Shown: in pieces, positions 1 to 64,000 of the stretch
Position numbering within the stretch: the first letter of the stretch is position 1
Layout: every line of letters begins with the position of its first letter
Assembly: GCA_964291675.2 (NCBI GenBank)
Contig: OZ219866.1
Span: forward strand, 2,368,001 to 2,432,000
Source of the DNA: Alphaproteobacteria bacterium
GTDB lineage: Bacteria; Pseudomonadota; Alphaproteobacteria; MPNO01
Direction of reading: 5' to 3'
Length of the DNA stretch: 64,000 bases
Program-made: the position numbers and the translations under genes
The notes under the pieces: model-generated
Seen by the model: the letters and a program-made list of their open reading frames with translations, nothing else
Databases searched by the model: none
What the model was told of the DNA's origin: nothing

Positions 1-528
1 CGTTTCGATCCCTTCGCGCTGGCCCATCTGCTGCAGAGCGCCAACCTCGCGCAGAAGAACGGCCTGCCGGACAAGATGGTGCTCGCCTGCCTGCTGCACG
101 ACATCGCGGTGGCCGGGTTCATCCGCACCGACCACGGCTACTGGGGCGCGCAGATGGTCGAGCCCTATGTGGACGAGGAGGTGAGCTGGGCGATCCGCGC
201 CCACCAGGCGCTCAGGTTCTTCGCCGACGAGTCGGTCGGCTACGACTACCCGGAGAACTACCGCAGGATGTTCGGCGACGACTACCGGCCCGAACCCTAT
301 GTCGTGGCCGCCTACGAGGAGGCCAGGCAGCACAGATGGTACATGTCGGCCCGGATCATCTGCGTGAACGATCTCTACTCCTTCGATCCCGACGTCCATG
401 TCGAGATCGACCAGTTCGAGGACGTCATCGGCCGCGAGTTCCGCCAGCCCGAAGAGGGGCTCGGCAACGACAACACCAGCGCCTCGCATCTGTGGCGCAC
501 GATACGCTGGCCCGCCAACGCGCTGTAG
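1..528 (+). CDS. HD-domain metalloprotein (PhnZ/TmpB-like diiron HD family), 5'-truncated by window edge
   Basis: Frame 1 is open from base 1 (RFDPFALAHLLQSA...). Motifs HLLQSA, ACLLHDI, DHG, IRAHQ and NDLY fit the His/Asp pattern of PhnZ-like HD proteins. Confidence 0.75.
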   Translation, partial: RFDPFALAHLLQSANLAQKNGLPDKMVLACLLHDIAVAGFIRTDHGYWGAQMVEPYVDEEVSWAIRAHQALRFFADESVGYDYPENYRRMFGDDYRPEPYVVAAYEEARQHRWYMSARIICVNDLYSFDPDVHVEIDQFEDVIGREFRQPEEGLGNDNTSASHLWRTIRWPANAL

Positions 529-538
529 CTTCCGCAAC

Positions 539-649
539 CGTCCTTCGATACGCCCGCCTGCGGCGGGCTACTCAGGATGAGGGAATTTTCTTGAGGCCCA
601 ACAACCCCGCCTCATCCTGAGTAGCGGCGAAGCCGCGTATCGAAGGACG
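539..649. repeat. REP doublet (REPIN-like inverted pair), copy 1
   Basis: CGTCCTTCGATACG-hairpin-CTACTCAGGATGAGG, 27-nt spacer, CCTCATCCTGAGTAG-hairpin-CGTATCGAAGGACG. Lies between convergent genes. Three more copies in the window. Confidence 0.9.
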
Positions 650-691
650 CGCCCCGGCCGCGTCGGCGGTTCCACCTGAAACGGACAGGCT

Positions 692-1606
692 CTATTGCGA
701 GGGCGCCTGGCCCAGGCAATCGGGCAGGACCTCTTCCAGCGGGGTCGGTTCGATACCGAGATCGCTCAATCCCGGCGCCCCTTCGCCGACGACATTGTCG
801 CGCTTCATCAGCGTCACCTGATCGCGGGTCAGCGGCGGGTCGGGGTGCAGGGCCATCGCGGCGGCCAGCATGTCCCAGACGAGGAACGGGACCGGGATCG
901 TGGCCGGCCGCCTGCCGATGCGCTGGAGCACCAGGCCTGCCAGCTCCCTGTAGGCGTAGACCCGCGGCCCGCCGATTTCGTAGACGCGCCCTTCGGTGCG
1001 GGGCTCGGCCAGCACATTCACGCAGGCTTCGGCCACGTCTCCGACGAATACGGGTTGCAGTCTCGTGCCGCCTGTTCCGAAGAGCGGCAGGACCGGGCTT
1101 TGCCGCGCGATGCCGGCGAGTTTGTTGAGCAAGGAATCGTCCGGCCCGAATATCACGCTCGGACGCAGGATCGTGACGCCGGCGAAGGCGTCCCTGACGA
1201 GGCGCTCGCCGACCCCCCGGGCGCGGACATACCGGGAGTCCGACGCGGGATCGGCGCCCAGACCCGAGACATGGACCAGCCGCCCGACACCGGCCCGGCT
1301 CGCCTGCCGGGCGACATGCAGGGCGCCCTGTCCGTGGATCGCGTGGAATGTCGCGCCGCGCCGCTCGACATAGTGGCCGACGGCGTTGACGACCGAAGCC
1401 GAACCCTGCACCGCCCGCGCGACCCCGGACTCCTCGGATATGTCGGCGCGCAAGGCCTCGACCCGGCCGTTCCCGGGCCGGAACGAGGCGCGCTCGGGGT
1501 GGCGCACGGCGACCCGCACCTCCACCCCCGCCTCGGACAGGCGCGCCACGATCCGGCGGCCGAGGAACCCCGACCCGCCGAATACCGTTACCGGTCCCGG
1601 CGTCAT
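692..1606 (-). CDS. Complex I NDUFA9-like atypical SDR / NAD-dependent epimerase family
   Basis: VTVFGGSGFLGRRIV Rossmann motif, LRPSVIFGPDD, LQPVFVGDVA, YEIGGP. Confidence 0.88.
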   Translation of the reverse strand: MTPGPVTVFGGSGFLGRRIVARLSEAGVEVRVAVRHPERASFRPGNGRVEALRADISEESGVARAVQGSASVVNAVGHYVERRGATFHAIHGQGALHVARQASRAGVGRLVHVSGLGADPASDSRYVRARGVGERLVRDAFAGVTILRPSVIFGPDDSLLNKLAGIARQSPVLPLFGTGGTRLQPVFVGDVAEACVNVLAEPRTEGRVYEIGGPRVYAYRELAGLVLQRIGRRPATIPVPFLVWDMLAAAMALHPDPPLTRDQVTLMKRDNVVGEGAPGLSDLGIEPTPLEEVLPDCLGQAPSQ

Positions 1607-1633
1607 CGGCCCGACGGCGGTGAGAAATGCGGG

Positions 1634-1996
1634 CTACGCGTCGGCCGGCACCCAGGGGGGCAGGGGGGCTCCGCCGCAATAGTGGTTCTCCCCCGGGTTC
1701 TCGCGGAACACGACATAGATGTCGGCGGGCCGGACGCCCATCGCGTCGTCGAGGACTTCGGCGATGGCGTCGGCCAGCGCCTGCTTGCGCGCGGGCTCGC
1801 GGCCCGGCCTGAGGTCGATCTCGACCAGCGGCACCCCGTCGCCGATCTCCGCGACCACCTCGCGCACGGCGACATAGTCGTACTTGGTCTCCTTGGGCGC
1901 GAGCGTCCTCAGCACCGCCGCCTTGACTTCGCTGCGGATGGTCTTCTGCGTCTCGACCGGCGTGCCGGTGGGGACTTCGACGCGGATCACGGGCAT
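1634..1996 (-). CDS. Tautomerase superfamily protein (fused beta-alpha-beta, Pro-1)
   Basis: C-terminal 120 aa of track ORF 1634..2629. Starts MPVIRVEV after an AAGGAG RBS; second repeat PLVEIDLRPGR..RKQALADAI..IYVVFRE. Confidence 0.8.
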   Translation of the reverse strand: MPVIRVEVPTGTPVETQKTIRSEVKAAVLRTLAPKETKYDYVAVREVVAEIGDGVPLVEIDLRPGREPARKQALADAIAEVLDDAMGVRPADIYVVFRENPGENHYCGGAPLPPWVPADA

Positions 1997-2025
1997 CGGC
2001 GGGATCTCCTTGAGTGCCGGGCGGT

Positions 2026-3027
2026 TCAGGACAGGGCGTCCTCGGCGAGCCGGCTCGCGAGCACCTTCTCGTAGCGGTAGTCGCCATAGGTCACCGGCTC
2101 GTATCGGATCGGGTTGCCGGGGCCGTGGCAGGTCTCGATGCAGCTTATCTCGACGTCGTGGCCGGGCTGGTGGAAGAAGGCGATGGAGAGCCGTTCGGCG
2201 TCGTCCTCGCTGCGCGGCGGGTTGACCACCCGGTGCAGGGTCGACACCCAGCGGTCGTTGGTCCAGCGCGCCATCATGTCGCCGATATTGACCACGAAGG
2301 CGCCTTGCGGCGGGCGCACGTCGATCCATTCGCCGTCGGGGGAGAGGGCCTGCAGCCCGCCCGGCCGGTCCTCGCCGTAGAGGACGGTCAGCGTGCCGTA
2401 ATCGGTATGGGCGCCGGCGCGAAGCTGGCCCGGCAGCGGCGCCTCTTTCTGGGCCATGTATTTGTTGAAGCGGATATGGCTGATCGAGCGCGCGATCTTG
2501 TCGTCGAACCAGCGCTCGTCGATGCCGAGCGCGATCGCGAAGATCCGCATCAGCTCGTCGCCGATGCCGTCGAGCGCCCGGTAATACGCCTCGAAGACCG
2601 GCCGCATCCGGGCCGGGCGCTCCGGCCACAGGTTGGGCGCGAAGAAGTCCAGCCCGTGGCCCCCGGTGTAGTAGGGATCGTCCGGCAGGTCGAAATCGCC
2701 CATGCCGAACACCTCCTGCAAGTCGGGCGGGGACTCGTTGCCGTGCGTGGCGGCGAGCTTCTGGTTCGCCGGCGGGTCGTAGCCCCTGGTCGCGGCGATG
2801 CGCGGTCTCGGGATCCGCATCTTCTCTTCCAGCGGCAGGGCGAAGAACTCGTAGGCGAGGTCGCGCGTCTCGCGCACCAGCGCGTCCGGGACGCCGTGGC
2901 CCACGACGGTGAAGAAGCCGATGGTCTCCAGCGCCTCGCCCACGCGCCCGGCGACAAGCCGCTTGCCCGCCGGATCGCCGGCGAGAACCGGCGCGATGTC
3001 GATCTCGGGAATGCGGTCCGATGCCAT
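2026..3027 (-). CDS. Isopenicillin N synthase-family Fe(II)/2-oxoglutarate oxygenase
   Basis: IPEIDIAP, GFFTVVGHGV, HTDYGTLT (HxD), STLHRV, RLSIAFF. Start placed at MASDR. Confidence 0.9.
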   Translation of the reverse strand: MASDRIPEIDIAPVLAGDPAGKRLVAGRVGEALETIGFFTVVGHGVPDALVRETRDLAYEFFALPLEEKMRIPRPRIAATRGYDPPANQKLAATHGNESPPDLQEVFGMGDFDLPDDPYYTGGHGLDFFAPNLWPERPARMRPVFEAYYRALDGIGDELMRIFAIALGIDERWFDDKIARSISHIRFNKYMAQKEAPLPGQLRAGAHTDYGTLTVLYGEDRPGGLQALSPDGEWIDVRPPQGAFVVNIGDMMARWTNDRWVSTLHRVVNPPRSEDDAERLSIAFFHQPGHDVEISCIETCHGPGNPIRYEPVTYGDYRYEKVLASRLAEDALS

Positions 3028-3267
3028 CCGAAGTCCTCTCCGCCCCGATCGAACCACGTTCGCCCGCGTCGGTTCAAGCCTAGCCCGCACTTCCCGCCAG
3101 GGTCACGGTCTGCGTCGCGCGCAGGCGTTCGATCCGCCAGGAGCGGGCCGAAAAGCGTAGCCGTGCCTACGGTCGAGGCCCGCGATGCGCAGACCATGAC
3201 CCTGGCGGGAAGTGCGGGCTAGCGCTTTGGCGTATCATCGGCGCGTCCGGTCCGATGGAGAGCCCGA

Positions 3268-4968
3268 ATGGCGATGCAGCCCCTCATCCATGCCACCCGC
3301 CACATGGTGAGCTCCGGCCACCATCTGGCGACCCAGGCGGGCTACGACGTGCTCGAAGCCGGCGGCAACGCCGTCGACGCGGGCGTCGCCGCCGGGATCG
3401 CGCTCGGCGTGGTGTACCCCGATCTGGTGCAGTTCGCGGGCGTCGCCCCGATCATGATCTACCTGGCCGAAGAGGACCGGGTCGTCACCGTCAGCGGGCT
3501 CGGCTGGTGGCCGCGCGCGGCCTCGCTCGAGCGCTTCGTCTCCGAGTTCGGCGGGCGCATCCCGGACGGCATCCTGCGCACCGTCGTCCCGGCCGCGCCC
3601 GATGCCTGGATCGCCGCGCTCGGGCGCTACGGCACGATGCAATTCTCCGAGGTGGCCGCCGCCGCGCTGCGCTATGCGGGCGAGGGGTTCTCGGTCCATC
3701 CTCCGCTCCGCAACAACCTCGCCGCCCATGCCGGGGAATACCGCCGCTGGCCGCAGAACCTCGAGATCTACCTGCCCGGCGGAGAGCCGCCCGCCCTCGG
3801 CGAGCGCTTCGTGCAGGCCGACCTCGCGGGCTCCATCCGCTACATGATGGACCAGGAGGCGGCGGCGCGCGGCGGCCGCGACGCCGGCCTCGCCGCCGCG
3901 CGCGATGCCTTCTACCGCGGCGACCTCGCCCGCGAGATGGCGCGCTACCACGCGGAGGTCGGCGGCTGGCTCACCATGGAGGACCTCGCCGGGTACCGCA
4001 GCGCGTTCGAGGACCCGGTGGTCGCCAGGCTCGGCGAGATCGAGCTTTTCACCTGCGGCGCCTGGTGCCAGGGGCCGGTCCTCGCCCAGATGGCGAGCCT
4101 GCTCGACGGACTCGACATCGCGGCGCTGGGCCACAACAGCCTGCCCTACGTGCACACCGTGACCGAGGCGATGAAGCTCTGCTTCGCCGACCGCGAACGC
4201 CATTACGGCGATCCGCGGTTCGTCGACGTTCCCCTCGCCCGTCTGCTGTCGCCCGGCTACAACCGGGAGCGCCGCGCCCTCATCCGCCCGGACGAGGCAT
4301 GGCCCGACATGCCGCCGGCGGGCGGAGAGGACGCCGTGGAAGCCGCCGGGGCGGAGGCCGGGACGTCGCCGGTGCCGGCATCCCCCGACACCTCCTATTG
4401 CTGCGCCGTCGACCGCGACGGCAATTGCTTCTCCGCCACGCCGAGCGACGTGTCGTTTCAATCGCCGGTCGTCCCCGGCACCGGGCTGTGTCCGTCGTCG
4501 CGCGGCTCGCAGTCCTGGGCGGTGCCCGGCCACGCGTCCTCGGTGGCGCCGGGCAAGCGCCCGCGGCTCACCCCCAACCCCGCCTTCGCGAGAATCCCCG
4601 GCCGCCTGGCGATGCCCTTCGGCACCCCGGGCGGCGACGTGCAGACCCAGGCGATGCTCCAGGTCCTGCTCAACGTCACGAGCTTCGGCATGACCGTCCA
4701 GGACGCGATCGAGGCGCCCCGCTTCGCGACCCACAGCTTCCCCAACTCGTTCGAGCCGCACGACGCGTTCCCCGGCCGGCTGGTCGTCGAGGATGGGATT
4801 CCCCGGCCCGTCGCCCGGGAGCTCGCCGCGTTGGGCCACGATGTCGAGCGGGTGGAAGATCGCTCGATCGGGATGGGCGCGGTCTGCGCGATCGGGCAGG
4901 ACCTCGGGACCGGGATCATGGAAGGCGGCGCCGATCCGAGGCGCATGAGCCGCGCGATGGGCCGTTGA
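3268..4968 (+). CDS. Gamma-glutamyltransferase family (Ntn-hydrolase) protein
   Basis: GGNAVDAGVAA, nucleophile Thr in PDTSY, PGKRPRLT, FGTPGGDVQTQ, GGADPRR. Confidence 0.9.
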   Translation: MAMQPLIHATRHMVSSGHHLATQAGYDVLEAGGNAVDAGVAAGIALGVVYPDLVQFAGVAPIMIYLAEEDRVVTVSGLGWWPRAASLERFVSEFGGRIPDGILRTVVPAAPDAWIAALGRYGTMQFSEVAAAALRYAGEGFSVHPPLRNNLAAHAGEYRRWPQNLEIYLPGGEPPALGERFVQADLAGSIRYMMDQEAAARGGRDAGLAAARDAFYRGDLAREMARYHAEVGGWLTMEDLAGYRSAFEDPVVARLGEIELFTCGAWCQGPVLAQMASLLDGLDIAALGHNSLPYVHTVTEAMKLCFADRERHYGDPRFVDVPLARLLSPGYNRERRALIRPDEAWPDMPPAGGEDAVEAAGAEAGTSPVPASPDTSYCCAVDRDGNCFSATPSDVSFQSPVVPGTGLCPSSRGSQSWAVPGHASSVAPGKRPRLTPNPAFARIPGRLAMPFGTPGGDVQTQAMLQVLLNVTSFGMTVQDAIEAPRFATHSFPNSFEPHDAFPGRLVVEDGIPRPVARELAALGHDVERVEDRSIGMGAVCAIGQDLGTGIMEGGADPRRMSRAMGR

Positions 4969-5046
4969 CCGCCGCCTGCCGCGCGCCCCCGGCAACAGGC
5001 CGGGCCAAGCTGTAGCGTCGAGGATCGATCGTAGAATCGCGTCGGT

Positions 5047-6078
5047 TCAGCCGGGCTTACGGGCCAGGAAACAGTAGAGCGGCGTGAATATGCCCATCTT
5101 GCCGCTCGCGACATAGGCTTGGGCCGTTCGCTCCATCAATTGGACAACGGCCGCGGAGCCCCTTGGAAATAGCCGGATCAGCTCCGCCATCCGCAGACCC
5201 GCGACCAACGCCTTGCGGCCCACGGGCGTTCTGCGAAATGCATTGCGCAATGTCCCGCTCCGGCTCTCCATGGGCCGATACCAGGGTATGCCCTGGCCTT
5301 CCCTGTTGTCCATATCCCGAGCCGCGATAACGTCGAATCCCGCGGCCTCAAGCGCGCAGTTCACCTCCGAGAACGTGGCGATGTCCTTCAGGGCAATTCC
5401 CAGCTTCAATTCTTCCTTGACGGTCCGGTGAAGGCGATCGCCGGGGTCGAACCTGTCCGTCACGCACATCTCCTGACCCCAGAACAGGGCCCCTGGTTTC
5501 AGCACACGATGGATTTCCGCAAATGCGCGCCTCTTGTCGGCTGCGTGGCAGGTCGACTCGATCGCATAACCCGCATCGAAAGAGCTCGGCTCAATCGCAC
5601 TCATATCCGAAAAGTCGCACTCGATGTACTCCGCCATGTCGTCGAGCCCCGTCTCGACGTTGATTCGCCTGGCCTTTTCCAGCTGCTGTGCGTTGTTGTT
5701 GATGCAGACAACCCTGGCGCCGCTTTCGCGGGCGACCCGCCGCATCGGACCGCCCACTCCGCAGCCAACGTCGACAATCACCATGCCTTCTCGCAATTCC
5801 AGCCGTTCGATCATCAGGCGTTGATGGCGGGCGATGGATTCCTCCAGCGATTCCTCGCGTGTCAACGGCGCGAAGTGCAGCGACTCGCCCCACCCGAATT
5901 GCATGAATTCGCTACACAAATCATAATATTCGTTCACCGTCTCGGCGACGTAACAGTCGATATCATCGGCATCGACCTGTCCCATTCCGTCAAACCGGCC
6001 TTCAAAATGTGCAACGCGACTCCCCACGTCCCAGCCTCGATAAACGCTCCACAGGGATTTGGAAAGACGCGTCGACAT
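5047..6078 (-). CDS. smt: Sterol C24-methyltransferase (SMT/ERG6-like), SAM-dependent
   Basis: All four SMT regions present: VNEYYD..FMQFGWGESLHFAP (I), VDVGCGVGGPMR (II), YAIESTCHA (III), KPGALFWGQEM (IV), plus the SMT-type C-terminus GIFTPLYCFLARKP. Visibly lower GC than the flanks. Confidence 0.85.
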   Translation of the reverse strand: MSTRLSKSLWSVYRGWDVGSRVAHFEGRFDGMGQVDADDIDCYVAETVNEYYDLCSEFMQFGWGESLHFAPLTREESLEESIARHQRLMIERLELREGMVIVDVGCGVGGPMRRVARESGARVVCINNNAQQLEKARRINVETGLDDMAEYIECDFSDMSAIEPSSFDAGYAIESTCHAADKRRAFAEIHRVLKPGALFWGQEMCVTDRFDPGDRLHRTVKEELKLGIALKDIATFSEVNCALEAAGFDVIAARDMDNREGQGIPWYRPMESRSGTLRNAFRRTPVGRKALVAGLRMAELIRLFPRGSAAVVQLMERTAQAYVASGKMGIFTPLYCFLARKPG

Positions 6079-6247
6079 CTGCCAAATGTCCTATCCTGAC
6101 TATTGATCATATCGCAGTCTGTCCGTATCGACTATCGCCACCTTCAGGCGGGGTCCTTTCCTCCTCGTCCCGTCAACGGCCGTTGCGGCACGGCCGCGCC
6201 TATGCCGTGCGGAGCGCCGATCGATCCCCGAGCGAACGGTATCGGGG

Positions 6248-7282
6248 TTATCCGGCGAGCGCCGGGCGGATGCGGTCGGCGATCAGGTCGATCGCCGCCA
6301 TGCGGTCGGGGCCGAGCACCTGGTAGAGCACCGGGGTCCTGAGCCCGGCGGCGGCGTAGGGCTTGAGCCCTTCGATGCACTCCTCCGGGGTGCCGGCGAC
6401 CGCGAGCGCGGCGACCACGTCGTCGTCGAGCGCATCGACCGCCCGTTCGTACCGGTCTTCGGCATACGCCGCCCTGAGCCCCGCCTGGAGGATCTGCATG
6501 CGAGCGACATCGAGGCCGGCGAACTCGAAGCGGATCGTGTCCGGGATGCGCATCAGGTAATGGGCGATCAGCCGCCTCGCGGCATCGCGCGCCGCATCGC
6601 CGTCCTCGTCGACCGAGAAGACGATGTATGAGGCGATGTCGATGTCCTCGATCGTGCGGCCGGTGCCGGCGAGCGCCGCGCGCACATGTCCCAGGCAGTG
6701 TTCGGCGAAGGCCGGGCTGGTGAAAACGCTGAAGAACACCCCGTCCGCCAGCGGGGCGGCCATCTTCAGCGTGCGCGGCCCCATGGTGCCGAAATAGAGC
6801 GGCACGTCCGCCCTCACCGGTGCGAAGGTGAGCCGCGCGCCCGGCGCGGGCAGGCGGTAGAGCGCGCCCTCGAAGGCCACGCGGTCGCCGCGCAGCATGC
6901 CCCGGCAGATCGCCGCCGCTTCCCTGAGCGCGGCAATCGGGCGCGGGTTCTCCAGACCGTGCGCCGCGATCGACGACCAGCCGGCGCCCAGCCCGAGGAC
7001 GAGGCGCGGGCCGGCGAGCTCCTCCAGATCGGCCACCGCCATCGCGATCTGCGCCGGGTGGCGCGTGTACGGGTTGACGATGCCGAGGCCGATCTCGATC
7101 GCCTCGGTCGCCGTGGCGATCGCGGTGGCCTGGACGAAGATGTCGCGGCTGTGGTGGTCCTCGGCAAGCCACAGCCTGCGAAACCCGCGCGCCTCGGCCC
7201 GCAGCGCCGCCGCGCGGTTGTCGGCGGTGGACGAGATGCTGTAGAGGCCGATCTCCAGCGCCTTGAACCGTGTCCCGGTCAT
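6248..7282 (-). CDS. LLM-class (luciferase-like/Mer-like) flavin- or F420-dependent oxidoreductase
   Basis: LWLAEDHHSRD, GIVNPYTRHP, LGLGAG, GTMGPRTL, AVAGTPEEC. Start placed at MTGTRF. Confidence 0.87.
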   Translation of the reverse strand: MTGTRFKALEIGLYSISSTADNRAAALRAEARGFRRLWLAEDHHSRDIFVQATAIATATEAIEIGLGIVNPYTRHPAQIAMAVADLEELAGPRLVLGLGAGWSSIAAHGLENPRPIAALREAAAICRGMLRGDRVAFEGALYRLPAPGARLTFAPVRADVPLYFGTMGPRTLKMAAPLADGVFFSVFTSPAFAEHCLGHVRAALAGTGRTIEDIDIASYIVFSVDEDGDAARDAARRLIAHYLMRIPDTIRFEFAGLDVARMQILQAGLRAAYAEDRYERAVDALDDDVVAALAVAGTPEECIEGLKPYAAAGLRTPVLYQVLGPDRMAAIDLIADRIRPALAG

Positions 7283-7302
7283 GCCGATCCTCCCCCGCGC
7301 CG

Positions 7303-8097
7303 TCACCTGGCGGCGAGCGCCCTCTCCACCTCCGGCCAGGCGCTCTCGTTGCGATCGCGCAGGAGGTCGTCGTAGCCGACGGGCGGGAACGCGGTGAAGG
7401 CGGCGTCGTAGGACGGCCGCGCGCGCAGCGCGTCGTACCAGGCCGCGACGCGCGGCAAGCCGTCCCACATCGGCGCGAGGCCGAGCCGGTCGAGGCGTTC
7501 CACATAGGGCGCGATGCAGGCATCGGCGAGCGAGAATTCTTCGCCCGCGAGCCACGCCCCCCGCGCCAGCGCGGCCTCCATGTCGTCCAGCATTCCGACG
7601 AACGCGATCACCGCGTCCCGGACGAAGTCCACGTCGAAGCCCCGCTCCATGATCTGGCGCTGGCGGGCGGCGCGGCGCGGGTCCGGCATGCCGTTCAGGC
7701 GGCGCTCCAGCGCGTCCTCGTCGAACCCGGCCTTGAGCTGGCGCGCGAAGGCGCTGGCGAAGGACACCGACGCGCAGTGCACGTGGATGCCGTCGTCCGG
7801 CACCCGCGCCCAGAGCCGCATCAGGGACCGCGCATACGGATCCTCCGGCCTGAGCGGCGGGTCGGGATAGGCATCGTCGAGGTATTCGCAGATCACCGTC
7901 GACTCGGTCACGATCCTGCCGCCGTCCACCAGCGCCGGCACCACGCCCTTGGGGTTGACGGCGAGATAGGCCGTCCCGGTCTGCTCGCCCGCCACCAGGT
8001 CGACGTGATGGCCGACCCAGTCGAGCCCCTTTTCCGCCAGCACGAGGCGGACCTTCTGGGCGCAGACCGAGATGTTGTGGTGATAGAGCTCAAGCAT
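7303..8097 (-). CDS. Glutathione S-transferase family protein (GDAP1/PcpC-like N-terminus)
   Basis: MLELYHHNISVCAQKVRLVLAEKG, NPKGVVPAL, TESTVICEYLDD, FSLADAC. Overlaps the stop of the upstream gene. Confidence 0.88.
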   Translation of the reverse strand: MLELYHHNISVCAQKVRLVLAEKGLDWVGHHVDLVAGEQTGTAYLAVNPKGVVPALVDGGRIVTESTVICEYLDDAYPDPPLRPEDPYARSLMRLWARVPDDGIHVHCASVSFASAFARQLKAGFDEDALERRLNGMPDPRRAARQRQIMERGFDVDFVRDAVIAFVGMLDDMEAALARGAWLAGEEFSLADACIAPYVERLDRLGLAPMWDGLPRVAAWYDALRARPSYDAAFTAFPPVGYDDLLRDRNESAWPEVERALAAR

Positions 8098-9049
8098 GAA
8101 TTTTGCTCCCCGCCGCCAGATCGAGCTGGTCGGCGGCGTTGTAGTTGGCGTCGTACCACCAGGCGAGGTGGTCGCCATAGACCACCGGCGGCCAGCGCGG
8201 CGGGTTGCCGGGACCCGCGCAGCTCGGCACGCAGCGGATCTCGGCATCGAGATCGGGGCCGAAGAAATAGGGGATCGCGTAGCGCCGCCGCCCGGCCGGC
8301 GGCAGCGCGCGATGCGGGGTCGATTTGTAGCGCCCGTTGGTCCAGCGGTGCAGCATGTCGCCGGTGTTCACGACATAGGAGTCCGCGACCAAGGGAACAT
8401 CCTCCCAGCCGCCCGCTTCGCGCCGGATCTGGAGTCCGGGCACGTCGGACTGCGCGAGGAAGGTCAGGAAATTGACGTCGGTATGGGGCGCGATGCCGTA
8501 GCGCCCCTCCTCGCGCGCCGCCGGCGGGTAGTGCGAGAGCCGGAAGGAGAACTGGCTCTGCGTGAAATGGGACGCGAACCAGTTTTCGGGCAGGCCGAGG
8601 GAGAGGGCGAGCGCCGGCAGCAGGCTCAGCGCCAGCCGATCCACCGCCCCGCAATACTCCAGCAGGGCCTCCCGGAACCCGGGCAAATCCGCCGGCCAGC
8701 GGTTGGGTCCGCCGAAGCGCCGGGCGGCCAGCGGATCGTCCGGGTCGCGCTCCCGCTTGATGAAGAACGCCTCGTTCATGTCCGGCAGCGCGGCTTCGCT
8801 GGCCCGCGAGGTGCGCACGTTGTAGCGCGCCATCGCCATGTAGCCGTTGTTGTGCTCGTTCATCAACAGGGCGCGCTTGGCCTCCATGGGCTGGGCGTGG
8901 AACCTCTCGGCTTCCGCGAACGCCCTGCGGATGAGCTCCTGCTTCACGCCGTGGTTTACGACGATGAAGAAGCCCACATTCTCCAGCGTCGCCGCGAGCG
9001 CGCCCGCCACCTCGGCCCGGCTGCGCGACAGGTCGATCAACGGAATCAT
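8090..9049 (-). CDS. Isopenicillin N synthase-family Fe(II)/2-oxoglutarate oxygenase
   Basis: MIPLIDLS after a GAGGAG RBS, GFFIVVNHGV, PHTDVNFLT, STPHRA, RYAIPYFFGP. Confidence 0.9.
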   Translation of the reverse strand: MIPLIDLSRSRAEVAGALAATLENVGFFIVVNHGVKQELIRRAFAEAERFHAQPMEAKRALLMNEHNNGYMAMARYNVRTSRASEAALPDMNEAFFIKRERDPDDPLAARRFGGPNRWPADLPGFREALLEYCGAVDRLALSLLPALALSLGLPENWFASHFTQSQFSFRLSHYPPAAREEGRYGIAPHTDVNFLTFLAQSDVPGLQIRREAGGWEDVPLVADSYVVNTGDMLHRWTNGRYKSTPHRALPPAGRRRYAIPYFFGPDLDAEIRCVPSCAGPGNPPRWPPVVYGDHLAWWYDANYNAADQLDLAAGSKIHA

Positions 9050-9070
9050 CGTCTCGTCTCCTCGTTCCGC

Positions 9071-9180
9071 CGTCCTTCGATACGCCCCCTTCGGGGGCAA
9101 CTCAGGATGAGGAGAGATCGGTATGGCCCAATAAGGCGCTCCTCGTCCCGAGTAGCGGCGAAGCTGCGGATCGAAGGACG
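9071..9180. repeat. REP doublet (REPIN-like), copy 2
   Basis: Same arms as copy 1 with a few mismatches and a 28-nt spacer. Sits inside a co-directional minus-strand gene run. Confidence 0.88.
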
Positions 9181-9216
9181 GCGCGCCGCGTCGGTTCCAT
9201 CCGGGACGCGCATGCT

Positions 9217-9525
9217 CTAGCCCGTACCCTCCGGCGAATCGGCCGGCATGTTGAAGGTCCAGCGCCAGGGCCGGATCAGCGTGGTGTCGAACAGCCCCGC
9301 CCTGAAATAGGGGTCGCCGCGGGTGAACGCGAGCACCTCGTCATGGGACTCCGCCTCGATCACGAACATGTTGCCGGTCGACATGGACCCGTCCTCCGTG
9401 ACGGTCGGGCCGGCGAACTTGATGCGGTCGCGGAACTGCTCGATGTAGTCGTGCTGCGCCGGCCGGTTGGCCAGCCGCAAATCGTTGCGCCCCGGCTTGT
9501 CGATGTTGACGATCAGAAACAGCAT
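9217..9525 (-). CDS. YciI family protein
   Basis: MLFLIVNIDKPG..LRLANRP, FAGPTV, GNMFVIEAES, DPYFRAGLF. Confidence 0.85.
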   Translation of the reverse strand: MLFLIVNIDKPGRNDLRLANRPAQHDYIEQFRDRIKFAGPTVTEDGSMSTGNMFVIEAESHDEVLAFTRGDPYFRAGLFDTTLIRPWRWTFNMPADSPEGTG

Positions 9526-9554
9526 CGCTGGGATCTCCCGTCGCTTGCGGGGCG

Positions 9555-10325
9555 CTACGGCAGGCCGTCGGCCAGCTCCGGCGGCTCCTCGGCGAGCGCC
9601 TTCTCGATCTGCGGCGCCAGCCCGTCGACCGCCATCCGGTAGAGCTCCTCGCCGAGCTCCACCGTGGCTCCGCTCGGGTCGCCGCCGTGTCCCGACAGCG
9701 AGACCTGGCGCAGCAGGTAGTAGAAGAACAGCGTCTTGCCCCTGCCGCCGACCTTCTTCGCCTTCGCCATGTCGACCAGGTCGTCGCGGAAGTAGCGCAT
9801 GATCGAGGTCTCGACGATGTTGCCGTGCGGAATGCCGTAGCTCTCGTCGCCGTAGAACCTGCTCTGGATCTCGGGCGTGATGTCCCACCAGCTGAGCGCC
9901 TGGATCTTGAAGTCCGGATGCCGCACCCGGAGGTTGACCGCCGCGCAGTTCAGCGGATGGATGTTGGGCAGGTGCCCGTTGAGGAACAGGAGGCGCCGGA
10001 ACCCGGTCGCGTAGAGGCCGTCTGCGATCTCCTCGACCACCTTCTGGAAGGTCTCGGGGCTGAGCGACACGGTGCCGGGAATCCCGTCATGGCCGCCGGA
10101 ATGGCCGACCGGCAGCGGCGGCAGCACCGGGACCCCGGTGCGCTCCGAGACCCCGAGCGCGATGCGGTAGGCGACCAGGTAGTCGACGTTCATCGGCAGA
10201 TGGGGTCCGTGCTGCTCGGTCGCGCCGGTCGGCATGATCGCCATGTCCATGCCGCTGTCGACCAGCTCCCGCGCCGCCATCCACGACAGCTCGTCATAGA
10301 CGACCGGCTTGCCGCCGTTGGCCAT
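9555..10325 (-). CDS. Creatininase / creatinine amidohydrolase family protein
   Basis: PTGATEQHGPHLPMNVD, PGTVSL, NGHLPN, HGNIVETS, GDPSGAT. Confidence 0.88.
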   Translation of the reverse strand: MANGGKPVVYDELSWMAARELVDSGMDMAIMPTGATEQHGPHLPMNVDYLVAYRIALGVSERTGVPVLPPLPVGHSGGHDGIPGTVSLSPETFQKVVEEIADGLYATGFRRLLFLNGHLPNIHPLNCAAVNLRVRHPDFKIQALSWWDITPEIQSRFYGDESYGIPHGNIVETSIMRYFRDDLVDMAKAKKVGGRGKTLFFYYLLRQVSLSGHGGDPSGATVELGEELYRMAVDGLAPQIEKALAEEPPELADGLP

Positions 10326-10456
10326 GCCAAGACCTCCCCGTCCGGTCGGTTCCGGCGAGCAGGATAGTTGCGCCTTCCCGGCCCGGCCAGACGGCGCTTG
10401 CGGCGGCTCGCGCCGAGGGGCTATTGCAACGGCGCACGAAGGAGCGGGGAAGGGCC

Positions 10457-11692
10457 ATGCGGAACCTCAAGATTGACGGCGACCGGCTGTGGGCGTCGCT
10501 GATGGAGCTCGCCGAGATCGGCGCCACCGAGAAGGGCGGGGTGTGCCGACTCGCGCTGACCGATCTCGACCGCGCCGGGCGCGACCTGTTCGTCCGCTGG
10601 TGCGAGGACGCCGGCTGCACGGTGAGCGTGGACGGGGTCGGCAACATCTTCGCCCGGCGGCCCGGCCGGGACGACACCCTGCCGCCCGTGATGGCCGGCA
10701 GCCATCTCGATTCGCAGCCCACCGGCGGCAAGTTCGACGGCGCCTATGGCGTGCTCGCCGGGCTCGAGGCGGTCCGCACCCTCAACGATTTCGCGATCGA
10801 GACCGACGCGCCGGTGGAGATCGTCGCCTGGACCAACGAGGAAGGGAGCCGCTTCTCGCCGCCGATGATGGGCTCGGGCGCCTTCGCCGGGGTGTTCGGC
10901 ACCGAAGAGGTGAAGGCGCGGCCGGACAACGCGACCGGCGCGCGGCTCGGGGACGAGCTCGCGCGCATCGGCTACGACGGCGGCGCGCCGGTCGGCGGAA
11001 GGGAGATCGGCGCCTATTTCGAGGCCCATATCGAACAAGGCCCGATCCTGGAGAACGAGGGCAAGACCATCGGCGTCGTCACCGGCGCCCAGGGGCAGCG
11101 CTGGTACGAGGTCACCGTGACCGGGCAGGAGGCGCATGCCGGCCCGACCCCGATGGCGCTGCGCAGGGACGCGCTGGTCGCCGCCGCGCGCATGATCGAT
11201 GCGGTCAACCGGCTGGGCCACGACTTCCCGCCCAACGCCTGCGCCACCGTCGGCTTCGTCGAGTCGAGCCCGAATTCGCGCAACACGATTCCCGGCCTTG
11301 TGTTCTTCACCGTCGATCTGCGCCACCCGGACGACGCAACCCTGGCGGCGATGGACCGCCGGCTGCGCGCCGATTTCGCCGGGATCGCGGAGGCCGCCGG
11401 CTGCACCGCGGACATCGTCGATTTCTGGGACTTCCCGGCGACCGCGTTCGATCCGGCCTGCGTTTCCGCCGTGCGCGAGGCCGCCGGGCAGGGCGGCGTC
11501 GGCTGGCGCGACATCGTCTCGGGCGCCGGCCACGACGCCGTCTACATCGCCCGCATCGCGCCCGCCGCGATGATCTTCATCCCCTGCGAGGGCGGCATCA
11601 GCCACAACGAGATCGAGAACGCGACGCGCGAAGACTGCGCCGCCGGCGCCCAGGTGCTGCTCCAGGCGATGCTGGAGCGCGCGATGCACTGA
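10457..11692 (+). CDS. M20 Zn-dependent amidohydrolase (N-carbamoyl-amino acid hydrolase / beta-ureidopropionase family)
   Basis: GSHLDSQPTGGKFDG, WTNEEGSRF, EAHIEQGPILE, HAGPTPM, SGAGHDA, SHNEIE. Confidence 0.92.
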   Translation: MRNLKIDGDRLWASLMELAEIGATEKGGVCRLALTDLDRAGRDLFVRWCEDAGCTVSVDGVGNIFARRPGRDDTLPPVMAGSHLDSQPTGGKFDGAYGVLAGLEAVRTLNDFAIETDAPVEIVAWTNEEGSRFSPPMMGSGAFAGVFGTEEVKARPDNATGARLGDELARIGYDGGAPVGGREIGAYFEAHIEQGPILENEGKTIGVVTGAQGQRWYEVTVTGQEAHAGPTPMALRRDALVAAARMIDAVNRLGHDFPPNACATVGFVESSPNSRNTIPGLVFFTVDLRHPDDATLAAMDRRLRADFAGIAEAAGCTADIVDFWDFPATAFDPACVSAVREAAGQGGVGWRDIVSGAGHDAVYIARIAPAAMIFIPCEGGISHNEIENATREDCAAGAQVLLQAMLERAMH

Positions 11693-11702
11693 GGGGAAGG
11701 GC

Positions 11703-12473
11703 TCAGCGCTTGCGCATCAGGAAGGCGCGCATGCGCTCGCGCGCCTCGCCGCTCGCGAAGCCTTCGGCCAAGGAGTCCATGCTGCGCTCGATCGCCTCGG
11801 CCAGCGGCAGCTCCTCCCAGTCGCGCAGCAGCGCCTTCTGCAGGCGGATCGCGGTCGGGCCGGCGCGGCAGATCGCGTCCACGGTGCGCGCGATCCCGGC
11901 GTCGAGCTCGCCCTCGGGGACCAGCGAGTCGACGAGGCCCCAGCGTTCCGCCCGTTCCGCCCCGACGGTCTCCCCGGTATAGACCAGCCGGGCCGCGCGC
12001 CCCCAGCCCACCAGCCGGGGAAGCAGTGCCGCCTCGATCACCGAGGGGATGCCCACCTGCACCTCGGGCATGCCGAACTTCGCGCTGCCGTCGGCCACCC
12101 GGAGATCGCAGGAGGCGGCGATTTCGAGCCCGGCTCCGAGGCAGTATCCGGCAAGCCGCGCCACCACCGGGACCGGAGCGGTGCGGATCGCCATGCACGC
12201 ATCGTGCAGCGCGGCGATGAACGGATGGGCGGTCTCGGGCGTGAGATCGACCATCTCGCTTATGTCCGCCCCGCCGATAAAGGCGCGCTCGCCCGCCCCG
12301 CGCAGCACAACGGCCCGCACTCCGGGGCTCTCGCCCGCCCGCCGGATGGCGGCGCCGAGCGCTTCGCAGCCGTCGCGGTCGATGACGTTGAGCTTGGCCG
12401 GGTTGTCGACGCAGGCGGTCGCGACACGCCCGCCGCACCGGTTGTCCGCGAACTGGAGATGGATCGCGCTCAA
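11703..12473 (-). CDS. Enoyl-CoA hydratase/isomerase family protein
   Basis: AFIGGADI, GYCLGAGLEIAASCDLR, FGMPEVQVGIPS. Likely TTG start 8 nt after GGAG; the track starts at ATG 12509. Confidence 0.87.
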   Translation of the reverse strand: MSAIHLQFADNRCGGRVATACVDNPAKLNVIDRDGCEALGAAIRRAGESPGVRAVVLRGAGERAFIGGADISEMVDLTPETAHPFIAALHDACMAIRTAPVPVVARLAGYCLGAGLEIAASCDLRVADGSAKFGMPEVQVGIPSVIEAALLPRLVGWGRAARLVYTGETVGAERAERWGLVDSLVPEGELDAGIARTVDAICRAGPTAIRLQKALLRDWEELPLAEAIERSMDSLAEGFASGEARERMRAFLMRKR

Positions 12474-12490
12474 CGCTCGGTCTCCATGGT

Positions 12491-12520
12491 GCCCGGCATC
12501 GTCCGGCATCGTCCGGCATC
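12491..12520. repeat. 10-bp tandem repeat (GTCCGGCATC) x3 in a divergent promoter region
   Basis: gcccggcatc gtccggcatc gtccggcatc, read directly. Confidence 0.8.
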
Positions 12521-12610
12521 ATATGGAGCGCGCCCCGGCGCCGCCACGATTGTTGCCCGCCACGCGACCCGCGGCACATACTCCGATGCGGAACGCCCAG
12601 GGAAAATTCG

Positions 12611-13297
12611 ATGCGCCTCCAGATCGGCCTCCTGCTCTTCCCCGACATCACCCAGCTCGATCTGACCGGACCCTACGAGGTCTTCACCAAGTTCCCGGAC
12701 ACCGACGTCCATCTGCTGTGGAAGGACCTCGAACCGGTCGCGGCGGCCGGCGGCATGCGGCTGTTGCCGAGCGCGCGCTTCGCCGACTGCCCGCCTCTCG
12801 ACCTGATCTGCGTGCCGGGGGGCGCGGGCATGAACGGGCTGCTGAACGACGCGGAGACGCTCGGCTTCCTGCGTCGCCAGGCCGACGGCGCGCGCTACGT
12901 CACCTCGGTCTGCACCGGCTCGCTGGTGCTCGGCGCGGCGGGGCTGCTGCGCGGCAGGCGGGCGACGACGCACTGGATGTCGCTGCCGATGCTGGCCGCC
13001 TTCGGCTGCGAGCCGGTGGCCGAACGCGTCGTCGTCGACGGCAAGCTGATCACCGGCGGCGGGGTCACCGCGGGGATCGACTTCGCCCTGCGGGTCGCGG
13101 GCGAGCTGTTCGGGGCCGAGACCGCGCGGCGGATCCAGCTCGCCATCGAGTACGATCCCGATCCGCCCTACGACTCCGGCTCCCCGACACGGGCGGACCG
13201 GGCGCTGGTGGGGGCGGTGCGCGAGGCCGCTTCGGCGCGCCAAAGCGAGCGCGAGGAAGCGGTCGCCCGGGCCGCGGCCCGGCTCGGCGAGGGTTGA
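12611..13297 (+). CDS. inhA: Isonitrile (isocyanide) hydratase, DJ-1/PfpI family
   Basis: Closely follows Pseudomonas ICH as I recall it: QIGLLLFP..QLDLTGP (Asp17), FADCPPLD, YVTSVCTGSLVLGAAGLL (catalytic Cys), TGGGVTAGIDFAL, IQLAIEYDPDPP. Confidence 0.8.
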   Translation: MRLQIGLLLFPDITQLDLTGPYEVFTKFPDTDVHLLWKDLEPVAAAGGMRLLPSARFADCPPLDLICVPGGAGMNGLLNDAETLGFLRRQADGARYVTSVCTGSLVLGAAGLLRGRRATTHWMSLPMLAAFGCEPVAERVVVDGKLITGGGVTAGIDFALRVAGELFGAETARRIQLAIEYDPDPPYDSGSPTRADRALVGAVREAASARQSEREEAVARAAARLGEG

Positions 13298-13335
13298 TCC
13301 TCGCGGCAGCGCCGGTCGGGGACGGGGAGAGGACG

Positions 13336-14091
13336 ATGCGGATCAAGCTCTGCCTTTCGACCGTGCTGATCCTGCTCTGCGCCGCAGGAGCCGCCCGCGC
13401 GCAACCCCAGGCGGTCGACCTCGAGCTCGCCTTCGTGGTCGACGCATCGGGCAGCATCGACGAGGCCGAGACCCGGCTGCAACGCCAGGGCTATGCCGAT
13501 GCGCTCGCCAACCCGCGCGTCCTGCAGGCGATCGGCAGCGGCTTCCTGCGCGCGATCGCGGTCGCCTATATCGAGTTCGCGGGCCTCTCCTGCGAGCGCG
13601 TCAGCGTCGCCTGGACGCGCATCGACGGCCCGGACAGCGCACGATCCTTCGGCGAGCGGATCCTCGCCTTGCCGCGCATGTTCTGTCCCGGCGGCAACGC
13701 CATCAGCGATGCCATGGCGCTTGCCGCCGCGTCGATCCGAAGCAACGGCTTCGACGGCACCCGCAAGGTGATCGACGTATCGGGCGACGGTCCCAACACG
13801 CTCGGCCTTCCGGTCGAGCTCGCCCGCGACGCGGCCGTTGCGGCGGGCATCACGGTCAACGGGCTGGTGATCGAGCGCCCGTCCATGCCCGACCTCGACG
13901 CCTATTACCGGGCGGCGGTGACCGGCGGCCCCCGGTCCTTCGTGATCGCCGCCAAGGACCGGCGGTCCTTCGCCGAGGCGATCCTGAAGAAGATGATTTT
14001 GGAGATCGCCGGACGCCATCCCACCGGCCGGCACGCGGCCGCGCTGGTACGAGGCGGCGGGAAGCGGCCTGACACGGGGAAACCGCCATGA
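13336..14091 (+). CDS. DUF1194 (vWA-fold) exported protein
   Basis: Signal peptide, VDLELAFVVDASGSID (MIDAS-like), LQRQGYADAL, RKVIDVSGDGPN, FAEAILKKMILEIA. Confidence 0.85.
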   Translation: MRIKLCLSTVLILLCAAGAARAQPQAVDLELAFVVDASGSIDEAETRLQRQGYADALANPRVLQAIGSGFLRAIAVAYIEFAGLSCERVSVAWTRIDGPDSARSFGERILALPRMFCPGGNAISDAMALAAASIRSNGFDGTRKVIDVSGDGPNTLGLPVELARDAAVAAGITVNGLVIERPSMPDLDAYYRAAVTGGPRSFVIAAKDRRSFAEAILKKMILEIAGRHPTGRHAAALVRGGGKRPDTGKPP

Positions 14092-14408
14092 AGGCGATGG
14101 TGCTCCACGACCGGGAGAAGCCGTTCCGCCTGGAGGAGCGCCCGGAGCCGCGCGCCGGCATGGGAGAAGCCGTGATGCGGGTGCGCGCGGCCGGGGTGGG
14201 GCTCACGCTGGTCAACACGCGGCTCGGCCGGATGGGCGGCTCGCGCCACTCGACCCGCACCGAGCTGAACGAGACGATGGAGATCATGGCGCGCGGTCTG
14301 GTCGAGCCGGTGGTCGGGATGCGGGTGCCGTTCGAGGAGGTGGGAACCGTCTTCGATGCGCTCAGGAGCGAAACCCTGCCCGGCCGCGGCGCGCTGACCT
14401 ACCCCTGA
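14088..14408 (+). pseudogene. Internally deleted duplicate of the MDR dehydrogenase at 17922..18947
   Basis: Matches the 5' and 3' ends of 17922..18947 with 10 mismatches in 321 bp by manual comparison. 705 bp are missing, joined at the 8-bp microhomology CGGCTCGC. Confidence 0.9.
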
Positions 14409-14731
14409 GCGGGGGTTCCGTCGTTGCATACGGAATCAGGCAATAAACTTGCCATCACCCGATCCGCGGGCGCCGGGCCACACGAGCGTTATCACCATGG
14501 AATTGTCTCAAAGCGACCAAGGACTCTGGCGTCCATCGTTTCCCTGGGTGATAATCGAACGGTCAAGCCGGTTGCCGTGGTGGCTTGAGCGACCCGGCCC
14601 TGTCCGCCGGACTCTGCGGCCCACGCCAGGCTCTCGCGCCACGAACCGGGACAAATCCGACGGCGAGGCGTGGCTCGTCCGCGGCCAAAGCGAATTCGGG
14701 TTCAAGACCCGACAACCGATAGGGGGGTGAA

Positions 14732-15817
14732 ATGTCCAAGCGAGGTTGGGGTTCCCTGTTGCGGTGGGCCACTCTGCCGCTGATCGCATGCTTCTTTTTC
14801 TCGTCCATTCCGGCCCAGGCCGAAAAGATCAGACTGAAGATTGCGTCGGGCCATAGCCCGGGCTGGCATTTCATCGAGCTTGCCCAGGATTACTTCGTCC
14901 CGGAGGTGAAGAAACGGGTGAAGGAGCGTACGAGCCACGAGATCGAATTCATCGAGGGGTTCTCCGGCTCGATGGTCAAGGCGACCGAGGTCCTCGAAGC
15001 AGTCCAATCCGGGATCATCGAAGTCGGCGTGTTCTGCATCTGTCACGAAGGCCAGAAACTCTCGATCCACAACTTTCCCTACTACCTGCCGTTCGGGCCG
15101 AGCGACCCGAACATTTCGGTCAAGGCGACGCGCATCGTCTACGACAAGAGACCCGAGTTGAACGAGGTGTTCACCAAGCTCGGCCAGCGGGTTCTCGGAC
15201 TCATTCCCTTCGAGCCCTACGATATCGTGTCGCGGTTTCCCATCGAGAAGGCGTCGGACGTGAAGGGACGCAAGATTGGCGCCGCCGGCCCCAATGCCTT
15301 CTGGGTTGCAAAGGCGGGCGCGCTTCCGGTCTCGGTGGGCGGTCCCGACATGTACACCTCGTTCCAGACCGGGCTGATCGACGCCATGCTGATCTTCCCC
15401 GGCGTCATGGATACCCTCAAGCTCTATGAGGTAGCGCCCTACCTGGTAAGGGTTGCGATCGGCTCGATGACCGTCGTTCCGGTGACGGTCAACAACCGCA
15501 GGTTCAATCGCTTGCCCAAAGAAGTGCAGGACATCTTCATCGAGGTCGGGCGCGACATGGAAGCCAAGGCCGGGCCGTTCACCACCGAGCTCGTCGCCAA
15601 GATCCTGAAGGTGCTCAAGGAGAAGGGCGTCAAGATCGTGAGCGTGAGCGACTCCGAGCGCGAAGCATGGTCAAAGATGCTGGTCGATGAGCCGGCCAAG
15701 ATCGCCAAGAAATTCGAGGCGGAGAGCAAACTACCTGTCACCGAGGTCATGAAGGCTTATATCGCGGCCACCGAGTCACTCGGGCACAAATGGCCGCGCA
15801 AAGCCAACCTGGACTAG
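14732..15817 (+). CDS. dctP: TRAP transporter substrate-binding protein
   Basis: Signal peptide ending AQA, LKIASGH, EVLEAVQSG, DVKGRKI, YTSFQTGLID, KLYEVAPY, LPKEVQDIF. Confidence 0.9.
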   Translation: MSKRGWGSLLRWATLPLIACFFFSSIPAQAEKIRLKIASGHSPGWHFIELAQDYFVPEVKKRVKERTSHEIEFIEGFSGSMVKATEVLEAVQSGIIEVGVFCICHEGQKLSIHNFPYYLPFGPSDPNISVKATRIVYDKRPELNEVFTKLGQRVLGLIPFEPYDIVSRFPIEKASDVKGRKIGAAGPNAFWVAKAGALPVSVGGPDMYTSFQTGLIDAMLIFPGVMDTLKLYEVAPYLVRVAIGSMTVVPVTVNNRRFNRLPKEVQDIFIEVGRDMEAKAGPFTTELVAKILKVLKEKGVKIVSVSDSEREAWSKMLVDEPAKIAKKFEAESKLPVTEVMKAYIAATESLGHKWPRKANLD

Positions 15818-15840
15818 GAACGACCGATACCATGCAGAGA

Positions 15841-15875
15841 GGGCGGGGAGGCGTTGCACCGTCTCCGCCCTTCTT
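15841..15875 (+). terminator. Hairpin after dctP (attenuating or mRNA-stabilising stem-loop)
   Basis: GGGCGGGGAGGCG...CGTCTCCGCCC followed by TTCTT, between dctP and dctQ. Confidence 0.4.
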
Positions 15876-15944
15876 GCGCGCGCCCGGCCGCTCCTTGAGC
15901 GCCCGGCGGTTCTCTGGCACCGCGCGCGCTTGCAAGGGACTGCC

Positions 15945-16466
15945 ATGAGAAAATTCCTGCTAGGAGTAGACGCTCTTACGAAGGCGATGATGATCTTCAC
16001 GGCGTTCTGCGCCTTGGGCATCGCCTTTCTGATCCTCGTCGAGGTCTTCGCGCGCAATGCGGGCCTGCAATTCTACGGCGCCGCCGAGTACATTCGGAAT
16101 TTTCTCATCGTGATCGTGTTCCTCCAGCTGCCGTTTGCCATTCGGGTCCGCGGCATGCTGGTCGTCGATATTTTCGTCGATAGCCTGCCGAAGCGTGCGG
16201 CCGTCCCGGTTTCCATTGTCGGCGATTTTCTGGGGCTTCTCTTCTTCGGCGCGGTGGCGGCCGGCTCCTTGGATCCCGCCATCGCAGCGTGGGTAGAGGG
16301 CCAATACGAAGGCGAAGGCGTCGTCGACGTGCCGGCATGGCCGGCGAAGTTCTCCATCGTGATCGGATGCGGCATCGCCGCCTTCTACTATTACGTGCGG
16401 ATTGCCGAGACGCTCAGGTCCGGAGAGATGGCTTCGCGTTCCAAGGGAACGCCGCCAGCAATTTAG
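15945..16466 (+). CDS. dctQ: TRAP transporter small permease
   Basis: Four hydrophobic segments, EVFARN, VVDIFVD, PAWPAKF; lies between dctP and dctM. Confidence 0.85.
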   Translation: MRKFLLGVDALTKAMMIFTAFCALGIAFLILVEVFARNAGLQFYGAAEYIRNFLIVIVFLQLPFAIRVRGMLVVDIFVDSLPKRAAVPVSIVGDFLGLLFFGAVAAGSLDPAIAAWVEGQYEGEGVVDVPAWPAKFSIVIGCGIAAFYYYVRIAETLRSGEMASRSKGTPPAI

Positions 16467-16475
16467 GAGTGGGTC

Positions 16476-17837
16476 TTGGAAGCGGCCGCCCCATATCTGC
16501 TCGTTTGTCTGCTGCTATTGCTCGTCTTTGCCGGGGTGGAAATTGCCGTTTGCCTTGGAATCGTCAGCTTCTTGGCGATGTACAGTGCAACGCAGGATCT
16601 CGGTATTTCGCTGTCGTTCCTGAACAGCACCGCTTACGAGGCGCTGCGCCAATATCTGTTCGCCGTGGTGCCGCTATTCATCCTCATGGGACAGTTCATT
16701 GCGCAATCTGGTGCCGCAGCCGACCTATACCGGGGGATCGACCGCTGGCTACACCGCATTCCGGGTCGCTTTGCCTACGCTACCGTTCTCGGCAATGTGG
16801 TGTTCGCCTTCGTGACGGGCACGAGCCTCGCCTCGGCCACGACCTTTACCGCCATCGCCTATCCGCAAATGAAGGAAGCCGGCTACAACCGGCACTTTTC
16901 GCTCGGCCTGGTCAGCGGCAGCGCGTGCCTCGGCATGCTGATCCCGCCAAGCCTGCTGATGGTCGTGTGGGGTATTTTGACCGACCTTTCCATCGGCCAC
17001 CTTTTCATCGCCGGCGTGATTCCCGGATTCATACTGGCGGCGCTCATGATGGCTTACATCTTCGCAGTTACGCTGATTCGGCCTGACCTTGTCGGTCAAG
17101 GCAACGGTCAGGGACAGTCAGTGCCTGACGACGCCGATGCCGTTGCCGAGCATGGATCGGCGAGCACGCGGCCCGAGCCCACCTCGCTCGACATGACCAT
17201 CAGCTTGACGGGCCTGCTCGCGATAATGATCGGGGCGCTTGGAGGAATCTGGGTCGGGTTCTTCACGCCGACCGAAGGGGCCGGCATCGGCGCGCTCATC
17301 GCCCTCGTCGTCGGCATCGCGAAGGGTATGCGCTGGCCGGCAATCTATGAGACCGTTCTGCTCGCCGCCCGTACGGCCATTCCACTGATGATCATTGTTT
17401 TCGCCGCTCAGCTGTACTCGCGCACGCTGGCCATGAGCGGAATCGGGCTGACCCTGCAGGGCACGATCACCGGAAGCGGCCTGCCGGAATGGGGGATCGT
17501 TCTGTTCATGATCTTCATCTGGCTGGTGCTCGGCACGCTGATCGATTCGATCTCGATCATGCTGCTGACGGTGCCGATCTTCGGACCGGTTGCGCTCTCA
17601 CTGGGGATCGATCCGCTGGTCTTCGCGATCGTTGGGATCCTGACGATCGAGGCCGGTCTTCTAACCCCGCCTTTTGGATTGATCGTGTACGCGGTGCGGT
17701 CCGTCATCCCGACCGAGAACGTGTCCATGAAGGCCATCTTCGCGGGTTCGACGCCGTTTTGCGTCATTCTGCTGGTCACCATCGCCATCATCTTGACGGT
17801 GCCGGAGACGGTGACATTCCTGACGAGGCTGATTTGA
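16476..17837 (+). CDS. dctM: TRAP transporter large permease
   Basis: VPLFILMG, GMLIPPS, FTPTEGAG, GLLTPPFG. TTG start after AGGAG. Confidence 0.92.
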   Translation: MEAAAPYLLVCLLLLLVFAGVEIAVCLGIVSFLAMYSATQDLGISLSFLNSTAYEALRQYLFAVVPLFILMGQFIAQSGAAADLYRGIDRWLHRIPGRFAYATVLGNVVFAFVTGTSLASATTFTAIAYPQMKEAGYNRHFSLGLVSGSACLGMLIPPSLLMVVWGILTDLSIGHLFIAGVIPGFILAALMMAYIFAVTLIRPDLVGQGNGQGQSVPDDADAVAEHGSASTRPEPTSLDMTISLTGLLAIMIGALGGIWVGFFTPTEGAGIGALIALVVGIAKGMRWPAIYETVLLAARTAIPLMIIVFAAQLYSRTLAMSGIGLTLQGTITGSGLPEWGIVLFMIFIWLVLGTLIDSISIMLLTVPIFGPVALSLGIDPLVFAIVGILTIEAGLLTPPFGLIVYAVRSVIPTENVSMKAIFAGSTPFCVILLVTIAIILTVPETVTFLTRLI

Positions 17838-17921
17838 GACTGCGATTCGCCGCGGCGACGACAGCCCAGCCCGGGGTTTCGCGTACCACCCCCACCCGCG
17901 TCGCGAAATGAGGGAACAGCG

Positions 17922-18947
17922 ATGAAAGCGATGGTGCTCTACGACCGGGAGAAGCCGTTCCGCCTGGAGGAGCGCCCGGAGCCGCGCGCCGGCATGGGAG
18001 AAGCCGTGATGCGGGTGCGCGCGGCCGGGGTGGGGCTCACGCTGGTCAACATGCGGCTCGGCCGGATGGGCGGCTCGCTGCCGCGCGTCATGGGTCACGA
18101 GCTGGCGGGCGAGATCGTCGAGACCGGCGAGGGGGTGAGCGCGATCTCGGTGGGCCAGCGCTGCGCGGTCTATTTCTACCTCACCTGCGGGCGCTGCCGC
18201 TGGTGCCGCGGCGGGCGCGAGACGCTGTGCGAGAACTTCGCCGGCTTTGTCGGCGGCGACCGCGACGGCGGGTTCGCCGAATATGTCTGCCTGCCGGCCG
18301 AGAACTTCTTGCCCATCCCCGACGGCTTGTCCGACGAAGCGGCCGCCGTGGCCGCCGATGCCGTCAACACCAACTGGCACTGCATGCGCGAACGCGCGCG
18401 GATCGACGCGCACGACACGATCCTGCTGATCGGCGCGGGCGGCGGTGTCGGCATTCACGGCGTGCAGGTGGCGCGGCTGTTCGGCGCGCGGGTGATCGCC
18501 GCCGACGTGTCGGAGGAGAAGCTGGACCTCGCCCGAAGCTGGGGGGCGGAGGAGACGATCGACGTCCGCGCGGTGGACGATGTCGCGGCGGAGGCGAGGC
18601 GGCTGACCGGGGGGCGCGGCGTCGATGCCGCGGTCGACTATGTCGGTCACGGCGAGACCTTCCAGGCGGCGATCGACAGCCTCGCGACCTCGGGCCGGGC
18701 GGTGGTGATCGGCGTCGGCACGGGCAAGGCGAGCATCGATCCGTTCCGGCTGGTCCGCACCGAGCAGATCGTGACCGGCTCGCGCCACTCGACCCGCGCC
18801 GAGCTGATCGAGACGATGGAGATCATGGCGCGCGGGCTGGTCGAGCCCGTGGTCGGGATGCGGGTGCCGTTCGAGGAGGTGGAAATCGTCTTCGATGCGC
18901 TCAGGAGCGAAACCCTGCTCGGCCGCGGCGCGCTGACCTACCCCTGA
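17922..18947 (+). CDS. Zn-binding medium-chain dehydrogenase/reductase (alcohol dehydrogenase family)
   Basis: GHELAGEI, structural-Zn motif CGRCRWCRGGRETLC, GAGGGVG. The usual GxCxxD reads GVGLTL. Confidence 0.88.
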   Translation: MKAMVLYDREKPFRLEERPEPRAGMGEAVMRVRAAGVGLTLVNMRLGRMGGSLPRVMGHELAGEIVETGEGVSAISVGQRCAVYFYLTCGRCRWCRGGRETLCENFAGFVGGDRDGGFAEYVCLPAENFLPIPDGLSDEAAAVAADAVNTNWHCMRERARIDAHDTILLIGAGGGVGIHGVQVARLFGARVIAADVSEEKLDLARSWGAEETIDVRAVDDVAAEARRLTGGRGVDAAVDYVGHGETFQAAIDSLATSGRAVVIGVGTGKASIDPFRLVRTEQIVTGSRHSTRAELIETMEIMARGLVEPVVGMRVPFEEVEIVFDALRSETLLGRGALTYP

Positions 18948-19009
18948 GCGGGTGCGTCGAACGCCGGGGACGGACTATAGTGCTCGGGATGCTGTTGGAG
19001 ACGTGCCGG

Positions 19010-19864
19010 ATGCCGTTCGAGGTCAATCCTCTCGGCGACCGTTTCGCGGCGGAAATCGTCGGTGTCGACCTCGCGCAGGAGCTGTCGGACGACGATTTCG
19101 CGGCGCTGCGCGCGGCGTGGTTCGACGCGGGCGTCGCGGTCTTTCGCGACCAGCATTTTTCTCCCGCCCAGCACGTCGCCTTCAGCCGCCGCTTCGGCGA
19201 TCTCATCGTCCACGTCATGCACCAGTTCCTGCTGCCGGGCCATCCGGAAATCCTGCTGATCTCCAACCGGAAGCACCCCGACGGCACGCCGATGGGCTTC
19301 GAGGATGCCGGCCGCTACTGGCACTCCGACATCTCCTACGACGAACGCCCGGCGATGGGGTCGCATCTGCATGCCGTCGAGATCCCGCCCGAAGGGGGAG
19401 ACACGCTGTTCGCCGACATGCGCCATGCCCTGAAGACCCTGCCGGACGAGCTGCGCCGGCGCATCCAAGGCCGCCGGGCGCGCCATTCCTACACAAGGAA
19501 CCACCGCAAGAACGAAACCGTCGCGGGCGGACGGCCTGCGTTCAGCGCCGAGCAGCGGGACAAGCTGAACGATGTCTCGCATCCCATGGTCCGGACCGTC
19601 GAAGACACCGGCGAGGCGGCGTTGTTCGTGAACCCCGGGTTCACCTTCGCCGTCGAAGGGATGGACGAGGCCGAGAGCGACGCGCTGCTCGCCGCGCTGT
19701 TCGAGCACAGCACGAGGGAGGCGTTCCTCTACACCCATGAATGGCGGGTGGGCGACCTCCTGTGCTGGGACAATCGCAGCGTGATGCATCGCGCGACCCA
19801 GTACGATCCGGCGGCCACGCGGCACATGCATCGCACCACCATCGCCGGCGTCCGCCCGGTGTGA
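19010..19864 (+). CDS. TauD/TfdA family Fe(II)/2OG dioxygenase
   Basis: AEIVGVDL, VFRDQ, WHSDISY, GGDTLFAD, HPMVRT, WDNRSVMHRA, MHRTTI. Confidence 0.92.
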   Translation: MPFEVNPLGDRFAAEIVGVDLAQELSDDDFAALRAAWFDAGVAVFRDQHFSPAQHVAFSRRFGDLIVHVMHQFLLPGHPEILLISNRKHPDGTPMGFEDAGRYWHSDISYDERPAMGSHLHAVEIPPEGGDTLFADMRHALKTLPDELRRRIQGRRARHSYTRNHRKNETVAGGRPAFSAEQRDKLNDVSHPMVRTVEDTGEAALFVNPGFTFAVEGMDEAESDALLAALFEHSTREAFLYTHEWRVGDLLCWDNRSVMHRATQYDPAATRHMHRTTIAGVRPV

Positions 19865-19883
19865 CCGGCGGGGGTCGATCCGC

Positions 19884-20909
19884 GTGATCGTCGACATCCA
19901 CTGTCACTACGTGCCCGAGGCCTATTTCCGCTTCCTCGAGAAGACGGACGGGTTCGACGTGCGCCGTTCCGCGACCGGGGACGAGGCGGTGGAGGTCGAG
20001 CTGGGGCGCGCGAAATTCGCCATGAACCGGACGTTCTTCGACCCCGGGCGGCAGCTTCGCCGCATGGCGGGGCTCGGGATCGATCTCAGCGTTCTGTCGC
20101 TCGCGACACCGCTCATCGACTACGCGGCGCCGGCCGGTGCGGCGCTCGCCGCCGCGCGCATCTTCAACGACGAGCTGGCCCTGCTGAGGGACCGCCACCC
20201 CGACCGGTTCGACGGCTGGGCTTTCCTGCCGATGCAGAGCCCCGCGGACGCGGCCGGCGAGCTCCGGCGCGCCGTGACCGAGCTCGGCCTGCGCGGCGGG
20301 CACATCGCATCCAATGTCGGGGGACGCTATCTCGACAGCCCGGAATTCGCGCCGGTGTTCGAGACCGCGCTCGATCTCGGCGTGCCGCTCTTCGTGCACC
20401 CCAGCAACCCCGCCGGCGCCGACCGGACGCGGAGCTACGAGCTCACGGTGGTGAGCGGCTATCTGTTCGACACCACGATCAACGTCTTCCACATGATTTT
20501 CGGCGGGCTGCTCGACCGCTACCCGGCGCTCGGCCTGTGCTGCGCGCATGCCGGCGGCTACGCGCTCCTGCTGCGGGCGCGGATGCAGCGCGAAGTGGAC
20601 ACCAACCCGGACCTGGCGCGCACCCTCTCCGGCACGGTCGACGACTATCTCGGGCGCCTCTACTACGACACGGTGTGCTTCGAGGACGGCTACCTCGCCT
20701 TTGCCTCGGACGCGATCGGGGCGGACCGGCTGGTGCTCGGCAGCGACGGCCCGTTCCCTCTCGGCGAGCCCGATCCGGTGGGCTTCGTCCGGCGCGCGTT
20801 CGGAGACCGCCCGGAGGGCGCCGATATCCTGCACCGCAACGCCGCCAAGATGTTCAACCTCGCCGGGCAGGACGCCGGCGCGTGGAAGCCCGCCGGGGAG
20901 AGGCCGTGA
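19884..20909 (+). CDS. Amidohydrolase_2 family protein (ACMSD/aromatic decarboxylase-like)
   Basis: DIHCH, FNDELA, LFVHP, AHAGG, LYYDT, LGSDGPF. Confidence 0.88.
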   Translation: MIVDIHCHYVPEAYFRFLEKTDGFDVRRSATGDEAVEVELGRAKFAMNRTFFDPGRQLRRMAGLGIDLSVLSLATPLIDYAAPAGAALAAARIFNDELALLRDRHPDRFDGWAFLPMQSPADAAGELRRAVTELGLRGGHIASNVGGRYLDSPEFAPVFETALDLGVPLFVHPSNPAGADRTRSYELTVVSGYLFDTTINVFHMIFGGLLDRYPALGLCCAHAGGYALLLRARMQREVDTNPDLARTLSGTVDDYLGRLYYDTVCFEDGYLAFASDAIGADRLVLGSDGPFPLGEPDPVGFVRRAFGDRPEGADILHRNAAKMFNLAGQDAGAWKPAGERP

Positions 20910-22207
20910 CCGTCCGCGAAGACCGTGACTTGCGCGCGCTCGTGAAACCCGACCGGGTGCATCGCGACTTCTACACCTGCCCAAGAGTCTTCGAGCTCGA
21001 GATGGAGCGGATCTTCGCCCGCGCCTGGCTGCTCCTCGGCCATGACAGCCAGGTGCCCCGCCCGGGCGATTTCGTCACTGCGACGCTCTGCCGCCATCCG
21101 GTGATCATGAGCCGGCACCGCGACGGACGGGTGCATGTGATGTTCAACCGCTGCTCCCATCGCGGCGCCCAGATCTGCACCGAGCCCAGCGGCAATGTCA
21201 GGCGGTTCGAGTGCCCGTATCACGGCTGGGTGTACGACACCGACGGGCGCCACGCCGGCGCCCCCTATCCCGCGCGCTATGCCGAAGGCTTCCTGAAAGG
21301 GGGCGGTTTCGATCTCGCGGCGGTGCCGCGCATGGCGGTCTATCGCGGCTTCGTGTTTGCCTCGCTGAGCGACGAGGGTCCCGGGCTCGACGACTTCCTC
21401 GGCCCGATGAAGGCGCATATCGACGCCATGGTGGACCGCGCGCCCGACGGCGAGGTCGAGGCCTCGGCCGGCGCGTTCCGCTACCGCTTCCGCGCCAACT
21501 GGAAGATCCAGATGGAGAACCAGAACGACCTCTACCACCCGATGTTCACCCATGCCTCGACCACCGCCAGCGACGGCACCCAGTTCCGGCGCCACGGGGC
21601 GGAGGACGACGAGGCGGGCAGGGTGAAGCTGTTGAAGCAGAACGAGGCGCTCAACGAGCAGTGGGAGGAGCTGCCGGTCGGCGGCCACCGCTACGGCCAC
21701 ACCTATATGGGGATGTTCCCCATGGACAGGGGCCAGAGCGGGCCGGTGCACCGGCGCTACCGGGCGGCGATGGAGGCGCGCTACGGCGACCGGGCCGAAC
21801 GGGCCATGGCGGTCAGGTTCCACAACAGCATCTTCTACCCCCAGTGGTCGATCCAGTACTTGACCCAGCATATCCGCCTGATGAACCCGGTCTCGGTGGA
21901 CTGCACGGAGAACGTCATCATCCCGCTCAGGCTCAAGGGGGCGCCCGACGAGATGTGGCGCGCGGCGCTCAGGAGCAACAACAACAGCCATTCGCCGGCC
22001 GGCATGGTGATGTCGGACGACATGGAGGTGTGGGTGCGCTGCCAGAACGCGCTGACCAGCCCCGGCAACGACTGGGTGGTGTTCGCCCGCGGCATGGACG
22101 AGGAGCGGGCCTGCAACCGGGGCTCGTTCGAGGTGCGCGGCACCTCCGAAGCGAACGCCCGCCACCAGCACCGCGCCTGGCTCGACTACATGTGCGGCGC
22201 GGCCTGA
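20906..22207 (+). CDS. Rieske aromatic ring-hydroxylating dioxygenase, alpha subunit
   Basis: GTG overlaps the upstream stop. NRCSHRG...CPYHGW, NWKIQMENQNDLYHPMFTH, DDMEVW. Confidence 0.92.
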   Translation: MTVREDRDLRALVKPDRVHRDFYTCPRVFELEMERIFARAWLLLGHDSQVPRPGDFVTATLCRHPVIMSRHRDGRVHVMFNRCSHRGAQICTEPSGNVRRFECPYHGWVYDTDGRHAGAPYPARYAEGFLKGGGFDLAAVPRMAVYRGFVFASLSDEGPGLDDFLGPMKAHIDAMVDRAPDGEVEASAGAFRYRFRANWKIQMENQNDLYHPMFTHASTTASDGTQFRRHGAEDDEAGRVKLLKQNEALNEQWEELPVGGHRYGHTYMGMFPMDRGQSGPVHRRYRAAMEARYGDRAERAMAVRFHNSIFYPQWSIQYLTQHIRLMNPVSVDCTENVIIPLRLKGAPDEMWRAALRSNNNSHSPAGMVMSDDMEVWVRCQNALTSPGNDWVVFARGMDEERACNRGSFEVRGTSEANARHQHRAWLDYMCGAA

Positions 22208-22220
22208 CGACGGTCGTTCG

Positions 22221-22694
22221 ATGCGCGACGAGGTCGAGAGATTCCTGTACCGCGAGGCCCGCCTGCTCGACGAACGCCGGTTCGAGGAGTGGATGAACCT
22301 GTTCGCCGAGGACGGCTATTACTGGGTCCCGGCGGCGCCCGGTATGCACGATCCCTATGACGGCGTGTCGATCTTCTTCGACGACCGCGCGGTCATGAAG
22401 ACCCGCCTTCGGCGCCTCGATCACCCAAGAATCCATTCGCAGAAGCCGGCGAGCCGCACCGTCCACACGGTGTCCAATGTCGAAATCGACGAGGATTACG
22501 GCGAAGACGGCGAAATCCTGGTGCGGTCCGCCGTGACGATGCTGGAATACCGCCTGGAGAAGCAGAGCGCCTATGCCGGGCGCTGCCGCCATCTGCTGCG
22601 CGTCACCGACGGCGGCGGGTTCGAGATCGCCTGGAAGCGCGTCGACCTGATCAACTGCGACGGCGTGTTCGAGACCCTGTCGGTGCCGTTCTGA
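22221..22694 (+). CDS. Aromatic ring-hydroxylating dioxygenase, beta subunit
   Basis: FLYREARLLDERRFEEW, YWVP, RTVHTVSN, KRVDLINCD. Confidence 0.92.
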   Translation: MRDEVERFLYREARLLDERRFEEWMNLFAEDGYYWVPAAPGMHDPYDGVSIFFDDRAVMKTRLRRLDHPRIHSQKPASRTVHTVSNVEIDEDYGEDGEILVRSAVTMLEYRLEKQSAYAGRCRHLLRVTDGGGFEIAWKRVDLINCDGVFETLSVPF

Positions 22695-22731
22695 CCGCGG
22701 ATCGCCGCAGCCCTCGGGACCCCGGCTTCGC

Positions 22732-22762
22732 TTGACACCCGGACGGTGCCCGCCCGTAGAAT
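22732..22762 (+). promoter_or_regulatory. Candidate sigma70 promoter for the second TRAP operon
   Basis: TTGACA (22732) and TAGAAT (22757). The 19-bp spacer is longer than optimal. Confidence 0.4.
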
Positions 22763-22818
22763 GGCCCGAGCGGCGCTCATGAAAGAGCGATGACGTTCCA
22801 CGCAGGGAGGAATTGGCT

Positions 22819-23856
22819 ATGTCCGAGCAACGCAGCTCCTGGTTGCGACCGGCGCTGAGGGCGGTCACCGCGACCGGCGCGGCCGGCGCGATTCTGGCCG
22901 GCGCGGCCTGGGCGTCGACGGCACAGGCGCGCGATCTCAAGATGGCGTTCTTCACCAGCCCCAAGCACCATATCTGGGCCAAGCTGATGACGCCCTGGGG
23001 CGACGGCATCACGGCGGCGAATATCGGCCTAAAGGTGGTCGGCTTCCCCGGCGGCCAGATCGGCGGCAAGCCGCCCGGCGCGTTCAAGCGGGTGGTCAAC
23101 GGCATCGCCGATATCGAGTTCGGGTTGCAGGGCTACACGTCCACGGTGTTCCCCAAGACCATGGTGGTGGAGATCCCGCTGCAATGGGGCTCGCCCACCG
23201 AGGCGACCACGGCGATGTGGAAGATCTTCGACAAGCACCTCTCGTCCGAATATGCGCGTGTCGAGGTGCTGGGCCTCTGGACCACCGACGTGCCGGTGCT
23301 GATGACCAACAAGGTCGTCCGTACCCCCGACGACCTCAAGGGCATGAAGCTCAGGACGCCGTCGCGCGACCAGGCGGCGATCATCAAGGGCCTCGGCGCG
23401 ATCCCCGTGGGCATGCCGATGCCGCAGACCTACAGCGCGATCGAGAAGGGCGTGGTCGACGGCGCGCTGGTCGGGATCTCGGTGGTGAACAGCTTCAAGC
23501 TGGCCGAGGTGGTCAAGAACTACGTCATCGGCCTGCCGATGGGTTTCTCGCCGCAGATGATGGTGATGAACAAGAAGACCTATGCCGGGCTCTCGGCCGA
23601 GCAGAAGAAGGCGATCGACGCAGAGCGCGGACTGGCGCTCAGCCTCAGGGGCGCCAAGCTCTACGAGGCGGCGCGCGCGGCGGGCATCAAGACGGTGCGC
23701 GGCCGCGAGGACACCAGCATCACCGAGCTGAGCGCGGCCGACAAGGCGGCCTGGACCGCGCGTTTCAAGACCATCGTCGGTGACTGGGTCAAGCGCTACG
23801 AGAAATCGGACCCGAACTACCAGCAGATGCTCGCCGACTATCTGGCCAAGGGTTGA
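22819..23856 (+). CDS. dctP: TRAP transporter substrate-binding protein
   Basis: GGGAGG RBS, signal peptide ending AQA, GFPGGQIG, DLKGMKLR, YSAIEKGVVDG, FKLAEV. Confidence 0.9.
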   Translation: MSEQRSSWLRPALRAVTATGAAGAILAGAAWASTAQARDLKMAFFTSPKHHIWAKLMTPWGDGITAANIGLKVVGFPGGQIGGKPPGAFKRVVNGIADIEFGLQGYTSTVFPKTMVVEIPLQWGSPTEATTAMWKIFDKHLSSEYARVEVLGLWTTDVPVLMTNKVVRTPDDLKGMKLRTPSRDQAAIIKGLGAIPVGMPMPQTYSAIEKGVVDGALVGISVVNSFKLAEVVKNYVIGLPMGFSPQMMVMNKKTYAGLSAEQKKAIDAERGLALSLRGAKLYEAARAAGIKTVRGREDTSITELSAADKAAWTARFKTIVGDWVKRYEKSDPNYQQMLADYLAKG

Positions 23857-24359
23857 TGGAGCCCCGCGAGGGTCCGGTCTCCCGCGCCGTCGGTATTCTT
23901 GTCACGGCCTCGGCGTATGTCGCCGGGGCCGTTCTCGTCCTGCTCATGCTGCTGACCACCGCGGATGTGGTCGGCCGCTACTTCTTCAACGCGCCGCTCA
24001 CCGGGGTGTTCGACCTCACCCAGTTCGCGGTGCTGATCATGACCTTCCTGGGCTTCGCCTATTGCGCCTGGCGCGGGGCGCATGTGGCGATCGAGCTGCT
24101 CTACAACCGGCTCGGCAGGGCCGTGCAGCGCGTCCTCGACCCGGCGATCAACCTGCTCGGCTGCGCGCTGTTCGCGCTGATCGCCTGGCGCGCGGTGGTC
24201 CAGTCGGTGGACGTGCGCGAATTCGCCGAGGCCTCGCAGCTGCTGACCATCCCGTTCTTCCCGTTCTACTGGGTGGTGGCGTTCGGGGCCGGGTCGATGG
24301 CGCTGGTGCTGGCGCTCAGGATCTTCGTGCCGGCGCCGGAAAGCGACAAATCGGCGTGA
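23856..24359 (+). CDS. dctQ: TRAP transporter small permease
   Basis: DVVGRYFFNAPL, HVAIELL, four TM segments; TGATG coupling to dctP. Confidence 0.9.
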   Translation: MEPREGPVSRAVGILVTASAYVAGAVLVLLMLLTTADVVGRYFFNAPLTGVFDLTQFAVLIMTFLGFAYCAWRGAHVAIELLYNRLGRAVQRVLDPAINLLGCALFALIAWRAVVQSVDVREFAEASQLLTIPFFPFYWVVAFGAGSMALVLALRIFVPAPESDKSA

Positions 24360-25660
24360 GCCCCACCCTCGTCGGCATTCTCGGCCTGGCCGGGCTGTTC
24401 CTGCTGATCTTCCTGCGCGTGCCGATCGGCATCGCGCTGGCCATCGCAGGCGCGCTCGGCTACTGGACGCTGAGCGGGCTCGATCCGACGCTCGCGCTGC
24501 TCGGCAGCGTGCCGTTCGAGATCGCCTACAACTACGACCTCAGCATCATCGCGCTGTTCGTCCTGATGGGGAACTTCGCCATGGTGTCGGGGATGAGCCG
24601 GGACCTCTACGACATGGCGCGCAGCCTGGTCGGGCACTGGCCGGGCGGGCTCGCCTCGGCCACCGTGGTGGGCTGCGCCGGCTTCGCGGCGGTCTCCGGG
24701 TCGAGCCTCGCCTCGGCGGTCACGATGGGGCGGGTGGCATTGCCGGAAATGCGCCGCCACGACTACCACCCGCGCCTCGCCACCGGCTGCGTGGCCGCCG
24801 GCGGCACGCTCGGAATCCTGATCCCGCCGTCGACCGGGTTCATCATCTACGCCCTGCTCACCGAGGAATCGATCGGCCAGCTGTTCCTCGCCGGCGTGCT
24901 GCCGGGCCTCCTGCTCACCGGCCTGTTCATGGCGACCATCGCCATCATGACGCGGCTCAACCCGGCGATCGGACCCAAGGCCGACCGGCTGGCGTGGCGC
25001 GAACGCCTGCGCTCGGTCGGCCGGTCGTTCTCCCTGATCGGGATCGTGTTCGCGGTTCTCGGCGGGATCTATTTCGGCGTCTTCACCCCGGTCGAGGCGG
25101 CGGCCATCGGCGCCTTCCTCACCCTCTGCCTGACCGTCGCGCGCGGCAGGCTCAACCTGGAGACCCTGAAATTCTGCATCCTGGAGACGGTCAAGACCTT
25201 CGCCTTCGTCTACCTGATCGTCATCGGCGCGTTTCTGTTCAACCCGTTCCTCGCCGTCACCCAGATTCCCGCCAACCTCGCGGCGGCGATGCCCGGGCTC
25301 GACCTCGCCCCGGTGACGATCCTGATCGTCATCGTGATCGGCTACATCATCCTCGGCACCTTCCTCGAAGGGCTGGCGATGATGGTGCTGACGCTCCCCA
25401 TCGTCTTCCCGCTGATCAAGGACATGGGCTACGACCCGATCTGGTTCGGCGCGCTGCTCGTGGTGATCCTGGAGATGAGCCTGATCAGCCCGCCGCTCGG
25501 GCTCAACGTCTTCGTGGTCAAGGGGATCGCCGAGGGCGTGCCGATGGGCGAGATCTTCCGCGGGATCATCCCGTTCTGGGGCGCGATGCTGATCTGCGCC
25601 GCCCTGCTGATCGCCTTCCCCGACATCGCGTTGATCCTGCCGGAGACGATGATCCGCTGA
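24356..25660 (+). CDS. dctM: TRAP transporter large permease
   Basis: GTG start overlapping the dctQ stop; LFVLMG, GTLGILIPPS, FTPVEAAA, SPPLGLNVFV. Confidence 0.92.
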   Translation: MSPTLVGILGLAGLFLLIFLRVPIGIALAIAGALGYWTLSGLDPTLALLGSVPFEIAYNYDLSIIALFVLMGNFAMVSGMSRDLYDMARSLVGHWPGGLASATVVGCAGFAAVSGSSLASAVTMGRVALPEMRRHDYHPRLATGCVAAGGTLGILIPPSTGFIIYALLTEESIGQLFLAGVLPGLLLTGLFMATIAIMTRLNPAIGPKADRLAWRERLRSVGRSFSLIGIVFAVLGGIYFGVFTPVEAAAIGAFLTLCLTVARGRLNLETLKFCILETVKTFAFVYLIVIGAFLFNPFLAVTQIPANLAAAMPGLDLAPVTILIVIVIGYIILGTFLEGLAMMVLTLPIVFPLIKDMGYDPIWFGALLVVILEMSLISPPLGLNVFVVKGIAEGVPMGEIFRGIIPFWGAMLICAALLIAFPDIALILPETMIR

Positions 25661-25667
25661 CCGGCCG

Positions 25668-26396
25668 TCAGGCCCAGCCGCCGGCGAACGGCATGACGTG
25701 GCCGGTGATGAAGTCGCTCCGGTCGGAGGCGTAGAACGCCACCAGGGCTGCGACCTCTTCCGGCTTGCCGAGGCGCTTCAGCGGGATGTTCCGGGTCATT
25801 TTGGCGAGCGCCTCGGGATCGTCGACCAGCTCGGGCGGGAAATAGGTCGGGCTCTCGACGTAGTTGGGGGCGATCGCGTTGACCTGGATGTTGTCGCGGC
25901 CGAGCTCCTGGGCGAGCGACACCGCGAGCGCGTTGGCGGCGCCGCGGGCGGTCACGTAGATCGAGTAATTCGGCAGCCCGCGCAACGGCGTCGCCGAGGT
26001 GATGAACAGGATCTTGCCCCGCTTGCGCTGCTTCATCTGCGGCACCGCGGCCCCGGCCAGCTGGAAGGGAAAGACCACCATCTCGTCCAGCGCCGAACGC
26101 ATGTCCTCGGCGCTCGCCGTCTCGACGGGCGCGCGGATCGCCGCGCCCGCGTCGTTGCAGACCGCCACGTCGACCCGGCCGGCCTTCCCGGTCGCCGCCG
26201 CGACGATCTCCGCCGGCGTCTGCTCCCGGATGACGGTGAGCCCCGGATTGGCCGCGGCGAAGCCTTCCGCCGCCGCCGCATCCGCGAAGCTCCGGTCGTG
26301 GCACACCACCGTCGCCCCCTGGGCGACGAGCTCGGCCGCGACGGGCCGGCCCACGAAATGTTCGACATTGGTGACCAGGACGACGCGATCCTTCAT
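25668..26396 (-). CDS. hheA: Halohydrin dehalogenase (haloalcohol dehalogenase), A-type; SDR fold
   Basis: Both diagnostic HHDH motifs: T-X4-F-X-G (TNVEHFVG) and S-X12-Y-X3-R (SATPLRGLPNYSIYVTAR). Also TVVCHDRSFADAA and PNYVESPTYFP as in HheA. RBS GGAGAGGA. Confidence 0.87.
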   Translation of the reverse strand: MKDRVVLVTNVEHFVGRPVAAELVAQGATVVCHDRSFADAAAAEGFAAANPGLTVIREQTPAEIVAAATGKAGRVDVAVCNDAGAAIRAPVETASAEDMRSALDEMVVFPFQLAGAAVPQMKQRKRGKILFITSATPLRGLPNYSIYVTARGAANALAVSLAQELGRDNIQVNAIAPNYVESPTYFPPELVDDPEALAKMTRNIPLKRLGKPEEVAALVAFYASDRSDFITGHVMPFAGGWA

Positions 26397-26476
26397 CGGC
26401 TTTCCTCTCCTCGTACCGCCCGTGTCATCCGGCAGGGGCGAACGCGCACGGGCGACGCCGGACCACCCGCGGCGGC

Positions 26477-28168
26477 TCAGCGCGCGGCGATGGCCAGCTC
26501 GTTCGGCTGGTTGAAGGGCTCGAACTTGGCCAGGAATTCCGCGACCGCCCCGGCATCGCCTTCGACCGAGACCCGTTCGGCGGCAATCGCCTCTTCGAAC
26601 GCGGTGCGCCCGAACACCCAGTCGAGCAGGAAGCCGCGGTCGAAGCGCGCGGTGGCGTCGCATTCCGGCGGCGGGGTGTCGTGGAACTGGCAGACGCCGC
26701 GGCGGATTTCGAGCGCGCAGCTCTCGCCCGAATCGGTGGTCTCGAAGGCGACCCGGAGATGCGTCTCCCAGCACGTCTCCGAGATCAGGCGGACCGTCAT
26801 CACGTTCAGGATCGCGGCGAGGGGAAACCCGCGCACCTGTTCCGGCGAGCCCAGCACCATGCCGCCGGCGGCGAGGTCGAGCGCGCCCTCCAGCTCGAGC
26901 GCCGCCGTCAGCCCCCAGTTGCGCCAGGTCGCGTTCTTCTGCGCATAGGCCCAGCGGCGCAGCGCTTCCGCCTTGAGGCGCCGGGCCTCGTCGTCGGTCC
27001 GGTCGGCCCGCACCGCGAGCGTCGACAGCTCCGCCGCCCACTGCGTATCCCCGCCATCCAGCGCCTCGCGGGCATGCCGAAGGAGCGTTTCCCGCCCGCC
27101 CACCATCTCGACCAAGCGGGACGCGCGCTCGGCCCGCGGGGTCGGGTCGAGCGCCACCGGGTCGCCCTGGTACCAGCCGAGATAGCCGGCATAGATCGCC
27201 GGAATGGCGTGCTTGTAGGAGCCGTAATACTCGCCGAGCCAGGGATGGTCGCGGAGCCGCTCCGGCATCTCGACGATTTGGGCGATCTCGTCCGGCGCGT
27301 AGCCCTTGTTGATGTAGCGCAGAGTCTGGTCGTGCAGGTACTGCACCGCGTCGCGGTAGTCGGTCAGCAACGCCGCGATCCGGTCCGCGCCCTCGACGGG
27401 CCGCCCGTGATGCGGCACCAGGATCTCCGCGCCGAACGCCTTGAGGCGGTCGAGCCCGCGCGCCCAGGCCATCGGGTCGCGAAACCGCGTGCCGCGCAGC
27501 GCATACACGTTGGGGAAGGATTCGTAGACCGCGTCGGCCGACAGCAGAACGCGGGCGTCGGGCAGCCACACCGCGCACTGGTCTTCGGTCTCCGAGGGGA
27601 TGAGGTGGATTTCGAAGCGGACTCCGCCAGTCTCGCCGGTATAGGTCTCGTCGAAGGTTGTCGTCGGCGCGATGAAGGAGCGCCGCCCGGGGCGCTGCGG
27701 CGGGCCGAGCCCGGCGCCGACGGTGCCGGTCTCGCCGATGGGCAGCCGCATGCCGAACTGGTACATCGCGCGGCGCCCGAGGATCGGCGCGATCAGCCCC
27801 ACGTCCCGCGCCACATGGCGGACCAGGTCCTTCTGGGCGACGATCTCCACCCGGCCCGAGGCGACGTCGTCCGGCGACACGAACGCCGCCGCGCCGCTCA
27901 CGTGATCGGCGTGGAAATGGGTGTAGACGATGGTCCGGATCGGCTTGTCGGTGATCTTGCGGAACTCGGCGGCGACGATTTCGGCGTTGTCCATGCCGGT
28001 CATCGTGTCGACCAGGATGCAGGACTCCGCGCCCTCGATCAGCGTGCAGTTGACGACCGAGTAGCCGAAGGCGCAGTGGATCGAGCCGTCGAGGGTATAG
28101 ATCCGCGGCTCCATCGACGCCTGGTGCCGCGCGAGGTCCGGGTGGACCGACGGGGTGACTTCGCTCAT
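26477..28168 (-). CDS. Alkyl sulfatase, metallo-beta-lactamase fold (SdsA1/Pisa1/BDS1 family), with dimerisation and SCP2-like domains
   Basis: YTHFHADH (HxHxDH), PSETEDQ, FPNVYALRGTRFRD, YRDAVQYLHDQTLRYINKG, EYYGS, YLGWYQGDP, NATWRNW. No signal peptide. Confidence 0.88.
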   Translation of the reverse strand: MSEVTPSVHPDLARHQASMEPRIYTLDGSIHCAFGYSVVNCTLIEGAESCILVDTMTGMDNAEIVAAEFRKITDKPIRTIVYTHFHADHVSGAAAFVSPDDVASGRVEIVAQKDLVRHVARDVGLIAPILGRRAMYQFGMRLPIGETGTVGAGLGPPQRPGRRSFIAPTTTFDETYTGETGGVRFEIHLIPSETEDQCAVWLPDARVLLSADAVYESFPNVYALRGTRFRDPMAWARGLDRLKAFGAEILVPHHGRPVEGADRIAALLTDYRDAVQYLHDQTLRYINKGYAPDEIAQIVEMPERLRDHPWLGEYYGSYKHAIPAIYAGYLGWYQGDPVALDPTPRAERASRLVEMVGGRETLLRHAREALDGGDTQWAAELSTLAVRADRTDDEARRLKAEALRRWAYAQKNATWRNWGLTAALELEGALDLAAGGMVLGSPEQVRGFPLAAILNVMTVRLISETCWETHLRVAFETTDSGESCALEIRRGVCQFHDTPPPECDATARFDRGFLLDWVFGRTAFEEAIAAERVSVEGDAGAVAEFLAKFEPFNQPNELAIAAR

Positions 28169-28429
28169 CTCTTTGCGATACGGGCGGCCGGACGAACGGC
28201 GCGCCGCGCTCCCTGTGACTGCCGCAGTGGTTTATGGTGGCGCGTCGCGCAAGGCAAGCGGGGCTGTTTCGCGCCGCCGCGGCCGCTCTCGACAGCCCGC
28301 CGGCGAGGAGGCCGGCGTGCGAAAGGGATGGGCGTTCGGATGGTTCCAGTCCCGGCGTGCGTGGACATGCCGGCTTGCGCGATGGCGGATTCGCGCGCAA
28401 GGTTCGGTCGGGACGGGCCACCGAGTTCG

Positions 28430-29023
28430 ATGTCGAAGCACAACCTGACGCGGCGATCGGCAATGGCCGGCATTTCGGGCGCGGCGGCGGCAGCTTTACT
28501 CCGCTGGCCGGCGTCCGCCAGCCCGCTCGCGCCGCCGACGGTCTGCACCCACGGCACGCCGTCGCAGACCGAAGGGCCGCTGTACAAGCCGTCGACACCG
28601 CGTCGGGGCGACTTGCGCGAGCCCGACAGCGGCGGGGAGGAGCTGGTCCTCCACGGGCTGGTCCTGGCGCCCGGCTGCAAGCCCCTGCCCGGCGCGGTGA
28701 TCGACGTCTGGCATTGCGACGAGAACGGCCGCTACGACAATCGGGGTTTCCGCTATCGCGGCCATCAATTCGCCGACGCCGCCGGCGCCTTCCGCTTCCG
28801 CACGATCCGGCCCGGGCGGTATCCCGGGCGCACGCCGCATATCCATGTCAAGGTGCAGGGCCCGACGACGCCGCTGCTCACGACCCAGCTCTATTTCCCG
28901 GATTTGCCGTACGACAATATCGGCGATTCGCTCTACCGGGACGACCTCGCGCTGCGCCTGGAGCGCTCGGGCGGCATGTGGCTGGCGCGGTTCGACCTCG
29001 TGCTTCCGACGGGCCCGCGGTAG
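28430..29023 (+). CDS. Intradiol ring-cleavage dioxygenase-like protein with Tat signal
   Basis: LTRRSAMAG twin-Arg leader, QTEGPLY, IDVWHCDENGRY, PGRYPGRTPHIHVKV, TTQLYF. Confidence 0.85.
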   Translation: MSKHNLTRRSAMAGISGAAAAALLRWPASASPLAPPTVCTHGTPSQTEGPLYKPSTPRRGDLREPDSGGEELVLHGLVLAPGCKPLPGAVIDVWHCDENGRYDNRGFRYRGHQFADAAGAFRFRTIRPGRYPGRTPHIHVKVQGPTTPLLTTQLYFPDLPYDNIGDSLYRDDLALRLERSGGMWLARFDLVLPTGPR

Positions 29024-29032
29024 CCGGGCGCC

Positions 29033-29905
29033 TCAAGCCCCGAAGCGGGGCTCGGGCAGGCCGCGCACGCCGGGCTCCAGCGCGAACACCGCCCCGGCGA
29101 GGGGCTGCTTCCACAGCGCCTCGTCGGCGAGCGGGAAGGTCGCGCTGGTGACGTAGAGGGTCTCGAGGTCGGGGCCGCCGAAGGTGCAGGCCGTCGGCCG
29201 CTGCACCGGCACGCCGATGACGCGGTCGATCCTGCCGTCCGGTGCGTAGCGGGCGACCCGCCAGGCGCCGACGCAGCAGATCCAGTAATGGCCTTCCGCG
29301 TCCACCGCCGCGCCGTCGGGCCGGCCCTCGGTCGGGTCGTTGGCGGCGAACACCCGGCGGTTGGCGATGTCGCCGCTCTCCGGGTCGAGATCCCACGCCC
29401 AGATGAAGTCCCGGCGGCTGTCGGAGTGGTAGAGCGTCGTCCCGTCGGGGCCGAAGGCGAGGCCGTTGGGGCAGATCAGCCCGCCCATCACCGCCCGGCA
29501 GCTGCCGTCGGGGTCGTAGCGGTAGAGCGCGTTGGTCTCGCGGTCCATGGTCTCGATCATCCCGCCCACCCAGAACCGCCCCTGCGGGTCCGACCGCCCG
29601 TCGTTGAAGCGGACCTCCGGGTTGTCCGGCTCCAGATCGAACACCCGCTCGACGCTGCCGGACGCGAGGTCGATGAAGGCGATGCCCGACTGCATGCCCG
29701 CGATCAGCCGCCCGTCCCGGCAGAACGAGAAGCAGCCGATGCGTTCCGGCATCGGCCAGGACCGGCGCGCGCCGGTGGCCGGGTCGAGGCGCTCGACCGA
29801 GGGGCGGTAGATGTCGACCCAGTAGAGCGCCTGCTCGTCCTCGTGCCAGCGCGGCGACTCGCCGACGATGAAGCGCTCGTCCACCACGCAGCGGGGCTCG
29901 GTCAT
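29033..29905 (-). CDS. SMP-30/gluconolactonase/LRE family protein
   Basis: GESPRW, LYWVDI, RFNDGRSDPQGRFW, PNGLAF, PDGAAVD, CTFGGPDL. Confidence 0.92.
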   Translation of the reverse strand: MTEPRCVVDERFIVGESPRWHEDEQALYWVDIYRPSVERLDPATGARRSWPMPERIGCFSFCRDGRLIAGMQSGIAFIDLASGSVERVFDLEPDNPEVRFNDGRSDPQGRFWVGGMIETMDRETNALYRYDPDGSCRAVMGGLICPNGLAFGPDGTTLYHSDSRRDFIWAWDLDPESGDIANRRVFAANDPTEGRPDGAAVDAEGHYWICCVGAWRVARYAPDGRIDRVIGVPVQRPTACTFGGPDLETLYVTSATFPLADEALWKQPLAGAVFALEPGVRGLPEPRFGA

Positions 29906-29921
29906 GGCGCCGCCGCCGGCC

Positions 29922-31268
29922 TCACGAGAACTCGCCGGCGATCATCGCGTCGATGCGGGCCTGCGTCGCCTCCTGGCGGGTGCCCGGGGGCAGATCGCCG
30001 CTGGCGATGACGATCTCGGCGACCCGCCGGCCGAACCGCCTGACGACCGCGTCGTCGTCGGTTCCGGGCTTCCGGGGCACGCGGCAAACCAGCTCGATGT
30101 TGTAGGTCGGCACCGGGGCGCCGTCGACGCGTGCCGGCCAGTCGAGCCTGTCGCCCCGCTTGACCGCGCGGATGCCGCGGCGGATCTGGCGCCTCGCCAT
30201 GATCACGCCCTCGTCGGTGACGCCGCGGGTCTCGTTGGCGTGGACCGTGACCGGCCCCTGCGCGACTTGCGCCTCGAAGTCGCCCGGGTTGCGCTGGCCC
30301 TCGGCGTGGCTGGGCGCCGCGACCTGGCCGGGGAAGTCGACCTTGCCGAGGCCGATCCCGTCCGGGTCGCCGGTCTCGTGCGGATCGATCACCGGGTTGA
30401 AATGGCGCAGCCCGATCGCATAGGCGTTGGTGTCGTCGATCGGGACGATCCAGCGCGAGACCCAGGCGCACAGCGCGAACTTCTCCTCCGAGGCGACCTC
30501 GGCGAGGCCGAACTGCGCCGCGTTGGGCAGGATCACGTCGCTCGCCCGCACCCAGAGAAAGTCGTCCCAGCGCCGGGTCCCGAGCGACAACAGCCCGATC
30601 GGCGTCTCGAAGAAGGAGAGCGTTGGCAGGGCCTGGTACTGCTCGCTGAACTGGAGCTCGTTGCCGCGCGCGTGCAGGAAGCAGGTGTGGATGGGATCGG
30701 CCCCGTTCTCGTGCGACTGCAGCCAGTTGCACGGGTTGTGGATCTTGTAGGGCAGCAGGCGGTTGCCCTCGGGATAGACCCAGCTGTCGTAGACCGGAAA
30801 TTCCGGCATCTCGTCGGGCGGGCCCATATAGGCGAACACCAGCCCGGCATATTCGCGGGTCGGGTAGGCGCCGTGGCAGAGCTTGTCCCTGATCCGGCTG
30901 CGCGGCGGCTCGCCCGGCGTCTCCAGAATCGTCCCGTCCACGTCGTAATGCCAGCCGTGGTAGCAGCAGCGGATGCCGCGCTGCTGGATGAAGCCGTATT
31001 CGAGCGAGGTGTTGCGGTGGCTGCAGCGCAGATGCAGCAGTCCCACCCGGCCGTCGAGGTCGCGGAACAGCACCAGCTCCTCGTCGAGGATGCGGATCGC
31101 GAGCGGCAGCTCGCCGAGCTCCGACGAGAGCGCGATCGGATGCCAGAAGCGGCGCAGATACTCGCCGCCCGGCGTGCCCGGGCCGACATGGGTCAGCTCG
31201 GAGTCTTCCCGTTCGCTCCGGCGGCGGTGATAGCCGCCGAACTTCACGTTTCGCATGGTGGTGGACAT
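29922..31268 (-). CDS. Rieske oxygenase alpha subunit (phthalate dioxygenase / O-demethylase-like group)
   Basis: LTHVGPGTPGGEYLRRFWHP, CSHR..CCYHGW, CNWLQSHENGADPIHTCFLH. Start after GGAGG. Confidence 0.9.
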   Translation of the reverse strand: MSTTMRNVKFGGYHRRRSEREDSELTHVGPGTPGGEYLRRFWHPIALSSELGELPLAIRILDEELVLFRDLDGRVGLLHLRCSHRNTSLEYGFIQQRGIRCCYHGWHYDVDGTILETPGEPPRSRIRDKLCHGAYPTREYAGLVFAYMGPPDEMPEFPVYDSWVYPEGNRLLPYKIHNPCNWLQSHENGADPIHTCFLHARGNELQFSEQYQALPTLSFFETPIGLLSLGTRRWDDFLWVRASDVILPNAAQFGLAEVASEEKFALCAWVSRWIVPIDDTNAYAIGLRHFNPVIDPHETGDPDGIGLGKVDFPGQVAAPSHAEGQRNPGDFEAQVAQGPVTVHANETRGVTDEGVIMARRQIRRGIRAVKRGDRLDWPARVDGAPVPTYNIELVCRVPRKPGTDDDAVVRRFGRRVAEIVIASGDLPPGTRQEATQARIDAMIAGEFS

Positions 31269-31407
31269 CCCGCGCCTCCGTCGTCCGGACAACAGTCTAT
31301 GGGGCGACGCGGCGGGCCGACAAGGTGGGATCGGGCGGCTTGACCGCGCCTGCGGGCAGGGCGCAGGGTCCGCGCCGGTCCCACAATTGCCGGACGAGGC
31401 GAACCCG

Positions 31408-31803
31408 ATGACAGCACCGATCTTCCACATGGCGGCCGGCGCGCCGACGCCGGTCGCACCCTTCAGCCACGCGGTCGAGACCGACGGCTGGGTCTTCGTC
31501 ACCGGTCAGATGCCCAACGATCCGGAGGACGAGGCCGCGCCCTTGCCTGCCGGCATCGAGGGCCAGACCCGGAACGTCATGGCCAATCTCGCCACCGTGC
31601 TCGCCTCGCTCGGCCTCGGCTTCGAGCACGTGCTCGTAGCCCGGGTCTACCTCACCCGTTTCAAGGAGGACTACGCGGCGATGAACGCGGTCTACGGGAC
31701 CTATTTCGCGCCCGGCCGGCTGCCCGCGCGCACCTGCGTCGGGGTCACCGGGCTCGCCCTCGATGCGCGGGTCGAGATCGACCTGCTGGCGCGCCGGCCG
31801 TAG
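31408..31803 (+). CDS. Rid (RidA/YjgF) family protein, Arg-containing
   Basis: PVAPFSHAV, VFVTGQMP, MNAVYGTYF, LPARTCVGV (catalytic Arg present), VEIDL. Confidence 0.9.
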   Translation: MTAPIFHMAAGAPTPVAPFSHAVETDGWVFVTGQMPNDPEDEAAPLPAGIEGQTRNVMANLATVLASLGLGFEHVLVARVYLTRFKEDYAAMNAVYGTYFAPGRLPARTCVGVTGLALDARVEIDLLARRP

Positions 31804-31824
31804 TCCCGCCGGCGCGGTCGAGGC

Positions 31825-31933
31825 CGTCCTTCGATACGCGGCTTCGCCGCTACTCAGGATGAGGGGAAGTTGGCGTGGCCAAGCAAAATCCCCTCATCCC
31901 GAGTAGCCCCCGAAGGGGGCGTATCGAGGGACG
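31825..31933. repeat. REP doublet (REPIN-like), copy 3
   Basis: Same arms, 27-nt spacer, between convergent genes. Confidence 0.9.
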
Positions 31934-31946
31934 CCGCGCCCATCGG

Positions 31947-32990
31947 CTACCGGGAGCGCGCGTAGTCTTCCGCGAGACCCTGCAAGGTCGCGAGGTTCTC
32001 CACCCCGGGGCGAAGCTCCCCGCGCTCGATGCGCCGCGCCAGCTCGGTGACCGCCTCGCAGGCCGGGGCGGCCGTGCCGAGCTGCCGCGCCCTGGCCGCG
32101 ACAAGGCCGTTGAGATCTTCCAGCTCGCTCTTCCGGCCCTTTTCCCAGTCCTGCAACACCACGCCTTTGGTGTTGGGCAGGACGAAGCCGCTCATCAGCT
32201 TGTCCAGCAGGGTCTCGACCAGGCGGTTCGAATCGGTGACGTCCTTCTCCGACAGGCCAAATATGGGCCGGCGTTCGAAGCCCAGCGCATCGCCGATGTC
32301 CATCGCCTCCTGTCCGGCGCGCAGCATGAACGCGCGCATGCCCGGCACGGTCTCCGCATCCACGATCGAAAGGTCGAGGCACGCGGTCGTCGCCAGCGTG
32401 GTGCAGTTGCTGACGAGCTTCATCCACTTGGCCGCCAGTATGTCGTCGCTGGTCTCGCAGGCGCCGGCATGCGATAGCAGTTCCACCACCTCCGCCTCGC
32501 GGCCCCTCGTGGCCGGATGGAAGCTGCCGACGGCGAACCAGGAGCGCGCGGGCGGCGAATGGCGTTCGACGATCCCCGGCGTGAACAGGCCGGACGAGAT
32601 CTCGATTACGCATCCGAGCGTGCGTTCCGGCCCGACCGCCTCGGCCACGGTCTCGGCGGTCATGCCGTTCTGGACCGCGACCAGGAGGCCGTCGCGCTTC
32701 AGATAGGGCTCGATGAGCTGGCTGGACCACCTTGCATCGTAAGCCTTGGTGACCACCAGCACGACGTCGAAGGGTTCCGTGAGCGTGCAGACATCGCAGA
32801 TGTGGAGCGCGCGGACCTGCCGGACGATTGTTTCCTCCGGCATCACGACGGCGGCGCCGTTCTCGCGCATGGCCTCGACATGGGCCGGCCACTGGTCGAT
32901 CAGCGTCACGTCGTAGCCCGCGCCGACGAGGTCGACGCCGATCGAGGTGCCGTTGGCGCCGCTTCCGACGACGGCGATCCTCCCCGCCAC
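31947..32990 (-). CDS. Ketopantoate reductase (PanE/ApbA) family oxidoreductase
   Basis: IAVVGSGANG, VTKAYD, VQNGM, KWMKLVSN, LQDWEKGRKSELEDLNG. GTG start inferred. Confidence 0.85.
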   Translation of the reverse strand: MAGRIAVVGSGANGTSIGVDLVGAGYDVTLIDQWPAHVEAMRENGAAVVMPEETIVRQVRALHICDVCTLTEPFDVVLVVTKAYDARWSSQLIEPYLKRDGLLVAVQNGMTAETVAEAVGPERTLGCVIEISSGLFTPGIVERHSPPARSWFAVGSFHPATRGREAEVVELLSHAGACETSDDILAAKWMKLVSNCTTLATTACLDLSIVDAETVPGMRAFMLRAGQEAMDIGDALGFERRPIFGLSEKDVTDSNRLVETLLDKLMSGFVLPNTKGVVLQDWEKGRKSELEDLNGLVAARARQLGTAAPACEAVTELARRIERGELRPGVENLATLQGLAEDYARSR

Positions 32991-32992
32991 GG

Positions 32993-34159
32993 TCAGGCCC
33001 ACAGCGCGCGGCTGGCGATGCGCGCGCCCTCGGCGAGCGCCTGGAACTTCGCCCACACGACGCTCGGATGGACTTCGGGCGTCGCGCTCGCGTTGGTGCC
33101 GAAGCCGCAATCGCCGCCGGCGATCACGTTCTCGCGCCCGACCAGGCCGGCGAACCGCATGATCCGCTCGGCGATCAGCTCCGGGTGCTCGACGAGAACC
33201 GAGGAATGGGTGATCACGCCGGGAATGAGAAGCTTCCCTTCGGGCAGGCGGGTCTCCTTCCAGAGCTGCCATTCGTGCTCGTGGCGCGGGTTCGCCGCCT
33301 CGAAGGAGAACGCGCCGGCCTCGATCTCCAGCACGATGTCGAGCACCCAGCCGAGCTCGACCTCGTGCACCCGCGGCCCCATGTTGATGCCGTAGCAGGT
33401 GTGATAGCGCACCCGGTCGGCGGGCACCCCCTCCAGCGCGTAGTTGATCGCCTCGACCTGGGCTGCGAGCCATTTCCGGTAGTCGGCCATCTCCAGCTCC
33501 GGCGTCTTGACGTAGTGGGTGACCAGATGCGGATCGTCGATCTGAAGGATGAAGCCGGCATCAACGATCGCGCGGTATTCCTCGTTCATCGCATCCGCGA
33601 TCGCGTAGAGGAATTCCTCGTCCGAGGCATAGTGCTCGTTCCTCTGGTTGCCCGCGACATCGACCGGCGAGATGGCGGGCACGAAGGCCTCCGCCGCGCC
33701 ATGGGCGTCGACGGCGGCGCGCAGATTGGCGAGGTCGCGGTCGAGCCGTTGCCGCCCCCGGTAGCGCACCGGCCCGCCGCAGACCATCTCGGCCGCCGGG
33801 AGCAGCGCGCCGGGGCCGTGCGGGCGGACGGACTCGTAGAACTCGGGGAAGGCCAGCGCCTCGCGCGAGCCGCCCCAGGGAATGCCCCGCGGCCGGGGTC
33901 GCGCCTCGTAGCCCGCCAGGCGCTCGTTGGCGTAGACCGCAAATCCGCGCTTGGAGAACTCGCCGTCGTCGACGATGTCGATGCCGAGCGCGACCTGGCG
34001 GGCGACCACCGCGTCGACCGCCTCCTCGAGCAGGGCCTCGTATGCGGCGCGGTCGATCGCCACCCCGCGGTCCTCGGCGACGAACGCCTCGATCAGCTTC
34101 CGCGGCCGCGGCAGGCTTCCGACATGGGTGGTCAGGATCCGCTCCGCGCTGTTCCTCAT
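32993..34159 (-). CDS. Cobalamin-independent methionine synthase II family (MetE catalytic-domain-only; XecA-like group)
   Basis: TTHVGSLPRP, DGEFSK, LQIDDP, Zn ligands HTCYG and DCGF, FEAANPRHEHEW. Confidence 0.88.
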   Translation of the reverse strand: MRNSAERILTTHVGSLPRPRKLIEAFVAEDRGVAIDRAAYEALLEEAVDAVVARQVALGIDIVDDGEFSKRGFAVYANERLAGYEARPRPRGIPWGGSREALAFPEFYESVRPHGPGALLPAAEMVCGGPVRYRGRQRLDRDLANLRAAVDAHGAAEAFVPAISPVDVAGNQRNEHYASDEEFLYAIADAMNEEYRAIVDAGFILQIDDPHLVTHYVKTPELEMADYRKWLAAQVEAINYALEGVPADRVRYHTCYGINMGPRVHEVELGWVLDIVLEIEAGAFSFEAANPRHEHEWQLWKETRLPEGKLLIPGVITHSSVLVEHPELIAERIMRFAGLVGRENVIAGGDCGFGTNASATPEVHPSVVWAKFQALAEGARIASRALWA

Positions 34160-34269
34160 GATCCGCTCCTTCCCGGCTGTCGTCGCCATTCAAGCCGGAT
34201 TCGGGTTGCCGCGGTAGTGCCGATGGACCGAACATGTGCGGTGACGACAATCGATGGCGGGACCTACCG

Positions 34270-35037
34270 ATGAGCGCTCCGTGGCCCCTGGCCTGCCGGC
34301 AATGGCAGGGCGCGCGTCGCTACCAGGAGGACGCGTTCGCGACCCGCGAGATCGACATGGCGGGAAGCGGGGAGGCGGCCGCGCTGCTGCTCGTGCTTGC
34401 CGACGGGATGGGCGGCGCGGCCGGCGGCGCGGTGGCGAGCCGTATCGCGACCGACGCGTTCATCGGCGAATTCGCCGGCCTCGCCGGCACGGTTGCCGAC
34501 CGGTTCCGGGGCTGCCTGGATGCGGCGACCGCCCGGCTGCGGCAACGGGAGACCGAAGACAGGCGGCTCCTCGGCATGGGCACCACCGTGGTCGCCGCGC
34601 TGCATGACGGGCGCGGCATCGACTGGCTGAGCGTCGGCGATTCGCCGATGTGGCTGTTCGCCGACGGCAGGCTGGAGCGGCTGAACGCGGATCATTCGAT
34701 GGCGCCCATGCTGGCGGAGCTGGTGCGGCGCGGAGAGCTGACGCCCGACGAGGCGCGCCACGACGGGCGCCGCCACATGCTGCGCTCCGCGGTGACCGGC
34801 CGGCCCGCCGAGCTGGTCGATCGCGGGTACCGCGCCTGCCGCCTGCTGCCGGGCGAGCACCTGTTGATCGCCAGCGACGGGCTGGAGACCCTGCCGGAAG
34901 AACGGATCGCGCGCGAGCTCGCCGGGACGCGGGGCGATGCCGATGCGGCGGCCGAAGCGCTCGAATCCGCGCTGCGCGCCGCCGCGGGTCCCTACCAGGA
35001 CAACGCCACCTTCCTGCTGCTGTCGGCCGGCCGCTGA
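34270..35037 (+). CDS. PP2C-family Ser/Thr protein phosphatase
   Basis: RRYQED, LADGMGG, MGTT, VGDSP, LNADHS, ASDGL, QDNAT. Confidence 0.9.
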   Translation: MSAPWPLACRQWQGARRYQEDAFATREIDMAGSGEAAALLLVLADGMGGAAGGAVASRIATDAFIGEFAGLAGTVADRFRGCLDAATARLRQRETEDRRLLGMGTTVVAALHDGRGIDWLSVGDSPMWLFADGRLERLNADHSMAPMLAELVRRGELTPDEARHDGRRHMLRSAVTGRPAELVDRGYRACRLLPGEHLLIASDGLETLPEERIARELAGTRGDADAAAEALESALRAAAGPYQDNATFLLLSAGR

Positions 35038-35057
35038 GGACGGCCCGTCCCGCGCCG

Positions 35058-37832
35058 CTACCAGCGCCCCGACCCGCTCAGCATCAGCCTGTGTTCCGGC
35101 GCGCCGTAGTTGTCCGCGGGGTCCCGGCGGGTTGCCGTCAGACCGAGATCGAACGGTATCGCGCCGCGCTGCGCCGGGGTGAATTGCCAGTCGAGGATGT
35201 ATTCCCGACGGCCGTTCGAGAGCGCGAAGCCGAGACCCGGCGTCGCCGTGAACCGGTTCCCCGGCGCCGCGAAGCCATAGCCCAGCCGGAACGAGAGGCG
35301 ACGTTGCCCGAGCTCGTTCGCGGCGGGACCGGCCGGGGTGTCGCGCTCGAGCAGGGCCGCGGCGCGGTTCCCGACCGGGGCCCCTGTCGATTGGGCGAGC
35401 GTCAGCGAGACCCCGCGGCCGGATTGCGGTCTCTGGTTCCAGGCCACCGACCAGGACAGCCCGCGCTCGAGAATTCGGCCTGACTGGTGCGTCAGGAAAG
35501 CGCCGGCGTTGGCTTCCGCCGCCAGCCCGATTCGCGGAAACCGCCATGCGAGCCCGGCGTCGAATTCGCTTCCGAAGCCGGTCTCCGCGTCGCCGCGGTC
35601 ATAGCGCATGCCGACTTCGAGGCGCGGCGTCAGCTTTCCCTCGCCGCGCGTCCGGATGCCCCGCAACGCCCACTCCACCCCGAGGCGGAGCAGCGTCACC
35701 TCGGCCTTTGTCGCCGCGAGGTTCCCGCTCCTTGCCGAAGTCGCGAGCACGGCGAGTGCGTCCGATTTCACCGCGATCTCCATGCCGCCCGATGCCCGCT
35801 CCGAAAGAACCACCCCGCGCATGCCGGCGGCCGCCATGGCGAGGCCCAGGTCGGTGCCGACCGCCCGGTCTCCCTGCGGCTTGAGCGTCAGCTTGCCTCT
35901 GCCGTAGCCGGCGACGCCCCACAGCGTCACCCACTCGTTCGGCCGGTAGCGCGAATAGGGGTAGAACCCCGTCAGGCGCGACGTGAGCTTGCCCCTCCCG
36001 TCGCCCCGGTAGCCGCCTTCGCCCCGGGTTCGCACCAGGAGCAGGCCGGCCGTGAACGCCTCCTGCCGCCAATCCGCCCCCATCATCAGGCTGCTCACCC
36101 GGCCCTCGATCGCGGCACCGCTCTCGCGTCCGTCGAAGCTCGAGACCGCCGCTCGAACTCCCAGCCCGGCCGAACCGCCGTCCGGCGTCCTCGCCCCCAG
36201 CGTGAAGGAGGACCCGAGCAGCAGGCCGCCCTCCGTCACCCGCCATGGCCGGAACGCCACCCCGGTTGCGCCGTCCTCCGCGTTGTCCGGTCCGCGGCTT
36301 CCGACGCGCTCCCCGCCCGGGCTCTCCTCGAATCCGGGGACGGGGAGGGACGCAATCCGATCCTCGACCGCATCGCCGACCTGCCGCGCCGCCGTGCGGG
36401 CGAACCGTGCAAGCCAGGGGCGCAGCATTCGATCGTCGATGCGGTCCGGGCTGTTGGTACGCCCGGCCCCCGGCGGCGACCATTCGCTCGGCCGCACTCC
36501 GTTGCGCGCCCGCACCCGGACCTGGTACAGCGTCCCCGGCGCCAGCCGCCCGATGGTCGTCCGCGTGCGCGTGCCGTCATGCGCGTGATCCGCCCATCGC
36601 CCGGCCGTCCCTTCCCGGAACTGCAGGTCGTAGCCGATGAGCGGGGGGCCGCCGTTGCGGTCCGGCGCGCTCCAGGTCGCGGAAAGCTGGGTCGCGGTGC
36701 CGCGGATCGCCGTCACGCGGGGGGGCTCCGGCCTGTCCGGCCGCTCGTCCGGGTCGACGATACGGGCCATGCCCGGCACGACCGTGTCGGTGGCGTCGCT
36801 GGTCAGGCTCGCGGGGCCGCATTGGTCGTCGCGGAAACCGACCCTCACCCTGATCTTCCTGCCCCGGTCGGCTTCGACAAGCGTGTAGCTGCGAGACGTC
36901 GCGCCGTCGATGTCCGTCGGGTTCGACGTGCCGTCCGCGTCCACCCGCACCCACTGGTACCGGAAGATCGCGGCGTTCAGCCCGTCCGGGTCTTCGATGC
37001 CGCTCGTCGACGCGGACAGCGTCCTCCCGACCTGCGCGGTCCCTGAAATCGTCGGCGCGCCTGTCGCCGCGCCGTCGGTGCCGAAACCCGCGACGGTGCC
37101 CTTGACCCGAATCTTCATAGCGTATCTGCGCGTCTCGGCTATCCACGACGAGCCGCGGCTTCGCTTGTAAGGCTCACCGATGTTCCAGCCCGCGGCCGCA
37201 CCCGGGTCCAGACCCTCCGACAAGAGCGTCTGGCGCCATCGCGGTGCGCCGGCGTCGGCCGTGCCATTGCCGTTCTGCGTCGGGACGGTGGCGGGACCGT
37301 CATATGCCAGCATCACCCAATACTTCGATCGTCCGCACAGCTTGGCGCCGCCGGGCGCCGCGAACTCGTTCAGGCCCGCCGAAAGTGAGGCGGGGTGGGT
37401 CATCGTGTACAGGTCGGCCGCGCCCGGAGAGCCCGCGGAATCCCGCCTGATCGAGACGGTCAACGGGGCGGTTCCGGTGGGTCTCACGGCGAAATCCAGG
37501 ACGATGCCGGTGAGGACGTATCCGATGCTCTCGCTCCCCGTGCCGAAAGGCTGGGCGCGGGGGGCGATTTCGGAAATCAGGCGGTGCCCGCCATGGACTC
37601 GCGCCACATTGCTGACCAGGGTGGTCGCGGTCTGGGACTGCGCGGTTTGAGGACAAACGGCCGCCAGGGCCGACACTAGGAGGACCGCCCACCCGCGTGC
37701 CCAGGACAGCGGGCGCGCGGCGAGCGCTCCCGGTGCTCCCGTGTCCATCGCCGCGAATCCGTCGGCGGCAAATTGCCCGGTCGCCCGATCGAGTTCGGGC
37801 CGGTCCGATATGACCGTCGCCAAATCCGCCAA
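35058..37832 (-). CDS. Autotransporter/surface protein with Ig-like and fibronectin type III passenger domains
   Basis: Signal-like AVLLVSALAAVCPQTAQS, ATGAPTISGTAQVG..YQW module, Fn3 (WSAP..GYDLQFR..LAPGTLYQVRVRARN..EWS), WLARFART linker, barrel strands (PRLEVGMRYDRGDAETGFG), terminal Trp. Start uncertain (alternative 37748). Confidence 0.8.
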   Translation of the reverse strand: MADLATVISDRPELDRATGQFAADGFAAMDTGAPGALAARPLSWARGWAVLLVSALAAVCPQTAQSQTATTLVSNVARVHGGHRLISEIAPRAQPFGTGSESIGYVLTGIVLDFAVRPTGTAPLTVSIRRDSAGSPGAADLYTMTHPASLSAGLNEFAAPGGAKLCGRSKYWVMLAYDGPATVPTQNGNGTADAGAPRWRQTLLSEGLDPGAAAGWNIGEPYKRSRGSSWIAETRRYAMKIRVKGTVAGFGTDGAATGAPTISGTAQVGRTLSASTSGIEDPDGLNAAIFRYQWVRVDADGTSNPTDIDGATSRSYTLVEADRGRKIRVRVGFRDDQCGPASLTSDATDTVVPGMARIVDPDERPDRPEPPRVTAIRGTATQLSATWSAPDRNGGPPLIGYDLQFREGTAGRWADHAHDGTRTRTTIGRLAPGTLYQVRVRARNGVRPSEWSPPGAGRTNSPDRIDDRMLRPWLARFARTAARQVGDAVEDRIASLPVPGFEESPGGERVGSRGPDNAEDGATGVAFRPWRVTEGGLLLGSSFTLGARTPDGGSAGLGVRAAVSSFDGRESGAAIEGRVSSLMMGADWRQEAFTAGLLLVRTRGEGGYRGDGRGKLTSRLTGFYPYSRYRPNEWVTLWGVAGYGRGKLTLKPQGDRAVGTDLGLAMAAAGMRGVVLSERASGGMEIAVKSDALAVLATSARSGNLAATKAEVTLLRLGVEWALRGIRTRGEGKLTPRLEVGMRYDRGDAETGFGSEFDAGLAWRFPRIGLAAEANAGAFLTHQSGRILERGLSWSVAWNQRPQSGRGVSLTLAQSTGAPVGNRAAALLERDTPAGPAANELGQRRLSFRLGYGFAAPGNRFTATPGLGFALSNGRREYILDWQFTPAQRGAIPFDLGLTATRRDPADNYGAPEHRLMLSGSGRW

Positions 37833-38088
37833 ATTTCTGTTCCGATTCCCGGCCTGGGCCGGCGCGCGGCTCCGTCACCGCTCGTCGTTTCGAGTCCGGT
37901 CAAGCATGTCGTGGCCCCGATCTCCGTTTTCCAATCACTTATGCGTGCGCAGCCGGGGTGGGCCAAAACCGGCGTTCGCCCGTGCGCCGGAACCCTGTCG
38001 GAGTCCCCTGCGAGCCTATATTCTGGTTCCCCGGTGAGGCGCCCTTCGGACAGGCGATCCATCGGATCCGGCACCGGAGGGCGGAAAC

Positions 38089-38115
38089 ATGGCCGATCGC
38101 GAGCGTCGCCGGTGA
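38089..38115 (+). other. Candidate 8-codon leader ORF (MADRERRR) coupled to the MFS gene
   Basis: GGAGG at 38076, ATG at 38089, TGA at 38113-38115 overlapping the in-frame GTG (38112) of the MFS ORF. Confidence 0.35.
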
Positions 38116-39305
38116 GGTCGCCGGGCAGCCTCGGCATCGCGGCTCTCCTCGCGCTCACCTCCATGGCCACCGCGATCGGCATCGACGGCACGCTGCCGGC
38201 GATGCCGGCGATGGTCGAAGGCCTGGGTTCGACCCGGACGCTGGTGCAGCTCAGCCTCAGCATGTTCATGGTCGGCGTCGCGGTGGGCCAGCCGGTGCCG
38301 GGCCCCCTGTCGGACCGGTTCGGCAGGAAGCCGGTCATCATCGGCGGGCTGCTGGTCACCGGCGTCGCGGCGCTCGGCTGCGCGCTCGCCGAGACCGTCG
38401 AGGCGCTGATCGCGTTCCGCTTCGTGCACGGCATGGCGGCGGCGTCGGGGTTTATCGTCGCCCGCGCCGTCATCCGGGATCGCTACGAGCGCGGCGACGC
38501 CGCGCGCGTGCTCTCGCTGCTGCTGTTCTTCTTCTGCTTCGGACCCCTGATCGCGCCGATCGTGGCCGCCCACCTGACGGTGTCCTTCGGCTGGAAGGCG
38601 ATGTTCCTGTTCATCGCCGCATACAGCGCGCTCGTGGCGATCCTGTTCGCGCTGGCCTTCCGCGAGACCCTGGAACGGCCCGACCGGGATGCGCTTCGCA
38701 TCGCGCCGATGCTGAGGAATTTCGCGGAGATTTCCCGCAGCGTCGCCTTCTGGGCCTATACCGCCTGCGCCGCGGCGTCCTACGGCATCCTGTTCTCGTT
38801 CCTCTCCGCCTCGCCGCACGTGATCATCACCTTCTTCGGCGAGACCGAGACCGCCTACGCCTACATGTTCGCCGGCTGCATGATCGGCTCGATGGCCGGC
38901 ATGCTGGCGGGCGCCCGCCTGGTCGGGCGTTTCGGCGTCGACCGCCTGTTGCAATGGGGCGTCTGGAGCGCATCGCTGTTCGGCCTGGCGCTCGCCGGGC
39001 CCTCCTGGGCCGGGATCCATCACTGGCTCGCGGTGATCGGCCCGATGTTCTTCTGCATGTTCGCGTTCTCGCTGATCTACCCGCAGACCGTCGCCGGCGC
39101 GCTGCAACCCTTTCCCCGCATCGCCGGCGCGGCCTCGTCGCTGATCGGCTTCGTCCAGCAGGTCGCCGGAGCGGCGATCGGCATGATCGTCGCCGCGCTC
39201 ACCACCGACGGCACGCAGGGGGCGCTGGCGCATGGCGTGCTGTTCTCCTCGCTGTTCGCCCTGGTCGCCTACGAGCTCGTGGTGCGCCGCCACCGGACCG
39301 TATAG
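38112..39305 (+). CDS. Bcr/CflA family MFS drug-efflux transporter
   Basis: GIDGTLPAMP, VQLSLS, GPLSDRFGRKPV (motif A), ARAVIRD, FRETL, AGAASS. Start uncertain. Confidence 0.88.
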   Translation: MRSPGSLGIAALLALTSMATAIGIDGTLPAMPAMVEGLGSTRTLVQLSLSMFMVGVAVGQPVPGPLSDRFGRKPVIIGGLLVTGVAALGCALAETVEALIAFRFVHGMAAASGFIVARAVIRDRYERGDAARVLSLLLFFFCFGPLIAPIVAAHLTVSFGWKAMFLFIAAYSALVAILFALAFRETLERPDRDALRIAPMLRNFAEISRSVAFWAYTACAAASYGILFSFLSASPHVIITFFGETETAYAYMFAGCMIGSMAGMLAGARLVGRFGVDRLLQWGVWSASLFGLALAGPSWAGIHHWLAVIGPMFFCMFAFSLIYPQTVAGALQPFPRIAGAASSLIGFVQQVAGAAIGMIVAALTTDGTQGALAHGVLFSSLFALVAYELVVRRHRTV

Positions 39306-39394
39306 GCGGCCGCGCGGTGCCGGGCGCCGCGCGGTTGCCGCGGCATCGAGAAACCTCCATCCTCTGGCATCGATCCGCCTTCCCCGGGAGAGCC

Positions 39395-41080
39395 ATGCCC
39401 GACACCGTGAACACGATATTCGGCCGCGAGGCCTTTCTCGCGCTGCTGGAGAGCGAGGGGGTGTCGCATCTGTTCGGCAATCCCGGCACCACGGAGCTGC
39501 CGATCATGGCCGCGCTGCCCGACCGGCCGGCGATCGCCTATGTCATGGCGCTGCAGGAGGCGCTCGTGGTCGCCATGGCGGACGGCTACGCGCGGGCCTC
39601 CGGCAGGCTCACCGCCTGCAACGTCCACGTCGCGCCCGGGCTCGGCAACGCCATGGGCTCGCTGTTCAACGCCAACTGGATGGGCTCGCCCATCGTCGTC
39701 ACCGCCGGACAGCAGGAGCAGGGGCACGGGCTGACCGAGCCGATGCTCTATGCGCCGCTGGTGCCGATCGCCCAGCCGCTGGTGAAATGGGCCGTCGAGG
39801 TGAACCGGCTCCAGGATTTGCCCCGCATCGTGCGCCGCGCCGCCAAGGTCGCGATGACCCCGCCGACCGGCCCGGTGTTCATCTCGCTGCCGGGCGACGT
39901 CCTCAACGAGCAGGACGCGCTCGAGCTCGGCCAGCCCACGCGGGTCGACACCGCTGGCCGCCCCGGCGACGCGGCGCTCGACCGCCTGGCCGACCGGTTG
40001 CTCGCCGCCCGCAACCCGGTCCTCCTGGCGGGGCACGAGATCGCGACCTCGGACGCGCTGGCCGAGGCGGCGGCGGTCGCCGAGGCGCTCGGCGCGCCCG
40101 TCTACCAGCAGACGGTGTGCGACGGCGCCCACTTCCTCTCCGAACACCCGGCCTTCATGGGCGGGCTCACCCGCGAGCAGCGGGACGTGCGCGAGACGCT
40201 CGCGCCCTACGACCTGATGTTCTGCATGGGGGCCGACGTGCTGCGCATGTCGGTGTTCAGCGAGACCGATCCGCTGCCGGACGGCATGGCGCTGGTTCAG
40301 CTCGGCCTGCGCGACTGGGAGATGGGCAAGAACTACCCGGCGGAGATCGCGCTGCGCGCCGACGTGAAGGAGTCGCTCGGCCTCCTGGCCCGGCTGATCG
40401 AGCGCAAGCGCGGCGCCGCCGGGGCGGAGAGGGCGGCGGATTCGCTCGCGGCGCTGGCGACCTCCAACTGGTCCGCCAAGCGCGAGGCGCGGCGCAACGC
40501 CGTGCTGGGCCGCGACGGCGCAACGCCGATGGCACCGGAGCTCGCGATGCTCAGGATCGTCGACGGCCTGCCCAAGGACGCGGTCATAGTCGAGGAAGGA
40601 ATCCTGAGCGGGCGCTCGCTCCCCGCGTTCTACCCCTTCCGCGACACCAAAGCGTGGTTCGGCCTCGGCAGCGGCGGAATCGGCTTCGCGATGGCGGGCG
40701 CGGTGGGGATCCAGCTCGCTCTCCCGGACCGGCCGGTGGTCGCGGTCATCGGCGACGGCAGCGCGATGTACTCGATCCAGGCGCTGTGGACCGCTGCCAA
40801 CGCCAACTGCCCGGTCACCTATGTCATCGCCAATAACGGCGGCTACCGGATCATCAAGGAGCGGCTGAAGGCGTTCCACGGCGTCGAGGCGTATACCGGC
40901 ATGGAGTTCAAGGACCCGCCGATCGACTTCATCGGGCTGGCCCGCTCGATGGGGGTGGCGGCGCGGCGGATCGCCGACCCCGACGACATCGCACCCGCCA
41001 TTGCCGAGTCGACGCGGCTGAACGGCCCCACGCTGCTCGATATCGTGGTCGACGACGGGTTCGGGAACGAGGGACGGTGA
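39395..41080 (+). CDS. Thiamine diphosphate-dependent enzyme (benzoylformate decarboxylase-like)
   Basis: LFGNPGTTELP, LQEALVVAMADGYA, HVAPGLGNAMG, GDGSAMYSIQALW..NN (ThDP motif). Confidence 0.9.
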   Translation: MPDTVNTIFGREAFLALLESEGVSHLFGNPGTTELPIMAALPDRPAIAYVMALQEALVVAMADGYARASGRLTACNVHVAPGLGNAMGSLFNANWMGSPIVVTAGQQEQGHGLTEPMLYAPLVPIAQPLVKWAVEVNRLQDLPRIVRRAAKVAMTPPTGPVFISLPGDVLNEQDALELGQPTRVDTAGRPGDAALDRLADRLLAARNPVLLAGHEIATSDALAEAAAVAEALGAPVYQQTVCDGAHFLSEHPAFMGGLTREQRDVRETLAPYDLMFCMGADVLRMSVFSETDPLPDGMALVQLGLRDWEMGKNYPAEIALRADVKESLGLLARLIERKRGAAGAERAADSLAALATSNWSAKREARRNAVLGRDGATPMAPELAMLRIVDGLPKDAVIVEEGILSGRSLPAFYPFRDTKAWFGLGSGGIGFAMAGAVGIQLALPDRPVVAVIGDGSAMYSIQALWTAANANCPVTYVIANNGGYRIIKERLKAFHGVEAYTGMEFKDPPIDFIGLARSMGVAARRIADPDDIAPAIAESTRLNGPTLLDIVVDDGFGNEGR

Positions 41081-41162
41081 GCGTCTTGCGCCCGGAGTCC
41101 GGGGGCGGCATCATCTCCCGGAAGGACAGGGGCGCGCCTCGGATATCTTCCGGGGCTTCCGC

Positions 41163-42338
41163 GTGAGCACCGAGACTCGACCGGATACCGGCGTCTATGC
41201 CGGCACGGGGCTGCCCGAGCTGGGCTTGCGCAATTACTGGTACCCCGTGCTCGCCTCAAGGCGGCTGCGCCGGCGGCCGAAACCGGTCCGGCTGCTCGGC
41301 GAGGACGTGGTGCTGTTTCGCGACAAGGGACGGCTGTACGCGCTGAAGGACCAGTGCGCGCATCGCGGCGCGCGGCTGTCCCGGGGGCGCTGCCTTTACC
41401 CCGGCAGCGGCACGCTGACCTGCCCCTATCATGGCTGGACCTATGCGGGCGAGACCGGGAAATGCGTGGCCAGGATCATGGAAGGCCCCGACACCCCGAT
41501 CCCCGAAGAGGCGCGCGTCAGGGCCTACCCGGCTCGCGAGCATCGCGGGGCGATCTGGCTGTTCGTCGGCGACATGGCGGCCGTGCCGCTGGACGAAGAC
41601 CTGCCCGACTGCCTTGCCGATGCCGACGAATGGCACACGATCTCGACCTGGCGGACCTATCGCTGCAACTGGCGCGTGCTCAACGACAATCTGTGCTACG
41701 ACCTGCACGCGCCGTTCGTGCACAGGAACTCGCCCGAGCTGGTCTTTCAGCCGGTCTTTCCCTTCGCCAGCCGGGTCGCCGCGACGAGACTCCAGGATGG
41801 CAAGGGCCTCGGCTACACCGCGCGCGATGGCGTGACCGAGGCCCGTTTTCCCGGCCTTGGGGATTTTCCGCCGCCCCGGGAGGCGTTCTGGCGCCGGCTG
41901 AAGCCGCGCGGCCGCGGCAAGGAGATGGACCCGGAGACCGCACAGGCAACCAAGCGCTACGGCATCGAGTACCGCCACATGTCGCGCCTGCCCGCGGTGA
42001 CGCTGGTGGGCCGGCCGGCCGGAGACTACTTCATGTGCCGCTGGGTGACCCCGGTCGATGCGGAAACGACGCTGTTCTACTCGTTCAACGCGTTTCGCCG
42101 GCGCAGCGCGCTCGGCACAATGCTCGACCGAATCGGCTGGGCGCTCTGGCAGTCCTGGGCGCATGACTGGCTGTTCTCCGACCAGGACAAGCGCATCGTC
42201 GAAGGCGTGCGCTCGGATGCCGAGCAGCTCTCGCGGAGCGATGCCGGCGTCGTGGCGTGGCGCAGGTTCATGGTCGAGAACGCGCGCCGTCCGCCCGAGG
42301 CCGCGACCGGCGTCGGGCTGGAAACCGCTGCGGAGTAG
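41163..42338 (+). CDS. Rieske oxygenase, carbazole dioxygenase (CarAa)/2-oxoquinoline monooxygenase (OxoO)-like
   Basis: LGLRNYWYPV, CAHRG..CPYHGW, IWLFVGD, NWRVLNDNLCYDLHAPFVH, FSDQD, LSRSD. Confidence 0.8.
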   Translation: MSTETRPDTGVYAGTGLPELGLRNYWYPVLASRRLRRRPKPVRLLGEDVVLFRDKGRLYALKDQCAHRGARLSRGRCLYPGSGTLTCPYHGWTYAGETGKCVARIMEGPDTPIPEEARVRAYPAREHRGAIWLFVGDMAAVPLDEDLPDCLADADEWHTISTWRTYRCNWRVLNDNLCYDLHAPFVHRNSPELVFQPVFPFASRVAATRLQDGKGLGYTARDGVTEARFPGLGDFPPPREAFWRRLKPRGRGKEMDPETAQATKRYGIEYRHMSRLPAVTLVGRPAGDYFMCRWVTPVDAETTLFYSFNAFRRRSALGTMLDRIGWALWQSWAHDWLFSDQDKRIVEGVRSDAEQLSRSDAGVVAWRRFMVENARRPPEAATGVGLETAAE

Positions 42339-42345
42339 ACCGGCA

Positions 42346-43125
42346 ATGGATCTTGGAATCGAAGGCCGGGTCGCGCTGCTGACCGGCGCGAGCCGGGGCA
42401 TCGGACATGCCTGCGCCGCGGCGCTGGCGGCGGAGGGCGTCCGCGTCGCCATTTGCGCGCGCGGGCGCGCGGCGATCGAGGCGGCGGCGCGCGACATCGC
42501 GGCGCAGACCGGCGGCGAGGCGGCGCCGTTCGTGGCCGACATGTCGCGCCCCGAGGAGGTGAACCGCCTGTTGTCCGAGGTCGCGGAGGCGATGGGGGGT
42601 GTCGACATCCTGCTCGCCAACAACAGCGGGCCGCCGCGCGGCGGCTTCGACGCCCTGGACGACGCGCAATGGCAGGACGGCTTCGAGGTCACGATGATGT
42701 CGACGGTGCGCCTGATCCGGGGCGTGCTGCCCGGCATGCGGGCGCGGAGATGGGGCCGGGTGCTGACCATCGTCTCGTCGTCGGTACGCCAGCCGGTCGA
42801 CCGGCTCGAGCTCTCCAACGCGCTCAGGCCCGGCATCGTCGGCCTGTTCAAGTCGCTCGCCGTGACCATGGGCAAGGACAACGTGCTGTTCAACTGCGTG
42901 GCACCCGGCCGCATCATGACCGAGCGCTTCCTCTCCGGCGCGAAGAACGCCGGCATGACCGAGGAGGCCTATGCCGAGAAGCACCGGGCGACGGTCCCGC
43001 TCGGGCGGATCGGCAGGCCGGACGAGATCGCCGGCGTCGTGGCCTTCCTGGCCTCGGAGCGCGCGTCCTACATCAACGGCGCGACGGTCATCGTCGACGG
43101 CGGCATGATCCGCTCGCTGCATTGA
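42346..43125 (+). CDS. SDR family oxidoreductase
   Basis: TGASRGIG, NNSGPP, LSNALR (atypical active-site row), PGRIMT, PLGRIGRPDE, VDGG. Confidence 0.9.
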   Translation: MDLGIEGRVALLTGASRGIGHACAAALAAEGVRVAICARGRAAIEAAARDIAAQTGGEAAPFVADMSRPEEVNRLLSEVAEAMGGVDILLANNSGPPRGGFDALDDAQWQDGFEVTMMSTVRLIRGVLPGMRARRWGRVLTIVSSSVRQPVDRLELSNALRPGIVGLFKSLAVTMGKDNVLFNCVAPGRIMTERFLSGAKNAGMTEEAYAEKHRATVPLGRIGRPDEIAGVVAFLASERASYINGATVIVDGGMIRSLH

Positions 43126-43131
43126 GCCCGG

Positions 43132-43533
43132 TCAGTCGAGGACGGCGGTAGCCTCGATCTCCACCAGCCAGTCCTCGTTCGCCAGGCCCGAGACCACCAG
43201 CAGGGTGTTGGCCGGGATGTTGGTCATTCTCCCCTCGTCCATGACCGCCTTGCGCCCCGCGCGGACGCCGCCCAAATTCTCCCTGCCCACCACATAGGTC
43301 GTGGTCCTGACGATGTTGTCGAGCGTGCCGCCCAGCTCGCGGAGCGTCGCGTCGATGTTGTAGAGCGCCTGCCTCGTCTGCGCGCCGGCGTCCTTGGGAT
43401 CGACGGTCTTGCCGTCCTTGTCGATCCCGACCTGGCCCGCGAGGTAGAGGGTCTTGTCCGCCTGCACGACCCAGGAGAAGTTGCCCGGCGGCGCGACGAC
43501 GCTCTCGGGGTTGATGTAGCTTCGCTTGGGCAT
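43132..43533 (-). CDS. Rid family protein lacking the catalytic Arg (Rid4-7-like)
   Basis: LYLAGQVG, QTRQALYNI, PANTLLVVSGL, LVEIEATA. Confidence 0.87.
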   Translation of the reverse strand: MPKRSYINPESVVAPPGNFSWVVQADKTLYLAGQVGIDKDGKTVDPKDAGAQTRQALYNIDATLRELGGTLDNIVRTTTYVVGRENLGGVRAGRKAVMDEGRMTNIPANTLLVVSGLANEDWLVEIEATAVLD

Positions 43534-43637
43534 TCGAGTCTCCCAGTAATATGATTTGCGTGCAGGATAGCATTGCACCGGGGCCGGCGAACCCGGCCGG
43601 TGTCGGTTGGGGGCGACGGCCTCCGGGAGAACAGGAG

Positions 43638-44906
43638 ATGGCCAGACGCGCGACCTTCCTCAGGGGCGAATACGCAGGCTATCGGGCCGCGCTCGACAAG
43701 CTCGCCGCGGATGAGGAGCTGACCCGGGTCGGGCCGGGCACGCCCGGGGGCGAGTATCTCCGCCGGTTCTGGCACCCCATCGCGTTTGCCGCCGAGCTCG
43801 AAGACGTGCCGCGGCGGGTCCGCGTGCTGGGCGAGGACCTCGCGCTGTTCAGGGACAAGTCGGGGCGCATCGGGCTGCTGGCGCTCCATTGCCCGCACCG
43901 GGGCACGTCGCTCGAATTCGGCATCGTCCGGGAACGCGGCATCATGTGCTGCTACCACGGCTGGGTGTTCGACGTGAACGGGCGGATCCTGGAGACGCCG
44001 GGCGAGCCCGCCGGCAGCACGCTCAAGGACCGGCTGTGGCACGGCGCCTACCCGGTCCACGAGTTCAAGGGGCTGGTCTTCGCCTATATGGGTCCGGCGG
44101 AGGCGCGCCCGCCCTTCCCGGTCTATGACAGCTTCGAGCTCGACGACTACCGGCTGGAGCCGTGGGGCGGCAACGTGCTGCCGTGCAACTGGATCCAGGT
44201 GAAGGAAAACGCCATGGACCCGGTGCACACCGCGTTCCTCCACAGCATCAATTTCACAGAATCCTTCGGCGTCATCCCCGAGCTCGACTTCCGCGAGAAC
44301 CCGCTCGGCATGATGTATGTCGGGGTGCGCCGGATCGGCGACAATGTCTGGGTGCGCTCGACCGAGATGATCATGCCCAACCTGCACCAGCTGGCGCCGA
44401 CCTTCGAGACCGGCGAGACCCCCAAGACCTTCTCGCGGCCGATGCAGTCGATCTGGGCGGTGCCGCTCGACGACACCCACACCATGAATATCGGCTTCAA
44501 CCATTACGACGAGATCGATCCGCCGGACATGGAGCGGTATTACATGGGCACGGATTTCGGCCAGATGCCGGACCGTCCCTATGAGGAACGGCAGCGGCTT
44601 CCCGGCGACTACGACGCGCAGGTCAGCATCGGGCCGACCGCGATCCACGCCCGGGAGCATCTCGGCGCCACCGACCGCGGCGTGAGCCTGTTCCGCGGCC
44701 TGGTGCGCCGGGGTATCCGCGACGTCGCCGAGGGGCGGGACCCCGTGCCCCCGGCGCAGCGCGGCGACGGGCCGATCCGCACCTTTGCGCACGACACCAT
44801 CGTGGCCGCACCCAGGATGAACGATGCCGGCACCGAGATCGACCAACTGCGCAGGATCGGGCGCGAGGTGACCGACGCCGTGATCGCCGGCAAGTTCCCG
44901 CGCTGA
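43638..44906 (+). CDS. Rieske oxygenase alpha subunit (phthalate dioxygenase-like group), paralogue of 29922..31268
   Basis: AGGAG RBS, LTRVGPGTPGGEYLRRFWHP, CPHR..CCYHGW, CNWIQVKENAMDPVHTAFLH. Confidence 0.9.
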   Translation: MARRATFLRGEYAGYRAALDKLAADEELTRVGPGTPGGEYLRRFWHPIAFAAELEDVPRRVRVLGEDLALFRDKSGRIGLLALHCPHRGTSLEFGIVRERGIMCCYHGWVFDVNGRILETPGEPAGSTLKDRLWHGAYPVHEFKGLVFAYMGPAEARPPFPVYDSFELDDYRLEPWGGNVLPCNWIQVKENAMDPVHTAFLHSINFTESFGVIPELDFRENPLGMMYVGVRRIGDNVWVRSTEMIMPNLHQLAPTFETGETPKTFSRPMQSIWAVPLDDTHTMNIGFNHYDEIDPPDMERYYMGTDFGQMPDRPYEERQRLPGDYDAQVSIGPTAIHAREHLGATDRGVSLFRGLVRRGIRDVAEGRDPVPPAQRGDGPIRTFAHDTIVAAPRMNDAGTEIDQLRRIGREVTDAVIAGKFPR

Positions 44907-44917
44907 GCGACCGCGCC

Positions 44918-45577
44918 GTGAGGTTGACGACCGTGCCGCAAGACCTGTTGACCGATTTTTCCGAGGTGGTCGCACCCGGCCACACGGCACTGCTGATCAT
45001 CGACGTGCAGAACGATTTCTGCGCCCCGGGCGGACATACCGAGGTCAATCTGGGCAGGGACGTCGCCGACTGCCAGGCGGTGGCCGCGCCCATCGAACGG
45101 CTGGCCGCCGCCGCCCGGCGCGCCGGCGCCCTCGTGGTCTGGATCAAGGCGGACTACGACCGCGCCCATTTGTCGCCGCCGATCCATGCCCGGCAGGTCG
45201 CGCGCGGCATCGCCGAGGCGTATTGCGTCTCCGGCACATGGGGCGCCGAGTTCTACCGGGTGAGCCCGGAGGAGGGCGACCCGGTCATCGAGAAGCACCG
45301 CCACAGCGCTTTCATCGGCACCGCGCTCGACCAGGTCTTGCGCGACCGTGGAATCAGAACTGTGGTCGTGGCCGGCGTCCAGACCCATGTCTGCGTCGAG
45401 TCGTCGCTTCGCGATGCGTCGGCGCGCGGCTACTACGTCGTCGTGCCCGGCGATTGTGTCGGCTCGTTCGACCGGGATCTCCACGACAAGACGCTGCGCT
45501 GTGTCGAGATGCATTTCGGCGATGTCGTCGATTCCGCCGAGCTGCTGGCAAGCTGGCGGCGCGACCCCGCGGGATGA
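44918..45577 (+). CDS. Cysteine hydrolase / isochorismatase family protein
   Basis: ALLIIDVQNDFC, EKHRHSAF, GVQTHVCVESS (D-K-C triad). Confidence 0.9.
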   Translation: MRLTTVPQDLLTDFSEVVAPGHTALLIIDVQNDFCAPGGHTEVNLGRDVADCQAVAAPIERLAAAARRAGALVVWIKADYDRAHLSPPIHARQVARGIAEAYCVSGTWGAEFYRVSPEEGDPVIEKHRHSAFIGTALDQVLRDRGIRTVVVAGVQTHVCVESSLRDASARGYYVVVPGDCVGSFDRDLHDKTLRCVEMHFGDVVDSAELLASWRRDPAG

Positions 45578-45602
45578 CGCGGGCCAACCGAGGGAGCGAT
45601 CG

Positions 45603-46466
45603 ATGGCGATACCAGCGCAATACCCGGAACCCGCCGACGCCGCCGCGCGACGCGCGGTCGAGCCGGTCACGGTCTACACCGTCGACCGCCTGCCGCCCTT
45701 CGACCGGGCGTTCTACGAGTCCGCGCGGGCGGGCATGACCAAGATCGACGAGGTGACCGTGCCGCCGCGCGACGCGCGCGCCTTCGACGTCCCGGCCGGA
45801 CACCTGTTCCGCATCGTCGTCGCCGGGGGCTCGCAGGTCGGCGACCTCAATTTGTGGAACGCGGCCGACCTCTCGGAATGCTTCTACTCGGGCAAGACGC
45901 GGGCGCTGCACGCCACCCATGTGAGCACCGGCGACCGCCTGTGGAGCTGCATGCCGTGGCTGCGCCCGATGGCCACCATCACCCACGACACGCTCGACTG
46001 GTACGGCTTCGACGAATTCGGGGCGGGCGTCCACGACGTGATCGGCACGCGTTGCGACCCCTACACCAACCGCCTGCTGTCCGGGACGGACTATCACCAT
46101 TGCTGCCACTCCAGCCTCACCCGCGCGCTCGCCGCCGCGCGGGGGCTGGCGCTGGCCGAGGCCGAGACGCACGTGCACGACGTGGTCAACGTGTTCATGT
46201 GCACCGGCTACACGCGCGACACCAACCAGTACTTCATGAAGGCGAGCCCGGCGCGGGAAGGCGACTTTCTGGAGCTGTTCGCCGAGATCGACCTGCTGGC
46301 CGGGTTGTCCACCTGCCCCGGCGGCGATTGCGGCGCCGGGCACTCCAGCGACTCGGCGGCCTGCCATCCCTTGCGGGTGGAGATCTTCCGGCCGGAGGAG
46401 GCAAGCCTGGCAGGCTGGCGCCCGGCGGAGCCGAGCGGCTACGGCGGCGGCCACGGCGCCGGGTGA
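45603..46466 (+). CDS. DUF1989 / urea carboxylase-associated family protein
   Basis: SQVGDLNLWN, SGKTRALH, HDVIGTRCDP, CCHSSL, VNVFMCTG, STCPGGD. Confidence 0.85.
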   Translation: MAIPAQYPEPADAAARRAVEPVTVYTVDRLPPFDRAFYESARAGMTKIDEVTVPPRDARAFDVPAGHLFRIVVAGGSQVGDLNLWNAADLSECFYSGKTRALHATHVSTGDRLWSCMPWLRPMATITHDTLDWYGFDEFGAGVHDVIGTRCDPYTNRLLSGTDYHHCCHSSLTRALAAARGLALAEAETHVHDVVNVFMCTGYTRDTNQYFMKASPAREGDFLELFAEIDLLAGLSTCPGGDCGAGHSSDSAACHPLRVEIFRPEEASLAGWRPAEPSGYGGGHGAG

Positions 46467-46592
46467 CGCCCGGCTCGGTGGGCTGTTCCGCATCGCCTGC
46501 CGAGAGAAGTTTCCTCATGAGCGAAGCCTCCTTGGTTTCGCCCCCACAAGACCCTACAGTTCGGCGAACCATGGAATTCTGGGAGGCCCAAC

Positions 46593-47378
46593 ATGAACGC
46601 CACCGCCGTCCGCGACATCGTCGGCTCGTCGCTGCGCGACAGGGTCAGCGAAGAGGAATGGCAGACCCGCGTCGACCTCGCCGCCGCCTACCACCTGTCG
46701 CATATGTATGGCTGGACGACGACGCTGATCTACAACCACATATCGGCGCGCATCCCGGGCCCCGAGCGCCATTTCCTGCTCAACCCGTTCGGGCTGCGCT
46801 GGGACGAGGTGACCGCGTCCAACCTGGTGAAGATCGATCTCGACGGCACCATCCTCGACGACACCCCCTACGGCATCAACGACGCGGGCTACACCATCCA
46901 CAGCGCCATCCACGGCGCCCGCGAGGACGCGCATTGCGTGCTCCACACCCATACCGAGGCGGGCATGGCGGTCTCGGCGCTGGAGGACGGGCTGATCTTC
47001 ACCAATCTCGACGCGATGATGTTTTATGGCGACGTCGCCTATCACGAGTTCGAGGGGATCTCGCTCGATCTCTCGGAGCGCGATCGGCTGGTCCGCGACA
47101 TCGGCGACAAGAATGCGATGATCCTGCGCAACCACGGGCTGCTGACCGCCGGACGCTCGGTCGCCGAGGCCTGGGTGAAGATGTACTTTTTGGAGAAGGT
47201 CTGCTCGGCGCAGCTCAAGCTGCTCGCGGCGACGGCATCGGGCGCCCGGATCCACCAGCCGACGCCGGAAGTCTGCGCGCACACCGCGCGGCAATCCACC
47301 CAGGAGGAATGCGGAAAGAACGAATGGCCGGCGCTGCTGCGCCAGCTCGACGAGGCCGGCATCGAGTACGCCGTATAG
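46593..47378 (+). CDS. Class II aldolase/adducin family protein
   Basis: RVDLAAAY, YNHISAR, EVTASNLVK, IHSAIH, HTHT, LRNHGLL. Confidence 0.92.
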   Translation: MNATAVRDIVGSSLRDRVSEEEWQTRVDLAAAYHLSHMYGWTTTLIYNHISARIPGPERHFLLNPFGLRWDEVTASNLVKIDLDGTILDDTPYGINDAGYTIHSAIHGAREDAHCVLHTHTEAGMAVSALEDGLIFTNLDAMMFYGDVAYHEFEGISLDLSERDRLVRDIGDKNAMILRNHGLLTAGRSVAEAWVKMYFLEKVCSAQLKLLAATASGARIHQPTPEVCAHTARQSTQEECGKNEWPALLRQLDEAGIEYAV

Positions 47379-47393
47379 CCCGGAGGCCCCCGG

Positions 47394-48569
47394 TCAGACC
47401 AGCGGGTCCGGGCAGGGCAGGCCGAGCGCGACCGCGCCCTGGACCGCGCCCGCCAGGTCCCAGGTCAGCGCGATGTGCCGCGCGACGGCGTTGGCGTCGC
47501 GCCAGGCCCGGTTGACCGGGTCGCCCGCCGCCAGCCCGCGCCCGCCCAGGATCGGCTGCACCCGCCCGATCGCGCGGCAGCAGGCCATCGCGGCGAAGGC
47601 GTTGTCCCGGCGGTAGCGCACCCGCTCCGCGACGGCGGGGACCGCATCGGCCTCCGCCCAGGCGATGATCTCGCGCCGGTTGCGGTCGACCAGGGCCCAG
47701 GCCGCGTCGATTTCGGCCATCGACTCGGCGATCCTGAGCTGGATGCTCTGCTGGCCGGCGAGCGGCGCCCCGGTCGCCCGGCTGGTCGGGCGCAGGCTCG
47801 CGCATAGCTGATCGACCGCGCCGCGCGCCGCGCCGACCGCGACCCCCACCAGGTTGAAGCTGAACACCGCCATCTGCGGCAGGCGGTAGAGATAGCCCGG
47901 ATTGACGGCGCGGCCCGGCCCCTCGCCCTTGCACAGCGCGCGCATCGGCGCGATGCGGTGGTCGGGAACGAACGCGTCCTCGACCGCGATGTCGTTGCTC
48001 CCCGTGCCGGCAAGCCCGGTCGCGTTCCACGTGTCGACGATCCGGCAGTCGCTCAACGGCACGGTCAGATAGTGGATCTCCCCGCGCGAGCCGTCCTCGG
48101 ACGGCAGGTTGGCGACCAGCATGGCCCAGCCGCAATAGTCGACGCCGCTGGAGAACGGCCAGCGCCCGGAAATCCGCCAGCCGCCGCGCGCGCGCTCCGC
48201 CGCGATGTCGTTGCCGTGGAAGGACGTAGCCACGCAGGTCTCCGGAGCGTCGCCCCAGATTTCCGCCTGCACCTCGCCCGGCATCATGCCGAGCAGCCAT
48301 CCATGGCAGGCGAGCAAGGCCGCGACCCAGGCGCTGGAGGGGCAGGCGCGGGCGAGCTCCATCGACAGGTCGGTCTGGATGCCGAATGGCAGTTCGAGCC
48401 CGCCGAAGCCGCGCGGCTGCATCACGCGGTAGAACCCGGCTTCCAGGAACGCCCGATGGATCTCGGGCAGCAATTTGCGGTTGGCTTCGGTGGCGCCCGC
48501 GCGCGTGCGCAATTCCGGCGTCATCGCCCGCGCGGCGTTCAGGATCGCCTCGGCGCCGCTCTCGGTCAT
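47394..48569 (-). CDS. Acyl-CoA dehydrogenase-fold flavin-dependent monooxygenase (HsaA/HpaB-C2-like oxygenase subunit)
   Basis: QPRGFGG, ACPSSAWV, SGRWPFSSGVD, DTWNATGLAGTGSND, NRAWRDAN. Confidence 0.85.
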   Translation of the reverse strand: MTESGAEAILNAARAMTPELRTRAGATEANRKLLPEIHRAFLEAGFYRVMQPRGFGGLELPFGIQTDLSMELARACPSSAWVAALLACHGWLLGMMPGEVQAEIWGDAPETCVATSFHGNDIAAERARGGWRISGRWPFSSGVDYCGWAMLVANLPSEDGSRGEIHYLTVPLSDCRIVDTWNATGLAGTGSNDIAVEDAFVPDHRIAPMRALCKGEGPGRAVNPGYLYRLPQMAVFSFNLVGVAVGAARGAVDQLCASLRPTSRATGAPLAGQQSIQLRIAESMAEIDAAWALVDRNRREIIAWAEADAVPAVAERVRYRRDNAFAAMACCRAIGRVQPILGGRGLAAGDPVNRAWRDANAVARHIALTWDLAGAVQGAVALGLPCPDPLV

Positions 48570-48662
48570 CCCGCCCCCTCTCTCGCGGAAAGTATATTGG
48601 GACTTCGCGCGCGGCAGGAGGGCATACTGGACGGAACGGCGGCGAGCGACGGGAGCGAAGGC

Positions 48663-49022
48663 ATGGGCCCCTATCACAGGATCGAGGACATCCCCAGTCA
48701 CAAGGTGCCGGTCGGCGAGCTGAAGGTGCTCTCGGGCAAGCAGGGCATGGTGTTCTTCGGCACGCTTGCCGCCGGCACCGAGGTGCCGCGGCACTCGCAC
48801 CCCAACGAGCAGATCACCATCGTGCATTCCGGCAGGATGCGCTACCGGATCGGCGACGGCGAGGTGACAGAGGTCGGCCCCGGCGAGGCGCTGGTGATCC
48901 CGGCCGATGTCGAGCACGAGTCGTGGTACGACGAGGAATGCACCATCACCGAGTTCTTCTCGCCGCCGCGTCTGGACATGTTCCCCGCGGCCGCCCGCCA
49001 CCCCTACGGGCTCGAGGACTAG
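48663..49022 (+). CDS. Cupin domain protein
   Basis: HSHPNEQIT and IPADVEH metal motifs, FFSPPR. Confidence 0.88.
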   Translation: MGPYHRIEDIPSHKVPVGELKVLSGKQGMVFFGTLAAGTEVPRHSHPNEQITIVHSGRMRYRIGDGEVTEVGPGEALVIPADVEHESWYDEECTITEFFSPPRLDMFPAAARHPYGLED

Positions 49023-49063
49023 AGGATATCCGTCTTGGATGGGACCGCCGTCGCCGCCGGGCC

Positions 49064-49172
49064 CGTCCTTCGATACGCCCCCTTCGGGGGCTACTCAGGA
49101 TGAGGAGCGGTTGGTATGCCACATACAATATTCCTCATCCCGAGTAGGCGCGAAGCGCCGTATCGAGGGACG
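49064..49172. repeat. REP doublet (REPIN-like), copy 4
   Basis: Same arms, 27-nt spacer, between convergent genes. Confidence 0.9.
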
Positions 49173-49177
49173 GCCCG

Positions 49178-51613
49178 TCAGCCACGCAGCCTTGCGTTCT
49201 CCGGGTCGTGCGGGGATTCGGGGATCACGCGGGCGGGATGGCGCTTCCCCAAAATTTCGATTTCGAGCTCCGTTCCGACATCGCCGTGACCGCTGTCCAC
49301 GTAGCCGATGGCGAGCGACTTTTCGGTGAAATGGCCGTAGGCGCCCGCCGTCGCGCGACCGACCATGGCGTCGCCGCGCCATAGCGGCTCGTTGCCGATC
49401 GGATCGGCGTCCTCGATTTCGCCCACCTCGACGGTCACGAACTGCCTCGGCACGCCCTCGGCGCGCTGGCGTATCAGGGCGTCGCGGCCCACGAAGTCGC
49501 CCTTGTCGAGCGCCGCGAACCGGCCGAGCCCGGCCTCCAGGATGGTGTATTCGCGGGTCAGGTCCTGCGCCCACATGCGGTAGGACTTTTCGATCCTGAG
49601 CGAATCCATCGCCCGCATGCCGCACTGGCCGATATCGAACTCCGCGCCCGCGCGCATCAGCTCCAGGAATATGTGCCGCTGGTATTCCACCGGGTGGTGG
49701 ATCTCCCAGCCCAGCTCGCCGACGAAGTTGAGGCGCATCAGGCGCGCCGGCGCGAGCCCGACATGGGTGTGCCGCCCGGTCAGCCAGGGGAAGGACGCGC
49801 CGTCGAGATCGGCCTCGGCGATCTTCGCCATGACCGCCCTGGCGTTGGGGCCGGCGATGACCAGCGTCGCGTGCGAGGTGGTGAGGTTGTCGAGCCGGAC
49901 GCTGCCGTCGCCGGGCAGGTTCTTGGCCAGGTAGTCGCCGTCATAGCGCTCCGCCGCGCCGGAGCTGACGAGATAGAAGCTCTCCTCGCCGTCCCGCATC
50001 ACGGTGAACTCCGAACGCACCCCGCCGCGCGCGGTCAGCGCGTGCGACAAATTGACGCGCCCGACCGCCCGCGGCAGGCGGCGGCACAGCAGCCGGTCGA
50101 GCCAGGCTTCGGCGCCCGGCCCCGAGACGCGGAACTTGGAGAAGCTGGTGATGTCGACGATCCCGACATTCTCGCGCACGTTCCGGTGTTCCCGCGCGAC
50201 ATGCGGGAAATAGTTGGTTCGCCGGAAGCTCCAGACATCCGCCCGCTCGACCCCCTCCGGCGCGAACCAGTTGGGCCGCTCCCAGCCATAGCGCTGGCCC
50301 CAGACCGCGCCCATGCCGTCGAGCAGGTCGTGGATCGGGCTGGTCTTGGCGGGCCGCGCGGCGGGGCGTTCCTCGTCCGGGTAGTGGATGATGAAGACGT
50401 GCTCGTAGGCTTCTTCGTTCTTGGCCCTGACATAGGGCGTGTTGGCGTAGCCGCCGAACCTGCGCGGATCGACATCCATCATGTCGATCGACGGCTCGCC
50501 CTCGACGATCCATTCCGCGAGCTGCCAGCCGGCCCCGCCCGCTGCGGTGATGCCGAAGCTGTGGCCCTCGTTGAGCCACATATTGCGGAGATCCCAGGCC
50601 GGGCCGACCAGCGGGCTGCCGTCCGGCGTGTAGGCGATGGGGCCGTTGACGACGTCCTTGATCCCCGCCCGCTCGAAGCTCGGCACCCGGGCGATCGCCG
50701 CCTCCAGATGGGGCATCAGCCGGTCGAGGTCGCCGGGGAACAGGTCGCGCTCGAAGCTCTCCGGGACGCCGTCCCAGAAGCGGGCCGGCGCGCCTTTCTC
50801 GTAGGGCCCGAGGATGTAGCCCTGGCGTTCCTCCCTGAGATAGTAGGACGCGTCCGATTCGCGCAGCACCGCCATCTCCGGCAGGCCCTGGCGGTGCCGC
50901 TCGGCCAGCTCGGGCACCTCTTCGGTGACGATGTACTGGTGCTCCACCGGGATCGCCGGGATGTAGATCCCGAGCATCTGCGAGGTGTGCCAGCTGTAGT
51001 TGCCGGTCGCGCACACGACGTGCTCGCAGACGATGTCGCCGCGCGTCGTCCTGACCGTCCATTCGCCGCCGGGTCCCGGTTCCACCGCCGTGACCGGGGT
51101 ATCGCGGTAGATCTCCGCCCCCCGGTCGCGCGCGCCGATCGCCATCGCCTGGGTCACGTCGGCCGGCGCGATGTGGCCGTCATCGGGGTGGTAGAGCGCG
51201 CCGACCAGCCCCTCGATGTTGCAGAGCGGCCAGAGCTCGGCGATCTCCGCCGGGGTGACGATCTCGAAAGGCACGCCGATCGTGTTGGCGGTACCGCAAT
51301 ACTTGCGGTACTCGTCCATGCGCTCCTCGTTGGTGGCGAGCCGCAAATTGCCGGTCACGTGGAAGCTCACCTCTTGGCCGGTCTCCCCGGGCAGGGCCTT
51401 GTAGAGGTCGACCGAGTACTTGTGCAGCTGGCCCACGCCGTAGCTCATGTTGAACAGCGGCAAGAGGCCCGCGGCATGCCAGGTCGACCCGGCGGTGAGC
51501 TCGGTGCGCTCGCACAGCACCGAATCCGTCCAGCCCTTCTTCGCCAGGTGGTAGAGAGTCGAGACGCCGACCACCCCGCCGCCGATCACCACCGCCCGAG
51601 CATGTGTCTTCAA
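49178..51613 (-). CDS. Dimethylglycine/sarcosine dehydrogenase-like FAD oxidoreductase with GcvT domain
   Basis: VIGGGVVG, GSTWHAAG, YTPDGSP, GWERPNWF, VGELGWEIH, SLRIEK. TTG start after GGAGG. Confidence 0.92.
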   Translation of the reverse strand: MKTHARAVVIGGGVVGVSTLYHLAKKGWTDSVLCERTELTAGSTWHAAGLLPLFNMSYGVGQLHKYSVDLYKALPGETGQEVSFHVTGNLRLATNEERMDEYRKYCGTANTIGVPFEIVTPAEIAELWPLCNIEGLVGALYHPDDGHIAPADVTQAMAIGARDRGAEIYRDTPVTAVEPGPGGEWTVRTTRGDIVCEHVVCATGNYSWHTSQMLGIYIPAIPVEHQYIVTEEVPELAERHRQGLPEMAVLRESDASYYLREERQGYILGPYEKGAPARFWDGVPESFERDLFPGDLDRLMPHLEAAIARVPSFERAGIKDVVNGPIAYTPDGSPLVGPAWDLRNMWLNEGHSFGITAAGGAGWQLAEWIVEGEPSIDMMDVDPRRFGGYANTPYVRAKNEEAYEHVFIIHYPDEERPAARPAKTSPIHDLLDGMGAVWGQRYGWERPNWFAPEGVERADVWSFRRTNYFPHVAREHRNVRENVGIVDITSFSKFRVSGPGAEAWLDRLLCRRLPRAVGRVNLSHALTARGGVRSEFTVMRDGEESFYLVSSGAAERYDGDYLAKNLPGDGSVRLDNLTTSHATLVIAGPNARAVMAKIAEADLDGASFPWLTGRHTHVGLAPARLMRLNFVGELGWEIHHPVEYQRHIFLELMRAGAEFDIGQCGMRAMDSLRIEKSYRMWAQDLTREYTILEAGLGRFAALDKGDFVGRDALIRQRAEGVPRQFVTVEVGEIEDADPIGNEPLWRGDAMVGRATAGAYGHFTEKSLAIGYVDSGHGDVGTELEIEILGKRHPARVIPESPHDPENARLRG

Positions 51614-51864
51614 GGCTTCCTCCCCGGGCGGCGCGCGCCCCGACTCGAACCTGGATAGAGGTTGCGACCAACCGTCCCCGGACCCGCCGGGTAACGAGAC
51701 TTTTACCGGGGCGAAACGAAAAAAGCGATTGCGCGATCAAATGCAACGGTTGTAGCAATCCAGAGTGGAACCCTTCCCGTCGGCGACCCGAATCGCGGGC
51801 CCGCGGCAAGGGTGTCCACTTTCGCAAATCGACGCTCGGCGCGTCGCCATGAAGGATCCTGCTG

Positions 51865-52098
51865 ATGGTGAATTATCAGGACACGGTCGACCGGTCCGAC
51901 CGCACGGTGCCGGTCAACCTGCACCAATCGGGGCCTGCCCCCACCGAGTTGCCGATCTCGACGCACGTCCGAAAATCGCCCTTGGTGAACTATCAGGACA
52001 CGGTCGACCAGTCCGACCGCAAGGTGCCGATCAACCTGCGCCAGTCGGGGCCCACCCCCACCGAGCTGCTGATCTCGACGCGTGTGCGAAAATCGCCC
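51865..52098 (+). repeat. 117-bp in-frame tandem duplication (2 x 39 codons)
   Basis: 51865-51981 versus 51982-52098; 14 mismatches by manual alignment. Confidence 0.92.
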
Positions 52099-53286
52099 TT
52101 CTGGCACCTGTCGCACGAGGCGGGATGCTGGCGCGCCACGGTCTATAACCGGATCTATCACCCGCGCGGCTATGTCAGGCCCGAGGACGGCGGCGCGATG
52201 GTCGAGTACCGGGCGCTGGTCGACCACGTGACGCTGTGGAACGTGGCGGTGGAGCGCCAGATCCGTGTCGCCGGACCCGACGCCGAGGCCTTCGTCAACT
52301 ACGTCATCACGCGGGACGCGACCCGTATCCAGCCGATGAAGGGCAAGTACGTGATCCTGTGCAACGAGCAGGGCGGGATCCTCAACGATCCGGTGCTGCT
52401 GCGCCTGTCGGAGGACGAGTTCTGGTTCAGCCTGTCGGACTCCGACATCATGTTCTGGCTGCAGGGCGTGAACGTCGGCATGAAGGCCGATGTGGAGATC
52501 GACGAGATCGACGTCTGCCCGTTGCAGATCCAGGGACCCAAATCGGCCGATCTGATGGCCGACCTGGTCGGCGACGAGGTCCGCGACCTGCCCTCCTACG
52601 GCCTCATGGAGGCGCGGGTGGCGGGCTGCGACGTCGTCGTGTCGCAGACCGGGTTCACCGGCGAGAAGGGCTACGAGTTCTATTTGCGCGATGCGACGCT
52701 CGACGCCGAGAAGCTGTGGAACGCCATCCTGGAGGCGGGCAAGGCGCACAACCTGATGGTGATCGCGCCCGCGCATCACCGCCGCATCGCCGCCGGCATC
52801 CTGTCCTGGGGCCAGGACATGGACGCCGAGACCCTGCCGTTCCAGTGCAATCTCGGCTACCAGGTGCCGCGCCTCAAGGAGGCCGACTATATCGGCAAGG
52901 CACGGCTCGAAGAGATCCGCGCCCAGACCGAAGCCGGCAGCCCCCCGTTCAGGCTGACGCTGGTGGGGCTGGTGCTCGGCGGCAAGCCGATCGAGGACTA
53001 CGCGCCCGACTTCTGGCTGATCTCGGGGTCCGAGGGCGGCGAGCCGGTGGGCTACGTCACCTCGCCCTGGTATTCGCCGGAGCTCGGGACCAACATCGCG
53101 ATGGGCTACGTCCCCTGCGCCATGGCGGAGCTGGAGACCCGCGTCAAAATCTGGCTGCCGGAGCAGTACAGCCCGGAACCGGGCCGGCCGGTGGATGGCC
53201 GGGTCGTCGAAATGCCCTTCCGGCCCTCGGTGAACCCCAACGCGCGGGAGATCGCGCGCGCCAAGGGGCGCGACTCCGCCCTTTGA
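51865..53286 (+). CDS. GcvT-family THF-dependent methyltransferase (DmdA-like) with duplicated N-terminus
   Basis: RVRKSPF..TVYNR, LWNVAVERQI.V.GPDA, GGILNDPVLL, LQIQGP, QTGFTGEKGYE, ILSWGQDM. Confidence 0.85.
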   Translation: MVNYQDTVDRSDRTVPVNLHQSGPAPTELPISTHVRKSPLVNYQDTVDQSDRKVPINLRQSGPTPTELLISTRVRKSPFWHLSHEAGCWRATVYNRIYHPRGYVRPEDGGAMVEYRALVDHVTLWNVAVERQIRVAGPDAEAFVNYVITRDATRIQPMKGKYVILCNEQGGILNDPVLLRLSEDEFWFSLSDSDIMFWLQGVNVGMKADVEIDEIDVCPLQIQGPKSADLMADLVGDEVRDLPSYGLMEARVAGCDVVVSQTGFTGEKGYEFYLRDATLDAEKLWNAILEAGKAHNLMVIAPAHHRRIAAGILSWGQDMDAETLPFQCNLGYQVPRLKEADYIGKARLEEIRAQTEAGSPPFRLTLVGLVLGGKPIEDYAPDFWLISGSEGGEPVGYVTSPWYSPELGTNIAMGYVPCAMAELETRVKIWLPEQYSPEPGRPVDGRVVEMPFRPSVNPNAREIARAKGRDSAL

Positions 53287-53348
53287 CCCGCGGCCGACGG
53301 GCCAACCTGCCGGCCGGAGGTTTTGTTGCCGGCCGGGGCGGGCTATGT

Positions 53349-53364
53349 TGTTGCGATCGCAACA
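53349..53364. promoter_or_regulatory. Perfect 16-bp palindrome, candidate operator
   Basis: TGTTGCGATCGCAACA lies between a TATGTT -10-like hexamer and the GGAGG RBS of tctC. Confidence 0.5.
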
Positions 53365-53375
53365 GGAGGGTCCAG

Positions 53376-54473
53376 ATGCCCGTACAGCACGAGCTTGCGC
53401 GTTACCTTGCCGGCGGCCTCGTCGCCGCATCGGCGGCTGCCCTGCCGGTTTCGGTCCAGGCCGACATGTCGGGCAAGACCGTCACATGGGTGATTCCGTT
53501 CTCCGAGACCGGCGGCTCGGCCAAATGGGCCAACTTCTTCGCGCCGCTGCTCAAGGAGGCGCTGCCGGGCAAGCCCACCGTGGTGGTGAAATTCATGCCC
53601 GGCGCCGGCTCGACCAAGGGCGCCAACTGGTTCCAGAGGCAGAAGCACAAGGACGGCACGCTGCTCTTCGGCTCGTCCGGCTCGACCCAGTTCCCCTACC
53701 TGCTCGGCGACCGGCGGGTGCGCTACGAGTACAAGGACTGGAACCCGGTCATGGCGACCGGCACCGGCGGCGTCGCCTATCTCGACAAGGAGAGCGGCGC
53801 GAAGTTCGACGGCACGGCCAACAAGCTCAAGGACATCGAGTTCATCTACGGCTCCCAGGGCGCGACCCGGCTCGACCTGGTGCCGCTGCTCGCCTGGCGG
53901 ATGCTGGGCATGAAGGTGGAGCCGGTCTTCGGCATCAAGGGCCGCGGCGACGGCCGGCTGATGTTCGAGCGTGGCGAGGCCAATATCGACTACCAGACCT
54001 CCTCGGCCTATCTCTCCGGCTCGATGCCGCTGGTCAAAGCCGGCACCGCGGTACCGATGATGTCGTGGGGCGCGCTGGACGCGAACGGCGATATCGTGCG
54101 CGACCCGACCTTCCCCGACATCGCGACCTTCAAGGAGGTCTGCGAGGCGACCGACGGCTGCGCGACCAGGGGCGACGCCTGGGACGCGTGGAAGGCGTTC
54201 TTCGTCGCCGGCTTCCCGTCGCAGAAGATCGCCTTCCTGCCCCGCGGCACGCCGCAGGACGTGATCGACACCTATGTCACCGCGTTCAACAAGGTGAAGG
54301 CCCGGCCGGACTTCGCCAAAATCTCGGCCAAGCGGGTGGGCAAGTACCCGATGTTCGTGGGCGACGGCGCCAGGGCGGCGCTCGGGACCGCGACATCCGT
54401 GCCGGAAAAGGCCAAGGCGTTCGTGGTCGGCTGGCTGAAGGAAGCCTACGGCGTGACGCTCAAGAAGAAGTGA
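53376..54473 (+). CDS. tctC: Tripartite tricarboxylate transporter substrate-binding protein (Bug/TctC)
   Basis: Signal peptide, GKTVTWVIPFSETGGS, MPGAGS, DGTLL, FERGE, RDPTFPD, PRGTP. Confidence 0.87.
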   Translation: MPVQHELARYLAGGLVAASAAALPVSVQADMSGKTVTWVIPFSETGGSAKWANFFAPLLKEALPGKPTVVVKFMPGAGSTKGANWFQRQKHKDGTLLFGSSGSTQFPYLLGDRRVRYEYKDWNPVMATGTGGVAYLDKESGAKFDGTANKLKDIEFIYGSQGATRLDLVPLLAWRMLGMKVEPVFGIKGRGDGRLMFERGEANIDYQTSSAYLSGSMPLVKAGTAVPMMSWGALDANGDIVRDPTFPDIATFKEVCEATDGCATRGDAWDAWKAFFVAGFPSQKIAFLPRGTPQDVIDTYVTAFNKVKARPDFAKISAKRVGKYPMFVGDGARAALGTATSVPEKAKAFVVGWLKEAYGVTLKKK

Positions 54474-54520
54474 TGCGCCTCCCCGCCTAGGGAACGCCCT
54501 TCGGGCTGGAGGAAGGGGTC

Positions 54521-56551
54521 ATGGAATTCCTGACCGCGGCGCTGCCGGCGCTGGGCGAAGCCGCGGGCCTGATCCTCCAGCCCGTCGTTCTCGGCTACCT
54601 GGTGCTCGGCGTGGTCATGGGCCTCGCCATCGGGGTATTTCCCGGGCTCGGCGGGATCGCCGGGCTCTCGCTGCTGCTGCCCTTCATGTTCGGCATGGAG
54701 CCGGTGCTCGGCCTCGCGCTGATGATCGGCATGGTGGCCGTGGTGCCGACCTCCGATACCTTCGCCTCTGTGCTGATGGGCATCCCCGGCTCGTCGGCGT
54801 CCCAGGCGACGGTGCTGGACGGCTTCCCCATGGCGCGCAAGGGCGAGGCGGCGCGGGCGCTGTCCGCCGCCTTCGCCTCCTCGCTGTTCGGCGGGCTGGT
54901 CGGCGCCGCCTTCCTCACCGTGTTCATCCTCGCCGCGCGTCCGGTGGTGCTCGCCTTCGGCCTGCCGGAAATGCTGATGGTGACGATCCTCGGGCTCTCC
55001 ATGGTGGCGATCCTGGCCGGGCGGATCGCGCTCAAGGGGCTCGCCGCGGCCGGGCTCGGGCTGATGATCGGCACCATCGGCGAGGCGGATGCGGGCGGCA
55101 GCCTGCGCATGGCGACCTACGACATCCCCTATCTCACCGACGGGCTGAAGCTGGTGATCGTCGGCCTCGGCATCTTCGCCATCCCCGAGATCGTCTCGCT
55201 GCTGCGCCAGGACAAGTCGATATCCCGCACGGCGACGCTCGGCGGCGGCTGGCTCGACGGCGTGCGGGACTGGTTCGCCAATATCTGGCTGTCGATCCGC
55301 TGTTCGATGATCGGCGTCACCGTCGGCGTGATCCCCGGTCTCGGCGGCTCGGTGGTGGACTGGATCGCCTACGGCCACGCGGTGCAGACCACCCGGGACA
55401 AGTCGCAATTCGGCAAGGGCGAGGTGCGCGGCATCGTCGGGCCCGAAAGCTCGAACAACGCCAAGGAAGGCGGCGGGCTGGTGCCGACGCTGCTGTTCGG
55501 CATCCCCGGCTCGGGCTCGATGGCGGTGTTCATCGGTGCGGTGGCGCTGCTCGGATCGGGCGATATCGAGGTCGGGCCGTCGATGCTGAAGAACAACCTC
55601 GACATCACCTATTCCATCGTCTGGCTGCTGGCGCTCGCCAACGTGGTGGGCACCCTGCTTTGTATCGCCTCCTCCGGCGGGATCGCCCGGTTGACCACCA
55701 TCCGCTTTACCCTGGTCGCGCCGTTCCTGTTCATGCTGATCGCCTTCGCCGCCTTCCAGTCGGGCCAGGACCTGTTCGATCTGGTGGCGCTGTTCGCGAT
55801 CGGCCTGATCGGGATCTTCCTCCGCCGCTTCGACTGGTCGCGCCCCGCCTTCCTGATCGGCTTCGTGCTGTCGAACCCGGCCGAGACTTTTACCAACCAG
55901 GCCTACCAGATCGCGGCCAGCCGTTTCCGCAGGGGTTTCGAGGAAGGTATCGAGTACATATTCAGCCCCATCGTCATCGTGCTCCTGGTCGTGACCGCGG
56001 TTTCCATCTTCTTCGGCATCCGCCAGGCCAGGACGATCCAGGCCGAGGGCGACGTCCGGTCGGGCACCAAGCGGGCGCCGCTGGTCTTCCTGCTGCTGTT
56101 CACCGCCTATCTGGCGATCGCCGTCGTCGACGCCTCGACGATCCCGGACGACGCGTTCACCGACAAGGTGTTCCCGCTGGCGATCGGCGGCATCTCCGTG
56201 CTGTGCTGCCTGCTCCTGCTGTTTCGCATGATGACCCGGCCCGAGACGGACACCATCTTCGCCGACAAGGAGGTTTCCGGGGACGATGCCGAGGCCGCGC
56301 ACGGGCTGTGGCCCACCCTGGCCTGGTTCGGCGGGCTGCTGGTGCTGAGCGCGGTGTTCGGCTTCGTCATCGCCCTGGCGGTGTTCCTGCTTGCCTTCTT
56401 CCGGCTGCGCGCGGGGCTCGAATGGGGCAGGGCCGCGATCCTCGCCGCCTGCGGCATCGCCTTCATGTGCCTGGTGGCTGGCTTGCTCAACCGGGATTTT
56501 CCGCCGGGTCTGCTGCAGTCCCTGGTCGAGCTTCCCTGGCCGCTGACCTAG
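54521..56551 (+). CDS. tctA: Tripartite tricarboxylate transporter permease, TctA with fused TctB-like C-terminus
   Basis: GVFPGLGG, GIPGSSAS..LDGFPMA, PESSNNAKEGG.LVPTLLFGIPGS, plus about 170 extra hydrophobic aa (FP..IG..). Confidence 0.9.
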   Translation: MEFLTAALPALGEAAGLILQPVVLGYLVLGVVMGLAIGVFPGLGGIAGLSLLLPFMFGMEPVLGLALMIGMVAVVPTSDTFASVLMGIPGSSASQATVLDGFPMARKGEAARALSAAFASSLFGGLVGAAFLTVFILAARPVVLAFGLPEMLMVTILGLSMVAILAGRIALKGLAAAGLGLMIGTIGEADAGGSLRMATYDIPYLTDGLKLVIVGLGIFAIPEIVSLLRQDKSISRTATLGGGWLDGVRDWFANIWLSIRCSMIGVTVGVIPGLGGSVVDWIAYGHAVQTTRDKSQFGKGEVRGIVGPESSNNAKEGGGLVPTLLFGIPGSGSMAVFIGAVALLGSGDIEVGPSMLKNNLDITYSIVWLLALANVVGTLLCIASSGGIARLTTIRFTLVAPFLFMLIAFAAFQSGQDLFDLVALFAIGLIGIFLRRFDWSRPAFLIGFVLSNPAETFTNQAYQIAASRFRRGFEEGIEYIFSPIVIVLLVVTAVSIFFGIRQARTIQAEGDVRSGTKRAPLVFLLLFTAYLAIAVVDASTIPDDAFTDKVFPLAIGGISVLCCLLLLFRMMTRPETDTIFADKEVSGDDAEAAHGLWPTLAWFGGLLVLSAVFGFVIALAVFLLAFFRLRAGLEWGRAAILAACGIAFMCLVAGLLNRDFPPGLLQSLVELPWPLT

Positions 56552-56558
56552 CGGGCGC

Positions 56559-57689
56559 CTACAGCAGCTCCCGGTAGACCGCGAGCGTCCGTTCGCACAT
56601 CAGCGAGCGGGTGAAACGGCTCGTCACATGGGCGCGCGCCCTGGCCGCGAGAGCGGGTCCGGCGGCGGCCAGGGCCTGGCGGATGCCCTCGGCCAGCGCG
56701 GCGGGATCGCCCGGCGGAACCAGCCACCCGGTCTCCCCCTGTAGCAGGATTTCGCGCGCCGCCCCGAGGTCGCTGGACACCACCGGCAGGCCCATGGCGC
56801 CGGCCTCGGCCAGCACCCGGCCGAAGGACTCCGGCCGGACGGACGCCGGGGCCACGACGTCGCTCGCCGCGTAGGCCGTCGCCATATCGTCGGTTTCCCC
56901 GGCGAAGCGCACCGGCAGCCCGCGCGCCAGTTGCTCGAGTTCCCGCCTATGGGTCTCGCGGCCCTTGTCCGAACCCACGAACACCGCCACCGGCCCCGCA
57001 TCGGCGGGCGCGAGCCGGCGCATCGCTTCGATCAGCACCGCATGGCCCTTGCGGTGGGCGTATCTGCCCGGCAACAGCACCACGCGCGCGGTCTCCGGGA
57101 CTCCCCACGCCGCACGCATCGCAGCCTTGTCGCGGGGACGAACCGCGCCGGGGTCCAGGACGTCCGTGTCGATGCCCTGGTGGACCACCCGGATGCGCGC
57201 CGGCGGACAGGCGTAGAGCTCCTTCATATGCCCTGCGGCGTAGTCGGAGACGGCGATCACCAGGTCGCCCCGGACCATGATCCGGTTGTAGGCGCGCTTG
57301 GCGGCGTTGCCGACGCCATAGATGCTGTGGAAGGTCGTGACGAATGGCACCCCGGCGCGACGGGCGGCCGCCCGGGCGCTCCATGCCGGGGCGCGCGAAT
57401 GGGCATGGACGAGATCCACGCCTTCCCGTCCGATCAGCGCGCTCAGCCGGGCCGCGTTGCGCCACATCCCGAAAGGGTTCTTGCTGTGGACGGGCAGGCG
57501 TATGTGGTCCGTCCCGAGATGCGCCGCCAACCGTCCGCCGGAGGAAGCGACCAGGGCGCGCGCCCCGGCGTCGCGCAGCGCGGCGGCAACGTCCAACGTA
57601 CCGCGCTCGGCACCGCCCGCTTCGAGCGCGGGGAGGACGTGGAGAACGGTCTTGCCCTTTAGCCGGGATCTGGTGGTCGACGGGCTCAT
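56559..57689 (-). CDS. Glycosyltransferase family 4
   Basis: LPALEAGGAERGT, HAHSRAPAW, TTFHSIY, PESFGRVLAEAGAMG (EX7E), ETGWLV. Start approximate. Confidence 0.9.
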   Translation of the reverse strand: MSPSTTRSRLKGKTVLHVLPALEAGGAERGTLDVAAALRDAGARALVASSGGRLAAHLGTDHIRLPVHSKNPFGMWRNAARLSALIGREGVDLVHAHSRAPAWSARAAARRAGVPFVTTFHSIYGVGNAAKRAYNRIMVRGDLVIAVSDYAAGHMKELYACPPARIRVVHQGIDTDVLDPGAVRPRDKAAMRAAWGVPETARVVLLPGRYAHRKGHAVLIEAMRRLAPADAGPVAVFVGSDKGRETHRRELEQLARGLPVRFAGETDDMATAYAASDVVAPASVRPESFGRVLAEAGAMGLPVVSSDLGAAREILLQGETGWLVPPGDPAALAEGIRQALAAAGPALAARARAHVTSRFTRSLMCERTLAVYRELL

Positions 57690-57840
57690 CGAGGCCGGGA
57701 AAATCCGCAAACCTGCCGTCGATGTAAAGGGGGAATGCAACGATGACTCCGCAGAACCTGCCTGGCGCCGAATTCGTTGATCGTCCGCCCCCTCCCGGCT
57801 AGCCTTCGCGCCAGGGTTTCGACCGGCAGGGCGCACGACC

Positions 57841-58632
57841 ATGAAGCTCACAAGCGACCAGATCCACCGGTTCCACGAGACCGGCTACCTGATGCTGCCC
57901 AACCTGTTCTCCGCCGACGAGGCGGAGATCCTGCGCCGGGCCGCCGCCGAGGTCTACGCGATGGACCGCGAGGAGGTGGTGCGCGAGAAGGACGGCACCT
58001 CGCCGCGCACCGCGTTCGCCGCGCATGGCTACCACGACGCGTTCCGGCGGCTCGGCCGCCATCCGCGGCTGATCGGCCCGGTCATGCAGCTCCTCGGCGG
58101 GCCGGTCTACATGCACCAGTACAAGGTCAACGCCAAGGTCGCCTTCGACGGCGACGTCTGGCAGTGGCACCAGGACTACGGCACCTGGTCGCGCGACGAC
58201 CTGATGCCGGAAGCCCGGGCCATGAACATCGCGCTGTTCGTCGACGAGGTGAGCGAATTCAACGGCCCGCTGTGGATCATCCCCGGCTCGCATCGCGACG
58301 GCGTGTTCGAGGCCGGCCACGACCTCCAGACCACCAGCTATCCGCTGTGGACGCTGGACAAGGCCACGGTCGCCGAGCTCGCCAACCGCGGCGGGATCTA
58401 CTCGGCCAAGGGCGAGGCCGGCACCGTGCTGATGTTCCACGGCAACATCGTGCACGCCTCCTCGCCCAACCTGTCGCCCTGGGGCCGGACCATCGTCTAT
58501 CTGTCGCTGTGCCATGTGGACAACCACATCCGGCGCTTCAAGCGGCCCGCATGGATCGCCCATCGCGATTTCGCTCCCATCGAGCCGTTGCCCGACGACT
58601 GCCTGTTGGCGGCGGTCCCGGGGGCGGCGTGA
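57841..58632 (+). CDS. Phytanoyl-CoA dioxygenase (PhyH)-family 2OG oxygenase, ectoine/proline hydroxylase-like
   Basis: YMHQYKVNAK, WQWHQDYGTW (HxD), NGPLWIIPGSH, HASSPNLSP. Confidence 0.88.
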   Translation: MKLTSDQIHRFHETGYLMLPNLFSADEAEILRRAAAEVYAMDREEVVREKDGTSPRTAFAAHGYHDAFRRLGRHPRLIGPVMQLLGGPVYMHQYKVNAKVAFDGDVWQWHQDYGTWSRDDLMPEARAMNIALFVDEVSEFNGPLWIIPGSHRDGVFEAGHDLQTTSYPLWTLDKATVAELANRGGIYSAKGEAGTVLMFHGNIVHASSPNLSPWGRTIVYLSLCHVDNHIRRFKRPAWIAHRDFAPIEPLPDDCLLAAVPGAA

Positions 58633-59990
58633 ACCTCCACCGCCTGCTGCTGGAGCGCGAAGCGGAGGAGAACCCGGTCCGGGTCGGCATCCTCGGCTGC
58701 GGCAAGTTCGCCTCGATGTTCCTGGCCCAGGCGATCCGCACGCCCGGCATCCATGTCGCCGGGATCGCCGATCTCGACCCGGCGGGGGCGCGCGCCAACC
58801 TGGCGCGCATCGGCTGGCCGGCCGAGCGCTCGGCGGCCGCGGACCTCGATGCCGCGCTCGGTAGCGGCGGCACCTGGATCGGCGACGACATCGAGGCGCC
58901 GTTCCGCCACGGAGCCATCGACCTGGTGGTCGACGCCACCGGCGACCCGCAAGCTGGCCTGCGCCACGCGCTGCTGGCCTGCGAGACCGGCACGTCGATC
59001 GTCATGGTCAATGTCGAGGCCGACGCGCTCGCCGGGCCGCTGCTGGCCGAGAGGGCGCGCGCGGCCGGCATCGTCTACTCGCTCGCCTATGGCGACCAGC
59101 CGGCGCTGATCTGCGACCTGGTCGACTGGGCGCGGGCGAGCGGCTTCGAGGTGACGGCGGCGGGGCGGGGCCACAAATGGCTGCCCGAGTTCCAGTTCTA
59201 CACGCCGGACAATGTGTGGGACGGCTACGGGCTGACGGCGGACGACGCCCGGGAGGGCGGGCTCAACCCGAAAATGTTCACCTCCTTCCTCGACGGCACC
59301 AAGCCGGCGATCGAGAGCGCCGCGGTCGCCAACGCCACCGGCCTGACGGCGGCGCCGGACGGGCTCGCCTACCCGCCGGCCGGCATCGATGCGCTGCCCG
59401 AAATCTGCCGGCCGCGCGGCGAAGGCGGCGCGCTGCACCACAAGGGGCAGGTGGAGGTCGTGTCGTCGCTCGAACGCGACAGCCGGCCGCTCGACTACGA
59501 CATCCGCTTCGGCGTCTTCGTCGCCTTCGAGGCGGACAGCGACTACATCGCCCGCTGCTTTCGCGAATACGGCGTCAGGACCGATGAGACCGGCCGCTAC
59601 GCGGCGATGTACAAGCGCTGGCACCTGATCGGGCTGGAGCTCGGCATCAGCGTCGCCAGCGTCGCGCTCCGCGGCGAGCCGACGGGGGCGGCGACCGGCT
59701 GGCGGGCCGATGCGGTGGCCGTCGCCAAGCGCGACCTGCGGCCGGGCGAATCGCTCGACGGCGAGGGCGGCTACACCGTTTCCGGCCGGCTGATGCCGGC
59801 CGCGGCCTCGCTGGCGCAGGCCGCCCTGCCGATGGGGCTCACGCACGGCGTGCGCGTGGTCGCCCCGGTGGCGAAGGGCGGGCTCGTCCGCTGGTCGGAT
59901 GTGGCGGCCGACCCCGTCGATCCCGCGGTGCGGCTGCGTCGCGAAATGGAGGAACGCTACGGGCCGGCGCTCAGGGAGGCCGCCGAGTAG
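58629..59990 (+). CDS. NAD(P)-dependent oxidoreductase, homoserine dehydrogenase-like with C-terminal SAF domain
   Basis: GTG overlaps the upstream stop; VGILGCGKF, MVNVEAD, AYGDQP, SFLDGTK, AKRDLRPGESLDGEGG. Confidence 0.87.
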   Translation: MNLHRLLLEREAEENPVRVGILGCGKFASMFLAQAIRTPGIHVAGIADLDPAGARANLARIGWPAERSAAADLDAALGSGGTWIGDDIEAPFRHGAIDLVVDATGDPQAGLRHALLACETGTSIVMVNVEADALAGPLLAERARAAGIVYSLAYGDQPALICDLVDWARASGFEVTAAGRGHKWLPEFQFYTPDNVWDGYGLTADDAREGGLNPKMFTSFLDGTKPAIESAAVANATGLTAAPDGLAYPPAGIDALPEICRPRGEGGALHHKGQVEVVSSLERDSRPLDYDIRFGVFVAFEADSDYIARCFREYGVRTDETGRYAAMYKRWHLIGLELGISVASVALRGEPTGAATGWRADAVAVAKRDLRPGESLDGEGGYTVSGRLMPAAASLAQAALPMGLTHGVRVVAPVAKGGLVRWSDVAADPVDPAVRLRREMEERYGPALREAAE

Positions 59991-60008
59991 TCTGCCGGCG
60001 TCACCGGA

Positions 60009-61604
60009 TCATGCGGCCGCCTTGATCATGTCGGCCGCCTTCTCGCCGATCATGATGGCGGGCGCGTTGGTGTTGCCGCCGACGATCCTCGGCATGATCG
60101 AGCAGTCGGCGACCCGCAGCCCCTCGATTCCCCGGACGCGCAGCTCGGCATCGACCACCGCCATGTCGTCGGTCCCCATCTTGCAGGTGCCCACGGGGTG
60201 GAAGATCGTCGTCCCGAAACGCCGGATATAGGCGGCGAGGTCCTCGTCGGATTGAACCTGCTCGCCGGGCTCGACCTCGCGGGGCCGGTATTTGCCGAAC
60301 ACGTCGGCATGAATGATGCGCCGGCACTCCTTCAGCCCCTTGAGGAGCACCGCGAGGTCTTCCTCCTCGGAAAAGAAGCGGGGATCGATGACCGGGGCCG
60401 CGCCGGGATCGGACGAAGCAAGGCTCACCGTGCCGCGGCTCCTCGGGCGGAGCAGCACCGCGATGGCCGAATAGCCGTGGCCGCTCTCGATCATCTTGGG
60501 CGGCGGCGCGCGATGGCCGGGGATGAACACGAGCTGGATGTCGGGCCGGTCGAGCCCCGGCCCGGTGTGCATGAAGCCGCCCGACTCGATCAGGTTCGAC
60601 GAATAGATGCCGCGCCGCGCCAAGACGTATTTGATGGCATCCAGCGCGAGCGACGGCGCCTTGGGCCAGGAGAACCCCCAGGGAATCCGCGACTCCGTGC
60701 GCATCATCGCGTAGATCCCGATGTGGTCCTGCAGGTTCTTGCCGACACCCGGCAGGTGGTGGGCCGGCTCGATCCCGTGACCGGCGACTTCCCCCCGGTC
60801 GCCGATCCCAGATAGCATCAGGATCTTGGGCGATGCGATGGCCCCGGCCGAGAGTATGACCTCGCGGCGAGCCTCGGCCGCCCGCCCGTCGCCCAGATCG
60901 ACCCCGGTCGCGCGCCCGTTCTCCAGCCGGATCCGGCTCACCGCGGCGTCGGTCATGACGGTGAAGTTCCCGCGCTTCATCGCCGGGCGGACATAGGCCA
61001 TCGCGGTCGACCAGCGGCGCCCGTTCTTCTGGGTCACCTGGTGCTGCCCCACCCCCTCCTGCGCGTCCCCGTTGAAGTCGGGGTTGTGCCGGTGCTGGAG
61101 CGACTCCGCGGCGGCGACGAAATCCTTCTCCAGCGGGCTCGCGATGTTGCAGAAGGTGACGTTGAGCGGCCCGCCGGTGCCGTGGTGCTCGCTGTCGCCG
61201 TACTGTTCGTTGTTCTCCGCCTTGAGGAAATACGGCTTTACGTCGGCCCACGACCAGCCCGGATTGCCGAGCTCCGCCCATTCGTCGTAGTCGAGCGGGT
61301 TGCCGCGGATATAGACCATGGCGTTGATCGAGCTCGTCCCGCCCAGGGTCTTGCCGCGGGGGACGAAGATCTCGCGGCCGTTCATCGTCTCCTGCGGCTT
61401 GGAGAAGAACCGCCAGTTGACCTTGCGATGGCGGGGCAGGCGCATCACCCCCATGGGGACGTGGATGAAGGGGCTGCGGTCGGGCGGCCCCGCCTCGAGC
61501 AGGCATACCGAGACCGACGGGTCCTCGCTCAGCCGGTTGGCGATCACCGCCCCGGCCGAGCCGGCCCCGATGACGACGTAGTCGAATGCGGGCGTTCCGG
61601 TCAT
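60009..61604 (-). CDS. GMC family oxidoreductase (choline/alcohol dehydrogenase-like)
   Basis: GAGSAG, RGKTLGGTSSINAM, GKNLQDH, FHPVGTCKMG, GNTNAP. Confidence 0.93.
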   Translation of the reverse strand: MTGTPAFDYVVIGAGSAGAVIANRLSEDPSVSVCLLEAGPPDRSPFIHVPMGVMRLPRHRKVNWRFFSKPQETMNGREIFVPRGKTLGGTSSINAMVYIRGNPLDYDEWAELGNPGWSWADVKPYFLKAENNEQYGDSEHHGTGGPLNVTFCNIASPLEKDFVAAAESLQHRHNPDFNGDAQEGVGQHQVTQKNGRRWSTAMAYVRPAMKRGNFTVMTDAAVSRIRLENGRATGVDLGDGRAAEARREVILSAGAIASPKILMLSGIGDRGEVAGHGIEPAHHLPGVGKNLQDHIGIYAMMRTESRIPWGFSWPKAPSLALDAIKYVLARRGIYSSNLIESGGFMHTGPGLDRPDIQLVFIPGHRAPPPKMIESGHGYSAIAVLLRPRSRGTVSLASSDPGAAPVIDPRFFSEEEDLAVLLKGLKECRRIIHADVFGKYRPREVEPGEQVQSDEDLAAYIRRFGTTIFHPVGTCKMGTDDMAVVDAELRVRGIEGLRVADCSIMPRIVGGNTNAPAIMIGEKAADMIKAAA

Positions 61605-61634
61605 TTCGGGTCTCCTCCCCGGCCCAGGCGCCGC

Positions 61635-62645
61635 TCAGGCGACGATCGGCCTGCGCCCGTGTACCGGGTAGCGGGGCCAGGTATAGCCCGGCGTCGCGGG
61701 GTGGCCGGGCGCCACCAGCCTGTCGCAGAACGCCTCGTCGCGCGCGGTGAACGCGGCGTCGAGCGCGCCCAGATAGGCCTCCCACTGCGCCACCGTGCGG
61801 GGACCCGCGATCACGCTCGAGACCAGCCGGTTGTTGAGCAGCCACCGCATCGCGAAATCGGCGACGCTGGTGCCGGCCGGGCCGATGCGGCGCTCGATCC
61901 TGGACACCACGCGGAACGCCTCCTTTTGCATGTCCCGGTTGAGGATGCTGGCATCGCCCCGCCCGGCACGGCTGTCGGCCGGCGGAGCGGTTTCGGGCCG
62001 GTACTTGCCCGTCAGCACGCCGCGGGCCAGCGGGGAGTAGGGCGCGACCCCGATCCCGTAATACTCGCAGGCCGGCAGCAGGTCGGACTCGGGCTGCCGG
62101 TTGACCAGGTTGTAGAGCGGCTGGGCGACCACCGGGCGCGGCGTGCCCAGCTTGTCGCAGAGCCGGATCAACTCGCCCACCTGCCAGGCGCGGTGATTGG
62201 AGAATCCCCAATAGGAGGCCTTGCCGCTGGCGATGATGTCGCCCATCGCGCCCACGCTCTCCTCCAGCGGCGTGTCCCAGTCCACATGGTGCATATAGTA
62301 GATGTCGACATGGTCGGTCCCCAGCCGGTCGAGCGACCGGTCGATCGCCTCCAGCATCCATTTCCGCGACAGCCCGCGCTTGCGTTCCGGCGGGCCGTCC
62401 TGCTGACCGACCTTGGTGGCCAGAATCCAGCTCTCCCGGTCCTCGGCGAGCAGCGCGGCCAGCATCTCCTCCGACTTCCCGCCGTTATAGGCATCGGCGG
62501 TGTCGATGAAGTTGACGCCGCGCTCGCGGGCGATCTCCACCATCCTGCGCGCCTCCGCCTCGCCCGTCGTGGCGCCGAAATTCATCGTGCCGAGACAGAC
62601 GGTCGAGACCCGAAGGCCGCTGTCGCCGAGATAGCGATAGTCCAT
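61635..62645 (-). CDS. Aldo/keto reductase
   Basis: CLGTMNFG, IDTADAY, LATK, DIYYMH, QPLYN, YSPLARG. Confidence 0.92.
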   Translation of the reverse strand: MDYRYLGDSGLRVSTVCLGTMNFGATTGEAEARRMVEIARERGVNFIDTADAYNGGKSEEMLAALLAEDRESWILATKVGQQDGPPERKRGLSRKWMLEAIDRSLDRLGTDHVDIYYMHHVDWDTPLEESVGAMGDIIASGKASYWGFSNHRAWQVGELIRLCDKLGTPRPVVAQPLYNLVNRQPESDLLPACEYYGIGVAPYSPLARGVLTGKYRPETAPPADSRAGRGDASILNRDMQKEAFRVVSRIERRIGPAGTSVADFAMRWLLNNRLVSSVIAGPRTVAQWEAYLGALDAAFTARDEAFCDRLVAPGHPATPGYTWPRYPVHGRRPIVA

Positions 62646-62823
62646 TTGTTTCTCCCAACGCGCCCACCGGGGTTGCCGTCCCCCGCACGCGGGACACACT
62701 ACCCGGACACCCCGCCGAGTCGACGGGGAAATCGATCTCCACGGTTGACTCGGTGCGGCGCGCGGTAACGACTCGTGGCGGGTTCGACCCGATCCGGCGA
62801 TCGGGACGGTTGGGAGCCGGCGC

Positions 62824-63699
62824 TTGGAGATCCTTCAGCTCGCGGTCAGCGGTCTTGCCAATGGCTGCATATACGGCCTGATCGCGCTCGGCTTCGTGCT
62901 GATCTACAAGGCGACCGAGCAGGTCAATTTCGCGCAGGGCGACCTGATGATGCTGGGCGCGTTTATCGCGCTCGGGCTCGGCAACGCCTCCCATGTGGGC
63001 GCGCCGTTCTGGGCCGCCTGCGCCGGGGCGATACTCGCGATGGCGGCGATCGGGTGGCTGCTGGAGCGCGCGGTCCTGCGTCCGATCCTGGGGCAGCCAC
63101 AGATCGCGGTGATGATCCTGACGATCGCGCTCGGCTTCGTGCTGCGCTTCCTTGCGGGCGCCATCTGGGGCCACGACCCGCTGGCGCTGGAAACCCCGAT
63201 CGCCGGCGCGAATCTGCGCTTCGGCGGGCTGATCCTGGGGGCGGACGAGATTGCCGCGATCGTCGTCACGCTGCTCCTGACCGGGCTTCTCTTCGCCTTC
63301 TTCAGCCGCACCCGGCTCGGCGTCGCCATGCAGGCGTCGAGCCAGAACCAGCTCGCCGCCTACTACATGGGCATCCCGGTGAAGCGGATACACGGGCTGA
63401 CCTGGGCGCTGGCCGGCGCGACGGCGGCGGTGGCCGGGATCCTGTTCGCCTCCAAGGGCTCGATAGACCCGGGCACCGGCTTTCTCGGCATCAAGGCGTT
63501 CGCCGCCGCCGTGATCGGTGGGTTCGGGTCGCTGCCCGGGGCGTTGGCGGGCGGGCTGATCGTCGGGCTGATCGAGCCCTTCGCGAGCCGCTACGTCTCC
63601 GCCGGCTACGCACAGATCGCACCCTATGCGGCGATGATCCTGGTGCTGATCGTCCGCCCGCACGGCATTTTCGCGCAGGTGCGCGCGAAGAAGGTCTGA
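62824..63699 (+). CDS. livH: Branched-chain amino acid ABC transporter permease (LivH-like)
   Basis: YGLIALGFVLIY, NFAQG, TRLGVAMQA, KAFAAAVIGG.GS, RPHGIF. TTG start. Confidence 0.9.
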   Translation: MEILQLAVSGLANGCIYGLIALGFVLIYKATEQVNFAQGDLMMLGAFIALGLGNASHVGAPFWAACAGAILAMAAIGWLLERAVLRPILGQPQIAVMILTIALGFVLRFLAGAIWGHDPLALETPIAGANLRFGGLILGADEIAAIVVTLLLTGLLFAFFSRTRLGVAMQASSQNQLAAYYMGIPVKRIHGLTWALAGATAAVAGILFASKGSIDPGTGFLGIKAFAAAVIGGFGSLPGALAGGLIVGLIEPFASRYVSAGYAQIAPYAAMILVLIVRPHGIFAQVRAKKV

Positions 63700-63703
63700 G
63701 CCG

Positions 63704-64000
63704 ATGCGGGTGCATTTGAAGACCGGCTACGAGCACGACATCCGCCTGTTCCCCGACAGCCGCGAAGCGCTGCGCTACGCGGCACTGGTCGCCGTCGCCG
63801 CAGCGCTTCCCCTGCTGCTCGACGACTTCCTGATCGGCGAGGCGACCAACGTGCTGATCTGGGCGATCGCCGGGATGGGGCTGATGCTGCTGACCGGGCA
63901 TGCCGGGCAGCCCAGCCTCGGCCACGCGGCGTTCCTCGCCGCCGGCTGCTATGCCAACGCCATCCTGATGGACCGTTTCGGCCTGCCTTTCCTCGTCTCG
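63704..64000 (+). CDS. livM: Branched-chain amino acid ABC transporter permease (LivM-like), 3'-truncated
   Basis: Manual translation MRVHLKTGYEHDIRLF...GLMLLTGHAGQPSLGHAAF, open to the window end. Not in the ORF track. Confidence 0.85.
   Translation, partial: MRVHLKTGYEHDIRLFPDSREALRYAALVAVAAALPLLLDDFLIGEATNVLIWAIAGMGLMLLTGHAGQPSLGHAAFLAAGCYANAILMDRFGLPFLVS

Follow-up and report, generated by a model that had tools for sequence, protein, structure and literature searches.

What does a sterol methyltransferase (SMT) do in a bacterium that appears unable to make sterols? The question is raised by a gene at positions 5047..6078 (minus strand) of the window, the 64,000-nucleotide stretch of an alphaproteobacterial genome analysed here. 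Its open reading frame starts with ATG, is uninterrupted and encodes 343 amino acids, with a Methyltransf_11 domain (Pfam; residues 102-199, 67.1 bits) and a Sterol_MT_C domain (PF08498; residues 280-342, 5053..5241, minus strand; 59.5 bits versus a cut-off of 21.7), the latter matching nowhere else in the whole genome. The complete SMT/ERG6 architecture proposed in the initial annotation is thus borne out by two domains in an intact frame. The product has both the class I SAM methyltransferase domain and the DxGxGxxGP motif; class I methyltransferase domains were the only ones matched by Pfam, with no radical SAM or B12-binding domain. The hopanoid methylases HpnP and HpnR are radical SAM enzymes. 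All 31 NCBIfam matches were weak, none above its cut-off. No SMT was found among the solved-structure matches; the best of them, the non-SMT enzyme MitM (81.6 bits), aligns with residues 45-198 only. In the ESM Atlas, its neighbours are clusters of sterol methyltransferases. In agreement with the initial annotation, Pfam domains, solved-structure matches, ESM Atlas and the tree described below all keep the protein apart from tocopherol- and RebM-type enzymes.

The unusual motif residues reported earlier (MQFGWG, IESTCHA, QEM) are all present in the translation. Yeast numbering was assigned from motif offsets, with the residue list of bioRxiv 10.64898/2025.12.19.695621 as reference. Region I, the sterol-binding region of SMTs (MQFGWGESLHF; 5872..5904, minus strand), has M, Q, F and L where yeast has Y81, E82, Y83 and F89, and retains G84, W85, G86, H90 and F91. 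Region II, the SAM-binding motif DVGCGVGGP (residues 103-111; 5746..5772, minus strand), is canonical, and its D, G, G, G and P do not vary in either the subclade or the canonical set. Region III (IESTCHA; 5542..5562, minus strand) keeps the glutamate equivalent to yeast E195 and has S for A; Region IV (KPGALFWGQEM; 5467..5499, minus strand) keeps G217 and reads QEM for the canonical YEW. These replacements extend across the 129 subclade sequences: M59 and L67 of Region I, E174 and S175 of Region III, and W200, Q202, E203, M204 and C205 of Region IV are each found in 129/129, and Q60 in 117/129. Canonical representatives mostly have Y (87%), F (88%) and W (87%) at the positions of M59, L67 and M204, respectively. 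Position G86 is N or S in most of the subclade. Of 48 columns with at least 80% conservation across 98 canonical representatives, our protein keeps 36, the catalytic and SAM residues among them, and differs in 12.

The same preprint lists 25 residues that every functional SMT shares (Y74, T78, GWGxxFHF, DxGxGxxGP, G147, Q154, D189, E195, G217, G268, W286, G333, L341, G352, F357 and P359). By offset mapping, three of them are changed in our protein (T78 to S56, F89 to L67 and G147 to C125) and the equivalent of L341 is ambiguous (L314 or M315); the others are present. According to the preprint's authors, alternatives at such positions may mark an SMT as inactive on desmosterol or 24-methylenecholesterol (bioRxiv 10.64898/2025.12.19.695621). 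The clade-wide conservation of the deviations would fit a specialised substrate or product, and the conserved changes at yeast G147 and within Regions I and IV suggest a specificity unlike that of the C-24 methyltransferases tested so far. On the unusual chemistry raised in the initial annotation (other regiochemistry, multiple methylation or cyclopropanation), these results weigh neither way.

By sequence comparison, the gene does not stand alone; it falls within a bacterial branch of the SMT superfamily, a subclade that is strongly supported, highly conserved and marked by the signature MQFGW.ESLHF, IESTCHA and WGQEMC. In a tree of 113 SMT-family rows, which holds no named fungal, plant or sponge sequences and leaves deeper branching open at 46 of 110 inner branches, the subclade comprises 15 rows, with a stem of 0.69 and an SH-aLRT of 100. 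PF08498 is present in every one of the best 120 of 2247 homologues, which are 65-88% identical to our protein, and identity to full-length canonical representatives outside the subclade is 30-45%. The subclade reaches across distant phyla at 58-88% identity, its carriers including Alphaproteobacteria and Dadabacteria/Thermodesulfobacteriota MAGs. The label "eukaryote-type" applies to the architecture alone; every close relative found is bacterial. The gene is under constraint, with a dN/dS of 0.26 relative to its nearest relative (L003, a MAG titled Defluviicoccus sp.), and other pairs inside the subclade give 0.28-0.32; in the same comparison with L003, the neighbouring gamma-glutamyltranspeptidase (GGT) and 2OG oxygenase genes give 0.22 and 0.18. 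Our metagenomic set covers 80 of the 89 relatives' contigs, and 32 of these 80 loci come from the LXNI01, LXNJ01 and JGIcombinedJ30088 series, which are named as demosponge metagenomes in PMC10070321 and 10.64898/2025.12.19.695621. None of the 80 contig names matches a record named in the text of these two sources. We identified no biochemical data there for any subclade member, the available spreadsheets of PMC10070321 holding no matching sequences or record names.

The gene stands out in composition, as the initial annotation had observed. Its GC content is 0.598 (59.8%), versus 0.691 for the window and 0.694 (69.4%) for the genome, a value as low as only 2.5% of the 9315 genome windows of 1032 bp; its GC3 is 0.73, versus 0.85-0.95 in neighbouring genes. 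Across the subclade, gene GC stays at 0.54-0.67 against host flanks of 0.44-0.70 (slope 0.37, n = 52). Within the genus, this SMT type is patchy, occurring in 3 of 12 genomes. Horizontal acquisition, suggested at the outset, gains support from this outlier status, the narrower GC range of the gene compared with host flanks, the spread over distant phyla and the patchiness in the genus.

If the enzyme acts on sterols, where do they come from? The initial annotation had noted that the window holds no sterol-synthesis gene; this is confirmed, and the search for oxidosqualene cyclase (OSC) extends it to the genome. The sole triterpene cyclase (C2:2.92 Mb) is a squalene-hopene cyclase: it scores 753 bits with TIGR01507 (cut-off 431), its translation contains a readable DTDDTA motif, and with the OSC model TIGR03463 it reaches 265 bits, far under the cut-off of 851. 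It adjoins SQS_PSY-family genes, of which the genome has three full-length matches and one partial. In genome-wide profile searches, we found no squalene epoxidase domain, no OSC (the OSC model staying below its cut-off) and no ERG4/ERG24; cytochrome P450 had eight matches, none in the 64-kb window. Because marker genes put the completeness of the genome at 93.7% (with a contamination estimate of 6.67%), these absences are strong rather than absolute. Other carriers present a similar picture. Only one of nine other carrier genomes has a triterpene cyclase, and squalene/phytoene synthase is missing from 6 of the 10 genomes searched (the nine plus the one studied here). It is absent from all six Dadabacteria/Thermodesulfobacteriota carriers, in four of which a single "chromosome: 1" record accounts for the entire listed genome. 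Elsewhere in the genus, 6 of 12 genomes have an OSC-like gene beside another SMT type, with copies that are split or fragmentary in one member (G031); the SMT type of these congeners' sterol clusters is distinct from ours and 47% identical to it.

The genes that recur beside the subclade gene also point toward steroids. Among 37 de-duplicated metagenomic loci with at least 3 kb of flank on each side, a GPP34-P450 fusion lies within 6 kb in 19 and within 350 bp in 16, a KshA-like Rieske oxygenase occurs in 15, and 23 have some steroid-themed neighbour (14 have none). One of the 37 is part of a squalene-epoxidase/OSC (SE-OSC) sterol cluster: in L099, the subclade gene has a GPP34-P450 gene on one side and, on the other, an SE-OSC fusion accompanied by a second SMT. 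In L003, L004 and L006, the GPP34-P450 fusion immediately adjoins the methyltransferase; Dadabacteria-type loci have ERG4/24, a KshA-like Rieske protein, MMPL and a 3beta-HSD-like/DUF2867 protein. Resemblance to solved structures is weak for both oxygenases: the P450 part of the fusion matches CYP51 best (67 bits), and the Rieske protein matches KshA best (80.9 bits). In the genome studied here, no GPP34-P450 or KshA-like Rieske gene lies within 6 kb of the methyltransferase; a GPP34-P450/MMPL/LolA-like/Rieske locus is found on the same contig about 307 kb away (C2:2,680,891-2,688,951). An ortholog of this GPP34-P450 gene, with 74.7% nucleotide identity, resides in a de novo sterol cluster of the congener G028, together with an SMT, SE-OSC, a P450, Rieske/VanA_C and a 3beta-HSD-like gene. 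GPP34 plus cytochrome P450 proteins (GPP34_L) are described as exclusive to, and common in, sponge symbiotic bacteria (PMC11706023). Because the fusion is reported to be so widespread there, its co-occurrence with the methyltransferase could partly mirror a common habitat.

In the window, the pairing with the fusion is broken. The convergent neighbour of the methyltransferase is the GGT gene (3268..4968, plus strand; PF01019, 331.6 bits), which is syntenic with L003 at 93% nucleotide identity and which we do not think is functionally linked to the methyltransferase. By blastn, window positions 3222-4976 correspond to 13141-11381 of L003 and positions 4978-6130 to 8969-7817, so that L003 carries an extra 2.4 kb at an indel junction (4976..4978). 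The GPP34 and p450 fusion of L003 (9216-11378) is located there, between the GGT and methyltransferase genes, and is missing at window position ~4977. Upstream of the methyltransferase, a non-coding stretch (6079..6208, minus strand) is mostly conserved with L003 (blastn blocks 4978-6130 and 6133-6208), and synteny stops at 6208. A scan of 4700-6500 for sigma-70 consensus promoters and terminators gave no match; the gene's own promoter probably lies within 6079..6208. Other neighbours in the window are a luciferase-like monooxygenase, a GST and 2OG oxygenases, none of them steroid-themed. RNA-library run X23 contains one 213-nt contig inside the methyltransferase gene (two differences), as well as two pieces of ~60 nt and one of 32 nt in GGT; DNA carry-over is possible for all of these, so we treat them as a weak hint at most and do not count them as transcription.

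The explanation that we favour, with moderate confidence, is that the gene encodes a C-methyltransferase for sterol side chains, whose sterol substrates are exogenous and probably come from the host. The product would be an active SAM-dependent C-methyltransferase of the ERG6/SMT superfamily, from a subclade that seems to be spreading horizontally among host-associated, apparently sponge-associated, bacteria. By homology, it would transfer the methyl group of SAM to an isolated C=C bond in the side chain of a sterol, and the resulting carbocation would be quenched by deprotonation; the residues of this mechanism are kept, namely H68 (yeast H90), E174 (yeast E195) and the SAM motif. Since oxidosqualene cyclisation is impossible with the gene content of this genome and of most carriers, a sterol substrate would most likely come from outside, probably from the host; in relatives with an oxidosqualene cyclase cluster, it could be a sterol intermediate. 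What speaks for the editing of host or dietary sterols, as proposed initially, is thus context: the cyclase-less carriers (eight of nine), the genomes lacking squalene/phytoene synthase (6 of 10) and the recurrent steroid-themed neighbours. The methyltransferase belongs to a recurring set of genes that also includes the GPP34-P450, the KshA-like Rieske protein, a flavin amine-oxidase-like protein, the MMPL transporter and the LolA-like protein; in the genome studied here, this set is divided between the window and the locus ~307 kb off. A bolder joint reading, which we hold as doubtful, is that a horizontally shared module, made up of this gene set, enables cyclase-less bacteria from several phyla, all living with sponges, to import sterols from the host and remodel the side chains, with the altered sterol-binding regions giving a regiochemistry or substrate choice that tested SMTs do not show. 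Examples would be methylation at C-26 or C-28, or saturated side chains first desaturated by the partner oxidases.

Other explanations call for weighing against sterol methylation. Departures from the residues conserved in functional SMTs could mean that the SMT fold was recruited for another small molecule, within a cassette that tailors or detoxifies a non-sterol natural product of host or microbial origin; the 14 of 37 loci with no steroid-themed neighbour, the weak resemblance to CYP51 and KshA and the generic nature of MMPL/AcrB pumps agree with this. We find it unlikely given that Sterol_MT_C is retained and well scored, that ERG4/24 reductases occur in the Dadabacteria-type islands, and that the subclade gene sits within the SE-OSC cluster of L099 and the partner P450 within the sterol cluster of G028. 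The substrate could also be a non-sterol isoprenoid of the cell's own, such as squalene, hopene or an unsaturated hopanoid side chain. Algal SMT-like triterpene methyltransferases act on such compounds, and since the genome studied here makes hopanoids, an endogenous triterpenoid substrate is possible; its squalene-hopene cyclase beside SQS_PSY-family genes, the missing OSC and the altered Regions I and IV would all be in keeping. Eight of nine other carriers have no cyclase and six have no squalene/phytoene synthase, yet their proteins are 58-60% identical to ours and bear the same signature, and the relatives' neighbours are steroid-type rather than hopanoid (hpn) genes, which makes this explanation quite improbable.

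That the gene is a functionless remnant, left after the loss of a sterol pathway that congeners keep, is suggested by the OSC-like genes in 6 of the 12 genus genomes, the split or fragmentary copies in G031 and the missing P450 gene at ~4977. A remnant would hardly be expected to show an intact frame, a dN/dS near that of housekeeping-type neighbours and all catalytic and SAM residues; moreover, its SMT type is not that of the congeners' clusters and persists in many cyclase-less genomes, and we judge this account highly improbable. Finally, the deviant GC and the contamination estimate might raise the suspicion of an assembly chimera or contaminant. We found no sign of one. The contig that holds the gene is 3.66 Mb long; in run X1, exactly matching contig pieces cover GGT, the methyltransferase and the downstream monooxygenase at an even depth of 16.9-22.5, and one of them (5882-6293) spans the gene start and the synteny break, although X1 may be the source sample and its support is therefore not independent. 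The GGT-methyltransferase order is repeated in the independent MAG L003 and also, in run X3, in a related strain whose sequence diverges from the window after 4976; the left junction at 4977 is bridged by none of the listed contig pieces. An artefact of this kind is hardly credible.

A eukaryote-like sterol enzyme in a bacterium that cannot make sterols has a counterpart in the Coxiella delta-24 sterol reductase, a host-sterol-modifying enzyme of an intracellular bacterium. It belongs to a different enzyme family, and the ERG4/24 homologues found in this analysis occur in Dadabacteria-type carriers rather than in the genome studied here. With eukaryotic ERG6/SMT1/SMT2, our protein shares the SAM motif, G84/W85/H90/F91, E195, G217 and the C-terminal domain; it differs from them in 12 of the 48 conserved columns and in the lack of a sterol pathway in its genome. 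Other parallels are the bacterial SMTs of sponge-symbiont and environmental metagenomes (PMC10070321; 10.64898/2025.12.19.695621), which have the same two-domain architecture and bacterial origin. By our count, 34 SMTs were assayed in these two studies (24 in 2023 and 10 in 2025), of which seven with deviating residues were inactive. Both groups can occur in SE-OSC clusters, but most subclade members are outside them (1 of 37 inside), and the subclade is separate in having M/Q/F for Y/E/Y and L for F in Region I, QEM for YEW and C for G147. A precedent is a lone SMT from a Chlamydiae MAG without other sterol-synthesis genes, which methylated sterols in vitro and for which host-acquired sterols were proposed as substrate (PMC10070321). 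That enzyme, active on desmosterol and 24-methylenecholesterol, keeps the functional-SMT residues by its authors' list, whereas the present subclade does not keep all of them. The partner gene has the same architecture as the GPP34_L proteins of sponge symbionts, for which phagocytosis evasion via PI4P binding was proposed in a report whose main text contains neither "sterol" nor "methyltransferase" (PMC11706023); here, in contrast, the fusion is tied to SMT genes, and two loci (G028 and L099) link it to sterol clusters with SE-OSC.

Bacterial SMTs were already known (Brown et al. 2023); what is added here is a distinct subfamily, mostly in bacteria that do not make sterols. Side-chain-alkylated steranes are taken as biomarkers of eukaryotes, specifically of sponges, and bacterial SMTs already complicate that view. 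The issue now extends to bacteria that are unable to make sterols yet hold one to three SMT genes along with reductases, oxygenases and lipid transporters, and because such bacteria keep SMTs, OSC-containing clusters alone cannot gauge bacterial SMT potential. If the joint module reading were true, part of the unconventional sterols of sponges, and hence of sterane biomarkers, would be made by bacteria from host sterols, and the GPP34-P450 protein, for which the published proposal is a role in evading phagocytosis, would prove to be a sterol enzyme. This fusion thereby gains a concrete alternative function that can be tested. The subclade also points to candidates for the enzymes, so far unknown, that produce unusual sterol side chains in sponges, and its conserved substitutions fall at positions known to influence which product an SMT forms, a natural experiment for studies of structure and function.

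The methyltransferase gene is a real, well-supported feature of the window, where it occupies positions 5047-6078 of the reverse strand as an uninterrupted ORF of 343 codons with an ATG start. Pfam detects both Methyltransf_11, the class I SAM methyltransferase domain (residues 102-199, 67.1 bits), and Sterol_MT_C (residues 280-342, 59.5 bits versus a cut-off of 21.7), in keeping with the complete SMT architecture described in the initial annotation. The non-canonical residues that it listed also read exactly as given: MQFGWG in Region I (MQFGWGESLHF), IESTCHA in Region III and QEM in Region IV (KPGALFWGQEM); the SAM motif is DVGCGVGGP. The low GC content attributed to the gene is genuine: 59.8% versus 69.4% for the genome, with GC3 of 0.73 versus 0.85-0.95 in neighbouring genes, and just 2.5% of 9315 same-length genome windows are equally GC-poor. 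The gene is under purifying selection, with a dN/dS of 0.26 against its nearest relative; the same comparison gives 0.22 and 0.18 for two syntenic neighbours, and other pairs within its clade give 0.28-0.32. Its architecture is ordinary; what is notable is the clade-specific active-site signature, the occurrence in cyclase-less bacteria and the linkage to a GPP34-P450 fusion gene.

A word-index search returned 2247 homologues. The best 120 of these are 312-393 aa long and all carry PF08498; the 119 besides the query are 65-88% identical to it, and the few that have source names are called 'methyltransferase' and come from Rhodospirillales or Gammaproteobacteria MAGs. An exhaustive search of representatives gave 8611 matches at E<=0.001, of which 253 reach E<=1e-30. 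For the tree, we combined 102 full-length representatives with the query, 5 family members and 5 locus translations to give 113 rows, and omitted four representatives with apparently broken motif regions (P0161, P0191, P0217 and P0227). In this SMT-family tree, which leaves the branching among other SMT lineages unresolved, the query falls within a 15-row clade with an SH-aLRT of 100 and a stem of 0.69. Judged by sequence, the query is a member of a distinct, conserved bacterial clade of the SMT superfamily. Among 129 clade sequences, M59 and L67 in Region I, E174 and S175 in Region III, and W200, Q202, E203, M204 and C205 in Region IV (query numbering) are each present in 129/129, with Q60 in 117/129 and F61 in 118/129. 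Of 48 columns conserved to 80% or more in 98 canonical representatives, the clade retains 36, among them the SAM motif, H68, E174, G196 and W266, and differs at 12.

Bacterial SMTs are already known, and this gene is a variant among them. Brown et al. 2023 (PMC10070321) report that 20 of 24 metagenomic bacterial SMTs methylate desmosterol and/or 24-methylenecholesterol, as does the SMT of a Chlamydiae MAG without sterol synthesis. Brown & Welander (10.64898/2025.12.19.695621) list 25 residues common to all SMTs active in their assays. By offset mapping to yeast numbering, the query departs from these at T78 (S), F89 (L) and G147 (C), and most of the clade also departs at G86 (N or S); according to the same authors, alternative residues at those positions may mark SMTs that are inactive on desmosterol/24-methylenecholesterol or that require other sterols. 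That Regions I and IV and position G147 are altered throughout the clade speaks for a specificity unlike that of the assayed enzymes.

The clade gene is found in nine named carriers. The closest, at 88% identity, is a Defluviicoccus sp.-titled MAG; two further MAGs, alphaproteobacterial or unclassified, follow at 77-78%, and six from Candidatus Dadabacteria or Thermodesulfobacteriota at 58-60%. The gene's GC content stays at 0.57-0.63 in 9/9 of them, with flanks at 0.49-0.51 in Dadabacteria-type and 0.65-0.69 in alphaproteobacterial carriers; across 52 de-duplicated metagenomic loci, the slope of gene GC against flank GC is just 0.37 (r = 0.67). An SMT-family match at E<=1e-30 occurs in 12 of the 78 genomes in the source genome's order. 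In the genus, represented by 12 genomes with the source counted, only three have the clade type (G000, G026 and G027; ~640 bits), seven have another SMT type (324-340 bits), one has split pieces and two have none. Steady GC across differing flanks, presence in distant phyla and patchiness within the genus bear out the proposed horizontal acquisition: the clade gene has spread horizontally.

Around the gene, the window encodes a 2OG oxygenase, a gamma-glutamyltranspeptidase (GGT), a luciferase-like monooxygenase, a GST, a second 2OG oxygenase, a creatininase and an M20 peptidase. As the initial annotation had noted, sterol-synthesis genes are missing here: none of the annotated neighbours is steroid-related, and none of the genome's 8 P450 matches lies within the window. 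The nearest-relative locus, L003 from the Defluviicoccus-titled MAG, is collinear with the window at 91-94% nucleotide identity, save for an extra 2.4 kb exactly between the GGT and methyltransferase genes. This segment codes for a GPP34 + cytochrome P450 fusion, and the corresponding junction in the window is at ~4977. Sequencing run X1, which accounts for 86% of the sampled words and is possibly the source sample, gives exact contig pieces at an even depth of 16.9-22.5 over the GGT, methyltransferase and monooxygenase genes; one piece (5882-6293) runs across both the start of the methyltransferase gene and the point where synteny ends, and none of the X1 pieces listed bridges 4977. Run X3, labelled sponge metagenome and from a different study, contains a relative, 90-95% alike, with a contig that diverges from the window right after 4976, as L003 does. 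An RNA library, X23, gives a weak hint of methyltransferase-gene expression.

Other features of the window are of separate interest. The two 2OG oxygenase genes (2026-3090 and 8090-9100, both reverse strand) are DIOX_N/2OG-Fe(II) paralogues in surroundings rich in small-molecule enzymes (tautomerase, GGT, luciferase-like monooxygenase, GST, creatininase, M20 peptidase and DUF1194). The luciferase-like monooxygenase ORF (6248-7555, reverse strand) overlaps the GST ORF (7303-8247, reverse strand) by ~250 bp as annotated; its Pfam match begins at residue 109, so its true start is probably further downstream. A second GC-poor island (14732-17837, forward strand; 0.60-0.63 versus 0.69) encodes the TRAP transporter components DctP, DctQ and DctM and is followed, in normal-GC sequence, by a zinc alcohol dehydrogenase gene (17922-18947).

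The source genome has its own GPP34-P450 gene. It is part of a locus at C2:2,679,805-2,688,951 (L027:7805-16951), some 307 kb away from the window, with the order GST, GPP34-P450 (685 aa), flavin amine-oxidase-like, LolA-like, MMPL and Rieske/KshA_C oxygenase; in other bacteria these genes are found flanking the clade-type methyltransferase. Elsewhere, at C2:1,198,773-1,199,369, the genome has a further, short GPP34 gene. The best solved matches are weak for both oxygenases: CYP51 for the P450 part (67 bits, E 1e-17, other P450 families close behind) and 3-ketosteroid 9alpha-hydroxylase oxygenases for the Rieske protein (80.9 bits). Stronger evidence comes from gene linkage in the closed congener genome G028, where the orthologue of this fusion (74.7% nucleotide identity) sits in an apparent de novo sterol cluster (L031, C1:1,243,001-1,263,000, at 7957-19602): GPP34-P450, second-type SMT, a 1147-aa squalene-epoxidase/OSC fusion, P450, Rieske/VanA_C oxygenase and 3beta-HSD-like. 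The second-type SMT has canonical motifs (FYEFGWG...FHF and YEW). OSC-like genes, scoring 713-747 bits (under the model cut-off of 851, far over the 220-270 of hopene cyclases), adjoin it in 6/12 genus genomes, and G031 has fragments; the genus thus mixes species with and without apparent de novo sterol clusters. The source genome represents a species without one, holding only the clade-type SMT.

Linkage to the fusion recurs elsewhere. It directly adjoins the clade gene in L004 and L006 as well, and a long-frame GPP34 gene is present in 9/9 carriers. Dadabacteria-type loci are flanked by Rieske/KshA_C oxygenase, MMPL, ERG4/ERG24 reductase, NAD-binding/3beta-HSD-like + DUF2867 protein and GST. 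In G007, a single-chromosome Thermodesulfobacteriota MAG, two further SMT-family genes, ERG4/24, GPP34-P450 and a flavin amine-oxidase-like gene lie upstream of the clade gene. Its ~25 kb region (L030 + L009) contains three SMT-family genes in all, two with FCERGWGKSIHF Region I, as well as ERG4/24, GPP34-P450, flavoprotein, MMPL, KshA-like Rieske and transposases. Scanning metagenomes with the clade alignment yielded 89 relatives, with 80 loci kept (MKWU01 26, LXNI01 16, LXNJ01 14, Ga0209754 8, Ga0209021 5, Ga0209543 3, Ga0209544 2, Ga0209022 2, JGIcombinedJ30088 2, JGI24796J26693 1 and JGI24797J26694 1); LXNI01, LXNJ01 and JGIcombinedJ30088 are Sarcotragus foetidus, Petrosia ficiformis and Aplysina aerophoba metagenomes, according to PMC10070321 and 10.64898/2025.12.19.695621. 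The loci were de-duplicated to 68 and searched by tblastn with partner proteins; 37 had flanks of 3 kb or more on each side (up to 6 kb per side considered). The fusion occurs in the flanks of 19/37 (<=350 bp away in 16), KshA-like Rieske in 15, MMPL and flavoprotein in 5 each, and SE-OSC fusion and ERG4/24 in 1 each; 23 have at least one of these partners and 14 have none. Pfam confirmed L099 (SE-OSC fusion, second-type SMT, clade-type SMT, GPP34-P450), L056 (LolA-like, MMPL, SMT, GPP34-P450, Rieske) and L047 (AcrB, GPP34-P450, SMT, TPR, Rieske, flavoprotein). Oxygenases, lipid transporters and a reductase, all from steroid-handling families, are therefore recurrently linked to the clade gene, and here and there OSC clusters are too.

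We infer that the substrate of the clade enzyme would be a sterol, which in the source genome would come from outside the cell and would be methylated by standard SMT transfer onto a side-chain double bond. The source genome (4.8 Mb in two contigs, the window being in the 3.66-Mb one; 93.7% complete with 6.67% contamination by marker genes) has the window gene as its sole Sterol_MT_C match. A genome-wide search for oxidosqualene cyclase found none: the only triterpene cyclase carries a DTDDTA motif and reaches 753 bits against the squalene-hopene cyclase model, whose cut-off is 431, compared with 265 against the oxidosqualene cyclase model, whose cut-off is 851. Neither a squalene epoxidase domain nor ERG4/ERG24 was found at this completeness, and SQS_PSY-family matches comprise three full-length and one partial. 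The genome is accordingly predicted to lack sterol synthesis but to make hopanoids, and this capacity speaks for one main rival, an endogenous hopanoid or squalene as the substrate in this genome specifically. Across the carriers, any triterpene cyclase is present in 1/9 and ERG4/24 in 6/9; no SQS_PSY-family gene occurs in the six Dadabacteria-type carriers, and neither a triterpene cyclase nor a squalene/phytoene synthase was found in G007 (2.1 Mb). Most carriers are thus unable to make squalene-derived cyclic lipids.

Two other main rivals concern the gene's setting and state. It could belong to a cassette tailoring non-sterol small molecules, as the 14 loci with none of the partners would allow; the steroid-themed linkage at other loci points to the sterol reading. 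A Pfam scan of two loci lacking steroid-themed neighbours, L074 and L046, gave unrelated genes. It could also be a remnant, left where L003 retains the adjoining fusion; against this stand the intact frame and the constraint on its codons.

In the literature searched, the linkage of clade-type SMT and GPP34-P450 is not in print, although supplements may bear on the point. The words 'sterol' and 'methyltransferase' are absent from the main text of PMC11706023, and GPP34, Golgi, P450, Rieske and MMPL from the text of Brown et al. 2023 (PMC10070321). Full-text search found nothing joining GPP34, cytochrome P450, bacteria and sterol, and only the Brown papers were relevant to sponge-symbiont SMT, OSC or host sterols. 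GPP34+P450 proteins are described in PMC11706023 as exclusive to sponge symbiotic bacteria, with a proposed role in evading phagocytosis; this candidate for phagocytosis evasion sits inside the apparent sterol cluster of G028. In the congener G031 (C17:203,436-207,718), the second-type SMT is split into two separated parts, and of the OSC-like gene next to them only the 130 C-terminal positions are present, which looks like a decaying sterol cluster.
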